The position numbers and the translations under genes are program-made. Shown piece after piece: positions 1 to 64,000 of a stretch of DNA of 64,000 nt; within the stretch, counting starts at the first letter, position 1; each line of letters opens with the position of its first letter. Source of the stretch: an uncultured SAR86 cluster bacterium (lineage in GTDB: Bacteria > Pseudomonadota > Gammaproteobacteria > Magnimaribacterales > D2472); assembly GCA_905181595.1 (NCBI GenBank), contig CAJIYI010000001.1, positions 688,847-752,846 of the forward strand. Direction: 5' to 3'. The notes under the pieces were generated by a model, which did not search any database, was not told the DNA's origin, and saw only the letters and a program-made list of their open reading frames with translations.

Positions 1-1756
1 CTTTAGCTACCCCAGACGATGCCTACGAGTTTGCTAAAGGTAAGCCTATCAAGCATCCAGCTGGGTTTGATGTGAGCCTTGATAGACCTTTGGATTTTTA
101 TGGAGTAACAGACCATGGAACTTTTCTTGGTCAAGTAGCAGAAGCAGCCACGCCAGGGAATCCGTATTACGATGCGCCTTCGAGTGCTCAGGTCAATGAT
201 CTTAATAGCCCTGAGAATCTTAAATATCTTCAACATTTAATAGAAGGCGAGAAGCCTTTGGTGGTTTTTTAATGAACACTATTACTGCTTTGGCTGAAAG
301 AAACTTAGACATTCGATACGTAGATTCAATTAGTCGAAGATGCCTGGGCTGATACGGTTGCTGCTGCGCAAAGACACAATGACCCAGGCAACTTTCACCA
401 CTTTTATTGCCTACGAATACACTGCCTCTACCCCGGACATGGGGAACTTGCATCGAAATGTAATCTTCAAAGGCAACAGAATCGCATTCCCTCTGTGCCC
501 TATGGGCGAGCCAACTCCAATGATCCTGAGGGTCTTTGGAAATGGATGGATCGTTTGCGAGAGGATGGCATTGAAAGCCTGGCAATTCCTCACAACTCTA
601 ACGGCTCCGATGGAGCTATGTTTGCGCTCAAAGACTCATTTGGTAATCCGCTGACAAAGGAATATGCTGAATTGCGCATGAGCAATGAGCCCATAGTTGA
701 AATCACGCAAGTAAAAGGAACCTCCGATACTCACCCGGTACTTTCTACCAATGATGAATGGGCTGATTTTGAAATCATGCCTTACAAGGTAGCTACCCTG
801 GATATCTCTGAGCCTAAAGGCAGTTATGTCAGAGATGCCTTGCTTGAAGGCATATCCATGGAAGCTAAGAGAAGGCTTCAACCCTTATAAATTTGGTCTC
901 ATTGGATCGAGTGATACTCATACAGCGGCTTCATCTCAAGAAGAAGATAATTTCTTTGCTAAAATTGGTTTCCTAGATTCTAATGCTGGGCTCAGAGGCT
1001 CTATTCCAATGACTGACCCAGCTTTTGTCTAGAACACGCCTCAATCATTAGAAACGGTTGATGGCAACAAATACATGAATTCATCAGCATCACATGGGGT
1101 GCCTCAGGGCTTGCCGGAGTTTGGGCAGAAGAGAATTCTACCGGATCAGTATTTACAATGCTTTTAGACGCAAAGAATCTTTTGCTACTTCGGGTCCTAG
1201 AATGACCATTCGTTTTTTTGCAGGCTATGATTTAGATGCAAGCAAGATTAATGACCCTGATTTAGTTGAGCATCTTGTATGCCAATGGAAAGATCCATGG
1301 GCTCAGATCTTGATGGGATCGCCAAAACACTCCGAGCTTTCTTTGTCTGGGCCAGTCAGAGATTCTTTCACAGCACCATTGCAGAGAGTTCAAATTATTA
1401 AAGGTTATGTTGACTCAAATGGCAACCCACAAGAACAAGTTTTTGATGTGGCCTGCTCCGATGGTGCTGCACCAGATCCTGTGACTCATCAGATGTCCTG
1501 ATAACAACGCCAAAGTTGATATTTCTAATTGTGCCTTTTCCCAAGATGTTGGTGACTGCTGAGCTGAAAACCTTTTGGAGTGATCCAACCTTTGAGGTCG
1601 ATCAAAGAGCTTTTTATTATGTCAGAGCTCTTAGAGAATCCAACCTGTAGATGGAGCACCTGGGATGCTATTAGAAACGATGTTGAACCAAGATCGGATA
1701 TGCCAAAAACCATCCAAGAACGTGTTTGGTCTTCACCCATTCATTACATTCCCTAA
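1..1756 (+). CDS. DUF3604 family protein (PHP-like), 5' truncated by the window and split by several frameshifts
   Basis: Consecutive fragments carry family motifs: PLDFYGVTDH, GNLHRNVIF, AIPHNSNGSDG, VEITQVKGTS, GLIGSSDTH, FATSGPR, ENPTCRWS, IQERVWSSPIHY; stop TAA at 1754-1756. Confidence 0.8.
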
Positions 1757-1771
1757 ACAGCTTACTCAATT

Positions 1772-2763
1772 ATGAAAAACCTATCTGCATGGATTGCTGC
1801 ATATTTAATTCTTATTGCTAACCCTCTAAGCGCAGAAACTTTTACAATACCAACGACGATGAAAATGGGAAGTCATTTGGTCAGCTGATGAGCTGGGTTT
1901 TTGATGGAGAAAAAAGCCCAGATAAAATAGAGATAGAAACTTCTGATCAATGGCGGACTCTAACCCGACGAGGATGAATCCTATGCAGTCTGGATTGGGC
2001 ATGCGACCTACCTGATTAATAATCGGCGACATTAATATTCTGACCGATCCCATATTTTCCAAGCGAGCATCTCCCATTGGATTTGCTGGACCCAAACGCA
2101 TGATTCCTCCGGTTATGTCTATGAAAGACCTGCCAACCATTGATGTGGTGGTGGTGAGTCACAATCATTACGATCATCTTGATATGTATTCTCTAAAAAA
2201 GCTCCATAAAATCAATCCTGAGACTATTTTTTTGGTACCCATGGGCGATGGAAAAAGATTAAAAAGAGGCAGGCTTAACTCAAGTGCATGAGATGAGATG
2301 GTGGGAAAGCATGGAAGTAGGGCGCTCGACTATTCATTTCACCCCCGTTCAACATTGGTCTAAAAGAGGGCTGTTTGATCGCAACAAAAGCTTATGGGGT
2401 GGTTGGTTCTTTGAAACAAGTGATCTCAAGCTTTATCATGCCGGAGACACGGGTTACTCGAACGATTTTAATACCACATATCAGAGGCTTGGAGCTCCAG
2501 ATTACTCTTTTATTCCCATTGGAGCCTATGACCCAAGATGGTTCATGAAAGACTCTCACGTTAACCCTGAGGAGGCTGTTCAGATAGCTTTAGATCTAAA
2601 AACTCCTCATTCTTTTGGGATGCATTGGGGAACATTTACCCTGACAGATGAGCCGGTAGCAGAACCGCCACAAAGACTTGCAGCTGAATTAAAAGCCAAA
2701 GGTTTAAGCCCAGATTTTTTTCGCTCACCTAAGCCTGGTGAAGTCCTCTCTTTGTCAAAATAA
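1772..2763 (+). CDS. MBL-fold metallo-hydrolase (NAPE-PLD/RomA-like), frameshifted
   Basis: ILTDPIFSKRASP, SHNHYDHLD, PVQHWSKRG, YHAGDTGY, PIGAYDPRWFM, GMHWGTF motifs spread over several frames. Confidence 0.8.
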
Positions 2764-2779
2764 ATCGTATAATCTTTCT

Positions 2780-3148
2780 ATGGATCAATTAAATGTATTT
2801 GGCGAAGTATTACCCATTTGTTGCGAAGAACCTATGACTGGGTTCACTCGCTCTGGCTCATGTGAAACCATGGACCAAGATCATGGCATGCACACTGTGT
2901 GCGCTCACATGACCGATGAGTTCTTGGCTTTCTCTAAAGCTCAAGGCAATGATCTCTCAACTCCCATGCCTGAATACGGCTTTCCAGGCCTAAAGGACGG
3001 GGATGATTGGTGTTTATGCGCCCCAAGGTGGGTAGAGGCCTATGAAGCCAATTGTGCTCCTAAGATCTACCTAACCAAAACACACGAGAAAACCCTAGAA
3101 TTAGTCCCTTTAAAAATTCTTAGAGAATACGCCTTAGATATTAATTAG
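2780..3148 (+). CDS. DUF2237 family protein
   Basis: NVFGEVL..C...PMTGF.R.GSC, HTVCA, GNDLSTP, WCLCAPRW motifs; ATG at 2780. Confidence 0.85.
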   Translation: MDQLNVFGEVLPICCEEPMTGFTRSGSCETMDQDHGMHTVCAHMTDEFLAFSKAQGNDLSTPMPEYGFPGLKDGDDWCLCAPRWVEAYEANCAPKIYLTKTHEKTLELVPLKILREYALDIN

Positions 3149-3161
3149 GTCATAACAGACG

Positions 3162-4307
3162 ATGTACGAAATACTTACAGTGGCAATTGCGATCACCTTG
3201 ACGACCTCAGTCTTTGTCTGTGTAAAGTGGCGCAATGTTCGATGTGTTGGAAAAACACCGATGTCGCTATTAGCCTTTTCAGCAATTTTATTTACCTCTG
3301 GCCTAGACGTTGGCTTGATCATGTTTCCCCTCGTAGAGTTCCCTGTCTATGCAACTGAGGAGGCCTATAGTTTCACGAATCCGCTGGCGATTGAATTTGG
3401 TTTCTGGGGCTTTCTAGTGTGGGCCTTTTATTTTTTAACCACCTTCTATTTTTGCGTTGTTGAGCCTAAGCTGGGACTTTTCCAATACAGACCCATCCGT
3501 TGGATTAATAATCTCATTATTATTGCCACCTGTGCATTTACCGCCTATTTATTTCTCAGTTATGTGCCCAGTTATATTGCCGGAATTTCTCTCTTTCAGC
3601 AGTACCTCTTAGTAGGTCTTATCATTTTTATAGGAGTTTTTTCGAGCACTGATATCCGGTATATTAAACTCCTCAGCTTAGGGTCTAGCGCGTTATTTAT
3701 AGTGCTAACGTTAGTCATGCTTGGGGCCTCTGGCACCTCGGTTAGCGGATACTTGGAATCCATGGCCAACCTGACGGGCTATTTTGAGAATATTCACCGC
3801 TTCATTAGTCCGATCAGCGACTACCATGGCTGGTATTTATCTTGGTGGTTTGCCTGGAGCATCATGATAGGTCAGTTTGTCGCGAGATTTGTCTGTGGGC
3901 TTAAAACTTGGCAATTGCTGATCGCCTTATTGGTGATTCCCTCTGTAGCTATAGCGTTGTGGTTTTCAACACTGTATTACTATTTTTATAATAGTATCGC
4001 TGTTACAGGAATGCTCCGCTGGGCGATGGTGACTCTTGGCGTGATTTTTGTGATTAACTCTCTCGACTCACTTATCCGTCTATACACTGACAATTTGGAT
4101 TTTAGTGTTGAGCGACTGGGGCGTGCACAATACGTTCTAGGAAATTGTTTGTTGCTCGGTACTCTGGTGCTGTTATATCAGCTCACACCGCTTAAAATTG
4201 AGTGGGTAGGGTTAGTTGTTATTGGCCTATATGCAGTGATTTATAGTCTTGTGTTCAAGCATAGAAAAAAACTGCGCGACAGTTTTATGCTCGCAGAGGA
4301 TAGTTAA
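3162..4307 (+). CDS. Short BCCT-family (betaine/choline/carnitine) transporter
   Basis: Polytopic membrane protein with LFTSGLDVGLIMFP and WWFAWSIMIGQFVARF motifs; directly upstream of betA. Confidence 0.75.
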   Translation: MYEILTVAIAITLTTSVFVCVKWRNVRCVGKTPMSLLAFSAILFTSGLDVGLIMFPLVEFPVYATEEAYSFTNPLAIEFGFWGFLVWAFYFLTTFYFCVVEPKLGLFQYRPIRWINNLIIIATCAFTAYLFLSYVPSYIAGISLFQQYLLVGLIIFIGVFSSTDIRYIKLLSLGSSALFIVLTLVMLGASGTSVSGYLESMANLTGYFENIHRFISPISDYHGWYLSWWFAWSIMIGQFVARFVCGLKTWQLLIALLVIPSVAIALWFSTLYYYFYNSIAVTGMLRWAMVTLGVIFVINSLDSLIRLYTDNLDFSVERLGRAQYVLGNCLLLGTLVLLYQLTPLKIEWVGLVVIGLYAVIYSLVFKHRKKLRDSFMLAEDS

Positions 4308-4338
4308 CAGTTTGAAGGTTATGGAAAGCATGCATTAA

Positions 4339-6024
4339 ATGAAAGAGTATGACTACATTGTGGTAGGCGCGGGTTCTGCAGGAGCAATCGTTGCTGCGCG
4401 CCTCAGCGAAGATCCTAACTGCTCCGTATTGCTGTTGGAATATGGTGGCAGTGATCGCAGTGTGTTTATTCGCATGCCTTCGGCTCTGGGCATCCCAATG
4501 AACAGTAAAAAATATAATTGGGGGTTCGAAAGCGCGCCAGAACCGCACTTAAATAATCGGCGTATGAACTGTCCTCGAGGAAAAGTGCTAGGCGGCACTT
4601 CATCTATAAACGGTATGGTATATGTGAGAGGCCATGCTCACGATTATGACGAATGGGAGGCCTGTGGGGCGGTTGGTTGGAACTATCAAAGTTGTTTGCC
4701 TTACTTTAAAAAGTTAGAGAGTCACGAGTGCGTTGCGAGTGAGTACGCTGGCAGTGACGGGCCTGTTTCGGTTAGTGGAGGCAACAACATGCGGAACCCA
4801 CTCTACCGCGCGTTTATTGACGCTGGGGTCGATGCTGGATACGCCGAAACAGATGACTATAACGGTTTCCGACAGGAGGGCTTTGGACAAAAGTTTATGA
4901 CGGTTGATCGTGGGGTACGTGCATCTACCAGTCATGCCTATCTGGACACGGCAAAAAAGCGCAGTAACTTGACACTATTAAAGCATGCCTTAGTGACTAA
5001 AGTTGTTTTTGACGACAAAACGGCAACAGGCATTCAATGCGAAGTTCGGGGCACAATGCAGACATTTGCCGCGCGACGTGAGGTAATCCTCTGTGCTGGG
5101 GCGATCGGATCGCCGCATCTACTGCAGGTGTCAGGCGTTGGGCCAGGTGAGGTGTTGCAGGCAGCTGGGATTAAAGTGGTACATGATTTGCCGGGAGTCG
5201 GAGAGAATCTGCAAGATCACTTAGAGTTCAATTTTCAATACCGCTGCAAACAGCCGATAAGCCTCAACAGTAAGTTGGGATTATTTAACAAGGCCCTGAT
5301 TGGAGCGCGTTGGCTCTTGTTTAAAACGGGCTTAGGCCGAACGAATCACTTTGAATCTTGCGCGTTTATCCGGTCCAGAGCCGGAGTCAAGTGGCCTGAC
5401 ATTCAATACCATTTTTTGCCTGGCGCGATTACCTATGATGGCAAGGTGGCGTTTAAGGACCATGGCTTCCAAGTGCATGTTGGGCATAACAAGCCTACCA
5501 GTCGGGGTCATGTGAGGGCGGTATCTGAAGACGTAAAGCAGCATCCAGAAATACTGTTTAACTATCTGGAGACAGAGCAGGATAGGCAAGGATTTCGAGA
5601 TTGTGTACATTTAACCCGAGAAATTATGCGCCAGCCAGCAATGGATGCGTTCCGAGACGAAGTGATTCAGCCCCTGGCAGAGGTTCAAACCAATGATCAG
5701 ATTGACGCCTTTGTTCGTGAGTCGGTTGACAGTGCCTATCATCCATCGTGTACCTGCAAGATAGGGGTTGATTCCATGGCGGTTGTCGATCCAGATCTCA
5801 GAGTGATAGGCTTGAAAAAATTGCGGATTGTCGATTCATCGGTTTTTCCCACGGTCCCCAATGGTAATCTCAATGGGCCCACCATGATGGTTGCTGAGCG
5901 CGGTGCGGATATAATCAAAGGCGTTACAGAGCCCTCGATTTCAGTGAAGGTATATACGGATCCCCAGTGGCAGAAACGGCAGAGGGAAGGGACGCCTCGA
6001 CGCGCAATAGTTGAAAAGGGCTGA
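4339..6024 (+). CDS. betA: Choline dehydrogenase (GMC oxidoreductase)
   Basis: [58 protein letters not shown]. Confidence 0.92.
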
Positions 6025-6094
6025 GTCTACAAAAAGAATGCACGTGCGAATTACCCACAGTGGAAGCTGAGGAAGAATCTATGGAATATGGACA

Positions 6095-6472
6095 ATGAAG
6101 AAGTTTAAAACAATCTATTTTATCTATGATGCAGATGGTGGAATGTGGAATGGAATCAAATATTGGTATCAAAAGAATATCTTAGAAGAAGGCAGTGCGT
6201 GTGAGTTATGTGATATTTCTCACAGCAAATACTTTGTCAGACTAGAATGGTTGCAATTTATCAACGAACTCAAAAAAGAATACAAGGTGAAGGTATTGCA
6301 CCGAAATGAGATTCCCAAAAATATTCAAGAAAAAAATTATTTATTTCCCTGTGTGATAGGTGAGACAGACAATGAATTAATACAAATTATAGATAAGATT
6401 GCATTCATAGACTGGGGCAAATCCACAAATGTAAAAGACTTAAAGGAATACTTCTCTCAGGCGATTGCATAA
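6095..6472 (+). CDS. Hypothetical protein (CxxC-containing)
   Basis: 125-aa ORF, IYDADGG...CELCDISH. Confidence 0.6.
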   Translation: MKKFKTIYFIYDADGGMWNGIKYWYQKNILEEGSACELCDISHSKYFVRLEWLQFINELKKEYKVKVLHRNEIPKNIQEKNYLFPCVIGETDNELIQIIDKIAFIDWGKSTNVKDLKEYFSQAIA

Positions 6473-6550
6473 ATCCCAAAGATAAAATTAATATAGTTTT
6501 TATTTAAACATACAGTGTTAATATTATTTGTTTAACTTAAGGAGAAATAG

Positions 6551-7037
6551 ATGAAGAATTTATCAATGTTATTTAGTCTGCTTGTCATATTTGCAGTGCA
6601 AGTTGACGCAGCACCATCAAAAGCTGAAGCAGAAGTTTCCAAAGCTTTTACTGAGTATTTTCAAGCACGCCAAAAGCAGGACTACAAAACTGTTGTAGCG
6701 CTAGAAAGTGCATCAGGAACCATGAACACTAACTCCGATGGAAGTTTTCATAAGCCTTTAAACAAGCAATCAGAAGCAGATTGGAAAGCAGGTACTTTGG
6801 GCGGAGCATTAGCAGACTTATCACCCAGATTTTACTGAACTATCCGATGACGTTGTGCACGTAAGATTTTATTACGAAGGTGTTATTGAGACTCCTAGCG
6901 TAACTAGAGACTACAGAACCAGAGCATCCATGAACTGGGTTAAAGAGAGTGGAAAGTGGGTTGCTAAAACAATGCATTTTTCAGCAGCTAGTTTTGGTGA
7001 AGTGACAGTCACTCAAGCAAGCGACTTTGAAGACTAG
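6551..7037 (+). CDS. Secreted NTF2/SnoaL-like protein, frameshifted near 6815-6835
   Basis: AAGGAG RBS, signal peptide, C-terminal WVKESGKWVAKTMHFS typical of NTF2-like folds. Confidence 0.65.
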
Positions 7038-7048
7038 TTAGTTTTTCT

Positions 7049-8271
7049 TCAGGCCTCAGGTATCGCTTGAGGCCTGTTGATCCAAGGCAGGATCAATATA
7101 TTAATCACTGAATAAACCATTAAGCTGATAGCAACTTGAGCTAAGCTAATTTCAAGATACGCATACACACCCACCATCAGAAATAACGCAAGTCGCGTTG
7201 CTTCCATCACAAAACCTTTCTTTCCATCAAGCCACAGCGAAGTGCAATACATGGTGAATGCCATCATGGTAACGGTCACAAAAAGTTGTTGATAATTTAA
7301 TTCACCACTTTCTAATATAGTGAATCCAACGATAGCTCAATGCGAGCAACTGAAAGAAGGCATAGAACTTAATTTTGGTTGGGACCTTAGGATTGTATTT
7401 TTTAAATGTTGCAGCATTAAAATCATCTTTTTCTGATGCCACTGAAAGTGAGGAAGGCTGCCAACCTGTTTTTGCAAAGGGCACAAAGAACTTTTCTTTC
7501 CAGCTTTGCGCATACCAGATATCTTTAAACATCTTCACATAGACATGAAGGTTGGCCCAAATTGGATTAAATGTATTAATTTTGCCTCTGATACCGTAGA
7601 TGGGAGCCACTGCGTCATCTTCTTCTTTGTAGGTACCAAACATTCGATCCCAGATAATAAATACCCCACCGTAGTTCTTATCAATGTAGCTTTCGTTTTG
7701 TGCATGGTGAACGCGGTGATTTGAAGCCGTAACAAAAAAGTTTTCATACCAGCCCAGTTTAGGAATGTGCTCGCTGTGGACCCAGAATTGATAAATAAGA
7801 TTAACAGAGGCAACACTTATAAACACATAAGAGGGCACACCAATCAAAAACACTGGGATGTAAAAGACCCAAGTCACCAAGGCTCCAGTTCCAGTTTGCC
7901 TTAAGGCAGTGCTTAAGTTGTAATCTTCGCTTTGATGATGAGCCACATGAGACGCCCAAAATATTTGTCTTTCATGACTGATTCTGTGAAACCAGTAATA
8001 CAACAAGGTCGTACACCACAAACGCAAAGATCCATACCAGGGGTGAGCTCGCATCCATGCGCCATAAGCTATTGTTTGTTTCAATGAGATAAAAGACATA
8101 ACCGCCAAGGCTAATAATGATTAACTTGTTTGCAGTTCTTAATGTGCCCATAAAAAGACTGCTAATTGCATCATTGAGTCGATAGGTATTCTTCTTTTTT
8201 ACGATACCGTATGCCAGCTCAATTAATATGGCAATTAAAAAAAACGGAACTGCATAGGGTACATAATCCAT
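7049..8271 (-). CDS. Sterol desaturase/fatty acid hydroxylase family, alkylglycerol monooxygenase-like, frameshifted
   Basis: His boxes YYWFHRISH, HVAHHQSEDYNLSTALRQ, FWVH, HRVHH, DKNYGG across three fragments. Confidence 0.85.
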
Positions 8272-8278
8272 TTAAAAA

Positions 8279-8710
8279 TTAGGCAGGGTAACTCTTGTGC
8301 ATAGCTGTAAACCTAGAATAACAAACTCTTTTGCCGGCATCGTCTGTAATATCGATGTTCCAAACAGAAGTTGAGCCACCAATATGCACAGGCATTGCTT
8401 TAGCATAGACAAATCCTTCAGTCGGAGAAGAGAGGTGATTTGCATTGATTTCGATGCCTACCGGATATTTCTTTTCACTGTCCATCGATAGAGCAGCAGC
8501 AGTGCTTCCTAAGCTTTCAGCAAGCACACATGAAGCCCCGCCATGAAGAATTCCATAAGGTTGTTTAGTTTTCTCTATTACTGGCATCCTGGCAATAATG
8601 TAATCGTCTCCAATTTCAGTAAACTCGATGCCGAGATTTTTATCCATATTCACAGCAGAATCTTTTAAATCTTCAATTGAAAGCGGCTTAAACCATATCG
8701 TGTTTTTCAT
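8279..8710 (-). CDS. Hotdog-fold acyl-CoA thioesterase (PaaI/YdiI-MenI family)
   Basis: KQPYGILHGGASCVLAESLGS, GIEINANHL. Confidence 0.88.
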   Translation of the reverse strand: MKNTIWFKPLSIEDLKDSAVNMDKNLGIEFTEIGDDYIIARMPVIEKTKQPYGILHGGASCVLAESLGSTAAALSMDSEKKYPVGIEINANHLSSPTEGFVYAKAMPVHIGGSTSVWNIDITDDAGKRVCYSRFTAMHKSYPA

Positions 8711-8789
8711 GCAATCATTTTATATCAATGTCAGAACAAGGAAAGCTTCTTTGTTTTTGATACACTAGCTTTTTTTAAAGATACCAATA

Positions 8790-10665
8790 ATGCTTTCATT
8801 CACTAATCTAGCTCTTCGCAGAGGCCCAAATCTTCTATTTGAAGATGTGTCTTTTGTGATTCATAGAGATAAGAAGGTTGGATTAATTGGAGCCAATGGG
8901 GCAGGGAAGACGAGTCTTTTTAAAATGATTACAGGTGAGTTGGACGTAGAGGATGGGTACTTGGACTATCCCCAAGATTTAAGAATTTCATATTTAGCGC
9001 AGGAAGTTGTTGGTACAGATCAAAGAGCAGTCGAATACGTTCTTGAGGGAGACAAACAACTCATAAAAATTCAGCAACAAATAAAATCCGCAGAAGCTAA
9101 CGAGCAATTTGATAAGTTGGGTGAGTTACATGAGATTTTTAATTCTCTGGATGGTCACTCTGCTTTATCAAAAGCGGAGCAACTCATGGTTGGCTTGGGG
9201 TTCACTCAAGACGACTTGGGTAAAACTGTTAAAGATTTTTCAGGTGGCTGGAGAGTAAGATTGAACTTAGCAAGAACCTTGATGCAACCTTCGGATTTAT
9301 TGCTGCTTGATGAGCCAACAAACCATTTGGATCTTGACGCCATTGTTTGGCTTTCAGATTGGATCAGATCATTTAAGGGTGCTTTGCTGCTTATCTCTCA
9401 TGACAGAGAATTTTTAGATGAATGCGTTAATACCATTGCCCATATCAGCAAACAATCCATTGAACTCTACACAGGCAATTACTCTCAATTTGAAGAAGTG
9501 AAAGCTTTAAGGCTTGCCGAGGTAGCAGCCAGTTACAAAAAGCAACAACGTCAAATTGAGCACATGCAAGATTTCGTTAGACGCTTTAAAGCTAAAGCCA
9601 CCAAAGCCAAGCAAGCCCAGAGCAGAGTTAAGGCATTAGAGCGCATGGAAGTCATTGCACCTGCACACGTGGACTCCCCGTTTCATTTTTCTATCCCTCA
9701 ATCCGATAAGATTTCTGATCCCTTGCTTACTTTGGATCGAGCCAACTTAGGTTACTCAGAAAAAGTTCTTTCAAGCGTGAACATCAGCTTACATCCAGGT
9801 GATCGAATAGGCCTTCTTGGACCCAATGGTGCTGGTAAATCTACCTTAATTAAAAGTCTCGTAGGGGCCATCTCACTGCTTGATGGAGATAGATTTGAAG
9901 GCAGCAATTTAAAAGTAGGTTATTTCTCTCAGCACCAAGTAGATGACTTAGATTTAACGAAAACAGCCTATCGAATGTATTCATCAGATGGACACGCAAA
10001 AGACCGAACAACAGGTTCGAACCTACTTGGGTGGGTTTGATTTTAAGAACGATAAAGTTAAAGACTCCATAGAATTATTTTCTGGTGGAGAGAAAGCCAG
10101 GCTAGCACTGGCCATGATTGCCTATCAGAAACCCAACCTTTTACTTTTAGATGAGCCAACCAACCATTTGGACATGGAGATGCGTCAAGCACTAACCATG
10201 GCGCTGCAATCTTTTGGTGGGGCTATCTTATTAATCTCTCATGACAGACATCTACTTGCCAACAATGTGGATCAATTTTTGTTAATCGACGATGGAGAAG
10301 TTCAAGAATATGCTGGCGACCTGCAAGACTACAGCACAAGAATTCTAGCCAACCTCAGCAAATCTCATCCAAAAAAATCAGCAGGCAAGGCTAAGACTCC
10401 TGGCGCAAATAAAAAAGCAGACCAAAAACTGTTGCGTCAAATTAAAGCTGAGATTATGGGTGCTGAAAAAAGATTAAAACGTCTCCAAGAGAAAATTGGA
10501 GAAGTTGAGGCTGTATTGCAGTCACCCGATACGTACGACGGTAATTTCCAAGACGATCTGCATGATCTCATTAGAAATCAAACCGAACTCAAATCTCAGA
10601 TAGAAGAGGTAGAGAAGGTTTGGCTAACTGCAAATGAAAAGTTAGAAGCTGCGCAATCAGATTAA
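8790..10665 (+). CDS. ABC-F family ATPase (YheS-like), one frameshift near 9975
   Basis: Two ABC cassettes (GANGAGKT, FSGGWR, LLLDEPTNHLD; GPNGAGKS, FSGGEK), no transmembrane segments, C-terminal coiled coil. Confidence 0.9.
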
Positions 10666-12014
10666 AACTTAACAGGCATCTCTTGGATCGCATGCACAAA
10701 ATTATTCGGTGCAACTTTCCATTCACCGTTCATGTGAATATCAGGAAAACGCTGAAGTATTTGAGTGTAAGATTCTGCTAATTGCATTAAAGCCACAGGC
10801 TTCCCAACACAGGTATGACGACCAATACCGAAAGCTAGATGCTTGTCGGCATTCTCTCTTTCAATATCAAACTTATCAGGATTAGTAAAAACAGATGGAT
10901 CTCGATTTGCAGCTCCATACCACATGACAATTTTTTCTCCTGGGCCCATGAGCTGATCGCCGACTTGCGTTTCGCACGTTGTGGTTCTTCGCATATGCAT
11001 AACAGGGGAAATCATTCGGATACACTCTTGAACAAAGTTCGGCATGAGATCCGGGTTATCAATTAATTTTTGACGTTGATCTGGGTTTTCAGTCAGCAGT
11101 TTAATCGCACCACTTAAGGTATTCCTCGTTGTGTCATTGCCAGCAAAGATTATTAGCAACCAAGAACCATCTAAGAATTCTTGGCTCAGTTGTTGCCCCT
11201 CAATTTCAGCATTAGCTATGGCTGAGAGCAAATCATCTTGAGGATTCTTACGCTTGCTGTTTAAGATATCTCTGCCGTACTCAAACATTTCATCGATCAT
11301 GTTGTTGAACATATCGATCATCTCTGTATTGACAGGTTCCTTGGTGTGCTCTGCATCCAATTCTTTTTTCATTTGATCCACTTGAATGTATTGGGCAAGT
11401 TCCAAGAACTCCATCCAGGTAACAAGTTTTTGCCTGTCAGCTTCTGGAATTCCTAATATTTCTGAAAGGGTATAAATAGGCAGTTGTTGAGCAAAGTCAT
11501 GCACAAAATTACATTCTCCTTTTGGTTCAATTGTATCTAAGAGGGCTGTAATCTTTGCGCTAACCTTCACTCTTAAATTAGAGACATAATCTGGTTTAAA
11601 AAACGGCATGTGCTCGCGTCGAAGATTGATGTGAAGAGCCCCATCAAGATTGAGCATGTGATCAATTGCTGATCGCCATAATTTTGGATGACGTCTATCT
11701 TCTCTGCCAAGAGTCATCATGGTCCCTGTGCCCATTTGTGATGAGAAAGTTGAAGGATCCGATGAGACTTTTAGAATATCGGCATGGTTTGTTAGCGACC
11801 AAAACCCAGGTTCAATATCTCCAACCATCGGAGGATGCCAAAAGACCGGAGCCTGATCTCTCATTTCTTTAAATTCCTTAATCGGCTGACCTTTGGTAAA
11901 TAGATCTAGGTCCGTTAAATTAATGGTGGTTTTAAAATCATGAGCCGCAGGGTGCTGCCTTTTGTTAAATGTTGAGTTGGCAATTTCTTTGCTAATTGAT
12001 AGTGGGCTGCTCAT
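10662..12014 (-). CDS. Cytochrome P450 (CYP125/CYP124/CYP153-like)
   Basis: I-helix AGNDTTR, ExxR (ECIR), heme-binding HLAFGIGRHTCVG. Confidence 0.92.
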   Translation of the reverse strand: MSSPLSISKEIANSTFNKRQHPAAHDFKTTINLTDLDLFTKGQPIKEFKEMRDQAPVFWHPPMVGDIEPGFWSLTNHADILKVSSDPSTFSSQMGTGTMMTLGREDRRHPKLWRSAIDHMLNLDGALHINLRREHMPFFKPDYVSNLRVKVSAKITALLDTIEPKGECNFVHDFAQQLPIYTLSEILGIPEADRQKLVTWMEFLELAQYIQVDQMKKELDAEHTKEPVNTEMIDMFNNMIDEMFEYGRDILNSKRKNPQDDLLSAIANAEIEGQQLSQEFLDGSWLLIIFAGNDTTRNTLSGAIKLLTENPDQRQKLIDNPDLMPNFVQECIRMISPVMHMRRTTTCETQVGDQLMGPGEKIVMWYGAANRDPSVFTNPDKFDIERENADKHLAFGIGRHTCVGKPVALMQLAESYTQILQRFPDIHMNGEWKVAPNNFVHAIQEMPVKF

Positions 12015-14734
12015 TATTTAATCACCTTAACTTCACCAAGGCCTAGCGCTCTAATTGGCTCTTCTATCTTAGATAGATCGCCAACTATTAACCAAGTCCA
12101 TTGATTGGGTTTAATATATTTTTGAGCCTTTGCTTGAACTTGAGTGAGCGAAGGCTCATCAAGTAATGCAGGCAATTGATCCAAGTAATCAAGATCACGA
12201 TCGTAGGTAACAATTCCAGATACTCCGCCTTTTAGAGCTCCTAGCGTTTCAAATTGCCCAGGCAGTCTGAGTGTTTTGGATGCTTTGCCTTTAGCAAGCT
12301 CATCTTGTGTGATCGGCTTAGTTGATAGGTAGTCTGAATACTCTTTAACAATTTCAGCCATTGATTCAGATGTTTTGTCCGTTTGAACAGGCGCTGTGAC
12401 CAGCATAGCTCTTTGTCCTTTGGCATCTCCAAGTCTTGTTCTTACTCCATAAGACCAACTCTTGTCCTCTCTAAGGTTCATGTTTAGCCTGGCAGTAAAA
12501 CTTCCGCCAATAGCATAATTCATGTAATCGATCTCGATCTCTTCATCCGTTGCTGAAGGCGGTAATAATTGACCAGCCACAATATAGGATTGTTGAGCAT
12601 TTGGCTTATCAATCAAATAAATGGTTCTGGTATTTGGCAATTCAACCGTTGTTAATGCTTTGAGACCTGAATCTGAATTTGCAGACCAATCACCAAATTT
12701 ACTTTCGAGCAGATCAACAAGCTCATCCATCTCAATATCACCTGCTACAGCAAACGTAAGATGAGCAGAATTAATAGCTCTGCTATGGACGTCCATAATA
12801 TTTGCCCGAGTAATAGATGAAATAGTCTCAGAGATTCCGCTGCCAGTTAATGGCTTACCGTAAGGATGGTTATCACCATACAAGAGCTTGCCAATATTTC
12901 TGTAAGCGATAGAAGCAGGTCTATTTTCCTCTTGAATAATTCCGGCCAATGTTTCTTTTTTAATGCGCTCAATTTCTTTTTCTGGAAACGTAGGGTTGAT
13001 CAATGCTTCTTTTGCTAAATCTAAAGTTTGAGATAGGTTCGCTTTTAAAGAAGATAAGGTCGCAACAGATGTATCTAGACCAGAACCGAATCCAAGATTT
13101 GAGCCAAGAGAATCAAGCACTTCATCAAATTCTAGGGATGAATATTTTTTCGTTCCTTCATTCAACATGCCCATCATAAAATTCGTATAGCCCAGCTCAT
13201 CGTTATTTTCTTGAGCGTAACCAAAATTAAATTGAAAATTCATTTCAACCAAAGGAACGCCTTTGCGTTGGGCTAAAACAACTTTAGCTCCATTAGACAA
13301 CGTTGCAGTTTGCAATGTTGGAAATTGAAACTCTACTTTTTCTGTTGGGAAGGGGATGCCTGCAGATCTATCAAGATCTGTTTCACCAACGCTGTATTTA
13401 TCGGTTGGAAGAATGGTTAGGACATAAGGAGTGTCATCTATCCACTTCGCAAAAGTAGCTTTCATCTTTGATGGTGTGACAGCATCTAAATATGCCGCAT
13501 TTTTTTGATAGCACCCTGGGTCACCAGTGTATGTTTGGCAAGTAGCCAACAAATCTGACTTTCCACCAAATCCACCTATTCTTTGAATTCCTCTGATAAA
13601 ACCTGCAAGTATTTTTGTTTTCTCAGCTTTTAATAGTTTGGGGTTAGGACCTCTTTTAGTGAATTCAGCCATTACATCGTCCATAGCTGCCTCTACTGTT
13701 GCAGGATCAACTCCGGCCACAACATCAGCAACAATAAAAAACATTCCTGCTATCTCACGATCATAATAAAATGATGAAACGCTTGTTGCTATTTGTTGTT
13801 CATAAACTAGTTCTTTGTAAAGAGGAGAGTTTTTACCACCCACCAATACACTTGAAGCAAGATCAAAATGAGCCGCTGCTTCTGTGTCTCTTTCTGGTAC
13901 GTTCCATATCTTGTAAATTCTAGCCTGAGGCACATCATCAAACATGACCTCTCTTTTTTCTTCTGAACGTTTTGCAATCCACTTTTCTGGTTTTATTAGC
14001 GGAGGTCCAGATGGAATATCTGCGAAGTACTTAGCGACTTTAAGCTTGGCTGTCTCAAGGTCAATATCACCCGCCAACGCTAATACTGCATTGTTAGGTC
14101 CATAGTAAGTTTTGAACCAGTCTTGAACATCTTCAAGCGAAGCTGCATCTAAATCATCCATTGAACCAATAGTTGACCATGAGTAAGGGTGTCCTTTCGG
14201 GAAAGCAGATTCACTGATTCTTGTGAACGCCTTTCCGTAGGGTTGGTTTTCACCTTGACGCTTCTCGTTTTGCACCACACCTCTTTGCTCATCAAGTTTC
14301 TCTTGATCGACAACACCAAGAAGGTGACCCATGCGATCAGACTCCATCCACAAAGCTAAATCGAGAGCATTGGTAGGTACGTTTTGAAAGTAATTAGTTC
14401 TATCGGAGTTGGTTGTTCCGTTTTGATCAGTCGAACCTATTTTTTCAAACGGTTCAAAATATTCATTGTTGTAGTTCTCAGTTCCATTAAACATGAGATG
14501 TTCGAATAAATGAGCAAAGCCAGTCTTGCCTAATTTTTCATTTTTGGAGCCAACGTGATACCAGACATTAACAGCAACCATGGGAACTTTCTTGTCCTCA
14601 TGAACGATAACTGTCAATCCGTTATCAAGCTTAAAGGACTCATATTTAATCTCAGGTAACTCTGCAAGCGATGACGCTTGAATAGAGATGATAAACATTA
14701 TGTTAATAACAGATGCTTGAAATAATTTATTCAT
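12014..14734 (-). CDS. M16 (pitrilysin/PqqL-like) zinc peptidase
   Basis: HLFEHLMF (HxxEH), two-lobe architecture, RLNMNLREDKSWSYG. Confidence 0.92.
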   Translation of the reverse strand: MNKLFQASVINIMFIISIQASSLAELPEIKYESFKLDNGLTVIVHEDKKVPMVAVNVWYHVGSKNEKLGKTGFAHLFEHLMFNGTENYNNEYFEPFEKIGSTDQNGTTNSDRTNYFQNVPTNALDLALWMESDRMGHLLGVVDQEKLDEQRGVVQNEKRQGENQPYGKAFTRISESAFPKGHPYSWSTIGSMDDLDAASLEDVQDWFKTYYGPNNAVLALAGDIDLETAKLKVAKYFADIPSGPPLIKPEKWIAKRSEEKREVMFDDVPQARIYKIWNVPERDTEAAAHFDLASSVLVGGKNSPLYKELVYEQQIATSVSSFYYDREIAGMFFIVADVVAGVDPATVEAAMDDVMAEFTKRGPNPKLLKAEKTKILAGFIRGIQRIGGFGGKSDLLATCQTYTGDPGCYQKNAAYLDAVTPSKMKATFAKWIDDTPYVLTILPTDKYSVGETDLDRSAGIPFPTEKVEFQFPTLQTATLSNGAKVVLAQRKGVPLVEMNFQFNFGYAQENNDELGYTNFMMGMLNEGTKKYSSLEFDEVLDSLGSNLGFGSGLDTSVATLSSLKANLSQTLDLAKEALINPTFPEKEIERIKKETLAGIIQEENRPASIAYRNIGKLLYGDNHPYGKPLTGSGISETISSITRANIMDVHSRAINSAHLTFAVAGDIEMDELVDLLESKFGDWSANSDSGLKALTTVELPNTRTIYLIDKPNAQQSYIVAGQLLPPSATDEEIEIDYMNYAIGGSFTARLNMNLREDKSWSYGVRTRLGDAKGQRAMLVTAPVQTDKTSESMAEIVKEYSDYLSTKPITQDELAKGKASKTLRLPGQFETLGALKGGVSGIVTYDRDLDYLDQLPALLDEPSLTQVQAKAQKYIKPNQWTWLIVGDLSKIEEPIRALGLGEVKVIK

Positions 14735-14799
14735 GAATTAGTGCCCCAATAATTTGAAAATATATTTTATACTTTAGTTAAAACAATATACAGATCATC

Positions 14800-16465
14800 A
14801 TGAAAATAGATATAAGACGTTTTAAATCAATCAAACTGCATTTAGCTATTTTGTTACTGGGATCCTCTATTCTAATTACAGGATGCTCTGAACCCTTAAG
14901 CGATACGACCGATGGGCGATTGAGATACTGGATATCTACTCTAGCATCCGATGAATTTGAAGGCAGGGCGCCTGGAACTCGCTGGCGGCCAATTAACCAA
15001 AAATTTTATCTCGCAAACTTTTCAAGATCTCGATCTTGACCCAATTAACGGAAGTTATTTCTTGGATGTGCCTACCTCTGAAATAACTTTAAAAGACTCT
15101 TCCTATTTAACTCTTTCCTTTAGAGGCAATGATCGAAAAATGAAGACCGGTGAAGAGGTTGTTTTTTGGACCAAACAAGCCAGAGATTACCGAAAAATTA
15201 GAGACAGTGAAGTGGTCTTTGTTGGTTATGGAATTGTTGCGCCTGAATACAACTGGAATGACTACGAAGGGATTGATGTGAAGGGTAAAACCGTTGTTAT
15301 ATTGGTTAATGATCCTGGATATGCAACCGGTAAACTCAGACTATTCAATGGTAAATCAATGACTTACTACGGGCGATGGACCTATAAATTCGAAGAAGCA
15401 GCCAAACAAGGCGCAGCAGCTGCAATCATAGTTCATGAAGAAGCGCCCGCGGCCTATCCATGGAGTGTTGTTGAGAACAGTTGGCAAGGTCCTCAGTTAG
15501 ATCTGCAACGCGATGATCTAGGCGCAGATAGAGTTACCTTAGAAGGCTGGATAAGACACGACACCCTTAATGATGTTCTTGGGTACACAGGTTTTAACTA
15601 TGAGGCACTTAAAGAGATCGCCTTAGAAAAATCATTCTCTGCATTTCCTCTGCGAGGACTTGCCTTGAGCAGCGAGATGTTCAATGAAGTTAGATACCTT
15701 CAATCTCACAATATTGCTGCAATGAAGAAAGGAACTGTTAATCCTGATGAATATGTTCTTTTTATGGCGCATTGGGATCATCTTGGCGTACTTGATAATA
15801 CCAAGCCTGGCGAAGATTCTATCGTCAATGGGGCCGTTGATAACGCAACGGGCGTTGCTTCAATCCTTGAGTTTGCTAAAAGATACTCGGACATTGAAAC
15901 AGAAAGATCTATTATTTTTTTAACGGTAACGCTTGAGGAATCTGGACTTCTTGGTTCTGAGTATTTTGCAAAGTATCCGCCAATTGACTTATCCCAAGTT
16001 GTAGGAGGATTTAATTTTGATGCCATCCTTCCAACGGGCCTAACCAATGACATGGTTGTGGTCGGCTACGGCGCATCTGAGCTTGAAGATTTGCTTGAAG
16101 TAGAGCTTGGAAAAAACGGACGATATATTAACCCTGATCCCAATCCTGAAAAAGGATATTTTTATCGCTCCGATCACATCAGCTTAGCAAAAAGGGGAGT
16201 GCCTATGCTTTATGCGGATGGTGGCTTTGACTTTGTTAACGGAGGAAGAGAAGCTGGTTTTGCTTTTGAAGAATCCTATCGTCTAGAGGCTTACCATGGT
16301 GTGGCTGATGAGTATGATGCATCGTGGAATTTAGAAGGTTTAAATCAATCAATAGATGTAATTTTTAATATTAGCAATGAATTAGCGAATAGCTCACAAT
16401 GGCCTAATTGGTATGAAGGGAATGAATTTAAAGCAACCAGAGACGCTGCGAGAGCTGGGAAGTAG
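14800..16465 (+). CDS. M28 family aminopeptidase with PA domain, probable lipoprotein, frameshift near 14980
   Basis: LITGC lipobox, LASDEFEGRAPGT, AHWDHLG, NGAVDNATG, EESGLLGS, RSDH. Confidence 0.88.
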
Positions 16466-16470
16466 ACTAT

Positions 16471-17920
16471 ATGCATAAGGATATTATTATTGTTGGCGCT
16501 GGTATATCCGGTATTGCAGCAGGGTACAACTTGCAAAAAAGTTGCCCGGATAAATCGTTCGCTATTCTTGAGGGCAGAGAGGCATTGGGCGGAACTTGGG
16601 ACCTATTTAAATATCCAGGTGTTCGCTCGGATTCTGACATGCATACTTTAGGCTTTAGGTTCAAGCCTTGGATTCATAAAAAAGCAATCGCTGATGGTCC
16701 ATCCATACTTAAATATCTTAACGAGACCGTGGATGATTATAATCTGAGAGAAAAAATCACATACAACCAAAAAGTTATTGCCTCTAACTGGGTATCGGAT
16801 TCATCAATCTGGGAATTAACAGTTGATGATAATGGTCAAGAGATCAGCATGAGCTGTAACTTCTTATTTTTATGTGGAGGTTATTACAGCTATGACAAAC
16901 CTTACATGCCTGATTTTCCAGGCATGGATGAATTCAATGGCAGGGTTATTCATCCTCAATTCTGGGATGAATCGTTAGACTATTCGAACAAAAAAGTTGT
17001 TGTTATTGGGAGTGGTGCAACTGCTGTTACCTTGGTGCCTGCAATTGCTGAATCTGCAAAACAAACAACAATGCTGCAACGCTCACCAAGCTACGTTATT
17101 TCTGCTCCTGCCGAAGATTCCTGGAACAATGCTTTAAACAAAATCTTTCCCTGTTAAATTTACATATTTTGTGATTCGATGGAAAAATATCTTACGAACC
17201 ATTATAGGATTTTATTTATCTCGTAAATATCCAGAGCGGATCAAGGAAAGACTGATTAATCTTGTGCGAGAAGAATTAGGCCAAGATTTTGACGTTGAAA
17301 AGCACTTTACTCCATCATATAAACCCTGGGATCAGCGTATGTGTCTTGTTCCTGATGGCGATCTTTTCAGTGCTATTAAAGACAATCGTGCGAACGTTGT
17401 TACAGATACAATTGATACATTTACTCCAACAGGCATCTTACTTAACTCTGGCAATGAAATAGAAGCTGATATTGTTATTTCTGCCACAGGAATTGAGCTT
17501 AATGCATTGAACGATATTAATGTTTCTGTTGATGGGGTGAAGGTCGAGGCTAATCGCAAGCTCTCATACAAAGGAATGATGTTAAGCGGAGTCCCTAATC
17601 TAGCTATTAGTTTTGGTTACGTTAATTCATCTTGGACCTTAAGAGCCGACCTAACTTGTGAGTATGTGTGTCGGCTTATCAATACAATGGACAAAGAGGG
17701 ATGTGCAGCGTGTTCCCCAGAAGAAGATCTAAATGCTTTGGTGGAAGATGATTACATTGACTTTACATCAGGCTATGTCCAAAGAGCTTTGGATAGATTG
17801 CCAAAACAGGGCAAAAAATCGCCATGGCGTAATTATCAAAATTATCTGTTAGATATATTTTATGTCAGGCTTTTTTCTATAAAAGATTCAACACTTCGCT
17901 TTTACAATCCTAAAAATTAA
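16471..17920 (+). CDS. Baeyer-Villiger/flavin-containing monooxygenase (EthA/AlmA-like), frameshift near 17150
   Basis: GAGISG, GGTWDLFKYPGVRSDSD, FxGxxxHxxxW (FNGRVIHPQFW), GSGATA, SWTLRADL. Confidence 0.9.
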
Positions 17921-17935
17921 AACAACGTTCAAGCT

Positions 17936-18183
17936 TTGAAAATCAGATACCTTGTTCCATTAACCCTATGGACGCTTGGTCTTGTAAATCTATTTCAGCC
18001 GTTGATGGCTTCTTGTTTTTTTCTCAACGTTTATTTTCTGGCTTCTGTTCTCACATTTGATGATGCGTTATTCTTAGAAAAAGAATCTTAAGCTCAACAG
18101 ATACTCCTGCTAAAGCATTTGCTATGACTTTCTTGTTTGGAGTTATTTATCTTGTTTCAATTGAAGTAAAGACACAAGAGTAG
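17936..18183 (+). pseudogene. Small hydrophobic membrane protein (DUF1145-like), frameshifted or decayed
   Basis: Fragments LVPLTLWTLGLVNLFQP... and ...KAFAMTFLFGVIYLVSI in different frames. Confidence 0.35.
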
Positions 18184-18248
18184 AGGGGTTGAAATTTCTA
18201 TTTATTCTGAGATTATGGGTAAATTAAACTCGTTTTGTAGGAGAGATT

Positions 18249-18629
18249 ATGATAAAAAAAGAATCCTTTTTTTTAGTATTTGTTGCTATTGGTGTATTTT
18301 TTGCTTCTTTGGGATACGGATTTTTACCAAGCCTAACAATGCCTTTTTTGTATGACATAGAAGTAACCAATACAAATTTATTAAATATTTTAAGAGCAAT
18401 TTCGGGTTTATATATAGCCTTAGTAACTTTTTGGATATTAGGTGCATATAACTCTAATCTTCAATTACCTGCTCTATGGAGTTTAACAATCTTCATGACT
18501 GGGATAGCTTTAGGAAGAGTTGCAAGCATCTTAATTGATGGTTTGCCTAGTCCAATCTTTATTTTTTATCTATTTATAGAAATTATTTCCGGCTTAATAG
18601 GTTATGCACTTTTGAAGAAAAAATTATGA
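18249..18629 (+). CDS. DUF4345 family membrane protein
   Basis: LRAISGLY, LGRVASILIDGLPS; four hydrophobic segments. Confidence 0.75.
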   Translation: MIKKESFFLVFVAIGVFFASLGYGFLPSLTMPFLYDIEVTNTNLLNILRAISGLYIALVTFWILGAYNSNLQLPALWSLTIFMTGIALGRVASILIDGLPSPIFIFYLFIEIISGLIGYALLKKKL

Positions 18630-18725
18630 AGTTTATATTAAGCGCGATCGCACTATGATTTGTAATGATTAAAGCTCAATAGAGAACTTCTATCAAATCA
18701 GAAATAGAAACTCGTTAGATCTCAA

Positions 18726-18745
18726 GAAGCCTCAGGTGAGGCTTC
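18726..18745. terminator. Hairpin between convergent genes, probable terminator
   Basis: GAAGCCTC-AGGT-GAGGCTTC, 8-bp stem. Confidence 0.5.
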
Positions 18746-18761
18746 ATTGAAAAAGGGAGGA

Positions 18762-18986
18762 TTATCCCAGTAGACGTTTTAAATATATTTGGTTAGAGCT
18801 ATCTAGGGATACTAATTCCCAACCCTCTTGACCCAATTTATTTAACTCAATCATAGACATTTCATATTTCCAATTTGCAGGCTCTTTGTGCTGCTCCTTG
18901 AAATGCTCTGTGTCCTCATTGGAGTAACCCATAGATGTAGAGTTGCTATGATCAACAATTTTATATTCCCATTTATTCATTATCAT
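18762..18986 (-). CDS. DUF4177 family small protein
   Basis: KWEYKIV...LNKLGQEGWELVS...YLKR. Confidence 0.75.
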   Translation of the reverse strand: MIMNKWEYKIVDHSNSTSMGYSNEDTEHFKEQHKEPANWKYEMSMIELNKLGQEGWELVSLDSSNQIYLKRLLG

Positions 18987-19127
18987 CTCCTGCCAGGTGG
19001 CAATCAGATGCGTTCCTTCAGTACTATTACCTACTTCCGTCCCAAGAAAGGATGAACGATAATTTATTTTAATCTAAAACTACACATAGATGTCAAGTTT
19101 GAAGCCGTTATAGCTCCCATGTATGGT

Positions 19128-19561
19128 TTAGTTTCTCAGGCCTGTTTTTTCATCGACGAGTATGTCCATCAGTAAATTTCTAATGCAGCCCATAAATTGC
19201 TTCAAGGAATCAATTTCATCAAGCGTATAAACACTCTCTGAAAGAGCGTCTTTGGGACTGCCCTTGATAAAGCTGCAGTTTATATTCCATGCATTGGCAC
19301 TGGTTGACTCGTATGCTGTGACCTCAATCTCCTCGTAATCATAAGCTTTGTTTTGAATGAGGCAGATCAGCTTGGATTGTTCTGAATTGAATTGATATGA
19401 ATAGCTGAGGAGGGTGTCCATACTTCTGCTATTAAACCAATCCACGTGACTGGATATCTCGTCTTTAAGGTTATGAAGGGTTTTAAAGTCTGATAGATGT
19501 TTACACCAGTAGTGTCTTTATTCTGCTCAGATTTTATGAAGCTCTCGTATTCATCTGTCAT
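19128..19561 (-). CDS. Hypothetical protein, probably one gene split by a frameshift
   Basis: Overlapping ORFs 19367-19561 and 19128-19445; no recognisable motif. Confidence 0.4.
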
Positions 19562-19598
19562 ATCTTTACCCCAATCACCTTTAGACTAATCTAATGTG

Positions 19599-19675
19599 TG
19601 GCGCGCCCGGAGAGATTCGAACTCCCGACCCCTTGGTTCGTAGCCAAGTACTCTATCCAGCTGAGCTACGGGCGC
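19599..19675 (-). tRNA. tRNA-Arg (anticodon ACG)
   Basis: Reverse complement GCGCCCGTAGCTCAGCTGGATAGAGTACTTGGCTACGAACCAAGGGGTCGGGAGTTCGAATCTCTCCGGGCGCGCCA: full cloverleaf, TTCGAAT T-loop, encoded CCA. Confidence 0.97.
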
Positions 19676-19781
19676 ACGTGGCTATTATACTGGAGAAATC
19701 TTTTTTAAATCGATTAGTTTCTTTACCCATATCTAAAAAAACTTTATATTAAAGTAATATATTTATACGTATTATCAACCC

Positions 19782-20249
19782 ATGAATTTCGAAACCATTA
19801 TTATCATTCTTCAAACGCTAGGACCATTTACGGTCTTGGTCACTGTGTATTTTTTGGTTACGGAGTTAAAAGAACAAAATCGTGTAGCCAGAGCTAATGC
19901 TCGACAAAATATTGCTGATTCTCATCAAAAAGTTGCGCTTGCTGGAATGAAACCAGTTTTGGTGACCACTAAAATTAAACTTAGAAACAATGAAGAGCTA
20001 ACCAAAGAGGAGAACGCAGTGTACCTAACTTACTTTAGCGTCATGCTTAGAGCTAGAGAAAATCAATTCTATCAATTTAAAATTGGCATGCTGGATGAAG
20101 ATGAGTGGAACGCTATGCTAATATCTTTCAAAACCTTATTTAAAGAGCCTAAACATTTGGAAATTTGGGATTTTATAAAAATTACTTTTGCAGAAGATTT
20201 TGTTGAGCTTGTTGACGATCAAATCAAACAAAGTAAATTATATGGCTGA
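19782..20249 (+). CDS. Hypothetical protein with N-terminal transmembrane helix
   Basis: 155-aa ORF, first gene of the signalling operon; ENQFYQFKIGMLDEDEW. Confidence 0.7.
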   Translation: MNFETIIIILQTLGPFTVLVTVYFLVTELKEQNRVARANARQNIADSHQKVALAGMKPVLVTTKIKLRNNEELTKEENAVYLTYFSVMLRARENQFYQFKIGMLDEDEWNAMLISFKTLFKEPKHLEIWDFIKITFAEDFVELVDDQIKQSKLYG

Positions 20250-20255
20250 TAAATC

Positions 20256-21350
20256 ATGCAAACAGATCAAGAACTAAATTACCTAACAAAGTCGCTCCTG
20301 CACCACCCAAGCCCCTATATTATCTATGAGCTTGATGGATCTATAGCTTGGGCAAATATTGCAGCAAACTATATTTTTAACCTGGCCAGCCTTGACGAGC
20401 TTTCGGTTGTTAAAATTGATGAGCAGGTAAAAAATAATTTTGGTGATCTAGATTCTATTGCTCTTTATTACGATACTCCGATTGAGATTTCACTACGAGA
20501 TATTAATTTTTTTATGAGAACAAGAGTTCACATGATCCCAGTGGATATATCCAGCGGCATTATGCTCATAGAATTACTTTGCTCCTCTAGGTCTGGCTTA
20601 GATGCTTTAAGAAAAACAATTGATTGCATCGAGCATCAACGCATTGAGCTGGCATATCAAAAACAAGTTAATCTTGAGACAAACGAAGTTACTGGTATTG
20701 AGGCTTTGCTGAGGTTGCAGGACGGAGAGGGTGGATATCTTCCAAACGATGAGATAATCCCTCAAATTGAAGGTGAGAGCTTATTCTCCCTTGTTGTGCT
20801 TGAATCCCTGGTGCAGCTAGAAAAATTTTTTGCTATCAAGGAAGAAATTGGTTTCAAGGATGCCACTCTTTATTTAAATGTTTCTGCTCACACCATTATG
20901 CATCCAGAATTTTGTTCAATATTCACTGATTTCGTAGAAAAACATAACCTTGCTCCCAATCAATTCGGGTTAGAGGTAACAGAGACTGCTGAGCTTGCAG
21001 ACATAAACATTGCATCTGAATCTCTTCAAACTTTAAAAGATAAGGGCATTAAAATTGCACTAGATGATTTTGGTGCTGGTTATGCCTCTTTGAAATATGT
21101 GAGAGATCTTCCGATTGATGTGGTGAAGCTAGATAAACATTTTACTTTCAACGTAACAGACCCCTCTACGGCAAGGCTTATTAGTTTTGTCTCTGAGGTA
21201 TGTAGTGATCTAGATTTGGAGATGATTGGTGAGGGCATAGAGACGGAGGAAGATAAACAGCTGATGTTAGATCTTGGTTGCAAGATTGGCCAAGGCTACT
21301 TAATGCACAGGCCTGATTTTTTAGATTCATTTAAGCCTAAGGAAACATAA
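20256..21350 (+). CDS. PAS-like + EAL domain c-di-GMP phosphodiesterase
   Basis: YQKQV, IEALLR, LNVS, LEVTE, DDFGAGY, KLDK, EGIE, GQGY. Confidence 0.9.
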   Translation: MQTDQELNYLTKSLLHHPSPYIIYELDGSIAWANIAANYIFNLASLDELSVVKIDEQVKNNFGDLDSIALYYDTPIEISLRDINFFMRTRVHMIPVDISSGIMLIELLCSSRSGLDALRKTIDCIEHQRIELAYQKQVNLETNEVTGIEALLRLQDGEGGYLPNDEIIPQIEGESLFSLVVLESLVQLEKFFAIKEEIGFKDATLYLNVSAHTIMHPEFCSIFTDFVEKHNLAPNQFGLEVTETAELADINIASESLQTLKDKGIKIALDDFGAGYASLKYVRDLPIDVVKLDKHFTFNVTDPSTARLISFVSEVCSDLDLEMIGEGIETEEDKQLMLDLGCKIGQGYLMHRPDFLDSFKPKET

Positions 21351-21354
21351 AAGC

Positions 21355-22839
21355 ATGGATAAATTAACACCAAAAGAAACTTCAAAAGGTGCAGAAGAGA
21401 TTGTTTTAACCCAAATTAAACAAGATTTTATTACGCCCGCAAATGCTATATTTGATTATGTTGATATGGTTGAAAAGGTTCTCAATGATGCTGAGCTAAC
21501 CTCAGAAGATGAGATTGCTCAGATAAAATCATCCTGCAATCATTTAATAGACCAGTACGAAGTCGCTTTTTTACAAAACACTGGCATCAATGCTGAGACC
21601 TCTAAAAAAACTCCAGAAGAATATTCTGAGCTTCGTCACAATCTAAGAACCCCGTTAAATGCAATCATAGGGTACAGCGAAATCTTAATGGAAGATTATG
21701 AGGATGATTTGGAGGAATCTGCACTAGAAGATTTTCAACAAATTATTAATTTAGCTAGGGAGACTGAAAAAGCGATTGAGATATTTGTCGACTACATCAG
21801 AGGAGAGTCGATAGATCCTAATAATGATGCTTCATCCAATCAGCTTGAATCTGCTGAATCTTTATTCAAATCTTTGGGTGATATTGAATATTCAATTACT
21901 CTGGATGACGATATCAAAGAATCAGATATCTTAATTGTTGACGATAATATAACTAACTGCGAAGTTCTGCAGCGACGATTGTCCATGCAAGGTTTATCTT
22001 GTAGGACTGCATACGATGGAACGACCGCTTTAGAAGAAGTTTTTAAGAAAACACCAGATTTAATTCTATTAGATGTAATTTTGCCTGATATTAATGGGCT
22101 AGAGTTGCTGAAGACTTTCCGCAAGGAACATAACTCTGAATCTCTTCCTGTGATAATGGTTTCTGCTTTTAATGATGTGGATAGTATCTCTAAATGCATT
22201 CAACTTGGAGCTCAGGACTACCTTCCAAAACCAATTAACGGCACTATTTTATTGGCAAAGGTCGTAGCTGCCTTAGAGAGAAAATTTTGGAGAGAGCGAG
22301 AAAAGGAGTTGGTTGATAAGCTTCATATTCAAGCTACAACTGATCAGCTAACTGGTATTTTCAATCGCAGAGTAGTCTTTGATGCTCTAGATGAAGCGAT
22401 GGAAAAAGCCAATGAATCTCAAGACAGAGAATTTACTACTATTATGTTTGACATCGATTTTTTCAAACAAGTAAATGATACCTATGGTCATGCTGGTGGA
22501 GATGCAGTTTTGATCTCATTTGCAAAATTATTAGAATCAGAAATAACTTCTCCAAACATTGTTGGCAGAATTGGGGGAGAAGAATTTTTGGCAATCTTGT
22601 ACTTGAATCAAGATCAAGCTGCTGAATTTTGTAAAAAGCTCATTATTAAAATTAATGATAATACTGTTAACTTTGATGGTATTGATATTAAAATTAGCTC
22701 AAGTGGCGGCGTTGCATTTTCCTCAGAAACGAATACTTCAGCTGACTTAACTAATAAAGCTGACGAACGACTGTATGAGGCAAAAAAATCGGGTAGAAAT
22801 AGATTTAAATTAATAGATAGCGAGTTAGTAGGAGACTAA
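21355..22839 (+). CDS. HisKA-REC-GGDEF diguanylate cyclase
   Basis: LRHNLRTPLNAIIGYSE, ILIVDD...LLDVILP...YLPKP, DIDFFKQVNDTYGHAGGD, GRIGGEEF. Confidence 0.9.
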   Translation: MDKLTPKETSKGAEEIVLTQIKQDFITPANAIFDYVDMVEKVLNDAELTSEDEIAQIKSSCNHLIDQYEVAFLQNTGINAETSKKTPEEYSELRHNLRTPLNAIIGYSEILMEDYEDDLEESALEDFQQIINLARETEKAIEIFVDYIRGESIDPNNDASSNQLESAESLFKSLGDIEYSITLDDDIKESDILIVDDNITNCEVLQRRLSMQGLSCRTAYDGTTALEEVFKKTPDLILLDVILPDINGLELLKTFRKEHNSESLPVIMVSAFNDVDSISKCIQLGAQDYLPKPINGTILLAKVVAALERKFWREREKELVDKLHIQATTDQLTGIFNRRVVFDALDEAMEKANESQDREFTTIMFDIDFFKQVNDTYGHAGGDAVLISFAKLLESEITSPNIVGRIGGEEFLAILYLNQDQAAEFCKKLIIKINDNTVNFDGIDIKISSSGGVAFSSETNTSADLTNKADERLYEAKKSGRNRFKLIDSELVGD

Positions 22840-22841
22840 TC

Positions 22842-23201
22842 ATGGCAAAAATACTTTATGTTGAAGATAACGAGATGAATCGAGATATGCTTTCACGTCG
22901 ATTAACCAGAAGGGGATATGACATTATTATGGCTTTTGATGGCCAGGCTGGACTTGATATGATGAGGAATGATGCTCCTGACATAGTATTAATGGACATG
23001 GGTTTACCTGTTCTTGATGGATGGGAAGCAACCATACAAGCAAAAGCCGATGACTCAATTAACTCAATACCAATTATTGCATTGACTGCTCATGCCTTAG
23101 AATCTGACAAGCAAAAAGCACTTAGAGTGTGGAGCGGATGATTTTGATACTAAGCCAGTTGACTTCAAGCGGTTGTTAGAAAAAATTGAAGCTCTGCTTA
23201 A
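22842..23201 (+). CDS. Single-domain response regulator (DivK-like), frameshift near 23125
   Basis: ILYVEDN, VLMDMGLP, IIALTAHA; continuation DDFDTKPVDF in a shifted frame to TAA at 23199-23201. Confidence 0.88.
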
Positions 23202-23204
23202 CCC

Positions 23205-26182
23205 CTAGCTTTTAACAATGCTTTGTATCATCTTGGATAGGTTATCCATTGATACATCATCTTTCTTAACTAATCCAACAACCCTTTCTTTCAATAGATC
23301 TTCCTGAACGTCTGTTAAATCTTTTCCAGAGAAAACGAATACAGGAGCTCTTTTGTCTTCAGGCACATCTTTGATGTAGTTATCAAGAAATTCAAACCCA
23401 TCCATGCGAGGCATTTCTAGATCTAGATAATTAAGCTGGCTCATCTTTTGTTCGCTCTAGACCCTCTTTTCCATCTCTGGCATCAATAGGGCGGTAACCC
23501 GCATCTTTAAGAAGCCTTGAAAGTAATTCTCTAACGTCCTTATCATCATCAATTACAAGAACTTTTTGATTTTTAGCATCCCGGCCAAGAAGGCGTTGCA
23601 CGGTGTTCACGAAATGAGACCTATCAATTGGCTTCGTTAGATAGTCATTAGCACCAAGAGATGCTGCTAGATTTGATTGATTTAATTGACTGATCATGAT
23701 GACAGGAATATCTTTTAAGCTCTTGATCAGTTTTACATTCTTTTAATAAAGACCATCCATCTCTACCTGGCATAAAACATCTAGGAGTATTAATTTAGGC
23801 TTAACTTCCCTGATTAACTCCATGCCTTTTTCGCTATTTGTAGCTCCAATAAGAGTTAAGATTGAGCTTAGATATCGTTCTTTTAATTAAATCATGCATT
23901 GCAACATCGTCGTCAACAAGAACAACTAGATTATCATCAGAGTCGAGGTTGATAACATTGCTATCAACATCGTCCTCATTGTATTCAGGACATTCACGTG
24001 GGACAGATAGCGTAAAGACAGAGCCAACACCTTCTTCACTGGTTAGCACCACTTCACCGCCCATCATTTCTGCGAATTTCTTGGATATAGGCAAGCCCAA
24101 GCCTGTTCCACCATGGTTAGCAGAAGTGGAGCGTTCGGCCTGAGTGTATTCTTCAAAAACCTTAGCTACTCCCTCAGCACTCATGCCAGCGCCTGTATCT
24201 ATCACGGCAAAATCAATAAACTCAACACCTTCAACTGATCTCGCTCTAACATCAAGAGTGACGGTACCGTTTTTTGTAAATTTAAAACCGTTGCTTAGAA
24301 AGTTGGTTAAACATTGTCTGAGTTTAGTTTCATCTTGAGACATGGACCCCATGGCACCATCAAAATTCACAACAAAGCCATTATCATTTTTAGCGGCCAG
24401 CGGCTCAGAAATATTTTTAATCGTTTCTACCATGTTCTCGATCTCAAAACTCGTAATAAACAGCTCCATTTTCCCAGCTTCAATTTTCGATAAATCAAGA
24501 ATATTGTTAATCAGCGATAGGAGATGAGATCCAGACGATGTAATTTTTTTAAGATCTGGAAGCAAGTCATCGTAACCGAGATCTTCACAATCCTCGTAGA
24601 GCATCTCACCGTAACCCAAAATTGCATTTAGTGGTGTTCGCAGTTCGTGACTCATGTTGGCAAAGAATTTAGTCTTTTGGTCACTGGCATCTCTTGCCTC
24701 ATCACGAGCTGTTTCCATTTCACCAGTTCTAGCATCAATCAGACCACCAACTTCATCAGACATTCTTGAGAAAGCTACAAGCATTAATTCAACTGATGCT
24801 TCTTCGCTGGCGTTTCGGTCTGAATTATCAGCAAGATCTTTCATTTTTTTAATGTCATTGAGAATAAGAGTTCTTGCACTCCCGTCTAGCTGATCAGCTA
24901 GGGCCGACATTTTTTCAATAATAACCTCGTCTCTTTCATGTCTTCGTTTACCTTGCTCCTCTCTAATTGACTCCATTTCAAGTAGATGAGCTTTGTATGT
25001 TTTCAAAGCTGCAGAAAGTTGACCAACCTCATCAGTTTCCGATGCAAGCATCCCTTTTCTAACAGGCATTTCTTGGGTGTGATCGCCTTTTGTTAGACCT
25101 TCTAGGACCTCAATAGCTTTTGTGATGCCTCCAAATGTCCTTGTTGTAATAAAAGCTATCAAAGAAATAATGAAGATTACAAATGAAATAGCAGCGATAT
25201 AAGTTAGGTTAAGTACATTTGCAGCTCTTAATATATTCTCACGCTCGTCCTTAAAAATAAATAACTGAGCCTCATCAGCTGATAAATACGCACTAAGAGG
25301 GAGGAGGGTAACTGAAGTACCAAGTTCAGTATCTTTCTCTGAATATCTAGAACCATATGCTTCTTTGAATGAACTTGCCTTATCAGTTAATTTTGTAAAA
25401 TTTTCTAAATCAAATAAATCATCCTCAACATTTCCGAATTGTTGGTAGTAATCGTTTAGTGAGATTAATCCAGATTCGGTGTTGATCGCAGTTCTGACTT
25501 CAAACTCATCCTCAAAGATCTCAAGACCCTTTCTAATGTCTACACCAAGTGCAATGACAGCAATGGTTTCGCCCTCAACCTTAACTGGAAATGTTAATGC
25601 TTGATTAACAGTGGAGGCTTGCTCTGCTTCACTATCTTTAATTTTTACAATGGATTGTCTTGGTCTTGAAGAAGCTTCTTTTAAAAATGAATCCAAGAAA
25701 CTAAAAAAGTCAGGTCGTGCCGCAGGAGAGCATGGGTCTACGCCCAATAAATCTAAGGCACTCCCGCAATAGATTCTTTGGCCCGTAGGTTTGTAAGCCA
25801 TGACATAGCTTAAATTTCCGTAATCTAGCTCTTCCTCAAAAAAAAGCTCAATTAAATATTGAGCATCACCTATTCTGTCGGCGCTGATAGTGTCGAGCAA
25901 AGGATTTGTGAAGATGTTACTTGGTGCTACTTCGTCTAGGAAAATTTCTGAATCTTCTTCCCAATAAGATGCATTTTCACCAGTTACTGGCAACCATTTA
26001 GACATAACATCAAACGATTTATTGTAAGTCTGATACCAAGCTGACTCATAAAGAGTTAAGAGAGACTCATTGGAAGAGTCTTCTTGGATATTCTCTCGAT
26101 AATCAAAAGAAAATATAAATATAGCTGCGACTAAGACATTACCAAGCACCCCAAACAAGAGTAACTGGAGTCTTATCGGCAT
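23205..26182 (-). CDS. Hybrid sensor histidine kinase (periplasmic sensor-HAMP-HisKA-HATPase-REC-REC), frameshifted in the 3' part
   Basis: NMSHELRTPLN, NFLSNGFKFT, DTGAGM, GGTGLGL, then two receiver domains (VLVDDD; VLVIDDD...LDLEMPRMDGF). Confidence 0.9.
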
Positions 26183-26213
26183 GATAAACCTGTGGTTATA
26201 TAATTTTAGTTAG

Positions 26214-26588
26214 TTAGTCTGCTAGCCTAAATGTAAGAACAATTTGTACATTATTAACCTTTACAGAAGTCTCGTTATAGACAGGAGGCTCGTACAAAAA
26301 TTTTCTTACTGCTTTGATGGCAGACCTATCGAAAACACCAGCAGGGCTGCTATTTACAACATATGGATCTAATACTGATCCATCGGTATCTACATCAAAT
26401 TCAAGCCTTACAGAACCTTCTACACCGAGTCTAATTGCACGACGTGGGTATTCAGGAGAAGGGTTAGAGACCCTAGTAACTTCAATTTCAGTTCCTTCTT
26501 CTCCAACATATCCCTTATCACCAGCAAAAACTGGAAAGGTTAATATCAATGCGAACAGTACAAAGAATAGTGAGTTAAATTTTTTCAT
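26214..26588 (-). CDS. Short TonB C-terminal domain protein
   Basis: PEYPRRAIRLGVEGSVRLEFDVDTDGSV...FDRSAIKAVRKF.YEP. Confidence 0.85.
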   Translation of the reverse strand: MKKFNSLFFVLFALILTFPVFAGDKGYVGEEGTEIEVTRVSNPSPEYPRRAIRLGVEGSVRLEFDVDTDGSVLDPYVVNSSPAGVFDRSAIKAVRKFLYEPPVYNETSVKVNNVQIVLTFRLAD

Positions 26589-26671
26589 AATAAGTATGGT
26601 TATGTATTAGTTAAGCCTATGTATAATAATACATTGCAGGCCAATACCACTATAATAGCAAAGATATATCT

Positions 26672-27073
26672 ATGAAAAAAGTCAAAGATCACTTAAACGA
26701 GCAAAGAATTTGGGATATTTTTACGGTATCAGAGGATTCAGACCTTTTTGAAGCATCTAAGTTGATGTACAAGAATAAGATAGGCGCTCTTATGATATCT
26801 AAAGCCGGATCTTCAACAAACCTCTCTAAATCATCTGTAGTGGGTATTTTAACTGAGAGAGACATAGTCTACGCACTATCTGGGGGAGCTGAATCCCTCA
26901 ACACTAAGACAGTTCAGACTGTTATGACTAGAAAATTAATTTTTACATGCCCAGAAACTCCAAACACTGAGGCGAAAAAATTAATGATTGAAAATCAAAT
27001 TAGACATCTTCCTGTTTTTGATGGCGAACATTTAATTGGAATAATCTCAATGAGAGACGTATTTAACGTTTAG
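26672..27073 (+). CDS. CBS domain pair protein
   Basis: IGAL, VGILTERDIV, IRHLPV, IGIISMRD. Confidence 0.88.
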   Translation: MKKVKDHLNEQRIWDIFTVSEDSDLFEASKLMYKNKIGALMISKAGSSTNLSKSSVVGILTERDIVYALSGGAESLNTKTVQTVMTRKLIFTCPETPNTEAKKLMIENQIRHLPVFDGEHLIGIISMRDVFNV

Positions 27074-27085
27074 CTCCTTACAATT

Positions 27086-28427
27086 ATGAATCTTTTCCAG
27101 CGACTGTCTTATACAGCCCTTAACCTTCCGACATCCGCGGCAGGAATGCCAATTTTTATTTTCATTCTTCCCTTTTATGCAGATGATCTAGGGCTTGGCT
27201 TATCTTTGGTCGGAATTATATTTTTCTTAGGTAGGTTTACAGATATCTTAACTGACCCAGTTATGGGTGTGTTAATAGACAAGTTCCCTTCTAAGTGGGG
27301 TAAACATAAGCATTGGGTCTTCATATCGACACCGGTATTTATGCTTGCAACCTATTTAATTTTTTTGCCACCCATAGAGGTTCCAACAGGCTTTTATTTT
27401 TTTGGTTGCTTGTTCCTGCTTTATTCAGCCTTTACCTTAACTAGCATTACTCAACTATCGTGGGCAACCTTTTTAGCTCCAAATTATGATGAGCGAACAA
27501 GGCTTTTGACATTAAGAGAGTTAATGGCGTTGCTTGGTATGTTTTCAGTAATTGCAATCCCTGCATTTGTTGAAATTAACGATCCTTCTCTAGAGGCAAA
27601 AGTTAATGCGATTGGAATATTTGTTTTAATTTGCATTCCATTCATCACATTAAATGCTTTAAAACAGGTTCCAGACTCAATGGAGGCTGGCCCGTACTGA
27701 AAAGCTAACCAATCCATTTAAAGCATTTCGCAGTTTGTTTGCCAATAAGATGCTAACTAAAATTGTTTGTGCTGCTGTTTTAATAGCTTTTTGCATGAGT
27801 TTGAACGGGGCTCTGTATTTAATATGGATGGAAGTTGTAATAGAGTTACCAGAATATTCCTCAAGACTAATGCTTTGCTACTATGTAGTCAGTGTATTGG
27901 GTCTGTGGGTATGGCGAACATTAAGCATTAAGACCTCCAAACACTTTGCTGCTGGAGTTTCATGTTTGTATGCAATTATTATCTTACTGATAGGATTTGT
28001 AGGTTATTGGTTTTTCAAGGATCTGGACGATGGTCTTAAATTAATTGCTGTAGGCTCATTTATAGTTTTATACGGGTTTGCATTCTCTGGACCTTTGCCA
28101 CTCATCAATGCCATTACTGCAGACATATCGGATAAATTAAGCTTAGAAGGCGGTGAAAATATCTCAGGCACAGTTTTCTCTTACTTAACAACTTTAACTA
28201 AAATTGGCTTTGCTCTAGCTGCAGTCATCCCTTATTTGGTGTTGGAGATGTTATGGGGGTTTGATATAAGCTTAGGCGTTGATAATTCAAGCTCTTCTAA
28301 GATGGGAATTTTTTATATATATACATTTGTCCCAATTATTAGTTATTCAATCGCGGCATATTTATTATTTTCTCACTCGCTTGGAAGGGAAGAACATGCA
28401 AAAATTAAATCAAATTTACAAAATTAA
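27086..28427 (+). CDS. MFS transporter, GPH/MelB-like, frameshift near 27700
   Basis: GRFTDILTDPVMGVLID, YDERTRL, multiple transmembrane helices. Confidence 0.82.
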
Positions 28428-28429
28428 TT

Positions 28430-28600
28430 ATGGATTATAAAAAATTTGAATGCGTAATTTGTGGCTACATATATGACGAAGAGTTTGGTGATCCAGAAGA
28501 CGGCATTCCAGCTGGCACCAAATGGGAAGACATACCAGATGATTGGGTATGTCCGGAGTGTGGCGTTAGCAAATTTGATTTTGAGTTAATAGAAGAATAA
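28430..28600 (+). CDS. Rubredoxin (not in the ORF track)
   Basis: MDYKKFECVICGYIYDEEFGDPEDGIPAGTKWEDIPDDWVCPECGVSKFDFELIEE, two CxxC motifs. Confidence 0.95.
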   Translation: MDYKKFECVICGYIYDEEFGDPEDGIPAGTKWEDIPDDWVCPECGVSKFDFELIEE

Positions 28601-28637
28601 TTAACATTTCTTATATTTTTATAATCTTGGCAGCTGC

Positions 28638-29114
28638 ATGAAGAAAATCTATCAATTATTTTTTTTGTCTTTATTTGCCTATAGCTGCGCATCAGAAACC
28701 TATCCGATGGACCCTTATGCTGTTGGCGATATTTCAATTAAAACCTTATTTGAGAACCACGAAGGTTTTCAGGATAATTATGAGGAATACCAACCTGGAA
28801 ACTTGTTGGATCCTGCATTATTTAGGGGTGTTGAAATTTATATGCTTTTTGGAACGTGGTGCCATGACAGCAAAAGAGAAGTTCCTCGGCTGCTTAGTCT
28901 GCTCAATAAATTAGATGTACCGGAGAATCAAATTAATTTGATTGGATTAAATTTCATGAAGAATGACTCTCAGGATAGAGGTAAAAAGTTTCAAATTAAA
29001 AAAACACCAACTTTTGTCTTTCTAAGAAATCAAAAGGAAATTGGAAGAATAGTCGAGATGCCTGAGATAAGCCTAGAGGCTGATCTTCTAAAAATACTTG
29101 GCTCTTTAGATTAA
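28638..29114 (+). CDS. Thioredoxin-like lipoprotein (Thioredoxin_9 type)
   Basis: Lipobox-like AYSC, FGTWCHDSKREVP, TPTF...EIGRIVEMP. Confidence 0.8.
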   Translation: MKKIYQLFFLSLFAYSCASETYPMDPYAVGDISIKTLFENHEGFQDNYEEYQPGNLLDPALFRGVEIYMLFGTWCHDSKREVPRLLSLLNKLDVPENQINLIGLNFMKNDSQDRGKKFQIKKTPTFVFLRNQKEIGRIVEMPEISLEADLLKILGSLD

Positions 29115-30103
29115 TCTAAATTTAACGCTGCGATGCTTTGAGCTTCATCATAGTCTACATAGAAAGTGGCGTATTGCTTTCTAAATTTAGCAATTGGTCC
29201 ATCCATGTCGCAAAGTACTGGCTTTAAAGCAAATTTTTTATTTTCCCAGATAGGTATGTCCTCTTTAACTTGTTTATTTATGTCTTTAATAATTGCAGCG
29301 CCTACACCACCAACTGGCTCTTCACCGTTAATTTTCTTTTGAAGGAATGCAAAACGAACAATGCATTTTTCTCCCTCAATCGGAGTGGTTGAACCAAGCA
29401 ACAAAGTATCACAAATCCCTTCAAATTTAGTTGCGTTATCTCCAGGCCCATTTGAGTAGGCAGTTATTTTTCCCTTAATGGTGCCTCGCGGAGTTTCCAT
29501 ATTAGCTTCTTGAACAGAGGTTCTTTTTTGATTGTCATAAGTTACTTCGAATTCAGGGTAACTCACCACTCCGTGAACATATTGAAAATGAGCTGCATCT
29601 ACTGCATTTTCAGCCATATCTTGAATATGGCAGTCAACAATATATTCATATGAATCAAAGTGATCAGACCACTCTGGATCTAGAATTTCTGGATAAGTTT
29701 CAACTTCGTAAGATGGCTCATCTCCATTAGGATGATACCAAGCATAGATGAGGTTATTTTTTTCTACAGTTGGGTAAGTAAATATTTTAGCTTCTTTCGC
29801 TCTAGGAGGAATATTTTTAGCATAAGGGATATTAGCTACTTTTCCATTTGCATCCCATTCCCAGGCATGAAATGGACATTCAATACAATCTTTTTTTACC
29901 AGTCCACCATGACCTAAATGGGCACCCAGGTGAGGACAATAAGCATCTAACATTGCAGCTTTCCCTGATTCACCACGAAATAAAACCTGATCTTGACCAA
30001 AATATCGAACAGCTTTCACATCACCAATTTTAAGTTCATTGGCATAACTAACTACAAACCATCCAAATGGAAGAGGCATGGGATATCTTTTAGCGGTATT
30101 CAT
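29111..30103 (-). CDS. Rieske non-heme iron oxygenase (KshA/Neverland-like)
   Basis: CPHLGAH...CPFHAW Rieske motif; ENAVDAAHFQYVH and EDIPIWENK mononuclear iron motifs. Confidence 0.88.
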   Translation of the reverse strand: MNTAKRYPMPLPFGWFVVSYANELKIGDVKAVRYFGQDQVLFRGESGKAAMLDAYCPHLGAHLGHGGLVKKDCIECPFHAWEWDANGKVANIPYAKNIPPRAKEAKIFTYPTVEKNNLIYAWYHPNGDEPSYEVETYPEILDPEWSDHFDSYEYIVDCHIQDMAENAVDAAHFQYVHGVVSYPEFEVTYDNQKRTSVQEANMETPRGTIKGKITAYSNGPGDNATKFEGICDTLLLGSTTPIEGEKCIVRFAFLQKKINGEEPVGGVGAAIIKDINKQVKEDIPIWENKKFALKPVLCDMDGPIAKFRKQYATFYVDYDEAQSIAALNLD

Positions 30104-30119
30104 AATTTTTCCTAAGTTT

Positions 30120-30992
30120 TTATAATTTTAAAAGTTTTTTAGCGTTTTCACCAAGAAACTTTGACCAAACATCATCTTTAAAAGGAACATTTTCCATTTC
30201 TGCAAAAATTTTATCAAGACTTAGGCCCATTGGAAAATAACCTGCATACATTATTTTATCTTTGCCTCTTGTATTGGCAAAGTTAATAATGTCTTCGGGA
30301 TAATGCTTCGGTGAAAACGCACTGGTTGAATAGTAAAGATTTGGATACTTCAGCATTAATTTACAAGCTAAAGCTGTCCAAGGTTCAGCACCATGACGCA
30401 TAACAAATTTTAGCTCAGGGAAATACCAGCAAACTTCATCGATGAGCTCAACTTTTTGTGGTGCCATCGGTATTCTTGGTCCTGGGACGCCAACGCAACA
30501 AAAAAATGGTAAATCTAACTCTACACACATCTCATATATGGGATGCCATTTCTCATCATTAATTGCTACTTGAGGGTGCATTCCAGAGGGAAAAGCACTC
30601 ACTGCTTTTATTCCAAATTCTTCATAAATTCTCTTAATATTAGCTGCTTCATTTGGAGTGTTTGGATTAACAGGAAGGTCAAAAAAGAAGCGGTCTGGGT
30701 AATTTTTTCCAGCTAAAATTTTTACCTCTGATTGTTCATGAAATCCAACCATGGCTTGATTGATGTGATGTTTATCCATCTCTCCAAGAGCGTACTGAAC
30801 AAAGTCATCATGTGAGCCAGTTTCAGGTATATCTTTAAACATATATTGAGCAGGCATCTTAAACATTGACTTTGACTCTTCGTCTCTTAGAAGAGGCTCC
30901 ATAAATGTATACCAATCAGATCGATCCTCCTTTTCAGGAATACCAAGCATCAAATCAACCGTGTAAATGTCTTTATTAAATCCCATGATCAA
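30120..30992 (-). CDS. Amidohydrolase_2 family protein
   Basis: GVPGPRIP, FPELKFVMRHGAEPW, KYPNLYYSTSAFSPKHYP, KIMYAGYFP. Confidence 0.85.
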   Translation of the reverse strand: MIMGFNKDIYTVDLMLGIPEKEDRSDWYTFMEPLLRDEESKSMFKMPAQYMFKDIPETGSHDDFVQYALGEMDKHHINQAMVGFHEQSEVKILAGKNYPDRFFFDLPVNPNTPNEAANIKRIYEEFGIKAVSAFPSGMHPQVAINDEKWHPIYEMCVELDLPFFCCVGVPGPRIPMAPQKVELIDEVCWYFPELKFVMRHGAEPWTALACKLMLKYPNLYYSTSAFSPKHYPEDIINFANTRGKDKIMYAGYFPMGLSLDKIFAEMENVPFKDDVWSKFLGENAKKLLKL

Positions 30993-31086
30993 AGTTTAAC
31001 TAATAAAGTCTATCGATAGAATGTAAAGTGAAAAAAAGTATAAATAGTTTATTAGGTCTTGACGAATATATATTTCACGATACCCA

Positions 31087-31860
31087 TTAGGACATGAATT
31101 CTCCACCATTAACGTCTAAGCTTGCTCCGGTAATTACCTTTGCAAGATCAGATATTAGAAACAAAGCTGCATTTGCGCAGTCACTATCGTCAGGTATTAA
31201 GCCTAAAGGAATATCTTTTGTAACATCGGCTATTACAGTTTCTGGTGACACACCCATAGCTTCAGCTGAATAATTTACATACATCTCAACCGGAGGTCCC
31301 CACATCCAGCCCATAAATACAGAATTAACTCTAATGCCCTTTGGCCCTAATTCTTTAGCAAGTATTTTGGTTGCTGTGGCTAAAGCACCCTTTGAAGCTG
31401 CGTAACCACCTTGTGTTGGCAAGGGCTTTTTAGTAATAAGACTATTGATCATTACGATCGCTGCATTTGATTCCATTTTTTTAACAGCTGCCATGGTTAA
31501 ATTCATGGTACCGAAGAAATTAGTGTTCATTGTTTCCTGCCAATCATTAAAATCAGAATCACAAATTTCTTTAAAGTCACCAGCTCTATATGCACTATTT
31601 AAAAGTCCATCCAATCTCCCGTACTGATCTATTGTCTTGCTTATCAAGTTCTCACAATCAGAAGGCTTGGTGATATCACAAGGAACAGCAATAACCTCGG
31701 AACCTGACTCTGTTATCTCTGCTTGAAGTTTATTCAACAGCTCTGTGGATCTTGCAGCTATAACTAATTTAGCACCTTCTCTGGCTGCCCCATATGCTAA
31801 TTCTTGACCTAGACCTGGCCCAATACCTGAAACAATCACAACTTTATTTTCTAGAATCAT
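31087..31860 (-). CDS. Short-chain dehydrogenase/reductase (Rv3530c-like)
   Basis: SGIGPGLG, YAASK, VNSVFMGWMWG, LDVNGGE. Confidence 0.88.
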   Translation of the reverse strand: MILENKVVIVSGIGPGLGQELAYGAAREGAKLVIAARSTELLNKLQAEITESGSEVIAVPCDITKPSDCENLISKTIDQYGRLDGLLNSAYRAGDFKEICDSDFNDWQETMNTNFFGTMNLTMAAVKKMESNAAIVMINSLITKKPLPTQGGYAASKGALATATKILAKELGPKGIRVNSVFMGWMWGPPVEMYVNYSAEAMGVSPETVIADVTKDIPLGLIPDDSDCANAALFLISDLAKVITGASLDVNGGEFMS

Positions 31861-33008
31861 AAATTCTCCTTATCTATGTATTGATTTATATACTCATTAA
31901 AATTTGTTTCTATGAATGTAGGCGCCAGACCAAATTCTTCCAGTGAGTATTGGTGAGAACCCATTTCATGCTGGTTCTCTTCTTTCCATGCAGTCATAGC
32001 ATTCTCAGCTTGGTCAGTAAAATCCTGATCTATAAATTGATAGACAATCGACATTTCCGCAATGGGGTCTTCAATCATCTTAAGAAAATCTAGATTCAAA
32101 AAATTGTCAGGATTGTCATTGCTTACCTTCATGCAGTGATTTAATACTTTTGATAATTTATTTGCCCAGTGGGAGCCAATATTATTTTTATCATAGCTAT
32201 TTGTAAGCGGTTCAAATAGGTTGGCGCACATAGAACAAAATGAAGGCACAGTTTTTTGTGGGTCTCTGTGAGTCTGAATAACTTTTGAGTCAGGAAATAC
32301 CATCAGCAGCTTATCAATAAAGCCGAGATGATGAGGTGATTTTAAAACCCATCTTTTTTTCTCTCTGCCAGGATTCTGCCATTGAAGGTACTGGAGCATG
32401 ATTTTTAACTGATTGTATGCATGAATATGATCTTGATCTTCAACCCAAGATGAATAACTAGGCAGTCTCATGAAGGACTCAGGAACCGTGCTAAAAAATG
32501 TATGTTCCAGCAGCAAGATTTCTTCGTCTGCTCCTTTGTAGTCCCATGGATGAATAGTTAATGCTTCTGGAGAAGCTGCTACCACAGCATCAACCTCAGC
32601 TTTTCCTAGGGCCATTCGCTCTGATGGATTGCCTCGCTCTTCATTAGGCAGCATTGCTGGGTATCTGCCTTCCCACCAAAGCATCGCTGTATGTCTTGGA
32701 TCAGCAGCCAGCAACCTGTGAGTCATCGTACTGCCTGTTCTTGGTAAACCTACGATGACAATTGGTGCAACTATCTGCTCATTTAAAATTTCAGGATGAT
32801 TGATCACGGCATCTTCAATCCTCAACATATTTGACAGTACACCTATGAGTCTATGGTGTTGAGCTTGAATGCCAATATCATTTAAGTCAGCCTCATTGTT
32901 AATTGAGTAAACTAACTTATTGAATCCTTCTTCAAATAGAGGATTCCCTATAAATCTTAATCCTGTAATTTTCTTAGCCTCTTCAAGCAGTTGATTTGCA
33001 TCAAGCAT
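31857..33008 (-). CDS. Sulfotransferase (Sulfotransfer_3, Rv3529c-like)
   Basis: IVGLPRTGST PAPS-binding loop, WVLKSPHHL, IQTHRDP...SFCS. Confidence 0.9.
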   Translation of the reverse strand: MLDANQLLEEAKKITGLRFIGNPLFEEGFNKLVYSINNEADLNDIGIQAQHHRLIGVLSNMLRIEDAVINHPEILNEQIVAPIVIVGLPRTGSTMTHRLLAADPRHTAMLWWEGRYPAMLPNEERGNPSERMALGKAEVDAVVAASPEALTIHPWDYKGADEEILLLEHTFFSTVPESFMRLPSYSSWVEDQDHIHAYNQLKIMLQYLQWQNPGREKKRWVLKSPHHLGFIDKLLMVFPDSKVIQTHRDPQKTVPSFCSMCANLFEPLTNSYDKNNIGSHWANKLSKVLNHCMKVSNDNPDNFLNLDFLKMIEDPIAEMSIVYQFIDQDFTDQAENAMTAWKEENQHEMGSHQYSLEEFGLAPTFIETNFNEYINQYIDKENL

Positions 33009-34089
33009 GTTCTACCTCCAAATCTGTTAATTTCTTAATCGAGACCTCAGGAATAGGGCAGCTATCCGCACCTATCCACCTAAGAAGCATAGCCCCGTTG
33101 TCTCTTCCCTCCGTAATAAGGTTGTTTTCAATGCCAAGATTTTTGTGACTCACTATTATGGTTGCTGAATTATCGGGATTCATTTTCGCCGTTGCTGAAT
33201 TTAGATGAATTGGATTATGTCTGTAGTCCAATGATTCCATCCAAAAATTTTCAAGCTGGAAGTTCCAAAATTCACAGGAGGGTATATCGGTTTTAATTTC
33301 AAGATATTCACTAGAATTAAATTCAAAGTAGCCATGCAGATAAAATATTTTTGGATCGCCTCCAGCCGCTTGAAAAAAGGCTTGATCCCCCAGAGGCAAT
33401 TGATTCTTATGATTCTTTTTAAAATCATGCACCCATCCTAAAAATGTTTGTGCCGTTCCTTTGACAAATGCAAGAGACTGCTTGAGATGCTTGTTTAGCT
33501 CATCATTTGTTAAAAGCTGAGGATCTGCAGGATTGCCTATTTTAGTTATATTTACCACAGCATGTTTTTGCGTAACTCTTCTAGAGTATGTCTGTCTAAC
33601 TATTAACATGTTTGCTTGAGAGGGCATGTGCAAGTAATTATTTGCACTTATCTCTTGCCCTAGCACTAATTTAAAATCTCCATCATCAGACACAGTCATT
33701 TCAGACAAATCAATTTCACCCAATGAGTTCATGGTCCCATCGATTGAATATCTATTTTCCTTAACCCCAAAACTAAGATACTCAACTTCACCAATGTTGC
33801 CAAATACTTCATACGAACTAGAGCCATCTATGTTTGCGTTTAGATATATGTTGTCGGGATTATCCGCACCAATTTTTGCTGTTTCATGTGACAAACTATA
33901 AAAAGATGGATTGTGTTTATTTGAGTGTTCTATGTTCATCTCAAGTGACAATCTTAATAACCTTGTAAGGTATCTGTAGCCCTCAACCTCATCTGTATTG
34001 GTTAAATCATCTTGGCTTGAAACTATATCTCCAATCGACTTAAGCTCGTCACAAAATTCATTCCAGTTTTGCTTAAATGTTTGTGTCAT
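33001..34089 (-). CDS. DUF1214-domain protein (Rv3531c-like)
   Basis: EGYRYLTR, GADNPDNIY, LIVRQTY, WNFQLENFWMESLDY. Confidence 0.78.
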   Translation of the reverse strand: MTQTFKQNWNEFCDELKSIGDIVSSQDDLTNTDEVEGYRYLTRLLRLSLEMNIEHSNKHNPSFYSLSHETAKIGADNPDNIYLNANIDGSSSYEVFGNIGEVEYLSFGVKENRYSIDGTMNSLGEIDLSEMTVSDDGDFKLVLGQEISANNYLHMPSQANMLIVRQTYSRRVTQKHAVVNITKIGNPADPQLLTNDELNKHLKQSLAFVKGTAQTFLGWVHDFKKNHKNQLPLGDQAFFQAAGGDPKIFYLHGYFEFNSSEYLEIKTDIPSCEFWNFQLENFWMESLDYRHNPIHLNSATAKMNPDNSATIIVSHKNLGIENNLITEGRDNGAMLLRWIGADSCPIPEVSIKKLTDLEVEHA

Positions 34090-34152
34090 ATTATTTCTTT
34101 TTAATTAAATAAATATATATTATGGTTAGTAGTAAATCATATAAATTTTAAG

Positions 34153-35223
34153 ATGCCAAAACCACAAGAAAGAAATCAAGAAGAGACCAAAGTAATTTTT
34201 CAATCCTGGTTGGAAGAAAAACTTACAACTGCCTCAGATATCAATGTAGAAATCTTGGGGGGCCCAGAAAATACTGGCTTTTCCAATGAAACTTTAAGTT
34301 TTCAGGTTTCATATTCTCTAGGTGATGAAGAGATTAGCAAAGGCATGGTTGTGAGATTCTATCCCGAAGGTTTTTTTGTTTTTCCTGATTACGATATTCA
34401 TAAGCAATTTCTAATCATGCAAAAGCTGTCCGCTCACAATATCAAAGTTCCGAATGTTTTATGGTACGAGGAAAGCGATGAAGTTTTCGGAACATCATTT
34501 TATGTCATGGAAATGGCTGAGGGCGATGCTCCTTCTGATAATCCACCTTTCCATCAAGAGGGTTGGGTTGCGGATTCCTCAGAAGAGATTCGCGAGAAAA
34601 TTTGGTGGGGCTGGGTTGAAGAAATGTCCAAAGTGCATCAAGTTGATATCTCAACCGGTGAGTATGAGTTTTTGAATAGACCTGAATTAGGCGATAACTA
34701 TCTTGATCAAGAGCTCAATTATTATTTAAATTTTCACGAGTGGGCAATGGAAGGAGAGGCGCATCCAGTTGCTGATCAAGCCCGTGAGTGGTTAATTGCA
34801 AACAAGCCTGTATCAAATCAATCTTCGATTATCTGGGGAGACTCCAGATGTGCAAACATAATGTATTTACCTAATGGTGAAATCTCTGCAGTTCTTGATT
34901 GGGAAATGGCATCTTTGGGTGATCCTTGTATGGACCTAGCATGGGGCATTGCTATTGACGACTGCAACAGCAAGGGTGTTGGCGCAGAAAGGCTACCTGG
35001 ATTTCCAGGACCTGTAGCTACCATAGCAAAATGGGAAGCTTTGACTGGTTTCAGCGCAGATAATTTTGATTATTTCTACACATTAGCTTTGTATAAATTT
35101 ACGGTAATAATGATCAAGGTTGTAAGAAAGCTTGAGCATTACGAAATAATGCCAATGGGTTTAAATGCACACATTAATAATCACGTTACACCTATCTTAG
35201 AAGCAAAACTCAAGGAGCTTTAA
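34153..35223 (+). CDS. Aminoglycoside phosphotransferase/ACAD10-like kinase
   Basis: GFSNET, FYVME, WGDSRCANIMY, AVLDWEMASLGDP. Confidence 0.85.
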   Translation: MPKPQERNQEETKVIFQSWLEEKLTTASDINVEILGGPENTGFSNETLSFQVSYSLGDEEISKGMVVRFYPEGFFVFPDYDIHKQFLIMQKLSAHNIKVPNVLWYEESDEVFGTSFYVMEMAEGDAPSDNPPFHQEGWVADSSEEIREKIWWGWVEEMSKVHQVDISTGEYEFLNRPELGDNYLDQELNYYLNFHEWAMEGEAHPVADQAREWLIANKPVSNQSSIIWGDSRCANIMYLPNGEISAVLDWEMASLGDPCMDLAWGIAIDDCNSKGVGAERLPGFPGPVATIAKWEALTGFSADNFDYFYTLALYKFTVIMIKVVRKLEHYEIMPMGLNAHINNHVTPILEAKLKEL

Positions 35224-35225
35224 TC

Positions 35226-36752
35226 ATGGCTATTTTTTCTATTTCTCACTCAGAGAGTGGTCGCAAACAGCTTTCTCTAAAGAGTCCTGTTGATCTTTCT
35301 CACATTGATACATATGACTGTGCAAACTCAGATGAAATATCTGCGGTCATGACACAGGCAAAAATTGCTCAATCTAAGTGGAAACAAACAACCTTAAAAG
35401 AGAGGGTTGAGTTAATGCATAGAGTTGCAGATGTTGTTATCCAGCAACAAGATAGGATTATGGATGTTGTTATGCGTGAAACTGGCAAGCCTGTCCAAGA
35501 GGCCATGGCTATGGAGGTTTTTTCAGCGGTTGATTCACTGGTTTTCTACGCTAAGAGAGCTGAGAAATGGCTCTCTGATAAAAAAATTAAGATGCATGGG
35601 CCAATGCGATTCTTAAAAAAAACGATTATTACCTATAAGCCTCGAGGTGTTGTTGCAGTGATTACTCCTTGGAATGGCCCATTTATTCTTTCAATTAACC
35701 CTGTCATTCAAGCGATATTATGTGGGAACAGCGTTATTGTTAAACCCTCTGAAGTTACTCCAATGTCAGGCGCTATGGTCCAAGAGATTTTTGCATTAGC
35801 AGATGCGCCTATGCACTTAGTTCAAACTCTTATTGGTGATGGTGAAACTGGTGCTGAACTTATTAGCCAAGGACCAGACAAGGTTTCTTTTACAGGCAGC
35901 GTTGCTACGGGTAAAAAAATTGCTGCAAAGTGTGGTGAAATGCTTATTCCTTTCAGCTTAGAGCTTGGTGGTAAAGATGCAATGATTGTATGTTCAGATG
36001 CTGATGTTAAAGATGCAGCTAGCGGGGCAGTTGTTGGCTCCTTTATGAACGCTGGGCAATACTGCTGCGGCACTGAAAGAATTTATGTGATGTCAGATAT
36101 TTATGATGAATTTGTTGCCGAAGTTGTTTCTATTACCAAATCTTTAGTCCAATCAAATGATTGCAAAGGAGATGTTGGTCCTACGTTTTGGGATAAGCAA
36201 ATCGATATTATTGAAGATCACGTTAATGATGCTATCGCCAAAGGCGCCACTGTTCTTGCTGGTGGAAAAAGAAACCCAGCTTTTGCAGGCCTCTATTTTG
36301 AACCAACCGTGATGACAGAAGTTACCCATGAGATGAAAATCATGAAGGATGAAACTTTTGGTCCGGTCATATGCATTATGAAGGTGAGTTCTGAAGATGA
36401 AGCCTTGTCATTAGCCAATCAATCCCATTATGGTTTAAACGGAAATGTTTGGACAAAAGATTTGGTTAAGGGTCAAAAACTGGCTCGCTCCATAGAAACG
36501 GGAGCTTGCTCGGTAAACGACATGGCGATGAGCTATGGTGTTAATGAAGTTCCCTTTGGCGGCGTTAAAAATAGTGGCTTAGGTGTCGTTAATGGCAAAG
36601 AAGGATTGTTAGGCTATGCTCACGCAATGCCAATTATCATTGGCAAAAAATCAGCTTCTGCTTACCCATATACAGATAAGTCATTTGAGCAGTTACAAGG
36701 CGCTCTTAAGATTTTTTGGGGCAACAGAATAGTACGCAAAATTTTTGGTTAG
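35226..36752 (+). CDS. Aldehyde dehydrogenase
   Basis: ITPWNGP, FTGSVATG, LELGGKD, catalytic GQYC, ETFGPV. Confidence 0.92.
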   Translation: MAIFSISHSESGRKQLSLKSPVDLSHIDTYDCANSDEISAVMTQAKIAQSKWKQTTLKERVELMHRVADVVIQQQDRIMDVVMRETGKPVQEAMAMEVFSAVDSLVFYAKRAEKWLSDKKIKMHGPMRFLKKTIITYKPRGVVAVITPWNGPFILSINPVIQAILCGNSVIVKPSEVTPMSGAMVQEIFALADAPMHLVQTLIGDGETGAELISQGPDKVSFTGSVATGKKIAAKCGEMLIPFSLELGGKDAMIVCSDADVKDAASGAVVGSFMNAGQYCCGTERIYVMSDIYDEFVAEVVSITKSLVQSNDCKGDVGPTFWDKQIDIIEDHVNDAIAKGATVLAGGKRNPAFAGLYFEPTVMTEVTHEMKIMKDETFGPVICIMKVSSEDEALSLANQSHYGLNGNVWTKDLVKGQKLARSIETGACSVNDMAMSYGVNEVPFGGVKNSGLGVVNGKEGLLGYAHAMPIIIGKKSASAYPYTDKSFEQLQGALKIFWGNRIVRKIFG

Positions 36753-36766
36753 TCTTCACCTAAGCA

Positions 36767-37537
36767 TTATTTAGGTTTTGCTACATCAAGATATGCAGGA
36801 CTTTCTCCGCCCCCGTGGACTTCCAGAGCAGATCCTGTAACCCATTCGGCCAGATCAGAAGCAAAAAACACACATGCATTTGCTACGTCTTGTGGCTGAC
36901 CCATCCTCTTTAGAGGTATCGTTTGTGCTACTTTTTTAATCTCAGATTTACTGCCGTAATGCAGGATTGAATTCTCTGTTTCAATGTAACCAACAATGAT
37001 TGAATTTACTTTAATCTTTGGAGCCCATTCAACTGCCAATGTTTTTGTTAAGTTGACCAATGCTCCTTTTGCAGCACCATAAGCGGCACTGCCAGGGGTA
37101 GGTCGAGTAGCGGTAACGCTAGAGATATTAATAATGTTTGAAACCGTTTTCTGTTTAATCATTTTTTTTGCAATTTTTTGGCTCAAGTTCAATGGAGCTG
37201 TTAAATTGAGATCAATAATTGCTTCATGAAACTTTGGTGATGCTGTAAGCGAGTCTGCCATTGGAGCTCCTCCAGCATTATTGATCAGAACATCTATTGA
37301 CTTATATTTTGATGCGATATCTTTTATGGCACTATCTATTGATTCTGTGTTCCTGATATCACATTCAATAAAATATCCTGCATTATCTTTAGATTGAATT
37401 TTTCGTTTAGGCTTATTTCTGGCAAGTATTATTACGTTCGCTTGATGCTTTAAAAAAGTTTTTGTGATCTCAAGTCCAATGCCCTTAGAACCCCCAGTAA
37501 TTACAACAGTTTTATTTTTAAAATTTATATTCGTCAC
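36767..37537 (-). CDS. Short-chain dehydrogenase/reductase (Rv3549c-like)
   Basis: TGGSKGIG, NNAGGAP, YGAAK, LAVEWAPK, LEVHGGGE.PAYL. Confidence 0.88.
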   Translation of the reverse strand: MTNINFKNKTVVITGGSKGIGLEITKTFLKHQANVIILARNKPKRKIQSKDNAGYFIECDIRNTESIDSAIKDIASKYKSIDVLINNAGGAPMADSLTASPKFHEAIIDLNLTAPLNLSQKIAKKMIKQKTVSNIINISSVTATRPTPGSAAYGAAKGALVNLTKTLAVEWAPKIKVNSIIVGYIETENSILHYGSKSEIKKVAQTIPLKRMGQPQDVANACVFFASDLAEWVTGSALEVHGGGESPAYLDVAKPK

Positions 37538-37718
37538 TCAATTCACCATTGTTGTTAGATAAATAATTATAACCCTGCCAATAAAATCTTTTAAGTAGAT
37601 AAGGATTTTAAACTACTTGTAAAGTTGACATATTATTTATGATTGATACCCATTGATTCATGAATAAGTTTGTATAATCTAGTCATTAATACATTGAAAT
37701 CAATCTAGGAGTATATCT

Positions 37719-38351
37719 ATGAAAATTGCAATTCTTGGTGGAACAGGGGCTCTTGGTAAAGGATTGGCCTCTAGATGGATCAAGGCTAATCACGAAGTCT
37801 TAATTGGTAGCAGAGATATAAATAAAGCTCAGGAAATAGCCGTTGAGCTTGGTCTTGAGTCATCAGCTGGAATGCTCAATATAGATGCTGCAGACCTTGG
37901 CGATATAGCTTGTTTAACAGTTCCATTTGCTCACCAAGAGTCAACATTATCAAGCATTGGCAATAAGTTAGAGGATAAGATTTTAATTGATGCGACAGTT
38001 CCCCTGGTTCCACCCAAGGTTATGAGAGTTCAACTTCCACCAGAAGGCTCTGCTGCTATGAAAGCTCAAAGTATCATGGGAGAGGGCACTAAAGTTGTTT
38101 CAGCTTTTCAGAATATCTCTGCTGAATTATTGCAAACAGATAAAGAAATTGATTGTGATGTCCTGGTATCTGGAGATTTTCTAGAAGCAAGAGCTACTGT
38201 TATAGAGCTTGCAGCAGATGCAGGCTTAAAGGGTTGGCATGCTGGTCCTTTATGTAATTCAGTCGCTGCCGAAGCTTTGACTTCAATTTTAATTGCCATT
38301 AATAAAAAACATTCCTTGCAACATTCTGGCATAAAGATCACAGGCCATTAG
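37719..38351 (+). CDS. npdG: F420H2:NADP+ oxidoreductase (NADPH-dependent F420 reductase)
   Basis: GGTGALGKGLA, IGSR, LTVPF, DATVPL, VVSAFQN, DCDVLV, AGPL.NS..AEALTS.LI.IN; heads the cof operon. Confidence 0.9.
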   Translation: MKIAILGGTGALGKGLASRWIKANHEVLIGSRDINKAQEIAVELGLESSAGMLNIDAADLGDIACLTVPFAHQESTLSSIGNKLEDKILIDATVPLVPPKVMRVQLPPEGSAAMKAQSIMGEGTKVVSAFQNISAELLQTDKEIDCDVLVSGDFLEARATVIELAADAGLKGWHAGPLCNSVAAEALTSILIAINKKHSLQHSGIKITGH

Positions 38352-38363
38352 CTTTCGAGAAGT

Positions 38364-39128
38364 ATTATTAACTCAATTAATCTAACAGCTTTAGAAGATT
38401 TTCCTCTGATCAATCCAGGCGATAATCTGGCCGACTTAATTATTCAAAAATTAACTCAGCAGAATATTCATCTTGATGATGGCGACATTTTAACTGTTGC
38501 TCAAAAGGTAGTATCAAAAAGTGAAAATAGATATCTTGATATATCCACCTTAACTCCAAGCTCAGAAGCCATATCACTTGCAAATAAGATTGATAAAGAT
38601 CCGCAATTTGTTCAAGCCATCCTAAATGAATCAAAGCAAGTTGTTCGCCACAGAATGGGAGTGTTAATTGTTGAGCATAAATTAGGTTTTATTCATGCTA
38701 ATGCTGGCATAGACCGCTCTAATATAGATCAATCATTAAATCAGGTTCTCCTGCTTCCCGAAGATCCGGATTTATCATCAGATAAATTACGCTCAACTAT
38801 TAGCAAACATTTCGGAAAAAACATTGCCCTAATTATTACTGACACCATGGGTCGTCCTTTTAGGAATGGCATCGTAGGGTTTGCTATAGGCAGCTCTAAT
38901 TTAGAGTCTGTTGTTGACGAGAGAGGTAAACAGGACATATACGGCAATATTTTAAAAGTAACTCAAATAGCAGTTGCAGACGAGCTGGCAGCAGCAGCTT
39001 CGTTGTTGATGGGCCAAGCAGATCAAAAAAAACCAATTGTTCTCATTAGAGGTTATAAATTTAACTTTTCTACATCAAGCAATGGAAAGGATCTTATTAG
39101 GAGCGAGGAAGAGGATTTATTTAGGTGA
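38364..39128 (+). CDS. cofE: Coenzyme F420-0:L-glutamate ligase; true start lies upstream of the ORF-track ATG at 38655
   Basis: Open frame from 38352 encodes FPLINPGDNL, AQKVVSKSE, ANAGIDRSN, LLPEDPD, DTMGRPFRNG, AVADELAAAASLLMGQ, DLFR; no ATG/GTG/TTG before the conserved N-terminus, ATT at 38364 or 38367 assumed. Confidence 0.9.
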   Translation: MINSINLTALEDFPLINPGDNLADLIIQKLTQQNIHLDDGDILTVAQKVVSKSENRYLDISTLTPSSEAISLANKIDKDPQFVQAILNESKQVVRHRMGVLIVEHKLGFIHANAGIDRSNIDQSLNQVLLLPEDPDLSSDKLRSTISKHFGKNIALIITDTMGRPFRNGIVGFAIGSSNLESVVDERGKQDIYGNILKVTQIAVADELAAAASLLMGQADQKKPIVLIRGYKFNFSTSSNGKDLIRSEEEDLFR

Positions 39129-40054
39129 AAAATTATCTACTTTTATGCGGTGGGGTCGGTGGAGCCAAGCTAGCCCTTGGATTTTCTAAGATTCTCTCTG
39201 ATTCTAATTATACGATTGCTGTAAATACCGGCGATGATTTCAAACACTTTAATCTTAAGATTTGTCCAGATCTTGATACCGTGATGTATACCTTATCTAA
39301 CGAGTCTGATTTATCTAAAGGCTGGGGTAGGGCAAACGAATCTTGGGAAATGTTATCGGCTCTTAAGCAACTTGGAGGAGAAACATGGTTTCAGTTAGGA
39401 GACAAAGATCTTGCTACTCATATTATTCGCACACAACTCATTGCCAATGGCTCTAGTTTGTCGGAAGCTACACAGGAACTAACCCAACGATTCGGTTTGA
39501 AGTCAAATATTTTACCCATGACTGATGATTTGGTTGAAACATACATTCAAACTCAAAACAGACTCTTGTCCTTTCAAGAGTATTTTGTGAAGTTTCAATG
39601 CGAGCCCTCTGTGACTGATTTTGTTTTTAAGGGTCTTGATAAAGCTAAGTTTAATCCTCTCATCGATCTTGATGCATTTGATGAAATAGTTATTTGTCCC
39701 TCTAACCCTTTTGTGAGCATAAGCCCAATTATTCAATTAGATCCCCTTAATCAATTTTTAAAATCGCATCCAGAAAGAGTAAGTGTTGTTAGCCCAATTG
39801 TTAATTCAAAATCTTTGAAGGGACCAACCTCTAAAATGATGAATGAGCTTGGCATGGATACATCGGTTTTGACTATTGCAAACTATTACTCTGAATACGC
39901 TCGAACTTTATTTATAGATTCTACCGACCATCAAGAAGAATCTTTGATCGCAGGCATGGGATACAAGGTATCGCTGGCAAACTTAGTTATGAATAATCTG
40001 GGCTCTAAAATCAATCTCGCGCAATCGGTAATTGATTATTTGGAAGCAAAATAA
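39125..40054 (+). CDS. cofD: 2-phospho-L-lactate transferase
   Basis: GGVGGAKL, VNTGDDF, ICPDLDTVMY, WFQLGDKDLATH, PMTDD, FQEYFV, PSNPFVSI.PI, KGPTSKMM. Confidence 0.95.
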   Translation: MKNYLLLCGGVGGAKLALGFSKILSDSNYTIAVNTGDDFKHFNLKICPDLDTVMYTLSNESDLSKGWGRANESWEMLSALKQLGGETWFQLGDKDLATHIIRTQLIANGSSLSEATQELTQRFGLKSNILPMTDDLVETYIQTQNRLLSFQEYFVKFQCEPSVTDFVFKGLDKAKFNPLIDLDAFDEIVICPSNPFVSISPIIQLDPLNQFLKSHPERVSVVSPIVNSKSLKGPTSKMMNELGMDTSVLTIANYYSEYARTLFIDSTDHQEESLIAGMGYKVSLANLVMNNLGSKINLAQSVIDYLEAK

Positions 40055-40055
40055 C

Positions 40056-40631
40056 GTGCAGGTATCAGCTTTCATTCCTATTAAGAAATACAGTCACTCA
40101 AAAGGGCGTCTTGCTAGCATTCTATCAGAGCAGCAAAGATCAGATCTATCAAAGGCAATGGCCACTCAAACTATTAAGGCTTTAACTCACTCCAATATCT
40201 GCGATTCAATTACCTTGGTGACAAATGATCCTCATCTGATTATCGAGGGCGCGTCTACTTTCTTTACCAGAGCATCCTTAAACCAAGCGCTAAATGAAGC
40301 TATTGCTTGCAACGACTCTAATAATCCAATATTAATTATGCATGCAGACTTACCGAGAATTAACGAAAGAGACCTCGATAATCTTGTTACCTCCTTCAAT
40401 AAATCGTTTATCAGCATAGTGCCTGATATTGATGAATCTGGAACAAATTGCCTTCTGTACGATCCAGCAATGAAATTTAATCTTCAATTTGGTATTAATA
40501 GCTATGCTTTATTTTTAAGGGAGTTTAAGGCGAATGATTATCGTTGGAATCAACATTCTATTGAGTCACTGCAGTATGACCTTGACTCAGAAGATGATTA
40601 CTTCAAACTAAAGGATTATGTTCGAGGTTAA
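40056..40631 (+). CDS. cofC: 2-phospho-L-lactate/PEP guanylyltransferase
   Basis: IPIK...SKGRLA, LNQAL, HADLP, PD....GTN, FG..S, DLDSEDD; GTG at 40056 right after the cofD stop. Confidence 0.88.
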   Translation: MQVSAFIPIKKYSHSKGRLASILSEQQRSDLSKAMATQTIKALTHSNICDSITLVTNDPHLIIEGASTFFTRASLNQALNEAIACNDSNNPILIMHADLPRINERDLDNLVTSFNKSFISIVPDIDESGTNCLLYDPAMKFNLQFGINSYALFLREFKANDYRWNQHSIESLQYDLDSEDDYFKLKDYVRG

Positions 40632-43041
40632 TAGATTGGAAATTCAGGAACATTCTAATAATAGCTTAAAAAAGCTCCTTACTTCAGAGACTTGTCTTGA
40701 AGATGACTTATTGCACCTGTCTAAAATTGCTCTATCTGATTCGCTAGTACAGCATGCATTCTCCAAAAAACAGAACTATTACCCAGATCAACTAACCTAT
40801 TCTCCAAAGGTTTTCATACCTCTTACTTTTTTATGCAGAGATGTTTGCCATTACTGTACCTTTGCCAAAACACCCAAAAAGGTGGAGTCGCCATATTTAT
40901 CAATTGAGGAAGTTATAAGAATTGCCAAGGAGGGCGAAGAGAAGGGCTGTCATGAAGCACTATTTACCCTTGGGGACAAACCTGAACTAAGGTACAAAGC
41001 TGCCAGAGATGCGCTGGCAGAAATGGGCTATCAGACAACAAATGAATACGTTGCTGCCTGCGCGGAAGCAGTCTTAGAGCACACATCATTGATACCTCAT
41101 CTTAATCCTGGGTGCTTAACTGAAGCCGAGCTAGATATGCTTAAACCCTTAAGTGGCTCTATGGGACTAATGGTTGAGTCCTTATCGGCAAACCTCTGCA
41201 AGAAAGGGCAGCCACATTATGGCTCTCCAGATAAAGAACCAATTTTTAGGATGCAAACCCTTATCAATGCTGGCAAAAGAAATATTCCATTTACAACAGG
41301 CATTCTTATAGGCATTGGCGAGACAAGGCTAGAAAGGCTTGAGTCTATTTTTGCTATAGCAGAACTTCATCAAGAATATGGGCATATTCAAGAAGTGATA
41401 GTTCAAAATTTTAAAGCCAAAGCAAACACATTAATGGAGCATTCTCCTGAGCCATCTTTTGATGAGTTAATTTGGACAATTGCAATGGCAAGATTAATTT
41501 TACCTGGCGATATTAGTCTTCAGGTTCCACCTAACCTTAATCCACACCACCTCGAGAGACTCATTGAATCTGGCATTAATGATTTTGGTGGCATCTCACC
41601 TGTAACAAAAGATTTTGTTAATCCTGAAGCGCCATGGCCTGAAATTAAAAAATTAACTTCCACAGCAAATCTTCTCGGGCAAGACTTGAGGGCTAGAGCT
41701 ACACTTTACCCAGCTTATTTTAAAAATCTTGCTTTACACACATCTAAGAATGTAGCTTCAAAATTGTTGCAGAAAGTTGATTCTCAAAACCTGATTCGTT
41801 CAGATAAGTGGGTATCAGGGGTCAGTACAACCATTCCTTTGTATTCAAATACGAGTTTTAAATCAGATATTCAAAATAGCATTAAAAAGATTCATGAAAA
41901 TTCAGATCTTGATGCTTTGCAACATATTCTGACAGCCAGAGACAGAGATTTTAAATATTTGATGGATTATGCAGATGATTTAAAGACTCACGTGCATGGG
42001 CATGAGATTACTTGCGTTATGAACAGAAATATTAACTACACCAATATCTGTTCGTTTAAATGTAATTTTTGTGCTTTCTCTAAAGGTACGGGTCATTCTG
42101 ATTTGAGAGGTAAACCATACAATATTTCACATGATGAGATAGCAAGAAGAACACTTGAAGCTATAGATAGAGGGGCAACTGAAGTTTGTCTTCAGGGTGG
42201 CATCCATCCTAAATATACTGGGAATACCTACTTAGATATAGTCAAAACAATTCGTTCTGTTTCAGAGACTATTCACATTCATGCATTTTCTCCCCTAGAA
42301 ATTGATCACGGCAGACGAACATTAAATATCTCGGTTGAAGAGTTTCTCATTGAGCTAAAAAATGCAGGACTCAACTCATTGCCAGGAACAGCAGCAGAAA
42401 TTCTGCATGATGATATTAGAGCTATTATTTGTCCAGATAAGTTAAATTCTCAGGAATGGGCTGATGTCATTATGGCAGCTCACTCAGTAGGATTGCCCAC
42501 AACATCGACAATGATGTTTGGCCATGTTGAAAACATGTCTCACGTTGCTAGGCACTTTGGAGAGCTTAAAGCTATTCAAAATAAAACCAATGGCATAACG
42601 GAGTTTGTGCCTTTGCCTTTTGTTGCAAGTGAAGCTCCCATATACATGCGAGGTTTATCAAGGCCCGGTCCAACTTTCAAAGAATCTGTGTTGGTTCACG
42701 CTGCTGCAAGAATTTTCTTTTATGATTCCATTGATAATATTCAAGGCTCATGGGTCAAAATGGGTCTTCCAGGCTTAAAATTCCTATTATCAGCTGGGAT
42801 AAATGACGTTGGCGGAATATTGATGAATGAAAGCATAACAAAAGCAGCAGGAGCCTCCTTCGGCCAAGAACTCAATCTTGCTGATGTGGATCGAATTGCT
42901 AAATCTCTTGATTTGGACTTAGTGCAAAGAAATACTCTTTATCAAAAGCTTGATAGCCAGATATCAGACTTATCAAAATCTCAAAGCATTCCCTTGCTTC
43001 CCATTCTTAATGAATACCACAAACCTTCGGCAACCATTTAA
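40618..43041 (+). CDS. fbiC: FO synthase, fused CofG-CofH radical SAM enzyme
   Basis: TYSPKVFIPLT.LCRDVCHYC (CofG) and NRNINYTNICSFKCNFCAF, EVCLQGG, PGTAAEIL, TEFVPLPFV (CofH). Confidence 0.95.
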   Translation: MFEVNRLEIQEHSNNSLKKLLTSETCLEDDLLHLSKIALSDSLVQHAFSKKQNYYPDQLTYSPKVFIPLTFLCRDVCHYCTFAKTPKKVESPYLSIEEVIRIAKEGEEKGCHEALFTLGDKPELRYKAARDALAEMGYQTTNEYVAACAEAVLEHTSLIPHLNPGCLTEAELDMLKPLSGSMGLMVESLSANLCKKGQPHYGSPDKEPIFRMQTLINAGKRNIPFTTGILIGIGETRLERLESIFAIAELHQEYGHIQEVIVQNFKAKANTLMEHSPEPSFDELIWTIAMARLILPGDISLQVPPNLNPHHLERLIESGINDFGGISPVTKDFVNPEAPWPEIKKLTSTANLLGQDLRARATLYPAYFKNLALHTSKNVASKLLQKVDSQNLIRSDKWVSGVSTTIPLYSNTSFKSDIQNSIKKIHENSDLDALQHILTARDRDFKYLMDYADDLKTHVHGHEITCVMNRNINYTNICSFKCNFCAFSKGTGHSDLRGKPYNISHDEIARRTLEAIDRGATEVCLQGGIHPKYTGNTYLDIVKTIRSVSETIHIHAFSPLEIDHGRRTLNISVEEFLIELKNAGLNSLPGTAAEILHDDIRAIICPDKLNSQEWADVIMAAHSVGLPTTSTMMFGHVENMSHVARHFGELKAIQNKTNGITEFVPLPFVASEAPIYMRGLSRPGPTFKESVLVHAAARIFFYDSIDNIQGSWVKMGLPGLKFLLSAGINDVGGILMNESITKAAGASFGQELNLADVDRIAKSLDLDLVQRNTLYQKLDSQISDLSKSQSIPLLPILNEYHKPSATI

Positions 43042-43047
43042 CTACTT

Positions 43048-43929
43048 ATGAAAAATAAATTATTCGACCTGGCTATTATTTTTATTGGATACGTCGTCTG
43101 CATCTATTCAATGGTGATCACATGGAATCTACTTATAGAAACTAATATCTTCGTTAGATTATTAGCCTGTCATGTCGAAGCAACTATCTTTATATATATA
43201 TTGAGTGTCGCATTTAAAAATTCGAGTTGGTACGATGCATTTTGGTCTGTCATTCCAGTCGTATTAACTATTTTATGCTGGATTGATATACATGCTGCAG
43301 GGAATGTACTTAGAGCAGGAATGATGTTTGATGTAATGGTTTTTTGGGCAATTAGATTAACCTATAACTGGGCTAGATCATGGGATGGATTTACTCATGA
43401 AGATTGGCGTTATGTCATGATGAAAGGGAAGGCTAAAAATAAATTTGAGTACTTTTTAACCGACTTCGGAGCCATACATCTAATCCCAACATTATCAGTG
43501 TTTATGGCCTTACTGCCAATGAATTACACTCTGTATTATCCTGGTCCTGAAGTATTCTGGTTAGATTGGGTGGCTTATGCTATTGGTATATCAGCGGTAT
43601 TTATTCAAATTATCTCTGATCAGCAAATGTATAACTTTAGACGGACATTAATTGAGCCTCAAACAATGCAATCAGGGCTATGGTTTTATTCACGTCATCC
43701 TAATTATCTTGGCGAAATACTCTTTTGGTTTAGTTTCTTTATTTTCTCTTTATCTAACGGTTTAGCAGCTTCATGGCTGATTATTGGCACAATTACTATG
43801 TACGCATTGGTTGCCATTACTTCTGTTGCTATGATGGATAGTAGATCTTTGCAAAGACGTCATGATTTTAAAGATTACATGGATACGACCCCTGCAATAT
43901 TCTTTAACTTTTTTAAGAGGAAAGCCTAA
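43048..43929 (+). CDS. DUF1295 membrane protein (steroid 5-alpha-reductase-like)
   Basis: NSSWYDAFWS, EDWRY, GLWFYSRHPNYLGEILFW. Confidence 0.85.
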   Translation: MKNKLFDLAIIFIGYVVCIYSMVITWNLLIETNIFVRLLACHVEATIFIYILSVAFKNSSWYDAFWSVIPVVLTILCWIDIHAAGNVLRAGMMFDVMVFWAIRLTYNWARSWDGFTHEDWRYVMMKGKAKNKFEYFLTDFGAIHLIPTLSVFMALLPMNYTLYYPGPEVFWLDWVAYAIGISAVFIQIISDQQMYNFRRTLIEPQTMQSGLWFYSRHPNYLGEILFWFSFFIFSLSNGLAASWLIIGTITMYALVAITSVAMMDSRSLQRRHDFKDYMDTTPAIFFNFFKRKA

Positions 43930-45230
43930 TGCGTTATTTTTTTAGCTTACTAACTTCATTGTTTCTGATTTTACCAATTTGCTCGGGAGAACTGGCCTCT
44001 GCTTTGGATCAAAATCTAAGTGGTGTGATGACCAAGGTCACTGATTGGAGGCATCATTTTCACCAATACCCAGAGCTATCTAATAGAGAGTTTAAAACGC
44101 AAAAATCTATCAGTGAAGCTCTTATTGAAATGGGTCTTGAGCCTAATACCTCATTTGGTAAAACTGGAGTAACTGCATTTATAAGAGGCCAAAATCCAGG
44201 GCCTTTAATTGCATTAAGAGCAGATATTGATGGGTTGCCAGTGACTGAAAAATTGAATCTTCCATTTTCATCAAAAGAAAGAACTAACTATCAGGGCAAT
44301 GATGTTGGAATTATGCATGCGTGTGGCCACGATGCTCATATAGCAACTCTTTTGGGTGTTGCTAGCTTCCTGTCACAAAATACTGACAAACTAGATGGCG
44401 ATATTCTATTAATCTTTCAACCGGCAGAAGAGGGCGCACCTGAAGGAGAAGAGGGAGGGGCTGAATTAATGTTAAAAGAAGGGCTCTTTGAAGCTGAAAA
44501 ACCAGATGCTATTTTTGGTATGCATGTTTCCAATGCCAAACATGGACAACTTTGGACAAGACCAGGGCCAATTATGGCTTCCGCAGAAGCTTTTAGGATT
44601 ACAGTTGAGGGCAAACAAACGCATGGATCGCGTCCATGGAATGGTGTCGATCCTATTGTTGCTGCCTCTGATATCGTTACTACTTTGCAAACTATTGTTA
44701 GCAGAAGACTAAATCTTCTTGATAGCCAAGCTGTAGTGACCGTAGGCATCATGAAAGGCGGCACCAGAAATAACATTATTCCAGCAAGTGCTTATTTAGA
44801 AGGAACTATTAGAACGTTTAAAGACTCTTATGCAGATCAAATTAGAGATGAAATATCTGTTATTGCTAATAATATTGCTGCTGCTCATCATGCCAAAGCT
44901 AATGTCGAGTTCAAAGTCTATGGTGGCTATCCAGTAACCTATAACGATATTGAGCTAGTAGATAAGTATGCATCTTCTCTATCTAGAGCAGCTGATGGTA
45001 ATTATTATGAGGCTAAGGTTCCAAGGACAGGCGCTGAGGACTTCTCATTCTTTGCCCAGCAAGTGCCAGGAATGTTCTTTTTCTTGGGAGTTAATTCGCC
45101 TGGAGTAGAAGATTCTCCTACGAATCATTCACCATATTTTTATGTTGATGATTCAGCCCTTACAAATGGCTTGAAAGCTTTTGTGAATCTAGTTGAAGAT
45201 TTTTCCAAAGACTATAATTTAGATAATTAG
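43929..45230 (+). CDS. M20D amidohydrolase
   Basis: HQYPELSNRE, ALRADIDGLP, MHACGHDAH, FQPAEEG, AEDFS, NHSP. Confidence 0.9.
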   Translation: MRYFFSLLTSLFLILPICSGELASALDQNLSGVMTKVTDWRHHFHQYPELSNREFKTQKSISEALIEMGLEPNTSFGKTGVTAFIRGQNPGPLIALRADIDGLPVTEKLNLPFSSKERTNYQGNDVGIMHACGHDAHIATLLGVASFLSQNTDKLDGDILLIFQPAEEGAPEGEEGGAELMLKEGLFEAEKPDAIFGMHVSNAKHGQLWTRPGPIMASAEAFRITVEGKQTHGSRPWNGVDPIVAASDIVTTLQTIVSRRLNLLDSQAVVTVGIMKGGTRNNIIPASAYLEGTIRTFKDSYADQIRDEISVIANNIAAAHHAKANVEFKVYGGYPVTYNDIELVDKYASSLSRAADGNYYEAKVPRTGAEDFSFFAQQVPGMFFFLGVNSPGVEDSPTNHSPYFYVDDSALTNGLKAFVNLVEDFSKDYNLDN

Positions 45231-45272
45231 TATTAGCAAAAATTAATTTAACCTAAATCTTTTGTTACTTTG

Positions 45273-46136
45273 CTAGGTATATTTTCTGTTATGAACTTTA
45301 GCAACAAGATTGGCTAAATGAGGGTTAAATTTATCTGGAAATGCCTCCTCAATAGTTTGTTCGTGATCAACAAAGTTTAAGATACCCTCTTTATAGCTAG
45401 GTCGAGCTTGTAGATTTTTCCAATAGCTTGATATCTTAGGAAATGTATCCATCTGAAGAACTGGGCCTAAGCCAAGCTCCTCCAATCTATTGAAACAGCA
45501 CATTAGATTAATATCTGCATGACCAAAGTCATCAAATAAAAACCCTTGATCGGATAACTGATTCTCAATTTCAAATAAGCCGTTAACAAAGGATTCATAG
45601 GCCAAAGGACCAATTTTATTTTTTATAGATAAAAAATACATCATAACAAAAACAACTTTCCTCTCCCTTCTGGGGTGATTGAAAATGATATTTAAAATTG
45701 TTTTTAGGCTAAGTTTTTTAATAAGGACTTCAATTAAACCGGTTGAGAAGAGTGGTATTGATGTTCCAAAACTTTGCCCAAGTTTTACGCTTTCATCAAT
45801 CGTTGTGTCGTAGACCCATTTTCTTAAGGTTTCTTTTTTTTTTGGATCTAAAGGCCACAAATTTATTGCATTATTTCCTTGATACTCATCTAATCTCTCA
45901 ATAATGTAGGCACTATCTCTTACGAACTCATTGTTTATTTTAAGAACAGGTACGACACCTGTTGGATTAATCTCTTTTAGAAAGTCTTCGCTAATGTTCT
46001 CTGCCTCATCGTGCTGATCACAGAGTTTGATTACCTTGTGATCATACTCAAGCCCTTTTTCATGAAGGGCTACTCTTACCATTTGACTACAAAGCGACCA
46101 CTTTGCATGATACAAAAGAAGATTGGGCTTGCTCAT
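45273..46136 (-). CDS. Glutathione S-transferase family protein (long, PcpC/LigF/GDAP1-like)
   Basis: LYHAKWSLCSQMVRVALHEKG, INPTGVVPVL, DSAYI, HADI. Confidence 0.82.
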   Translation of the reverse strand: MSKPNLLLYHAKWSLCSQMVRVALHEKGLEYDHKVIKLCDQHDEAENISEDFLKEINPTGVVPVLKINNEFVRDSAYIIERLDEYQGNNAINLWPLDPKKKETLRKWVYDTTIDESVKLGQSFGTSIPLFSTGLIEVLIKKLSLKTILNIIFNHPRRERKVVFVMMYFLSIKNKIGPLAYESFVNGLFEIENQLSDQGFLFDDFGHADINLMCCFNRLEELGLGPVLQMDTFPKISSYWKNLQARPSYKEGILNFVDHEQTIEEAFPDKFNPHLANLVAKVHNRKYT

Positions 46137-46138
46137 TA

Positions 46139-47047
46139 CTAATCGTCGTTAGCAGGCATTTTACCTTTAAGAAACTCTGGTATGTGTGATACGTTACTAT
46201 GATCTGCAATTCTTAAGCATTGATTTTCTATGGTTCCAATGCCCTTGATAGTTGTTGACAATATATCCCCGTCCTTTAAACACTTACCTTGAGTTGCGCC
46301 AACACCAGCAGGCGTTCCTGTAAAAATTAAATCTCCAGGCTCTAAAGTGATAAATTCTGATACATAAGAGATGATATATGGGATATCAAAGATTAAGTCA
46401 TTGGTATTATCTTTTTGTCTTAATTCACCATTAACTGAGCACTCTAATTCCAAAGAGTTTGGATCTTCAAATTCATCTGGAGAAACTAAAATTGGTCCTA
46501 TTGGCCCAAAGGTATCAAATGATTTACCAAGATTAAACTGTGGAGGTGTAGCATGAAATTGAACCGCTCTATCTGATATATCCTGACCAACTGTAAGTCC
46601 TGCAACATGATCCCAGGCGTTTTCTTTTGATATGTTTTTACCTTCTTTGCCAATTACTGCTACTAATTCTGCTTCGTAGTCGACAAGATCACTTCTCATT
46701 TCTATGTTTTCAAATGGCCCAACAATACATGAAGTATGCTTTGTAAATATCATAGGGAAGAGTGGAATTTCCATTCCTGATTCTTCGGCATGGTTTTTAT
46801 AATTTAGTCCAACAGCAAAACAATTTCTTGAATTAGTTATCGGTGCTCCCATGCTCTCATTCGTGATTGTTCCTGAGGGTTCAAAATCATCGATCTGAGT
46901 GTATAGCTTTGACAGAGCATCTAATGAATTTATTGATTGCGAGGGATCATTTGAGAGCGCTCCATTTGAAATATCGGATAGCTCATAATAGCTTTCATTT
47001 TTGATTAACGCTGCGTTTCCATTTACATTACCTAACTTAAAACCCAT
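46139..47047 (-). CDS. Fumarylacetoacetate hydrolase family protein
   Basis: VGLNYKNH, DYEAEL, QDISDR, GKSFDTFGPIGP, PGDLIFTGTPAGVG. Confidence 0.92.
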   Translation of the reverse strand: MGFKLGNVNGNAALIKNESYYELSDISNGALSNDPSQSINSLDALSKLYTQIDDFEPSGTITNESMGAPITNSRNCFAVGLNYKNHAEESGMEIPLFPMIFTKHTSCIVGPFENIEMRSDLVDYEAELVAVIGKEGKNISKENAWDHVAGLTVGQDISDRAVQFHATPPQFNLGKSFDTFGPIGPILVSPDEFEDPNSLELECSVNGELRQKDNTNDLIFDIPYIISYVSEFITLEPGDLIFTGTPAGVGATQGKCLKDGDILSTTIKGIGTIENQCLRIADHSNVSHIPEFLKGKMPANDD

Positions 47048-47093
47048 GTTTTCTCTCCTTAAAAGTAGCTTAACTAAGCGATTTTAGCGATGA

Positions 47094-47172
47094 GACCATG
47101 AACACAGATAAGGGGGTCTGCATTCATGGTCCAAAGAAACCTTAACAACTTCTCTTAGGAAGAAGGGTTAAG
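47094..47172 (-). other. Two tandem RNA hairpins between the TonB-dependent receptor and FAH genes
   Basis: Minus strand: CTTAACCCTTCT-TCCTAAG-AGAAGTTGTTAAG, then GACCATGAATGCAGA-CCCCCTTA-TCTGTGTTCATGGTC (15-bp stem with two G-U pairs). Confidence 0.6.
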
Positions 47173-47188
47173 CGCTATTCCAACACTA

Positions 47189-49657
47189 TTAGAATGATTT
47201 TCTAATAGATATACCGAACTGTTTGCCTGGCTCCCACAATTTGAAGAAAGACCCAGGTGTTAATGGAAGTGCTAAGCTCGAAGATCCAACGATTTCATCG
47301 GTAACATTTTTACCAAAGAGTTTGATTTCAAGACCGTTTTCCATCATCAATCTTACATTTAGATCTATCTTAGTAGAGGCATCATGGTCACCAGCAGGGT
47401 CCGCAACTCCAGTACTATTAAATTCACTCACGTAATTTGCAGCAATTGTGTAAACCAATTCACTGCCACCACTCAATGATGAGAAGTAATTAGCGTACAT
47501 GCTAGCCGATGTCTCAGGAGCAAAATTACCCGCTTTTCCTGCAAGATCTTGAGTACATTGTCGTGCAGCTCTTCCAGCAGGTGTTGACGGCCAAGTTGCT
47601 GGTCTGGCAGCTCTGTATGCCACATCTTGATCGCCTGTACATGCAGCAGTGAAAGCTCCGTATGCAAAATCAAGCGTAGTAATTGAACCGCCAATAATTA
47701 GGCTATCTGTTGGAGCCCAAGTAGTATCAACTTCAAAACCTGTAATCTCGGCTTCTGCAGCATTAGAGACAATAAACGTCGAGCCATTAAATGCTGATAC
47801 TTGCATGTCCTTATAATCCGTTGAGAAATAAGCAGCATTGAACCTTAGATTATTCTCAGGCATATCCATTTTAGCTCCCATCTCAAATGTAGTGGCTTCT
47901 TCTGGCTTAAATGCGAATGCAGGAGATGGTGTAGTTGCATTTGTTCGTCCAGCATTTTCAGAACCATCGTATCCGCCTGCTTTGTAACCTTCAGCATAAC
48001 TAGCATAGAGCCTTGTAGTATCTGACATCTCGTAAGTTACTTTCACCGAGGGAGTTGTGTGACTTTCTGATCTACTTTGCTTTGGGAAGTTGTAGGGTAA
48101 TCTTCCTAGCAATGCATTATGAAGTCCTGCAACTACAGGATTAGCTGTTGGATTATTAATTCCAATGCCACCAGTTGTAGTGGAACTATTTACTTGTGAA
48201 GCTTTAACATCTTTCTCATCTTCTGAGACACGAACACCAGCAATAAATGTTAATTGATCGCTTAGGTACCAAGTTCCCTCAAAAAATGCAGATAAGCTGC
48301 TTGATGTTTCATCAAATAAAGTGTGTGTTGCGCTTTGTGGTGTTGAAAATCTAAATTGGGGGGGGTTAAGTCTGGTTTGGAAAGCAGCAATATCTGGTAA
48401 CCCAAATGACTTTGCAAATTCTCCACCTACAGATAAGTCAAACAATCCATTGTTTGCAACATCCATCTCGATCTCTTCATAGTAAACCCCAGCAATGTAT
48501 TCAAAACTTTCACTAGAAGGAGATGTAATGACGAATTCCTGAGAGAATTGTTCAAATTCATTAAAGTTATCAGTTGAGAGAAAATCTAACGGTCCAAAGT
48601 CGGCATCTAAACCCCAACCATAATCATAAGTTGAAAAAGATGTCGTTGATTTAACATCAAAGTCACCCCATGTTGATGAGATATTTAAAATCACGTTGTC
48701 CGAATCAACCGATCCACCTGTAGGTAAACCAGCGCTAGTATTATCTAAATAAGTAATACCAGGTTGTCCAACTACTTGATTTGGAAAGGCTCTTGCCATA
48801 ATGCTTTGTGAAATAAACGTTGCCGTATAGCCATATCTAGCCATTAATCCGACGGGTACAGGTGTTCGATATGTATCGGTGCCTCCATGTTGACCAGCTT
48901 TTTCATGTGATGAGGTGAATGCTTTTAAGTTTATCTCAGCATTATCAAGCTGCCATAAAAATGTTGCTCTTAAAGCTGTGCTTTCGCTTGAAGGCCCATC
49001 TTCTTTAAGTAAAGCGTTGTATGTCCAACCATCTGACTCTTCTACGGTCGCTGCTAGCCTCATTGCAAATGTATCGCTGACAGGGAAACTTGAAGCCGCT
49101 TGCACTTTAATGGTGTTCCATTCAGGAACTGTCTCAATTGACCAATGTCCATCTGCATCACCGCCTATGACGGGAGATTTGCTGACCATGTTTACGACTC
49201 CACCAATTGTATTCTTGCCAAACAAAACACCTTGCGTACCTTTTAAGACTTCTACTCTTTCAACATCTAATAAGGCTGATAAGTATTGTTCGCCTCTGGC
49301 AATGGGCATGCCATCAATAAATTGAGTAACTGATTGAGAAAATCCTTTATTTGTTCCTGAGCCAACACCTCTAATATAAATATTAAACTGCGCGGCACCT
49401 TTATTAATCATTAACCCTGGTACATGGGTTTGCAGATCTTCTAAGCTTGTAATCCCGAGGCTGTCTATTCTATCGCCTGAAAGTACTTGAATAGAAATCG
49501 GAACCTCTGATAGCCCTTGTTCCTTTTTTTGAGCCGTAACAACAACTTCTTCAAGTCGAGAATCTGTGCTCTGTGAAAGTATGTTCTGTGAAGAAAAACC
49601 AAGCACCATTAAGCATAAGCTAGATAGATACAAATATTTAGTCGTGAATATTTTCAT
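47189..49657 (-). CDS. TonB-dependent receptor
   Basis: Signal peptide, LEEVVVTAQK TonB box, DVERVEVLKGTQGVLFGKNTIGG plug motif, C-terminal Phe. Confidence 0.95.
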   Translation of the reverse strand: MKIFTTKYLYLSSLCLMVLGFSSQNILSQSTDSRLEEVVVTAQKKEQGLSEVPISIQVLSGDRIDSLGITSLEDLQTHVPGLMINKGAAQFNIYIRGVGSGTNKGFSQSVTQFIDGMPIARGEQYLSALLDVERVEVLKGTQGVLFGKNTIGGVVNMVSKSPVIGGDADGHWSIETVPEWNTIKVQAASSFPVSDTFAMRLAATVEESDGWTYNALLKEDGPSSESTALRATFLWQLDNAEINLKAFTSSHEKAGQHGGTDTYRTPVPVGLMARYGYTATFISQSIMARAFPNQVVGQPGITYLDNTSAGLPTGGSVDSDNVILNISSTWGDFDVKSTTSFSTYDYGWGLDADFGPLDFLSTDNFNEFEQFSQEFVITSPSSESFEYIAGVYYEEIEMDVANNGLFDLSVGGEFAKSFGLPDIAAFQTRLNPPQFRFSTPQSATHTLFDETSSSLSAFFEGTWYLSDQLTFIAGVRVSEDEKDVKASQVNSSTTTGGIGINNPTANPVVAGLHNALLGRLPYNFPKQSRSESHTTPSVKVTYEMSDTTRLYASYAEGYKAGGYDGSENAGRTNATTPSPAFAFKPEEATTFEMGAKMDMPENNLRFNAAYFSTDYKDMQVSAFNGSTFIVSNAAEAEITGFEVDTTWAPTDSLIIGGSITTLDFAYGAFTAACTGDQDVAYRAARPATWPSTPAGRAARQCTQDLAGKAGNFAPETSASMYANYFSSLSGGSELVYTIAANYVSEFNSTGVADPAGDHDASTKIDLNVRLMMENGLEIKLFGKNVTDEIVGSSSLALPLTPGSFFKLWEPGKQFGISIRKSF

Positions 49658-49691
49658 AAATTCCCCATAAATTTTAATTAAAGAATTATCT

Positions 49692-49731
49692 TAGCCACTT
49701 GGTTAGGAAATTACAACTATCCAGTTGGATA
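49692..49731. promoter_or_regulatory. Two putative operator sites in the divergent receptor/GST promoter
   Basis: TAGCCACTTGGTTA (49692-49705) and TATCCAGTTGGATA (49718-49731), imperfect palindromes matching the site at 56183. Confidence 0.55.
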
Positions 49732-49771
49732 AAATATGAATATATGTTTTACTGTTTTTTAGAAGATTCAA

Positions 49772-50653
49772 TTGAAACTTATGCAAAACCTTGAATTATA
49801 TGGATATGGTGAGTCTGTAGCCTCAAATATGGCTAGAGTAGCCCTTGCTGAAAAAAAGATATCTTACCAATATAATCTTGTCTATCTAGAGTCTAAAGGA
49901 GATCATTTAACCAAAGAATATAAAAAATTAAATCCTAAAAATCTTGTACCCACTCTTGTTGATAATGGTGTTCCCATACCTGACAGCATCAAAATAATGA
50001 GACACATCGATTCAAGTCATCCTCAAAAGGGAGAAATTTTATTTCCAAATACAGTAGACATAGAAACTTTTGAAAATTTATTAGATTTTGTAAGTTTAGA
50101 TGAAAACAAGGAACTTGGAGATACCTTGGGAACAACTGCTGGCGGTATTTCAGCTCAAATTTTAGTAAAAATGCTATGCAAGAGACCTATCATTGCCATA
50201 ATTTGGGATTATTTAACGAAACATTCAATTAAGAAGAGGGTACCAATATTCATACTCTTACGAATTCTTGGAAAGCCACCAAAGAGCTTAAGCGAAAAGA
50301 TGGCTGTAATGCTCGCAAAACATCTATTAACTGTTGAGGAGGTACTAAGTCATCAAAAAAAATTTATGATGGGTGATGCTTACACCGCGATTGACTGTTG
50401 CATGACATCGATACTTCATAGGGTTCAAGAAATGCGTTTTGGCAGCGTCTTAATGAGCGATAAATTACCAAATTTAAAAAATTACTGGGAAACACTATCA
50501 AGCAGAAATAGTTACCAAGCAGGTATTCTTGATTACGTTACTGGAGAATGGGCGCCAGAAATCACTGCACTATATGGAGATGGCCCCAGTGAATACGACG
50601 ATTTGGTTTGGTCTGAAATTAATAATTTACTAGCAAAAGGAGAAAATAAATGA
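49772..50653 (+). CDS. Glutathione S-transferase family protein (paralogue of 45273-46136)
   Basis: SVASNMARVALAEKK, LNPKNLVPTLVD, DSIKI; shares a (L)GxxLGT-type segment with the other GST. Confidence 0.82.
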   Translation: MKLMQNLELYGYGESVASNMARVALAEKKISYQYNLVYLESKGDHLTKEYKKLNPKNLVPTLVDNGVPIPDSIKIMRHIDSSHPQKGEILFPNTVDIETFENLLDFVSLDENKELGDTLGTTAGGISAQILVKMLCKRPIIAIIWDYLTKHSIKKRVPIFILLRILGKPPKSLSEKMAVMLAKHLLTVEEVLSHQKKFMMGDAYTAIDCCMTSILHRVQEMRFGSVLMSDKLPNLKNYWETLSSRNSYQAGILDYVTGEWAPEITALYGDGPSEYDDLVWSEINNLLAKGENK

Positions 50654-51753
50654 ATACACCAATATGCAAGATAGCAGATATTATCTATGTAAGATTTGAG
50701 CTTGTTGAATTAGAGGCCCAAAAAAAATACTTAAATCACTTTGGTATGATGTTAGCTCACGAAGATGAAAATAGTATCTATTTTAGAGGCACTGGAAGCT
50801 CACCTTTTATCTATGTAGCAACCAAGGGTCCCGAAAATAAATACATAGGATCAGCATACAAGGCTAATAACTTTTCTGATCTAGAGGCACTGTCCAAAGA
50901 ATTTGATGTTGATATTGTTGCAAATACTGAACCTGGGGGAGGTCACAAAGTTACTGTGATAGATCCTGATGGTATCGAGGTCGAAGTGTGTCACGGTATG
51001 AACGAAGCAGAACCAATAGCCGTTGTTTCAAAAGTTTTAAATACAGGTCAATCTAAGCAGAGGGAAAATGAATTGCAGCGTTTTGGAAAAGCGGCGGATG
51101 AGTGGCAAGTGCATGGTGATAAGTGGGTCTATGAATTATCTTCAAAAGTTAAGCGATTGGGTCATACAGCAATTAACTGTAAAGATGCTCAAGCTTCAGT
51201 TGATTGGTACGCAAATGTTTTAGGTTTTTTAATAAGTAATAATTGCATTGGGCCTGATGGCACTTCTATGGGAGCTTTTATGAGGTGTGATCAAGGCGAT
51301 AAACCGGTTGATCATCACACCATGAATAACATGGGCCTACCTGGCGAAGGTGGTGCTTTAGCCTATGGTCATGCGGGTTATGAGGTACAAGATTCAATAG
51401 ATGATTTGATGGCTGGACATTACCACATGAAAACCGTTGATGAGTATTATCATGAATGGGGCATTGGAAGACACTTGCTGGGCAGTCAAATGTATGACTA
51501 TTGGCGTGATCCTCATGGTTTTACTCATGAGCATTGGACCGATGGCGACCTAATGGATGCGTCAATTCCTACAGAAAATTCAGGGTTTAGAGATCTCGCT
51601 ATGGCTCAATATGGCCCAGAAGTTCCCAACACATTTGGTATAACCATGCCGATCGATCAAATTGATAAAGCTCGCGCAGCACATCCTACAATTCCTGGAA
51701 TGATTAAAGAAATGGAAAAGGCTGCTAAGGCAGAAACAGAGGAACAATCATGA
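50650..51753 (+). CDS. VOC-family extradiol dioxygenase (trihydroxytoluene oxygenase DntD-like)
   Basis: DPDGIEVEV, KRLGH, FMRCDQGDKPVDHHT, HEWGIGRHLLGSQMYDYWRDPHGFTHEHWTDGD. Confidence 0.85.
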   Translation: MNTPICKIADIIYVRFELVELEAQKKYLNHFGMMLAHEDENSIYFRGTGSSPFIYVATKGPENKYIGSAYKANNFSDLEALSKEFDVDIVANTEPGGGHKVTVIDPDGIEVEVCHGMNEAEPIAVVSKVLNTGQSKQRENELQRFGKAADEWQVHGDKWVYELSSKVKRLGHTAINCKDAQASVDWYANVLGFLISNNCIGPDGTSMGAFMRCDQGDKPVDHHTMNNMGLPGEGGALAYGHAGYEVQDSIDDLMAGHYHMKTVDEYYHEWGIGRHLLGSQMYDYWRDPHGFTHEHWTDGDLMDASIPTENSGFRDLAMAQYGPEVPNTFGITMPIDQIDKARAAHPTIPGMIKEMEKAAKAETEEQS

Positions 51754-52412
51754 TAGAACTTTCTGAACAACAAAAAAAAGCAGTTGCTGAAGCCCAAGTA
51801 ACATTCAAGAACTTAAAGGATAATGCAAAAAAATTAAACCAGGAACAGATGAATCTATTGTTTGGTGAGGCCAGAAGTATGAATGGGTGGCAAGACAAGG
51901 ACGTTTCTGACGAAATGGTTAAGTCAATTTATGAATTGACTAAAATGGGCCCAACAAGCACAAATTGCTGCCCAGCAAGATTTAAATTTATTAAAAGTGA
52001 AAAGCATAAGCAATTATTAAAAGATGCATTGCTGCCTAACAACGTAGATAAAGTTATGTCTGCACCAGTGATTGCTGTTATAGGGTATGACCTAGATTTT
52101 TCAGATCATATGGGGAAATTGTTTCCTCACATGGACGTTGCTCCAATGTACAAGGGAAATCAAGAGTTCAATTATTCAGCTGCATTTAGAAATAGCAGTC
52201 TTCAAGGAGCATACTTCATGATGGTTTGTAGAGGCTTAGGTCTTGATTGCGGTCCTATGTCAGGGTTCAGTAACGAGTTGGTAGATAAAACTTTTTTTGA
52301 AAATACCAATATCAAATCGAACTTTCTGTGCTGCATTGGTTACGGTGATTCAGCAAAGATCTTTCAAAGATTACCGCGCTTAGATTTTGATGAAGCCTGT
52401 GAAATTATCTAG
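51750..52412 (+). CDS. Malonic semialdehyde reductase (RutE-like nitroreductase)
   Basis: LFGEARS.NGW, GPTSTNCCPARF, AFRNSSLQGAY, GLDCGPMSGF, RLPRLDFDEAC. Confidence 0.85.
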   Translation: MIELSEQQKKAVAEAQVTFKNLKDNAKKLNQEQMNLLFGEARSMNGWQDKDVSDEMVKSIYELTKMGPTSTNCCPARFKFIKSEKHKQLLKDALLPNNVDKVMSAPVIAVIGYDLDFSDHMGKLFPHMDVAPMYKGNQEFNYSAAFRNSSLQGAYFMMVCRGLGLDCGPMSGFSNELVDKTFFENTNIKSNFLCCIGYGDSAKIFQRLPRLDFDEACEII

Positions 52413-53961
52413 ATGACCTAAACTTCTTTGTGGCATAAATGCTCACAGAAATAGCTAGCAACAAAGCTAGCAAATAGTACTTAAAGGACAAAATAATTAC
52501 CCAGAGCATGATAAAAAAACTAGCAACAGGTGATGGGTATTCGGATATTTCGTAGTCTCTATCAAGCCAAGGTAGGCCAATAACATCTCCACCCTCTGAG
52601 TCGCCGTAATAATATGTGTGAGCTGGATTAATTAAGGGCATGCTCTTAGATTTATCTATATTTTTCATGTAGGCTGTCATGTCCTCAAAAATCTTCACCT
52701 CAAGGTTAGATAAATCATTAGATTCAAAGGGATCATCAACTATATTGAACAAACTGTAAGTTCCATTTGAGCCGGGGAACATTGAAGGTTTGCGATAATG
52801 GAGTTTCCACTCATCTTTATATAATGCCTGTTCATCAAAAACAATTTGAGCTCCTATAAGATCATTATCAGGCGGAGTGATTTCCCCATTAATTAAATTT
52901 TTCCATTTATCACTTCCATCAAAGACCACTGACTTATCGATGTCAATGCCTACGGCAGTGAGTAATGTTGGGAGTAAGTCCTGAACAAACATAAATTGAT
53001 CTGTTGCTGAGTTTTCAATAACTCCTTGCCACCAAATACTTGCTGGCACTCTAACTCCTCCTTCTAAAGCAGATGTTTTGCTGCCCTTTAATCCGGCTGT
53101 ATTTCCCTTTGATTTTGTTAGCCCAGGCGCTAAGGTTGCAACAATTGGATTTATATCAACAACAGGACCGTTGTCACTAAAAAAAACAATGATAGTTTCC
53201 TTTAGAAGGCCTTGATCCTCGATGGATTGAATTATTTTTCCAATTTCAGTATCCAAAGCATTCACATTAGCTGCATAAGCCCTTATTAGGGGATCTTCTA
53301 TGTGACTAAAAGATTCTATGTTGGAAGGGGGGGCTTGAATTGGAGTATGAGGAGCATTGAATGCTACGTAAAGAAATAGGGGGCGATGAATATCTTTATT
53401 TTCAATGATTCTAACTGCCTCATCTGCAATAAGTGTGGTTGAATAACCTTCCTCGATTAGAGGCTCTTCATTTCTGTGCCAATCCATTCTTTTTGCAGCA
53501 ACATGATCAAAATAACCAATTCCACCAAGCATGTGACCATAACTTGTATCGAATCCTCTATTGGTAGGCCAAAAAGCTTCATCATGCATCCCTAAATGCC
53601 ATTTTCCAGACAGTGCAGTTTGGTATCCTGCCTCCCTAAAATATTGAGGCATTATTTTTAAATCTGGAGACAACCCAAATTGCTCGGCAGTTGGATTTTG
53701 AAAGGGCCTCACCACGCCGTGATTAAATATATGCAGGCCAGTCAATAACGAAGCTCTTGTTGGACTGCATACTGGATTCGCATAAAATCTATTTAACTCC
53801 AAACCTTTTGAAGCTAGTCTGTCCATATTGGGAGTAGGGATGTGACCTCCATGATATGAGACGTCACCCCAACCCAGGTCATCAGTGAGAATTATTACCA
53901 CATTGGGCTGTGAATATATTGGAGCACTGAACAGTGCGATTAGCAGTATTAATCTTTGCAT
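52405..53961 (-). CDS. Arylsulfatase (Cys-type) with C-terminal membrane anchor
   Basis: PNVVIILTDDLG, CSPTRASLLTG (CxPxR), GKWHLG, NAPHTP, SDNG, EGGVRVP; hydrophobic C-terminus followed by KKFRSSR. Confidence 0.9.
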   Translation of the reverse strand: MQRLILLIALFSAPIYSQPNVVIILTDDLGWGDVSYHGGHIPTPNMDRLASKGLELNRFYANPVCSPTRASLLTGLHIFNHGVVRPFQNPTAEQFGLSPDLKIMPQYFREAGYQTALSGKWHLGMHDEAFWPTNRGFDTSYGHMLGGIGYFDHVAAKRMDWHRNEEPLIEEGYSTTLIADEAVRIIENKDIHRPLFLYVAFNAPHTPIQAPPSNIESFSHIEDPLIRAYAANVNALDTEIGKIIQSIEDQGLLKETIIVFFSDNGPVVDINPIVATLAPGLTKSKGNTAGLKGSKTSALEGGVRVPASIWWQGVIENSATDQFMFVQDLLPTLLTAVGIDIDKSVVFDGSDKWKNLINGEITPPDNDLIGAQIVFDEQALYKDEWKLHYRKPSMFPGSNGTYSLFNIVDDPFESNDLSNLEVKIFEDMTAYMKNIDKSKSMPLINPAHTYYYGDSEGGDVIGLPWLDRDYEISEYPSPVASFFIMLWVIILSFKYYLLALLLAISVSIYATKKFRSSR

Positions 53962-54559
53962 TACTTTTTCTCTTAAGTCTATTTAGACCTAAGCTCCTGC
54001 CTTCAATAAATAGTTTCATAAATACTTTCATTTCCTTGTCGGAAATCTTTAATGCTTGGGTAATGTATGGTTTTGATGCTGCTAAACCAAACTCCATTAC
54101 AGTAACTAAAGCTATAGCAGCTTTTTCTTCAGCCGATGGTTTTGATGCACCTCTTAACTTAGCCAATTCATTTAAGGTTTTCTTAGCCACTGATAGCCCT
54201 GAGTCTTGTTGAATTGTAAGCAAATCCATTTGGCCATCAAGCACTGCTCTAATTAGAGCATTAAAATAATTATCCGTTAGTTCAGAGAGAGGCTCTTCAC
54301 CTAAGTCCATGGCACTAATATTCCGCCTCTCTATTTGTTGCATGTGGGTAAAAGCTAATTGTTTGTAGGTTGCCTCAAGCAATCCCTGTTTACCACCAAA
54401 GTAATGATGAATTTGAGCATGATTTACTCCTGCATGCTCTGCAATATCTCTTATCGATAATCTCGAAGGGCCAATAGTCCCAAGTAACTCAGCCGCAGAA
54501 TCAATCAGTATTTTCTCGACGTTTTCTCTGCCCTTATACTTGTTTTTTATCTTGTCCAT
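53961..54559 (-). CDS. TetR/AcrR family transcriptional regulator
   Basis: LIDSAAELL...SIRDIAEHAGVNHAQIHHYFGGKQGL helix-turn-helix; true stop probably TAA overlapping the sulfatase ATG. Confidence 0.88.
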
Positions 54560-54565
54560 GTAATG

Positions 54566-56142
54566 TTATTTAGACAATTCGTTTTGAAGTTGTTCTGTGA
54601 GTTTTTCCATTTTAAATAAAAGATTCTCTTTATCACAACAACCATATATGTGTTTATCTGGTCTGACAATAACTGCAGATATTTGATTATCATTAATCCA
54701 CTTAAGTAATTTGCCGTCTGACATAAAAGGATGATTGGTATCGAATACGTGAATATTCTCATTAAAGAATTTCAAAGGATGACTAATTGAGAGTTTTTGC
54801 TTGAGGGATTCTTCATTGCTGAAAACTATAAGTGCAAATGAATCATTGATGTATTGATCAAATTTTTTATTTTCAACCTTTATATTAATATCAGGCTGGG
54901 GAATGATTACACCATTAACATTATTGGGATATAAATCTTTATCTATAATGCCGTTATTGAATTTCCAACTATATTGAAACTTTAAGGCCGATAAGGCAGC
55001 AGGGAATTTTTTAGCAATCGCAAAAAATGTATCTCTCATAAAGGACTTGAATCTATCCTGACTGCCAATGACTTCACCTTGCTTCATTGCTGTTCTGATC
55101 ATGAAATCATTAATCTCTTGTCTTTCTATATCATATGAATTCAAGACCATTGGATTAAATAGACCATTTCTTACGCCATCTAATTTCCAACATAAATTGT
55201 ATGAATCTTTGATGCCCTGACAAAGACCTTGACCAAGAAAAGGAGGTGTCTGATGAGCTGCATCACCAATTAAAAAACAGTTATTCAATTTAAAGTTTTC
55301 CACCAACAAGCCGTGAAAAGTATATTTACTTGAGCGTATAATTTTGCCACTATTAACATCGATTTTAGGATTAATTCTCCACAGATGAGGCTTCATCCAC
55401 TCTCTAATATTATCTTCTGCTTCCAATTGCGCGACATCATCGCTGGGATTTATTTTGAATTCCCATCGAATATGGTTATCAGTAATTGGTAAGAGGGTTG
55501 TTGGTCTTTTGTAGTCACAAATTTGATACCTAGCTTTGTCTAGAATTTCGTACTTATCATCAACCAAATAATCAACGACCACCCAATCTTGATCGCAACC
55601 ATAATCATGCATTTTTATGCCGAGATGCTTTCTTACAAAACTATCTGCACCATCAGCTCCAATTACATAGGTTGAAGTATAAGGAGTAATTTCATGAGTT
55701 TCTTGATTGGTTACCTCAAGGTTATTGTGATTCTCCAGCGCCTCTAAGTTGCTAAGGGATGATCCTAATTTAAATTCGATATTTTCATATTTTTGAGCGC
55801 GGTGTCTTAGGATTGATTCAAATTTTGGCTGATTGAACATAACGCCTTCATAATATCCATTTAGCTTAGGATGATCTTCAAAACCAACACTCAATAATGT
55901 CTTGCCATTTCTATTTAAGAAATTAACACCTTTAATAGGATCTATTATTTTTTCAACCTCATCAAAGATACCCATAGATTGAAAAATTCTTTGAGTTTGG
56001 CCATCAAAATGAACGGCTCTTGGTATATCCCAAATTTCTTTTTAGGATCAATTACTATAATGCTGAAACCTTTGTTGGCAAAAATATTTGCTGCAGCTGC
56101 ACCAACAGGACCAAAACCAATTATTGCTATATCAAAATGCAT
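54566..56142 (-). CDS. FAD-dependent aromatic hydroxylase (MhpA-like), frameshift near 56040
   Basis: GFGPVG, PRAVHFDG in the shifted frame, QPKFE, GADGADSFVR, GDAAHQTPPFLGQGLCQGIKD, VRPDKHIYG. Confidence 0.88.
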
Positions 56143-56182
56143 TAGTATGTATTTTTTATGAAATGATTAAATTGCTTTATTT

Positions 56183-56196
56183 TAGTCAACTGGTTA
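56183..56196. promoter_or_regulatory. Putative operator in the divergent hydroxylase/mmsA promoter
   Basis: TTAGTCAACTGGTTAGGA versus TTAGCCACTTGGTTAGGA at 49691. Confidence 0.55.
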
Positions 56197-56252
56197 GGAT
56201 AGTCAATCTAATTACTTGTGGCATTATAATACGATAGGGAGAGGAGAAAGAA

Positions 56253-57737
56253 ATGTATAAAGTTGATAATTACATAAACGGAGAGGGGTGTTCTGTCTCC
56301 AATGAATCTTCTAAAATAATCAATCCATCCTATGGCACGCAAATAGGAGAAGTCTTGTATGCCAACAATGAATCAGCTAATAGGGCTGTTGACGCAGCTT
56401 ATGAAGCATCTAAGTTATGGGCAAAAACTGGATTAAGCTATCGAGCTGAATTAATCCTTAAGTTTAGACAAGGCATAATTAATAGATCAACTGAAATAGT
56501 GGATATATGTGTTAGCGAAGCTGGTAAAACTCGACCGGATGCTGAGGCTGAGCTTGATAGAGCAGTGCAAGCTTTAACCCATGCTTCAGGAGTCCAGCAT
56601 TTTTTAACAACCAACTTTAGTCAAAACGTTGCGGGCGGAATAGATATTGCAGATTTAAGGTTTCCAATTGGGGTTATTGCTGGAGTAGGACCTTTTAATT
56701 TTCCAATTTTAATTCCTATATTGCATAGCGCTATGGCTATAGTTACAGGCAATACTTACATAGCCAAGCCAAGCGAAAAAGTTCCCTCAATCTCAAGATT
56801 ATTTGCAGATATATGGAATGCAGCTGGATTGCCGGATGGTTGTTTTAATGTTCTCAATGGGCAAAAAGAAATAGTAGAACTTTTGGTTCGTCATGAAAAA
56901 GTTGCAGGTCTAGCTTTCATCGGCAGCACGGCAGCTGCCAAAAGTCTAAAAATGCTCGGTGTTGAGCACAACACTAAAGTTCAAGCTCTTGGAGGAGGCA
57001 AAAATCATATGATTGTTCTTCCTGATGCTGACTTAGACATGTCAGCAGATGCTGCGGTGTCTGCAAGCTTTGGTGCTGCAGGTCAAAGATGCATGGCTGT
57101 ATCTGTTGTTGTTGCTGTTGGAGATATTGCAGATGATTTAATCTCAAAAATTCAAACAAGAATACCAAACCTAGTGATGGGTGTGACCGATGATGCTAAC
57201 ACTCAACTCGGACCAGTGATCTCAAAAGAGAATAGAGATAAAATCTACTCATTTATTGAGAGTGCTGAACCCGATGGAGCATCAGTTGTAATTGATGGAA
57301 GGAAGAGATCTGATGAGTTAAATGGATGCTTTGTTGGGCCCACTCTAATAGATCATGTCAAACCGGGAATGTCTGTATACGAAAATGAAATATTTGGTCC
57401 TGTATTGTGTTTTGTAAGGGCTGAAACTTACGATGAAGCTATGGAAATTACGCATGGTCATAAACTAGGAAATGGTGCTGCTTTATTTACCAGAGATGGA
57501 GGCGTTGCCAAAAAATGGTCTGAAGAAATTCAAGCTGGTTCAGTTGGTATAAATGTTCCAATTCCATTACCCACATATTCTCATAGCTTTGGAGGCTGGA
57601 AGGATAGCGGTTTCTCAGAGACCAAAGCATTTGGGCCATCATCTATTGATTTTTATACACAAACAAAATCTTTAACTACCCGTTGGCCTAATCCAGCGGA
57701 TAGTAAAGTTGATTTAGGTTTCCCTAGAAATGATTAA
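56253..57737 (+). CDS. mmsA: CoA-acylating (methyl)malonate-semialdehyde dehydrogenase
   Basis: PFNFP, KPSEKVP, GGKNHMIVLPDAD, FGAAGQRCMA, EIFGPVL, VGINVPIPLP, FGGWKDS, TTRWP. Confidence 0.88.
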   Translation: MYKVDNYINGEGCSVSNESSKIINPSYGTQIGEVLYANNESANRAVDAAYEASKLWAKTGLSYRAELILKFRQGIINRSTEIVDICVSEAGKTRPDAEAELDRAVQALTHASGVQHFLTTNFSQNVAGGIDIADLRFPIGVIAGVGPFNFPILIPILHSAMAIVTGNTYIAKPSEKVPSISRLFADIWNAAGLPDGCFNVLNGQKEIVELLVRHEKVAGLAFIGSTAAAKSLKMLGVEHNTKVQALGGGKNHMIVLPDADLDMSADAAVSASFGAAGQRCMAVSVVVAVGDIADDLISKIQTRIPNLVMGVTDDANTQLGPVISKENRDKIYSFIESAEPDGASVVIDGRKRSDELNGCFVGPTLIDHVKPGMSVYENEIFGPVLCFVRAETYDEAMEITHGHKLGNGAALFTRDGGVAKKWSEEIQAGSVGINVPIPLPTYSHSFGGWKDSGFSETKAFGPSSIDFYTQTKSLTTRWPNPADSKVDLGFPRND

Positions 57738-57790
57738 TTAATGGTCAGAGTAAATCTGTCGACGGCAGCAGCTCTGATTATCTTTTATGA

Positions 57791-57910
57791 GATATAGTCG
57801 AGACTTGGGCAAACACTAAACAAGTCGCTGTAAAAGGTAACCATTTAATTTAAGAAGATACACCAGAGGATATTAAAAGGTACGTTAAAGACATTCTAGT
57901 ATCTTTATAG
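57791..57910 (+). pseudogene. C-terminal remnant of a haloalkane dehalogenase-like alpha/beta hydrolase
   Basis: Reads DIVETWANTKQVAVKGNHLI*EDTPEDIKRYVKDILVSL, resembling the LinB/DhaA C-terminus (TWPNQTE..V.G.HF.QEDSPDEIG); internal TAA where CAA (Gln) is expected. Confidence 0.6.
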
Positions 57911-57928
57911 TTATATCCTAATCGCATA

Positions 57929-57956
57929 ATTTAACATAATATATATTATGCGAAGT
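57929..57956 (-). other. dif: XerCD dif recombination site
   Basis: Reverse complement ACTTCGCATAA-TATATA-TTATGTTAAAT: XerD arm identical to E. coli dif, XerC arm conserved in CGCATAA, 6-bp spacer; intergenic. Confidence 0.9.
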
Positions 57957-58089
57957 TAATATTAGTCTTAGGCCTATTATCTCTGTCAATCCCCCTTTTT
58001 GAGGAATCAATCATTTATTACATGAACCTAGTTAATAGTAATAATGAAACTAACACTATGGCTATGATATTTTTAGTAGATTTCTTCAT

Positions 58090-59678
58090 TTAATTGTTAC
58101 TTCCATTATATCCTGGGCCTCGAAGAACCCTACCAGGCTTATTTCCATTATGAACACCTTGATCAATAACAATTTCCCCATTAACTATTACTGAGATAAC
58201 TCCAACTGCATACTGATGCGGATCCTCGAATGTTGCTTTATCTAGTATGGTTTTAGGATCAAATATAGCTATATCCGCATAATAACCCTCTTTAATTAGC
58301 CCTCTTTGTTTTATGGACAATATTTGTGCTGGCAAGCTGGTCATTTTTCTTACAGCTTCTTCTAAGCTTAAAATATTGCGTTCTCTGACGTAACTACCTA
58401 ATACGCGGGCAAAAGTACCATAGGTTCTAGGATGTGGTGAGCCAACACCAAAGACTGTCATAGGACCATCAGATGCTATAGATGTCATTGGATGCTGCAT
58501 GATTAAATCAACGTCATCAGAATTAATAGCGTGATAGACAGCTGAGGCACCTCCTCCTTTAATTATGTCAAAGACAACCATTGCTGCGTTGTAAGGACTT
58601 GGCTCTAGATCTCTTTCAATACAAAGCTCAGCAAGGTTCTTACCTTCCAGTGATGTATTCCAAGAGCTCTTTGAGATAAAGATATTTTTAGGGTGCCCGC
58701 CGCCTCTATCAAATAATATCCTCTCAATAATTTCATCTACTATTAGTTTGCGCGTCTTGGGATCATCTATGCGTTGAAGAAGGTCTATTCTGCCACCAGC
58801 TTGAGCCCATTGAGGTATCAAGGCTCTAATAGACGTTTGGGATGCAGTATATGGATATTGATCAATACTGACTTGAACACCATCTTTAATAGCATTATCC
58901 ACCAACTTCAAAGTTTCCTTTGATAGACCCCAATTCTCTTTGCCTATGATCTTATGGTGAGTTATCTGAACTGGAATCTTAGCTTTAATGCCAATATTGA
59001 TAGTTTCATTGATTGATTTCAAGACATCGACTGCCTCTTCCCTCATATGAGAGATATAGATTCCACCATAGCGAGAAGCAACCTTAGATAGTTCAATTAC
59101 CTCGCTAGTTGAAGAGAAGCTTCCAGGCACATAGAAAAGACCAGTAGATATGCCCAAAGCGCCCTCTTCCATAGCTTCTTTAACCATCAACTTCATCTTG
59201 AATAGCTCAGAAGCTGTCGGATCTCTGTTCTCCAGACCCATAACCTCTTGCCTAATTGTCCCTTGACCAACAAATACCGCCCAATTTGGACTAATTTCTA
59301 GTATTTTCTATTTTTTGGTAATGCTCTTTAATTGGAAACGGGGATGTCCCGTCATTCCCATCAGTTAGGGTTGTTACTCCTTGCAGCAATGAACTTTCAG
59401 CCGTAGGAACATCAAAAATACCTCTAATTGCGTGAGTATGTGAATCTATAAAACCTGGAGATACAATTAAATTATCAGCATTTATGATGTCGAACTGATT
59501 TAGACGTTGATAGATCTCCTATCTTTACAATACGATCATCAACAATTCCTATATCAGCTTGATAGCTCATCTGCCCAGAACCATCAACTATAGTTCCATT
59601 AGATATTATTATGTCGAATTCATTTTTTGAACATCCAACAAAGATAAAAGAAATTATTATTAATTGAGCTATTTTCAT
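58090..59678 (-). CDS. N-acyl-D-amino-acid deacylase (D-aminoacylase), lipoprotein, frameshifted in the 5' part
   Basis: FVGC lipobox, IVDGSG, PGFIDSHTH, QGVTT, GISTGLFYVPG, SHMREE, DQYPY, HPRTYGTF, EAVRKMTSLPA. Confidence 0.88.
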
Positions 59679-59790
59679 CTATTGATATTACATTATTTTG
59701 GATATTCTAAAAAATTTACTAAGCAGTAAAATTCTAGTAGTATTTATACCTATAATTTTAATTATGAAATATTTAATTTTGGAGAAAATT

Positions 59791-60193
59791 ATGGAATCAG
59801 ATATATGGATGTCTTTACACACAGCACGAATTGCTAATGCTGCTTTTTTTCTATCGATCATGGTGTCGATCTGGATTAGCAGCAAGATTTTCGTCTGTTG
59901 CAGCTGAGAAAGGTGTAAATATGGTCGGAAAAATTATTTGCTCTCTTTTTGCTCTAGGTGTATTTATGGGCAACTGGGTTGTTGGCTCGACTGTTATGAA
60001 TACTTACAGTGGTTTTGCTAAAGCCTTTGAGATGCTTGGGGAAACTGGTGCTGAACTATCACCAATGGCAACTGGGTACATTGCATACTTTGGAACTGAG
60101 GCAACAGGAATGCCTAACCCTGTAATGATGTTGGTAGGCGTGACAGGTCTTCTAATAGCCCTATCACCTCTTTGGTTTAATACTAGCGACTAA
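59791..60193 (+). CDS. Hypothetical membrane protein, frameshifted near 59875
   Basis: GGAG RBS before ATG 59791; MESDIWMSL...SIW joins ARFSSVAAEKG...LWFNTSD. Confidence 0.6.
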
Positions 60194-60208
60194 TAAGAGG
60201 CTGTGTAT

Positions 60209-60239
60209 AAAAAAGGCCCGTATCTAGCGGGCTTTTTTT
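60209..60239. terminator. Bidirectional Rho-independent terminator
   Basis: AAAAAAGGCCCG-TATCTAG-CGGGCTTTTTTT between convergent genes. Confidence 0.85.
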
Positions 60240-60246
60240 GGCTTAT

Positions 60247-61133
60247 TTAATATTCTAGTAATTTGATGAGGCTAGAAGTATCTAATTGGCCATCTCCAAG
60301 CGTTGATAACTTCTTATAGTTCTGAAGAACGGATTTAGTTGAAGGCAATTTAATACCGAGATCCTTTGAGTGATCTAAAGCAATTTTGAGGTCTTTGATC
60401 ATAAGATCTACCGCAAAACCAAAATCAAATTCACCATTAACCATTGTTTTAAATCGATTATCCATCTGCCAGGATTGAGCAGCGCCTCCAGAAATAGCAT
60501 CAAGAACTTTAGTCATATTTAAATTAGACTTTCTTGCCTAGGGCCACTCCCTCAGATAAACCTTGAATGAGACTACCTATACATAGCTGATTAACCATTT
60601 TGGTTAATTGACCATGACCGCTTGGCCCAATATGAACGATGTTCTTTGCATATGAATCCATAAGGTTATTAATTTGTAGAAGTTTTTTCTTAGGTCCTCC
60701 AAGCATAATAGATAAAGCACCATTTACTGCACCAGCCTCTCCCCCACTAACAGGAGCATCAAAAAATGATATTTTTTTATCTAGGATTTTAGGATGCTGA
60801 GAGATTGTTGTAACTAAGTTCTAAGGATGTTGTTGAGTGATCAACAATAAAAGAATTAGTTTTAAGAAAGTCTAGAAAGCCACTTTCAAGAATTACAGAA
60901 GGAATAGAAGCGTCATCCTTTAAGCATGTTATCAACCCATCAAATTTAACGGAGCAGTTATCAAGGTCTATGAGTTGAGTCCCATTATATTTCTTAACCC
61001 ATTTTGCCGAGACTGCTGATGTTCTATTAAACACATAAATATCTAGATTACGATTCTTGGATAGATGACCAGCCATGGGAAAACCCATGGTTCCAAGGCC
61101 TGCAAATAGGTATTTCGGCTTAGATTTTTGCAA
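60247..61133 (-). CDS. 3-hydroxyisobutyrate/tartronate-semialdehyde dehydrogenase family oxidoreductase, frameshifted
   Basis: GLGTMGFPMAGHL, DAPVSGG, GQLTKMVNQ, GAAQSWQM, FGFAVDLMIKDL. Confidence 0.85.
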
Positions 61134-61596
61134 GCTGTGATTCCGCAGATGACACATCAAGAGCACCGCCCTCTTCTACGTCTATCGATTTGATAACGCT
61201 ATTCTCAATAGCCATAGCAAACCTCATGCATCGCTTGCCAAGACCAAATCCAGATGCATCCATCACCAATTCAAGTGCTTCTGTTAACTCGCCATTTCCA
61301 TCAGCAATCATGTCAATGCCATTAGCATTAGAGGCTTCAGACCATGCCTTCATAACAAAGGGATCATTCACTGATATGAAGACAACTGAATACCCTTTAG
61401 CTTCAAAACTAGAAAGATGCTCTATGTAACCTGGTAAATGTGACACATGACAAGTAGGTGTAAAGGCTCCTGGAACTCCTACTAGCATTACTTTTTTGTC
61501 AGCCAAGTACTCGGATGAATCAACCTCTTGTAATTCACCGGCCACAACCAGGCGTAATGTTTGAACTGGAAAATTGCTGTTAACTTCTATGGTCAT
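61120..61596 (-). CDS. Peroxiredoxin (Prx5-like)
   Basis: VPGAFTPTCHVSHLPGY, VNDPFVMKAW, ADGNGE. Confidence 0.92.
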   Translation of the reverse strand: MTIEVNSNFPVQTLRLVVAGELQEVDSSEYLADKKVMLVGVPGAFTPTCHVSHLPGYIEHLSSFEAKGYSVVFISVNDPFVMKAWSEASNANGIDMIADGNGELTEALELVMDASGFGLGKRCMRFAMAIENSVIKSIDVEEGGALDVSSAESQLAKI

Positions 61597-61665
61597 AATA
61601 ACTCCTTTAATTTTTATAAATTCTAACCTATTTTAAGCGATAGTATATTTATATTCTTGTTCTAT

Positions 61666-61685
61666 TGTTTTAGCATGCTAAAACA
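61666..61685. promoter_or_regulatory. Perfect 20-bp palindrome, putative HisR/YerC operator
   Basis: TGTTTTAGCATGCTAAAACA, 15 bp before the regulator ATG. Confidence 0.7.
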
Positions 61686-61700
61686 GATAGAATCCTTTTT

Positions 61701-61961
61701 ATGAAATTACCAAATATTATAAATGAACTTAAATCACCGAAAGAAGTTGAAAACTTCATAAAAGATTTATGCACTCCATCAGAGATAAAAGCAATAAATG
61801 AAAGATGGGAAGTTGCGCAATTGCTCTATAAGAAAGATAAAAGTTATAGAGAGATTGCTGCCGAATTAAAGACATCAACAGCAACCGTTACACGAGTAGC
61901 AAGATTCCTATTTTCTGAGTCAAATAATGGGTATCAAAATGCATTTAAAAGAATCAAATGA
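61701..61961 (+). CDS. YerC/YecD (TrpR-like, HisR) regulator
   Basis: [11 protein letters not shown]...ERWEVAQLL...SYREIA...[10 protein letters not shown]. Confidence 0.88.
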
Positions 61962-62830
61962 AAGATAAAAAAATTACTATCGCAATACAGAAATCAGGCA
62001 GGCTATCAGATAATAGCAAAAATTTATTAGAGAAGTCTGGCATTAATTTTCGTACATCAGGTGAGAAACTTTTAGCTCGATCTTCAAATATGAACATAGA
62101 TATCTTACTTGTTCGTGATGATGATATTCCCTCACTTGTTTCTAAGGGTGTGGCTGATTTAGGTATTGTCGGTGAAAATGTCTTAGCAGAACAGACGGCA
62201 ACAAATACTCAACTCAAAGCTCATACTATTTTATCTTTAGGTTTTTCAAGAGTGCTCATTGGCATTCGCAAAACCCTCCTCCTCAAGAATGAAAAATTTA
62301 AGCAATAAGGCTATTGCAACGTCTTATCCTGGTCTTAGTTAAAAAATACTCTAAAGCAAAATAATATCAAAGCAGAAATTATTAAAATTAATGGTTCTGT
62401 GGAGTTAACACCCTATATTGGGATAGCAGACTGTATATGCGATCTCGTCTCCTCTGGCGCAACCTTAGAGGCTAATAACCTTATTCAATTTAAGACTCTG
62501 ATGACCTCTGAAGCTGTTCTCATTGCAAATGAGAGGAGAAAGAATATACAAGAACCAAAGGTTTTAAGTTTAGTAAAGAGGTTTGAGGGAGTTATTAACG
62601 CAGCAGAAAGTAAATACGTGATGCTGAATGCCGAAGAAAAATCGATTAATAGAATTTGTAAACTACTGCCAGGAGCAGATTCCCCAACCATTATTCCCTT
62701 ACAAGAAAAAGGCAAAGTTGCGATTCATGCTCTCTGCACTGAGCCGGTCTTCTGGGAGACTATGGAGAATTTAAAGATCAGTGGAGCATCATCAATTTTG
62801 GTTATGCCTGTAGAAAAAATTCTTTACTAA
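61958..62830 (+). CDS. hisG: ATP phosphoribosyltransferase (long form), frameshifted
   Basis: [45 protein letters not shown]-terminal regulatory domain. Confidence 0.92.
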
Positions 62831-62831
62831 G

Positions 62832-64000
62832 ATGAAATTAATTAATAGATCTACTAATACAAAATCCATCAATTGGTTTTCTTCATCAGACTCCAATCGT
62901 GAAATTGAGTCCGTGGTGAAAGATTTTAAAGATTTAATTCTTGCAAAAGGCACTCCTGCATTAAATGCTATCAACAAACAATTGGGGCTGAAAGAGCTCA
63001 AATCTTATAAAGTTACCTCAAGAGAAATTAGTGCTTCAGAACAAGCTGTTTCTGATGAGCTTAAAGAGCGCAATTTTAACAGCATCTAAAAATATCCAAC
63101 TTGTGTGTGAGAGCGAAAAAATCAATCTTTCTTCAAGTCCCATTGAAACTACCAAAGGGATTAACATATGGAAAGAGTTTAGATCTATTGATTCTGTTGG
63201 TCTTTACGTTCCTGGTGGGACAGCCCCATTAATATCATCTTTATTGATGCAAATTATTCCAGCAACCGTTGCTGGGTGTTCAAATATTGTTGTTTGCTCA
63301 CCTCCAGATATCGAGGGAAAGATTTCCCCTGAGATCTTATGGATTTGTAAATTATTCAACGTCAATAATATTTATAAGGTTGGTGGAGCCCAAGCAATCC
63401 TTGCGATGGCTTATGGGACTACGATAGTTCCCAAAGTTTCAAAAATCTTTGGCCCTGGCAATGCTTATGTAAGCTTCGCAAAGGAACTAGTATCTAAGGA
63501 TGTAGCGATAGATTTACCAGCAGGCCCCAGCGAAGTCATGATTGTTACAAATGATCTTAATAATGCTGCTTTAGCTGCGGCGGATGCCTTGTCTCAGCTT
63601 GAACATGGAGTTGATTCAAAGGCCTTTGTTGTTTCTCAAAATCTAAATGTTTTAAAAAAGGTAAAGTCCGAGGCGCTCAAGCAAAAAAAGAAATTAAAGC
63701 GAGAGTCCATTTTAAGTGAGAGCATAAAAAATCTCATTCTTATTAAATCTAAATCTTTTACTGATACCTCTCTGCTCATCAATGAATGCGCACCAGAGCA
63801 TTTAATTTTACTTGATGAGGACTTTGCTAGGTACCTTCCAACTATTAAGAATGCTGGATCAATATTTTGCGGCTCCCTATCCCCTGAATCATTTGGAGAT
63901 TATGCCTCTGGTTCAAATCATGTCCTCCCAACAAACGGAAAGGCAAAAACTTATTCAGGCCTAGGCATCAAAGATTTTGGTAAACAGATTTCTGTACAAG
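62832..64000 (+). CDS. hisD: Histidinol dehydrogenase, frameshift near 63070, 3' truncated by the window
   Basis: VGLYVPGGTAPL, GGAQAILAMAYGT, KIFGPGNAYV, DLPAGPSEV, LSQLEHG, APEHL, GDYASGSNHVLPT. Confidence 0.93.

What the first reader, a model, noticed from the sequence alone, without database searches (positions are those of the whole stretch)
37719..43041. Complete, frameshift-free coenzyme F420 biosynthesis operon in a probable streamlined marine Gammaproteobacterium
Seen: fno(npdG)-cofE-cofD-cofC-fbiC in one tightly coupled operon, both radical-SAM CxxxCxxC motifs intact, base composition similar to its flanks. Known: F420 is typical of methanogens and Actinobacteria and has been shown in only a few Proteobacteria; CofE+CofD+CofC imply full F420 rather than only FO. 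CofE here (about 255 aa) lacks the FbiB nitroreductase domain that reduces dehydro-F420 in the PEP route. Inference: the organism makes F420 by the 2-phospholactate or 3-phosphoglycerate (3PG-F420) route, or uses a separate reductase, and recharges it from NADPH via Fno for lipid, steroid or aromatic catabolism. No F420-dependent LLM or FDOR enzyme is visible in this window.
Basis: partly seen in the sequence, partly recalled or inferred. Interest (0 to 1): 0.85.

Follow-up and report, generated by a model that had tools for sequence, protein, structure and literature searches.

The report
F420 cofactor operon in SAR86 bacteria
A small-genome marine bacterium of the abundant SAR86 group carries an intact, conserved gene set for making the unusual redox cofactor F420 plus enzymes predicted to use it, a trait limited to a minority of SAR86 genera.

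Summary
Window 37719-43041 encodes npdG(fno)-cofE-cofD-cofC-fbiC, and every product scores above its NCBIfam equivalog cut-off. Both radical-SAM motifs are intact.

One caveat: cofE has no ATG/GTG/TTG at its N-terminus. A conserved ATT/ATC codon is the likely start.

The organism is a SAR86 bacterium. Its 16S lies on the same 1.19 Mb contig and matches probe SAR86-1245 with 0 mismatches.

Across 266 genomes of its order:
- cofD, fbiC and an F420-type luciferase-like oxidoreductase occur in the same 6 of 22 genera and in no other.
- KshA-like Rieske oxygenases occur in 5 of those 6 genera and in no other.

The genome also holds four F420-class LLMs above cut-off and one FDOR-A.

CofC carries Gly/Leu/Leu/Ser at the four positions tied to 3-phosphoglycerate use, so 3PG-F420 is unlikely. 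No FbiB-C/FbiE reductase was found, so 2-phospholactate versus PEP stays open.

Contigs from four metatranscriptomic libraries cover the operon.

This is a new member of a known kind. I found no paper linking F420 and SAR86. Interest is moderate.

The parts
37607..37636 (+). Promoter-like site (TTTAAA-18-TATTAT) in the divergent SDR/npdG intergenic region. Weak evidence only.
   Evidence: promoter-like sites are fewer than in shuffles, so this is a consensus match only. Contigs of 3 of 4 RNA libraries break in 37380-37678.
37719..38351 (+). npdG/fno, NADPH-dependent F420 reductase (210 aa)
   Evidence: TIGR01915 196.7 bits, cut-off 149.8. PF03807.
38364..39128 (+). cofE, F420-0:L-glutamate ligase. 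The frame is open from 38352. Proposed ATT start at 38364 or 38367 (254 or 253 aa). No canonical start before 38655.
   Evidence: TIGR01916 281.9 bits, profile 2-244 matched to frame residues 10-258. Sequence. Conserved ATT/ATC in the clade. Coding-type substitution pattern in codons 4-101.
39125..40054 (+). cofD, 2-phospho-L-lactate (LPPG:FO) transferase (309 aa)
   Evidence: TIGR01819 272.8 bits, cut-off 257.45.
40032..40631 (+). cofC, guanylyltransferase (199 aa). Gly154 at the 3-PG diagnostic position.
   Evidence: TIGR03552 118.6 bits, cut-off 105. Alignment A1 with invariant K18, D106, S157, D183, D185. Profile alignment to 7p97, 6bwg and 2i5e.
40618..43041 (+). fbiC, fused CofG+CofH FO synthase (807 aa)
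   Evidence: TIGR03550 478.7 and TIGR03551 502.4 bits. CxxxCxxC at nt 40834-40857 and 42049-42072.
43048..43929 (+). DUF1295 membrane protein, 6 nt after fbiC. A neighbour in 18 of 20 SAR86 loci, but the family is not confined to F420 genera.
   Evidence: PF06966 134 bits. Synteny. Homologues in 18 of 22 genera.
43929..45230 (+). M20 amidohydrolase, with start overlapping the DUF1295 stop. Follows the operon only in the window's own family. Role unknown.
   Evidence: PF01546 and TIGR01891 328.8 bits. Present in 14 of 14 f1 loci and 0 of 6 f3 loci.
36767..37537 (-). Divergent SDR oxidoreductase, a conserved upstream neighbour.
   Evidence: NF005893 332.6 bits. Present upstream in most SAR86 loci.
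29111..30103 (-). KshA-like Rieske oxygenase 8 kb upstream. Its family co-occurs with the F420 genes at genus level.
   Evidence: PF19298 104 bits plus PF00355. Order-wide profile.

Best explanation
This is a working coenzyme F420 biosynthesis operon of a SAR86 (order Magnimaribacterales) bacterium.

Proposed mechanism:
1. FbiC makes the deazaflavin FO from tyrosine and the riboflavin intermediate.
2. CofC activates a three-carbon phospho-acid with GTP, and CofD joins it to FO.
3. CofE adds the gamma-glutamyl tail.
4. Fno, the first gene, keeps the cofactor reduced from NADPH.
5. F420H2 then serves four or five luciferase-like oxidoreductases and one FDOR-A encoded elsewhere in the 1.4 Mb genome. 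These probably act in the breakdown of lipid-derived, steroid-like or aromatic substrates.

Shown here: gene identity and integrity, conservation, and co-occurrence with F420-class enzymes.

Inferred:
- The product is classical F420, not 3PG-F420.
- The three-carbon donor is about 50% 2-phospholactate, 35% PEP with an unrecognised dehydro-F420 reductase, and at most 10% 3-PG.
- cofE is translated from an AUU/AUC start codon in this SAR86 family.
- The catabolic role.
For: Gene identity:
- All five products exceed their NCBIfam equivalog cut-offs, and both radical-SAM motifs are present.
- CofC keeps the invariant K18, D106, S157, D183 and D185 that align with the Mg/substrate ligands K17, D116, S166, D188 and D190 of Mtb-FbiD.

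Conservation:
- 20 of 20 SAR86 loci fetched from six genera have the same gene order.
- The SAR86 FbiC sequences form one clade (SH-aLRT 100) that splits along the two host families.

Use of the cofactor:
- The genome has 2 TIGR03617 (442.7, 396.6 bits) and 2 TIGR03619 (206.7, 195.6 bits) F420-class LLMs, one TIGR00026 FDOR (90.5 bits), and a fifth LLM below cut-off.
- Order-wide, cofD (48/266), fbiC-CofH (47/266) and TIGR03617 (51/266) fall in the same 6 of 22 genera and in none of the other 16.
- In the second family an LLM sits inside the operon.

Not FO only:
- No photolyase domain was found, and ribD is present.

Product type:
- CofC has G154 at the S162 position, and L/L/S at the M91, C95 and H145 positions.

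cofE start:
- Codons 4-101 differ from a congener at codon positions 12/5/43, with 40 synonymous and 14 non-synonymous codon changes. The rest of the gene gives 15/7/62 and 58/17.
- In L102 and L104 a stop codon directly precedes ATT ATT / ATT ATC.

In situ:
- Contigs of four metatranscriptomic libraries (three studies) cover 25-30 of 30 bins. They bridge npdG-cofE-cofD with 0-1 differences and show no indels in the operon.

Catabolic link:
- LLM and FDOR neighbours are acyl-CoA ligases, an acyl-CoA dehydrogenase, and DmpFG-like plus KshA-like genes.
- KshA_C is present in 5 of the 6 F420 genera and 0 of the other 16.
Against: - No chemistry was done, so F420 itself is not shown.
- cofE lacks a canonical start. 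AUU/AUC initiation is inferred, and four of 15 family members have a distant upstream TTG/ATG in an overlapping frame that cannot be excluded.
- Neither a 2-phospholactate source nor a dehydro-F420 reductase is identifiable, so one pathway step is missing whichever route is used. The genome is only 87.6% complete.
- The RNA-library contigs cannot exclude contaminating DNA. No silent control stretch could be laid, and one library bridges the intergenic region.
- Genus-level co-occurrence may reflect as few as two lineages (three genera in each of two families). The F420 genera also have the larger genomes, so the KshA link may be shared ancestry rather than function.
- TIGR03617/03619 names are annotation-based predictions, not tested functions.
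Confidence: 0.8

Rival explanations
1. The cluster serves only to make FO, for example as a light-harvesting chromophore for photolyase in a surface-ocean cell. On this view cofC/D/E are dispensable or decaying, and cofE is already dead for want of a start codon.
For: cofE has no ATG/GTG/TTG at its N-terminus. SAR86 lives in sunlit water (paper text).
Against: No PF00875 photolyase domain was found in the genome (genome 87.6% complete). cofC, cofD and cofE are intact in 20 of 20 loci. The cofE N-terminal codons evolve like coding sequence. No genus has fbiC without cofD. F420-class enzymes track the operon.
Confidence: 0.04
2. The operon makes 3PG-F420, as in Mycetohabitans, which would avoid the need for both 2-phospholactate and a dehydro-F420 reductase.
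For: No FbiB-C/FbiE homologue and no known 2-PL source are present. Hasan et al. propose that 3-PG use evolved in exactly such a background.
Against: The diagnostic position (Mrhiz S162) is Gly154 here, as in Mtb-FbiD G163. M91, C95 and H145 correspond to Leu, Leu and Ser. The C95L and S162 substitutions abolished or reduced 3-PG use in the published mutants. CofD also filters substrates and was not assessed.
Confidence: 0.08
3. The operon is a recent horizontal acquisition or a binning or assembly artefact, not a native SAR86 trait.
For: Distribution is patchy: 6 of 22 genera. Only 16 of 390 other genomes of the class carry cofD.
Against: The operon lies on the same 1.19 Mb contig as the SAR86 16S. 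GC equals that of the flanks. The flanking genes are syntenic across genera. The FbiC tree is monophyletic for SAR86 and mirrors the family split. The stretch is held by 18 runs from 10 studies.
Confidence: 0.03

Closest known systems
Proteobacterial F420 operons (Paracoccus denitrificans and Oligotropha carboxidovorans, as summarised in the review PMC8498797) and the same-order operons of other marine Gammaproteobacteria found here, e.g. Biformimicrobium ophioploci NKW57 (L027) and an Azotimanducaceae MAG (L009)
   Same: Fused FbiC, stand-alone CofE without a nitroreductase domain, and Fno as reducer. Ten non-SAR86 loci have the identical order npdG-cofE-cofD-cofC-fbiC.
   Different: Identity is only 40-58%. 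The host is a 1.4 Mb streamlined oligotroph. cofE in this SAR86 family has no canonical start, whereas the outgroups use ATG/GTG. CofC is about 20-50 residues shorter at the C-terminus.
Mycobacterial FbiA/B/C/D pathway (PEP route)
   Same: Fused FbiC. The CofC/FbiD substrate ligands are conserved, including Gly at the G163 position.
   Different: There is no FbiB C-terminal dehydro-F420 reductase domain, no stand-alone FbiE-like protein and no Fgd.
Archaeal CofC/D/E/G/H pathway (2-phospholactate route)
   Same: Stand-alone CofE of about 250 aa. CofC is most similar by single-sequence search to M. mazei CofC 2i5e (E 2.6e-8).
   Different: CofG and CofH are fused here. No CofA/CofB-type source of 2-PL is known in bacteria. 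The upstream ALDH is closest to succinic-semialdehyde dehydrogenase, not lactaldehyde dehydrogenase.
Mycetohabitans rhizoxinica 3PG-F420 cluster
   Same: A Gram-negative host with CofE lacking the reductase domain.
   Different: The 3-PG diagnostic residues are absent. This genome has F420-class oxidoreductases, whereas the review states that M. rhizoxinica lacks known ones.

Membership tests
Coenzyme F420 biosynthesis pathway | FO synthase with two radical-SAM domains (CofG plus CofH, or fused FbiC), each with CxxxCxxC | tested here: met
   TIGR03550 478.7 and TIGR03551 502.4 bits. Motifs at residues 73 and 478.
Coenzyme F420 biosynthesis pathway | CofC/FbiD guanylyltransferase with conserved Lys, three Mg-binding Asp and the carboxylate-binding Ser | tested here: met
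   TIGR03552 118.6/105. K18, D106, S157, D183 and D185 are invariant in 25 sequences and align to the Mtb-FbiD ligands.
Coenzyme F420 biosynthesis pathway | CofD/FbiA transferase, equivalog level and not a YvcK-like paralogue | tested here: met
   TIGR01819 272.8/257.45. The control genomes ring only for three archaeal F420 producers.
Coenzyme F420 biosynthesis pathway | CofE gamma-glutamyl ligase that can be translated | tested here: inconclusive
   The domain is complete (TIGR01916 281.9 bits) and under coding constraint. However, only ATT/ATC start candidates exist, and initiation was not tested.
Coenzyme F420 biosynthesis pathway | F420 detected chemically | not testable with these tools
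   Needs LC-MS or fluorescence on cells or a heterologous host.
FbiB-type bifunctional ligase / PEP route | C-terminal nitroreductase-fold dehydro-F420 reductase domain, or a stand-alone FbiE | tested here: not met
   CofE matches PRK13294 positions 11-243 of 449 only. Of three PF00881 hits, one is RutE-like (270.6 bits). One is YdjA-like (TIGR03553 only 28.6 bits against 249.55) and is present in 18 of 22 genera regardless of F420. One is broken and has no FbiB similarity.
3PG-F420 producers | Ser/Thr at the position of Mrhiz-CofC S162 | tested here: not met
   The window has Gly154 in FGINS, against FSGPS in 7p97 and FGPDS in 6bwg.
Fno (F420H2:NADP+ oxidoreductase) | Equivalog-level match over the full length | tested here: met
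   TIGR01915 196.7/149.8, profile positions 1-220.
SAR86 clade (order Magnimaribacterales) | 16S rRNA target of probe SAR86-1245; small, low-GC genome | tested here: met
   0 mismatches at C1:219187-219203, within the 16S. The probe sequence was taken from PMC8701031. The genome is 1.41 Mb at 38% GC. The order has 4 families, 22 genera and genomes of 0.7-1.8 Mb, matching the description in PMC11582366.

The most novel reading that the evidence does not exclude
F420 is the dedicated low-potential hydride carrier of a steroid/aromatic-ring catabolic module that sets a minority of SAR86 genera apart from the rest. It is made by a route that needs a still-unknown enzyme, either a bacterial source of 2-phospholactate or a new kind of dehydro-F420 reductase. 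CofE output is deliberately throttled by a conserved AUU/AUC start codon, which may control glutamyl-tail length or CofE dosage.
Probability: 0.3. Interest if true: 0.7.

Novelty: new member of a known kind. Interest (0 to 1): 0.5.

Why it matters
SAR86 makes up as much as about 6% of surface-ocean microbial communities, and its metabolism is known almost only from genomes (PMC11582366, passages seen). An F420 system maintained in a genome of about 1.5 Mb implies strong selection. It also marks a clear functional split among SAR86 genera.

It adds Gammaproteobacteria of global abundance to the short list of non-actinobacterial bacteria in which F420 is likely to matter. The review reports experimental proof only for Alpha- and Betaproteobacteria and Chloroflexi.

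The missing reductase or 2-PL source bears on an open question in F420 biosynthesis. The non-canonical cofE start would also make automatic gene callers truncate or miss cofE in these genomes.

Tried and rejected
Rejected ideas:
1. YdjA-like nitroreductase (C1:1021043-1021597) as a stand-alone dehydro-F420 reductase. It occurs in 188 of 266 genomes and 18 of 22 genera, and is absent from three F420 genera.
2. Nitroreductase-fold ORF at window 51750-52412. It is RutE-like malonic semialdehyde reductase.
3. DUF1295 as an F420-linked family. Homologues occur in 143 of 266 genomes and 18 of 22 genera.
4. The upstream APH-family kinase plus ALDH (34153-36752) as a CofB/CofA-like 2-PL source. The ALDH is closest to succinic-semialdehyde dehydrogenase (463 bits against a cut-off of 521). 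The APH protein has no NCBIfam match. The pair is next to the operon only within SAR86. This remains unsupported speculation.
5. Stop-codon read-through fusing Fno to CofE. In the window the two frames coincide across a TAG, but L097, L100, L102 and L104 have different frames.
6. Terminator scan. The 7 sites found compare with 5.6 expected, so it is uninformative.

Limits of the evidence:
Parts of the operon without cover in X18 and X19 are no evidence.
- Literature: 'F420'+'SAR86' gave 7 papers. I read passages of 2 (both about hydrogenases); the other 5 are digester, biogas or oral-plaque papers by title. 'deazaflavin'+'SAR86' gave 0. 'F420'+'Gammaproteobacteria'+'biosynthesis'+'fbiC' gave 7, none on marine gammaproteobacteria by title. 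MAG and SAG names gave nothing.
- Ney et al. 2017 is not held, so its genome survey and supplements may already list such genomes.
- Supplementary tables of PMC11582366 (e.g. Table S5) were not visible and may list F420 genes.
- Family names such as 'Suzuki' could not be mapped to the coded families f1-f4.

Full report
OBSERVATION

The + strand of window 37719-43041 holds five tightly packed ORFs. Pfam and NCBIfam identify them as follows:

| Gene | NCBIfam model | Bits | Cut-off |
|---|---|---|---|
| npdG/fno | TIGR01915 | 196.7 | 149.8 |
| cofE | TIGR01916 | 281.9 | 180.65 |
| cofD | TIGR01819 | 272.8 | 257.45 |
| cofC | TIGR03552 | 118.6 | 105 |
| fbiC, CofG domain | TIGR03550 | 478.7 | 213.35 |
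| fbiC, CofH domain | TIGR03551 | 502.4 | 374.1 |

The two CxxxCxxC motifs lie at FbiC residues 73 and 478. GC content (0.38) matches the flanks.

CofE aligns only to the ligase half of the bifunctional FbiB model. All genome hits to LLM and FDOR families lie outside the window.

One thing was missed. After the npdG stop (TAG, 38349-38351) the cofE frame runs 101 codons before the first ATG/GTG/TTG at 38655. The family profiles already match from frame residues 10 and 17.

THE cofE START

I compared the npdG-cofE junction in the window, in three close public relatives and in 20 loci from six genera of the same order.

- In the window's own family (three genera; 14 loci plus the window), none has a canonical start just before the conserved N-terminal strand. 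Eleven of the 15 have none anywhere upstream in the open frame. The other four (L097, L098, L106, L107) have a TTG or ATG at least 14 codons further upstream, in a frame that overlaps npdG. I cannot exclude those.
- All of them carry ATT, ATC or ATA about 6-8 nt after a purine-rich, Shine-Dalgarno-like run. In L102 and L104 a TAA stop directly precedes ATT ATT / ATT ATC, so translation there can only begin at such a codon or later.
- In the second family (6 of 6 loci), and in outgroups, a TTG, ATG or GTG sits at the homologous place.

Codons 4-101 of the window differ from a congener mostly at third positions (12/5/43), with 40 synonymous against 14 non-synonymous codon changes. The rest of the gene behaves the same way (15/7/62; 58 against 17). 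Contigs from independent libraries reproduce the junction with 0-1 differences and no indels, so this is not an assembly error.

I infer AUU/AUC initiation at 38364 or 38367. This has not been shown.

THE ORGANISM

The window lies on a 1.19 Mb contig of a 1.41 Mb, 38% GC genome that is 87.6% complete. The same contig carries a 16S gene. That 16S compares as follows:
- 99% identical to SAG AH-558-F20;
- 85-86% to three other gammaproteobacterial genomes;
- 81.6% to E. coli.

The FISH probe SAR86-1245, with its sequence taken from a table in PMC8701031, matches with 0 mismatches inside the 16S. GAM42a has 1 mismatch, and BET42a and ALF968 have 2 each.

The order as held by the tool has 266 genomes of 0.7-1.8 Mb in 4 families and 22 genera. 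This agrees with the description of SAR86 (order Magnimaribacterales) in PMC11582366 (passages seen).

DISTRIBUTION

Within the order, three markers occur in the same six genera and in none of the other 16. Genus counts exclude the window's own genome.

| Marker | Genomes | g1 | g6 | g10 | g15 | g18 | g20 |
|---|---|---|---|---|---|---|---|
| cofD (TIGR01819) | 48/266 | 27/31 | 5/9 | 3/3 | 8/8 | 3/3 | 1/1 |
| FbiC CofH domain (TIGR03551) | 47/266 | 25/31 | 7/9 | 3/3 | 7/8 | 3/3 | 1/1 |
| F420-class LLM (TIGR03617) | 51/266 | 30/31 | 9/9 | 3/3 | 4/8 | 3/3 | 1/1 |

No genus has fbiC without cofD. Kin are not independent: the six genera fall in two families, so there may be only two lineages.

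A FbiC tree (40 rows; 21 candidate rows were dropped for stops, X or truncation; quick IQ-TREE, LG+G4) puts all SAR86 sequences in one clade (SH-aLRT 100). That clade splits along the two families. This fits an old presence with losses, although the tree is unrooted.

In an even sample of the class, cofD occurs in 16 of 390 other genomes. The same gene order occurs in 10 non-SAR86 loci among the 45 I tabulated of the 80 fetched. F420 genes are therefore uncommon in Gammaproteobacteria, but not unique to SAR86.

USE OF THE COFACTOR

- The genome has five LLMs. Four pass F420-class cut-offs (TIGR03617 twice, TIGR03619 twice). The fifth is nearest TIGR03619 but below cut-off.
- It has one FDOR-A (TIGR00026).
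- None of the LLMs is an Fgd, so Fno is the only recognisable F420 reducer.
- No photolyase domain was found, and ribD is present.
- In the second family, a dienelactone-hydrolase-like gene and/or an LLM is inserted between cofC and fbiC.

Neighbours of the F420-class genes:
- two acyl-CoA ligases (LLM 2);
- a DmpG/DmpF-like pair with a Rieske plus KshA_C oxygenase (LLM 5);
- an acyl-CoA dehydrogenase and a TonB receptor (FDOR).

The other three LLMs have uninformative neighbours.

KshA_C oxygenases occur in 47 of 266 genomes. They are found in five of the six F420 genera (not g15) and in none of the other 16. A copy often lies within 10 kb of the operon, as in the window at 29111-30103. This supports the suggested catabolic role but does not prove it. 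The F420 genera may simply share a larger accessory gene set.

WHICH ROUTE

Hasan et al. (PMC8764529; Results and Discussion read) tie 3-PG use to Ser/Thr at Mrhiz-CofC S162, with M91, C95 and H145 contributing.

I built a profile of 25 CofC sequences and aligned it to the solved structures. At the diagnostic motif the window reads FGINS, against FSGPS in 7p97 and FGPDS in 6bwg. The window therefore has Gly154 at the S162 position, and Leu, Leu and Ser at the other three. 3PG-F420 is thus unlikely.

The same paper states that CofC assays cannot separate 2-PL from PEP, and that CofD also selects. I could not assess CofD.

A PEP route needs a dehydro-F420 reductase. The three nitroreductase-fold genes give no candidate:
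- one is RutE-like;
- one is YdjA-like and is widespread irrespective of F420;
- one is a broken copy with no FbiB similarity.

A 2-PL route needs a source of 2-PL that is unknown in bacteria. I put 2-PL at about 50%, PEP with an unrecognised reductase at 35%, and 3-PG at no more than 10%.

IN SITU PRESENCE

The stretch is held by 18 runs (at least half of its sampled words) from 10 studies. Two of these may be the source sample. Six metatranscriptomic runs from three studies hold 38-81% of the words.

Contigs of four of these RNA runs cover 25-30 of 30 bins of 36700-45300 at 95-100% identity. In three of the four, contigs break in the SDR-npdG intergenic region. DNA carry-over is not excluded, and I had no second call for a silent control stretch.

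WHAT IS KNOWN

The review PMC8498797 (sections 23 and 27 and passages read) reports experimental F420 only in Actinobacteria, Chloroflexi, two Alphaproteobacteria (trace amounts) and Mycetohabitans. It does not contain the word Gammaproteobacteria.

I found no open paper that links F420 or deazaflavin with SAR86. The large SAR86 comparison PMC11582366 has no occurrence of 'F420', 'luciferase' or 'cofactor' in its main text. Its supplements, and Ney et al. 2017, could not be seen.

From memory only: NCBIfam/TIGRFAMs has an F420-class LLM family named after a Colwellia gene. If so, predicted F420 use in marine Gammaproteobacteria is not new in databases.

VERDICT

This is a real, conserved and probably expressed F420 system. 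It is a new member of a known kind, with three points worth following:
- its restriction to a minority of SAR86 genera together with KshA-like oxygenases;
- the missing reductase or 2-PL step;
- the conserved non-canonical cofE start.

Noticed in passing
window 38349-38376; L097-L110: cofE of one SAR86 family has no canonical start codon. A conserved ATT/ATC/ATA follows a purine-rich run. The sister family and outgroups use TTG/ATG/GTG. Gene callers would probably truncate cofE to 157 aa (ATG 38655).
   Followed up: yes
L111 5324-6310; L114 5205-6146 and 6143-7024(-); L116 6260-7135: In the second SAR86 family the F420 operon carries inserts between cofC and fbiC: a dienelactone-hydrolase-family protein (two genera) and a luciferase-like monooxygenase (two genera).
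   Followed up: partly
window 29111-34089 and 45273-55975: The operon sits in a catabolic island. It holds a KshA-like Rieske oxygenase, Amidohydro_2, an SDR, a sulfotransferase, GST-like proteins, an FAA hydrolase, a TonB receptor, an extradiol-dioxygenase-like protein, a RutE-like reductase, an arylsulfatase-like protein and an MhpA-like flavin hydroxylase.
   Followed up: partly
G000:C1:1186667-1187200 (L094 about 1495-2061, minus strand): A nitroreductase-fold gene is broken into three frames near the end of contig C1. It is either a pseudogene or assembly error at the contig end.
   Followed up: partly
G000:C2:51033-52103: The ribD match (268 bits) has one in-frame TGA inside the matched stretch. 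Not examined.
   Followed up: no
L088 versus L089; L007: The 16S is 99% identical to SAG AH-558-F20, while FbiC is only 71% identical and CofC 51%. Protein divergence is very high at near-identical 16S.
   Followed up: no
L010, L031, L040, L041, L044: Records titled Limisphaerales, Klebsiella pneumoniae or Enterobacteriaceae MAGs carry F420 operons. These are near-identical in order, and close in FbiC, to marine Gammaproteobacteria or Binatia. Mis-binning or loose labels are likely.
   Followed up: no
L008 about 7640-7843: The UBA3413 locus has a run of N (232 bases within the ORF span) across the 3' part of cofC. I therefore left it out of the CofC alignment and the FbiC tree.
   Followed up: no
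run X7: One run labelled 'freshwater metagenome' holds 95% of the stretch's sampled words, although all other holders are marine.
   Followed up: no
window 4001-6000: A local GC rise to 0.486, against about 0.38 elsewhere, over the ORF 4339-6024. Not examined.
   Followed up: no

Follow-up and report, generated by a model that had tools for sequence, protein, structure and literature searches.

A conserved, TetR-associated gene cluster in an uncultured SAR86 bacterium as a candidate catabolic regulon for a sulfated aromatic compound

Ten neighboring genes in the genome of an uncultured SAR86 cluster bacterium form a genuine and conserved cluster which, judging from its sequence, is a single co-regulated unit. 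We read it as one TetR-controlled catabolic regulon, in which an imported aromatic compound with a sulfate ester would be desulfated, opened at the ring and passed to central metabolism, and we give this reading an even chance of being correct. Gene content, conservation, a shared operator, and the fold and residues of the dioxygenase were established directly. We found no published description of the cluster in the literature searches made.

Gene content and conservation

The window analyzed is a 64,000-nt stretch of DNA (assembly GCA_905181595.1, contig CAJIYI010000001.1, positions 688,847 to 752,846 of the forward strand) from a genome of 1.41 Mb that is 87.6% complete. The cluster under study occupies window positions 45273–57737. 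Based on open reading frames and Pfam/NCBIfam profiles, all ten genes were found there in the families named by an earlier, sequence-only reading, and their arrangement points to four transcription units, flanking two divergent intergenic regions. The VOC protein, hydroxylase and RutE-type genes are single-copy in the genome.

Co-occurrence in other genomes had been fixed beforehand as a point on which that reading could fail, and the genes recur together. We defined close loci as related marine contigs with a VOC protein of at least 70% identity and flanks of 5 kb or more on each side (n = 13); every one carried the FAH-family enzyme, receptor, GST2, RutE-type protein, sulfatase, TetR, hydroxylase and MmsA. 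Since these loci share descent, conserved gene order among them carries little weight by itself. Where VOC identity fell to 60–70% (n = 8), MmsA was present in 8 loci, the receptor, GST2 and RutE-type protein in 7 each, the sulfatase, TetR and hydroxylase in 6 each and FAH in 2. The locus comparison was limited to 10 kb, and one Cellvibrionales genome was followed further. There, FAH (63% identity), a second GST, the sulfatase (41%) and TetR lie just past that limit, and the whole set is therefore retained with a different gene order and protein identities of 35–67%. Three alphaproteobacterial loci (L005, L006 and L008) share the order hydroxylase, FAH, GST, CMD-family protein and VOC, and tblastn recovered FAH, GST and VOC from a fourth (L007); a sulfatase lies near this core in two of the four (L005 and L006, not L007 or L008).

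Near-verbatim copies of positions 54500–57800 occur in 14 marine metagenome runs from six studies, and the window may derive from some of these. Contigs from a marine metatranscriptome library span 45313–57863 and, as RNA-library contigs, are no proof of transcription; the cluster is probably expressed.

A shared operator and its candidate regulator

Within the window, the motif TA-N-Y-CA-NN-TGG-N-TA is confined to the two divergent promoter regions. The form TANYCANNTGGNTA occurs only at 49692–49705, 49718–49731 and 56183–56196, giving five strand matches compared to 0.39 expected, with five or more in none of 100 shuffles. Two of these predicted operators, the 14-bp palindromic sites TAGCCACTTGGTTA and TATCCAGTTGGATA (49692–49731), lie between the receptor gene and GST2, and the third, TAGTCAACTGGTTA (56183–56196), between the hydroxylase gene and MmsA. 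Related loci carry the operator at the same position in both regions, and the orthologous receptor/GST2 region of L001 contains the perfect palindromes TATCCAATTGGATA and TAGTCAATTGACTA. For the hydroxylase gene, the promoter-like sequence that matched best (TTGACT, 16 nt, TAAAAT; 56206–56179, minus strand; 10/12 matching) has the site at 56183–56196 inside its spacer. This serves only as a consistency check since promoter-like sites showed no overall enrichment. Scanning 89 related loci with a broadened form of the operator yielded 148 sites, compared to 1–7 in each of 10 shuffles, and 146 of them were located no more than 350 nt from a cluster gene's 5' end. The sulfatase gene is among the genes so marked in loci where it stands apart. 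The proposal that the cluster promoters have an operator in common was thus borne out both in the window and in related loci.

The candidate ligand of these sites is a TetR-family repressor (PF00440; 53882–54559, minus strand) of 225 aa in the window. Its natural length is probably ~199 aa, with a stop codon overlapping the sulfatase start as TAATG. All four other public assemblies aligned to the window are two bases shorter in the A-run at 53964–53969, so the final 26 residues, which extend over the sulfatase start, appear to be read-through.

Predicted ring cleavage and lower pathway

Ring cleavage would fall to the two-domain VOC protein (367 aa; 50650–51753, plus strand), which we examined by profile families, Foldseek and aligned residues. 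Foldseek ranked 3b59 first, followed by C23O, BphC, AphC and HPCD (E from 1e-17 to 1e-22); 3b59, the closest solved relative, is itself an uncharacterized protein. Type I two-domain extradiol dioxygenases (XylE, BphC, homoprotocatechuate 2,3-dioxygenase and AphC) share the fold (Foldseek E from 1e-17 to 1e-19, TM ~0.6–0.75), and their 2-His-1-carboxylate ligands and catalytic His and Tyr align with the VOC protein, but identity is only 15–20%. H172, H241 and E294 align to the metal ligands and H223 and Y284 to the catalytic pair, and all five are invariant in the 13 homologs aligned. Compared with relatives of ~308 aa, the long form has an extra 16- to 17-residue insert (approximately residues 151–166) and a C-terminal helical extension. 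No NCBIfam equivalog was reached (best, HpaD at 52 bits versus a cut-off of 321), and we found no tested activity for any cluster enzyme or member of this subfamily. With every aligned extradiol hallmark present in fold, ligands and catalytic residues, the earlier assignment to a ring-cleavage type holds, and we propose that the protein is a ring-cleavage dioxygenase of the extradiol type that uses Fe(II)/Mn(II) and belongs to an uncharacterized subfamily.

The ring would be prepared by an FAD-dependent aromatic hydroxylase (PF01494, NF004829; 54566–56142, minus strand) that is split in the window. Its ORF there (54566–55975, minus strand) lacks the FAD-binding N-terminus yet matched PF01494 and scored 330 bits with NF004829; the N-terminus, MHFDIAIIGFGPVG..., was found in a different frame, reaching 56142, owing to the loss of a single base near 56039. 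The same four assemblies all have one additional base at 56038/56039, and homologs were full-length (521–536 aa) in 20 of 21 cases, the exception, L001, being cut by a contig end. By this comparison the frameshift is an error in the window. The label 'MhpA-like' stands at the subfamily level only. Neither the hydroxylase nor the two GSTs reached an equivalog cut-off.

The zeta-like glutathione transferase GST2 (293 aa; 49772–50653, plus strand; Pfam GST domains) always lies immediately upstream of the VOC gene, a pairing kept in gammaproteobacterial and alphaproteobacterial loci. The maiA model matched only its N-terminus (75.5 bits versus a cut-off of 171), and its best solved relative, the zeta-class GST 1e6b, likewise covers only the N-terminal domain. 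We propose that GST2 is a glutathione-dependent isomerase of the ring-fission product. The FAH-family enzyme (302 aa; 46139–47047, minus strand; PF01557, 230 bits) is found near the VOC gene in 13/13 close and 33/39 distant loci, and among solved structures it is closest to a putative HpcE (6v77, 213 bits), HpaG and L-2,4-diketo-3-deoxyrhamnonate hydrolase (8gsr). It is proposed to hydrolyze a C–C bond in a 2,4-diketo-acid ring-fission product; the family also includes decarboxylases, isomerases and hydratases, so hydrolysis is one option among several. DntG of the Burkholderia 2,4-dinitrotoluene pathway belongs to the same family.

Two cluster enzymes passed curated cut-offs for malonate or methylmalonate-semialdehyde enzymes. 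The nitroreductase-family flavoprotein of RutE type (220 aa; 51750–52412, plus strand; NF003768, 270.6 bits versus a cut-off of 152), encoded after the VOC gene in the closer loci, may act on malonic semialdehyde or on a hydroxyquinone, in either case as a reductase. MmsA, a predicted CoA-acylating (methyl)malonate-semialdehyde dehydrogenase (494 aa; 56253–57737, plus strand; TIGR01722, 491.9 bits versus a cut-off of 448.5), is the sole aldehyde dehydrogenase of MMSDH type in the genome, the others being no more than 30% identical, and may additionally serve other pathways. It is linked to the cluster in all 13 close loci and in all 8 of the 60–70% group.

As outlined in PMC10602510 and bioRxiv 10.1101/2020.12.12.420737, the Dnt lower pathway comprises a monooxygenase, a quinone reductase, a type I extradiol oxygenase whose substrate has a trihydroxylated ring, an isomerase/hydrolase yielding pyruvate and methylmalonate semialdehyde, and a CoA-dependent methylmalonate-semialdehyde dehydrogenase; the two semialdehyde enzymes of the cluster would fit the end of such a pathway. 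Compared by these described roles, the cluster has one candidate each for DntB, DntC, DntD, DntG and DntE. It differs in lacking a nitroarene dioxygenase. Its additional components are a TonB-dependent receptor and a periplasmic sulfatase, either one or two GSTs as separate proteins, and a TetR whose operator is defined.

An arrangement closer to gentisate or homogentisate degradation is improbable. Here the VOC protein would cleave a para-diol ring in place of the usual cupin, a zeta-like GST would isomerize a maleyl-type product and FAH would hydrolyze it, leaving MmsA and the RutE-type protein peripheral. Hydroxylase, dioxygenase, zeta-like GST and FAH together follow the logic of the gentisate pathway, the cluster combines all four with the GST and FAH enzymes downstream of ring cleavage, and the GSTs are similar at their N-termini to maleylacetoacetate and maleylpyruvate isomerases. 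However, the isomerase models matched these ~290-aa GSTs only N-terminally and below cut-off, and the VOC protein, which is not a cupin, gave its best alignments with extradiol enzymes of the catechol type, whose catalytic His and Tyr it retains. The PDB contains a 2,6-dichlorohydroquinone dioxygenase structure, but no such chain was among the profile-search matches listed up to E = 1. The linkage of MmsA and the RutE-type protein has no counterpart in those pathways, and MmsA, with its constant linkage in the 60–70% group and the common operator, would be left unexplained.

Proposed import and desulfation, and the likely substrate

The putative importer is a TonB-dependent outer-membrane receptor with plug and beta-barrel domains (822 aa; 47189–49657, minus strand), which matched no NCBIfam model at cut-off and is conserved adjoining the cluster in related loci; no inner-membrane transporter is encoded within the cluster. 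An S1 formylglycine-type sulfatase (518 aa; 52405–53961, minus strand; PF00884, 198.5 bits) shows a signal-like stretch at its N-terminus, the motif CSPTR and a hydrophobic anchor at its C-terminus, all retained in 12/12 orthologs examined (53–91% identity). By these features it is predicted to face the periplasm, held in the membrane by its C-terminal helix. Neither FGE (PF03781) nor, above cut-off, an anaerobic sulfatase maturase was found in the 87.6%-complete genome. Membership of the sulfatase in the regulon was upheld, given its recurrence in gammaproteobacterial and alphaproteobacterial versions and the operator ahead of its gene in loci where this forms a transcription unit of its own (L111, L114, L145 and L158).

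We infer the chemistry of each step and the sequence in which the steps follow, together with the substrate, which is most likely an imported aromatic bearing a sulfate ester. The receptor would take the compound into the periplasm, where the anchored sulfatase would strip the sulfate, and the free phenol would enter the cytoplasm. The hydroxylase would then add a hydroxyl to give a tri-hydroxylated (hydroxyquinol-type) or catechol-type ring, which the RutE-type flavoprotein may hold reduced. After extradiol cleavage by the VOC protein, GST2 would isomerize the ring-fission product with glutathione and the FAH enzyme would split it into pyruvate and malonate or methylmalonate semialdehyde, which MmsA would convert to acetyl- or propionyl-CoA; alternatively, the RutE-type protein would reduce the semialdehyde to 3-hydroxypropionate. 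TetR would occupy the 14-bp palindromes in both divergent promoter regions until released by the substrate or an intermediate. This pathway agrees with the gene content; an algal or seagrass origin of the substrate is a guess.

The sulfatase might instead act on a non-aromatic ester, such as a sulfated sugar, sulfolipid head group or steroid sulfate, and be co-regulated with the aromatic genes through one parent compound (for example, a glycoside or steroid bearing sulfate) or for some other reason. The solved structures closest to it are those of carbohydrate sulfatases (human ARSB and carrageenan sulfatases), which leaves aryl specificity unsupported; steryl-sulfatase also matches, and a SAR86 genome paper assigns the group's arylsulfatases to sulfoglycolipids. 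Polysaccharide-utilization-type loci likewise pair a TonB-dependent receptor with periplasmic sulfatases, so that outer-membrane import and periplasmic desulfation precede cytoplasmic catabolism. Unlike them, however, the cluster has no SusD-like protein or glycoside hydrolase, its downstream enzymes are of the aromatic ring-cleavage type, and it contains no lipase or steroid-core gene. With the sulfatase recurring beside the aromatic core in two bacterial classes and carrying the operator where separate, we consider a non-aromatic ester unlikely.

We also give little credence to quinone or hydroquinone detoxification in place of growth, in which the dioxygenase, nitroreductase-family reductase and GSTs would neutralize toxic (hydro)quinones. 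The MhqR regulon of Bacillus subtilis directs VOC dioxygenases and a nitroreductase against such compounds, and the cluster places a VOC protein, a nitroreductase-family flavoprotein and two GSTs under one repressor. Such roles for orphan ring-cleavage dioxygenases are suggested in a SAR116 preprint. However, an energy-driven outer-membrane importer and a periplasmic sulfatase share the regulon, FAH and MmsA point to central metabolites, and all ten genes are kept in a 1.41-Mb genome.

GST1 (287 aa; 45273–46136, minus strand; Pfam GST_N_3, GST_N_2 and GST_C) is, from its distribution, a variable member of the cluster. It has a zeta-like N-terminal motif, SLCSQMVRVAL, and the maiA model matched its N-terminus only (49.9 bits versus a cut-off of 171). 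Close relatives (53–71% identity, in an ORF apart from GST2) occurred only in L001, L116, L118 and L152; the nearest contigs, L086 and L087, had none, M20 and FAH being the neighboring matches there. The Cys of the zeta-type motif, which has a role in dehalogenating GSTs, is present in GST1 (SLCS), and GST1 accompanies the window's hydroxylase type in L116 and L118. Breakdown of halogenated phenolics (bromophenols, for example), in which a GST would serve for reductive dehalogenation in the manner of the Pcp and Lin pathways, is nevertheless very unlikely: profile searches of the cluster matched no dehalogenase family, the search with the VOC protein found no PcpA-type chain, GST1 lacks a close match in the closest relatives and the conserved GST2 has Ala at the Cys position. 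Of the pathway first proposed from the sequence, the conserved co-regulated unit, the sulfatase's membership in it and the extradiol hallmarks stand, whereas the suggestion of a possibly halogenated substrate is without support.

Separately, an inverted repeat, GACCATGAA...TTCATGGTC (47094–47131, minus strand), was read between the receptor and FAH genes and may form an RNA hairpin.

Gene content and putative operator sites of the cluster

The ten open reading frames between 45273 and 57737 fall into four units, which flank two divergent intergenic regions. A left-pointing unit (−) comprises a TonB-dependent receptor (47189–49657), an FAH-family protein (46139–47047) and GST1 (45273–46136), and is followed by a right-pointing unit (+) of GST2 (49772–50653), the VOC protein (50650–51753) and a nitroreductase-family protein of RutE type (51750–52412). 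A second left-pointing unit (−) contains an FAD monooxygenase, the presumed hydroxylase (54566–56142), a TetR regulator (53882–54559) and a sulfatase (52405–53961), and the aldehyde dehydrogenase MmsA (56253–57737, +) stands alone at the right. Between the receptor and FAH genes, the 9-bp arms of an inverted repeat enclose a loop of 20 nt (47094–47131); the absence of a T-run sets this element apart from a typical terminator.

Pfam and NCBIfam searches confirmed every gene family named in the sequence-only reading, and its RutE and MmsA calls both passed curated cut-offs. The RutE-type protein scored 270.6 bits against the malonic semialdehyde reductase model NF003768 (cut-off 152), which would make malonic semialdehyde a candidate substrate. 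MmsA scored 491.9 bits against the CoA-acylating methylmalonate-semialdehyde dehydrogenase model TIGR01722 (cut-off 448.5), and its translation contains GQRCMA, the motif carrying the catalytic Cys; it is the sole enzyme of its type in the genome and may serve other routes also. The TetR protein carries the HTH domain PF00440. For the GSTs, the zeta-GST isomerase model TIGR01262 (cut-off 171) was not reached by either GST2 (75.5 bits) or GST1 (49.9 bits), only the N-terminal domain being matched, and PDB matches were confined to residues 5–86. A GshB-like glutathione synthetase elsewhere in the genome scored 289.6 bits, just below its cut-off of 299. The FAH family includes decarboxylases and isomerases, so hydrolysis is one of several reactions to be expected of such a protein. 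Equivalog models for MhpA gave the monooxygenase 119–249 bits, none reaching its cut-off (546–1135). The subfamily model NF004829 (cut-off 390) gave 330 bits on the truncated reading frame in the window and 422, 385, 446 and 449 bits on four intact homologues.

That truncated frame begins at profile position 63, with the FAD-binding N-terminus upstream in a different frame. Among 21 hydroxylase homologues from related loci, 20 were full-length (521–536 aa) and uninterrupted at the window’s frameshift point, the remaining one being cut by a contig end. We compared the window with assembled contigs from four studies (three DNA runs and an RNA-library run). In all four, one extra base at 56038/56039 restores the hydroxylase frame, and the A-run at 53964–53969 is two bases shorter. 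With the shorter A-run, TetR ends ~26 residues earlier and its stop overlaps the sulfatase start as TAATG. Contigs lose rare variants, and some of these runs are possibly the window’s own source; we therefore regard both indels as probable errors, or as variants rare in the population and present in this genome, rather than as gene decay in the population. Both indels (56030–56045 and 53962–53970) sit in homopolymer runs, and similar indel errors may therefore exist in other genes of this genome.

The motif TANYCANNTGGNTA occurs in the window only at 49692–49705, 49718–49731 and 56183–56196, giving 5 strand matches against 0.39 expected, a number reached by none of 100 shuffles. The last site falls within the spacer of the hydroxylase gene’s best promoter-like match, which serves only as a consistency check, such matches not being enriched overall. 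L001, a Mediterranean gammaproteobacterial MAG and the nearest relative carrying this cluster among named records, has two perfect palindromes of the same type in its orthologous intergenic region. A broadened pattern, TADYCANNTGRHTA, matched 148 sites in 1.0 Mb of 89 related loci compared to 1–7 in 10 shuffles, although many of these loci are near-copies, so that 148 is not a count of independent events. All but two of the sites (146/148) lie no more than 350 nt from the 5' end of a cluster gene: in the receptor/GST2 region, in the hydroxylase/MmsA region, upstream of FAH and, in four loci (L111, L114, L145 and L158), upstream of a separately transcribed sulfatase. The half-site varies by group (TAACCA, TATCCA, TAGTCA or TAGCCA) while the positions remain constant. 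The shared operator motif proposed earlier is thus present at both divergent promoter regions and kept in related loci, and, together with an HTH-bearing TetR protein, this conserved palindrome at the putatively regulated promoters represents a candidate operator.

Conservation, possible expression and oxygenase mosaic

We used 80 loci from species genomes (of >590 VOC-matching stretches) and 80 from metagenomes. Window proteins served as tblastn queries, hits being accepted at E up to 1e-8 if 30% or more of the query aligned; these are family-level matches that do not imply orthology, and co-occurrence was counted only for loci with at least 5 kb on either side of the VOC gene and within a 10-kb flank limit. 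The sequence-only reading had staked its case on the gene families co-occurring in other genomes, and they do: at VOC identities of 85% or more (n = 9) and of 70–85% (n = 4), all 13 loci carry FAH, receptor, GST2, RutE, sulfatase, TetR, hydroxylase and MmsA. Since these close groups share descent, their synteny alone is weak evidence. At 60–70% identity (n = 8), we found MmsA in 8 loci, the receptor, GST2 and RutE in 7 each, sulfatase, TetR and hydroxylase in 6 each and FAH in 2. At 45–60% (n = 6), FAH was found in 6, GST2 and hydroxylase in 5 each, receptor and sulfatase in 3 each, TetR and MmsA in 2 each and RutE in 1. Below 45% (n = 39), FAH and hydroxylase were each found in 33, sulfatase in 5, GST2 in 2, receptor and MmsA in 1 each, and RutE and TetR in none.

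Gene order changes in the 60–70% group, with sulfatase and hydroxylase on one strand and MmsA, receptor, GST, VOC, RutE and TetR on the other. The flank limit explains at least part of the low FAH count in this group: when one of these genomes, a Cellvibrionales MAG, was extended, FAH (63%), a second GST, a sulfatase (41%) and TetR appeared just past the edge. Three marine alphaproteobacterial loci (L005, L006 and L008) have the order hydroxylase, FAH, GST, CMD-family protein and VOC, a fourth (L007) retains FAH, GST and VOC by tblastn, and a sulfatase lies near two of the four (L005 and L006). The gene between GST and VOC, of the carboxymuconolactone-decarboxylase family (AhpD-like), is also present in a further locus (L009) and has no counterpart in the window.

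The group below 45% identity has a shorter VOC protein (~308 aa) and spans Alphaproteobacteria, Actinomycetota and Burkholderiales. VOC, FAH and hydroxylase are linked even in these distant loci and therefore form an old core, to which the marine long-form branch adds GST, receptor, sulfatase, TetR, RutE and MmsA. The triad of the shorter form looks widespread, and no characterised member was found. Across loci L010–L080, the ~308-aa form adjoins FAH-family and FAD monooxygenase genes in 33 of 39 cases, and on two plasmid records an acyl-CoA synthetase follows VOC and FAH (Burkholderia stagnalis) or hydroxylase and VOC (Microvirga).

Two flanking genes, an M20 amidohydrolase (43929–45230) and an amidohydrolase (58090–59241), were rejected as members, since neither has an operator site and their linkage is confined to the closest relatives. 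The M20 protein, which has a signal-like N-terminus, belongs to an apparent operon (40618–45230) with a DUF1295 protein and a fused CofG/CofH FO synthase that scored 980.3 bits, below its cut-off of 1018, while the individual domain models, CofG and CofH, exceed theirs. This operon likewise has no operator site, and beyond the closest relatives it is not linked to the cluster.

The cluster occupies ~0.9% of a 1.41-Mb genome (two contigs, 38% G+C), in which the VOC protein, the hydroxylase and RutE are each encoded once; such a size and composition would be in keeping with SAR86. The region 54500–57800 recurs almost verbatim in 14 marine metagenome runs from 6 studies, some of which are possibly the source of the assembly. 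A marine metatranscriptome library contained 94% of the words of this region and its contigs cover 45313–57863, which suggests, short of proof, that the cluster is expressed. Contig depth in this library seemed higher over the receptor gene, a measure unfit for ranking genes.

The two oxygenases look like interchangeable modules of the cluster. Contigs nearest the window match it at 95–96% in VOC, 88% in MmsA and 86–91% in sulfatase, yet their hydroxylase, in the same position, is only 49–52% identical, while contigs with VOC at 77–78% have a hydroxylase at 72–73%. In two other loci (L149 and L150), VOC is 58% identical to that of the window, with MmsA at 87% and GST2 at 75–76%. Among 182 locus pairs with VOC identity of at least 85%, hydroxylases were less than 60% identical in 54. 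The pattern was seen across L083–L087, L116, L118, L128 and L148–L151, with the hydroxylase at 49–52% in contigs whose other genes are at 86–96%, and VOC at 57–58% in contigs whose MmsA is at 87%. These comparisons suggest that the oxygenase alleles, hydroxylase and VOC, which would determine specificity, are swapped between populations within a conserved scaffold.

The VOC protein as a candidate extradiol dioxygenase

An AlphaFold2 model of the VOC protein (pLDDT 77, pTM 0.82) is predicted to contain two tandem VOC domains, comprising four beta-alpha-beta-beta-beta modules. Its best Foldseek matches were 3b59, 3lm4, 1mpy, 7q2a and HPCD (E from 4.7e-22 to 1e-16). Residues H172, H241 and E294 align with the metal-ligand positions of BphC, HPCD and 3b59 (the 2-His-1-carboxylate of the C-terminal domain), H223 aligns with the catalytic His of the HHT motif of BphC, and Y284 lies ten residues before E294, matching the placement of the Tyr in HPCD. 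None of the five residues varies among 13 aligned homologues. By sequence, the only clear solved relative is 3b59 (54 bits from one sequence, 89 bits from a profile of 13), an uncharacterised Mn-bound protein from Novosphingobium, with BphC, HPCD and C23O far behind. Based on the model and alignments, the protein is very probably an active extradiol dioxygenase, from a subfamily for which we found no characterised member.

A hydroquinone dioxygenase of the PcpA/LinE type was considered and rejected: no such chain was among 56 PDB profile-search matches with E up to 1, a database in which the PcpA structure is presumably present. The earlier suggestion of halogenated substrates finds no support in the data. 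No source name among the 120 VOC homologues listed, or among the generically named Atlas clusters, pointed to DntD, and plasmid matches were named only ‘VOC family protein’ and lay in other contexts. The company of the VOC gene (flavin monooxygenase, isomerase/hydrolase and MMSDH) resembles that of the Dnt genes, a likeness of context that does not show common descent. The nearest Atlas clusters by language-model features include several fungal (Ascomycota) VOC proteins of 318–350 aa, compared by features only.

Sulfatase, proposed pathway and significance

The sulfatase (PF00884, 198.5 bits) has the C-x-P-x-R motif as CSPTR, as do 19 of 19 homologues examined. All 12 orthologues examined at 53–91% identity share its N-terminal signal-like stretch, CSPTR and hydrophobic C-terminal helix; seven distant homologues (28–44%) keep CSPTR and have no such tail, although three of these reading frames look cut short. 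The nearest solved relatives are carbohydrate sulfatases. In this genome, which is 87.6% complete, we found no match to FGE (PF03781), and the best score against the anaerobic sulfatase maturase model TIGR03942 was 21 bits compared to a cut-off of 349, although a maturation gene could lie in the missing part.

Two (methyl)malonate-semialdehyde enzymes together with an extradiol dioxygenase and an FAH protein in one regulon fit cleavage of a hydroxyquinol-type ring to pyruvate and a three-carbon semialdehyde. The receptor and the putatively anchored sulfatase would account for uptake and desulfation before the ring steps, and no inner-membrane carrier is present in the cluster. The ring would then be cleaved next to the vicinal diol, and the 2,4-diketo product converted to pyruvate and the three-carbon semialdehyde, with the zeta-like GST, encoded in every case just before VOC, as a candidate for an isomerase step. 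The lower pathway of dinitrotoluene degradation follows the same logic: as described in two reports (PMC10602510; bioRxiv 10.1101/2020.12.12.420737, the latter citing GenBank AF076848 for dntD), DntB is a monooxygenase, DntC a 2-hydroxy-5-methylquinone reductase, DntD a type I extradiol trihydroxytoluene oxygenase forming 2,4-dihydroxy-5-methyl-6-oxo-2,4-hexadienoate, DntG a bifunctional isomerase/hydrolase and DntE a CoA-dependent methylmalonate-semialdehyde dehydrogenase. Because this route includes a quinone reductase, the RutE-like flavoprotein could be either a semialdehyde reductase, as its model name indicates, or a quinone reductase. The chemistry of the whole pathway is our inference.

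A homoprotocatechuate or catechol meta-pathway was rejected: the aldehyde dehydrogenase is of the MMSDH type, reaching 253 bits compared to a cut-off of 638 for HpaE and 248 compared to 693 for hydroxymuconic semialdehyde dehydrogenase, and the absence of a hydratase or aldolase from the cluster also counts against it. Steroid-ring degradation can be dismissed (HsaC, 27.6 bits; cut-off 450). Returning to hydroxyquinol-type cleavage, we tentatively propose, as a possibility that is still rather doubtful in its full form, an undescribed regulon that handles phenolics of the hydroxyquinol or resorcinol type esterified with sulfate, in abundant small-genome marine Gammaproteobacteria and some marine Alphaproteobacteria. 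It would combine a scaffold of receptor, anchored sulfatase, TetR, FAH, RutE and MmsA with swapped hydroxylase and VOC alleles, and would be a natural counterpart of the Dnt lower pathway, with an extradiol route to pyruvate and malonate semialdehyde.

A description of this cluster as a unit was not found in the literature searched, although single genes may be listed in supplements such as PMC11582366 Table S5. That SAR86 genome paper (PMC11582366) mentions, each by itself, catechol 2,3-dioxygenases, nitroreductases, many GSTs and arylsulfatases, the last being assigned to sulfoglycolipids. The logic of an aromatic ring-cleavage cluster is familiar; what is new is an uncharacterised dioxygenase subfamily combined with import and desulfation under one operator. 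If the proposal is true, it provides a route by which very abundant, tiny-genome bacteria of the surface ocean consume sulfated aromatics, a poorly charted portion of marine dissolved organic matter, with a bearing on carbon and sulfur cycling, and a natural context for the enzyme logic recruited by 2,4-dinitrotoluene degraders. The 14-bp operator and TetR could be used to find the inducer. As the VOC family is large (506 proteins; >590 stretches in species genomes), has no characterised member that we found and, in 33 of 39 distant loci, is linked to both FAH and a flavin hydroxylase, one assay could annotate hundreds of ‘VOC family protein’ genes.

The genome has two Cys-type sulfatases. The other (35% identical) lies ~29 kb upstream of the window start, within 652000–668000 of the same contig (L166), directly after a 634-aa FMO-like, Baeyer-Villiger-type monooxygenase, making a second sulfatase–oxygenase pairing. 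Nearby genes include one resembling indoleamine 2,3-dioxygenase and one related to photolyases.
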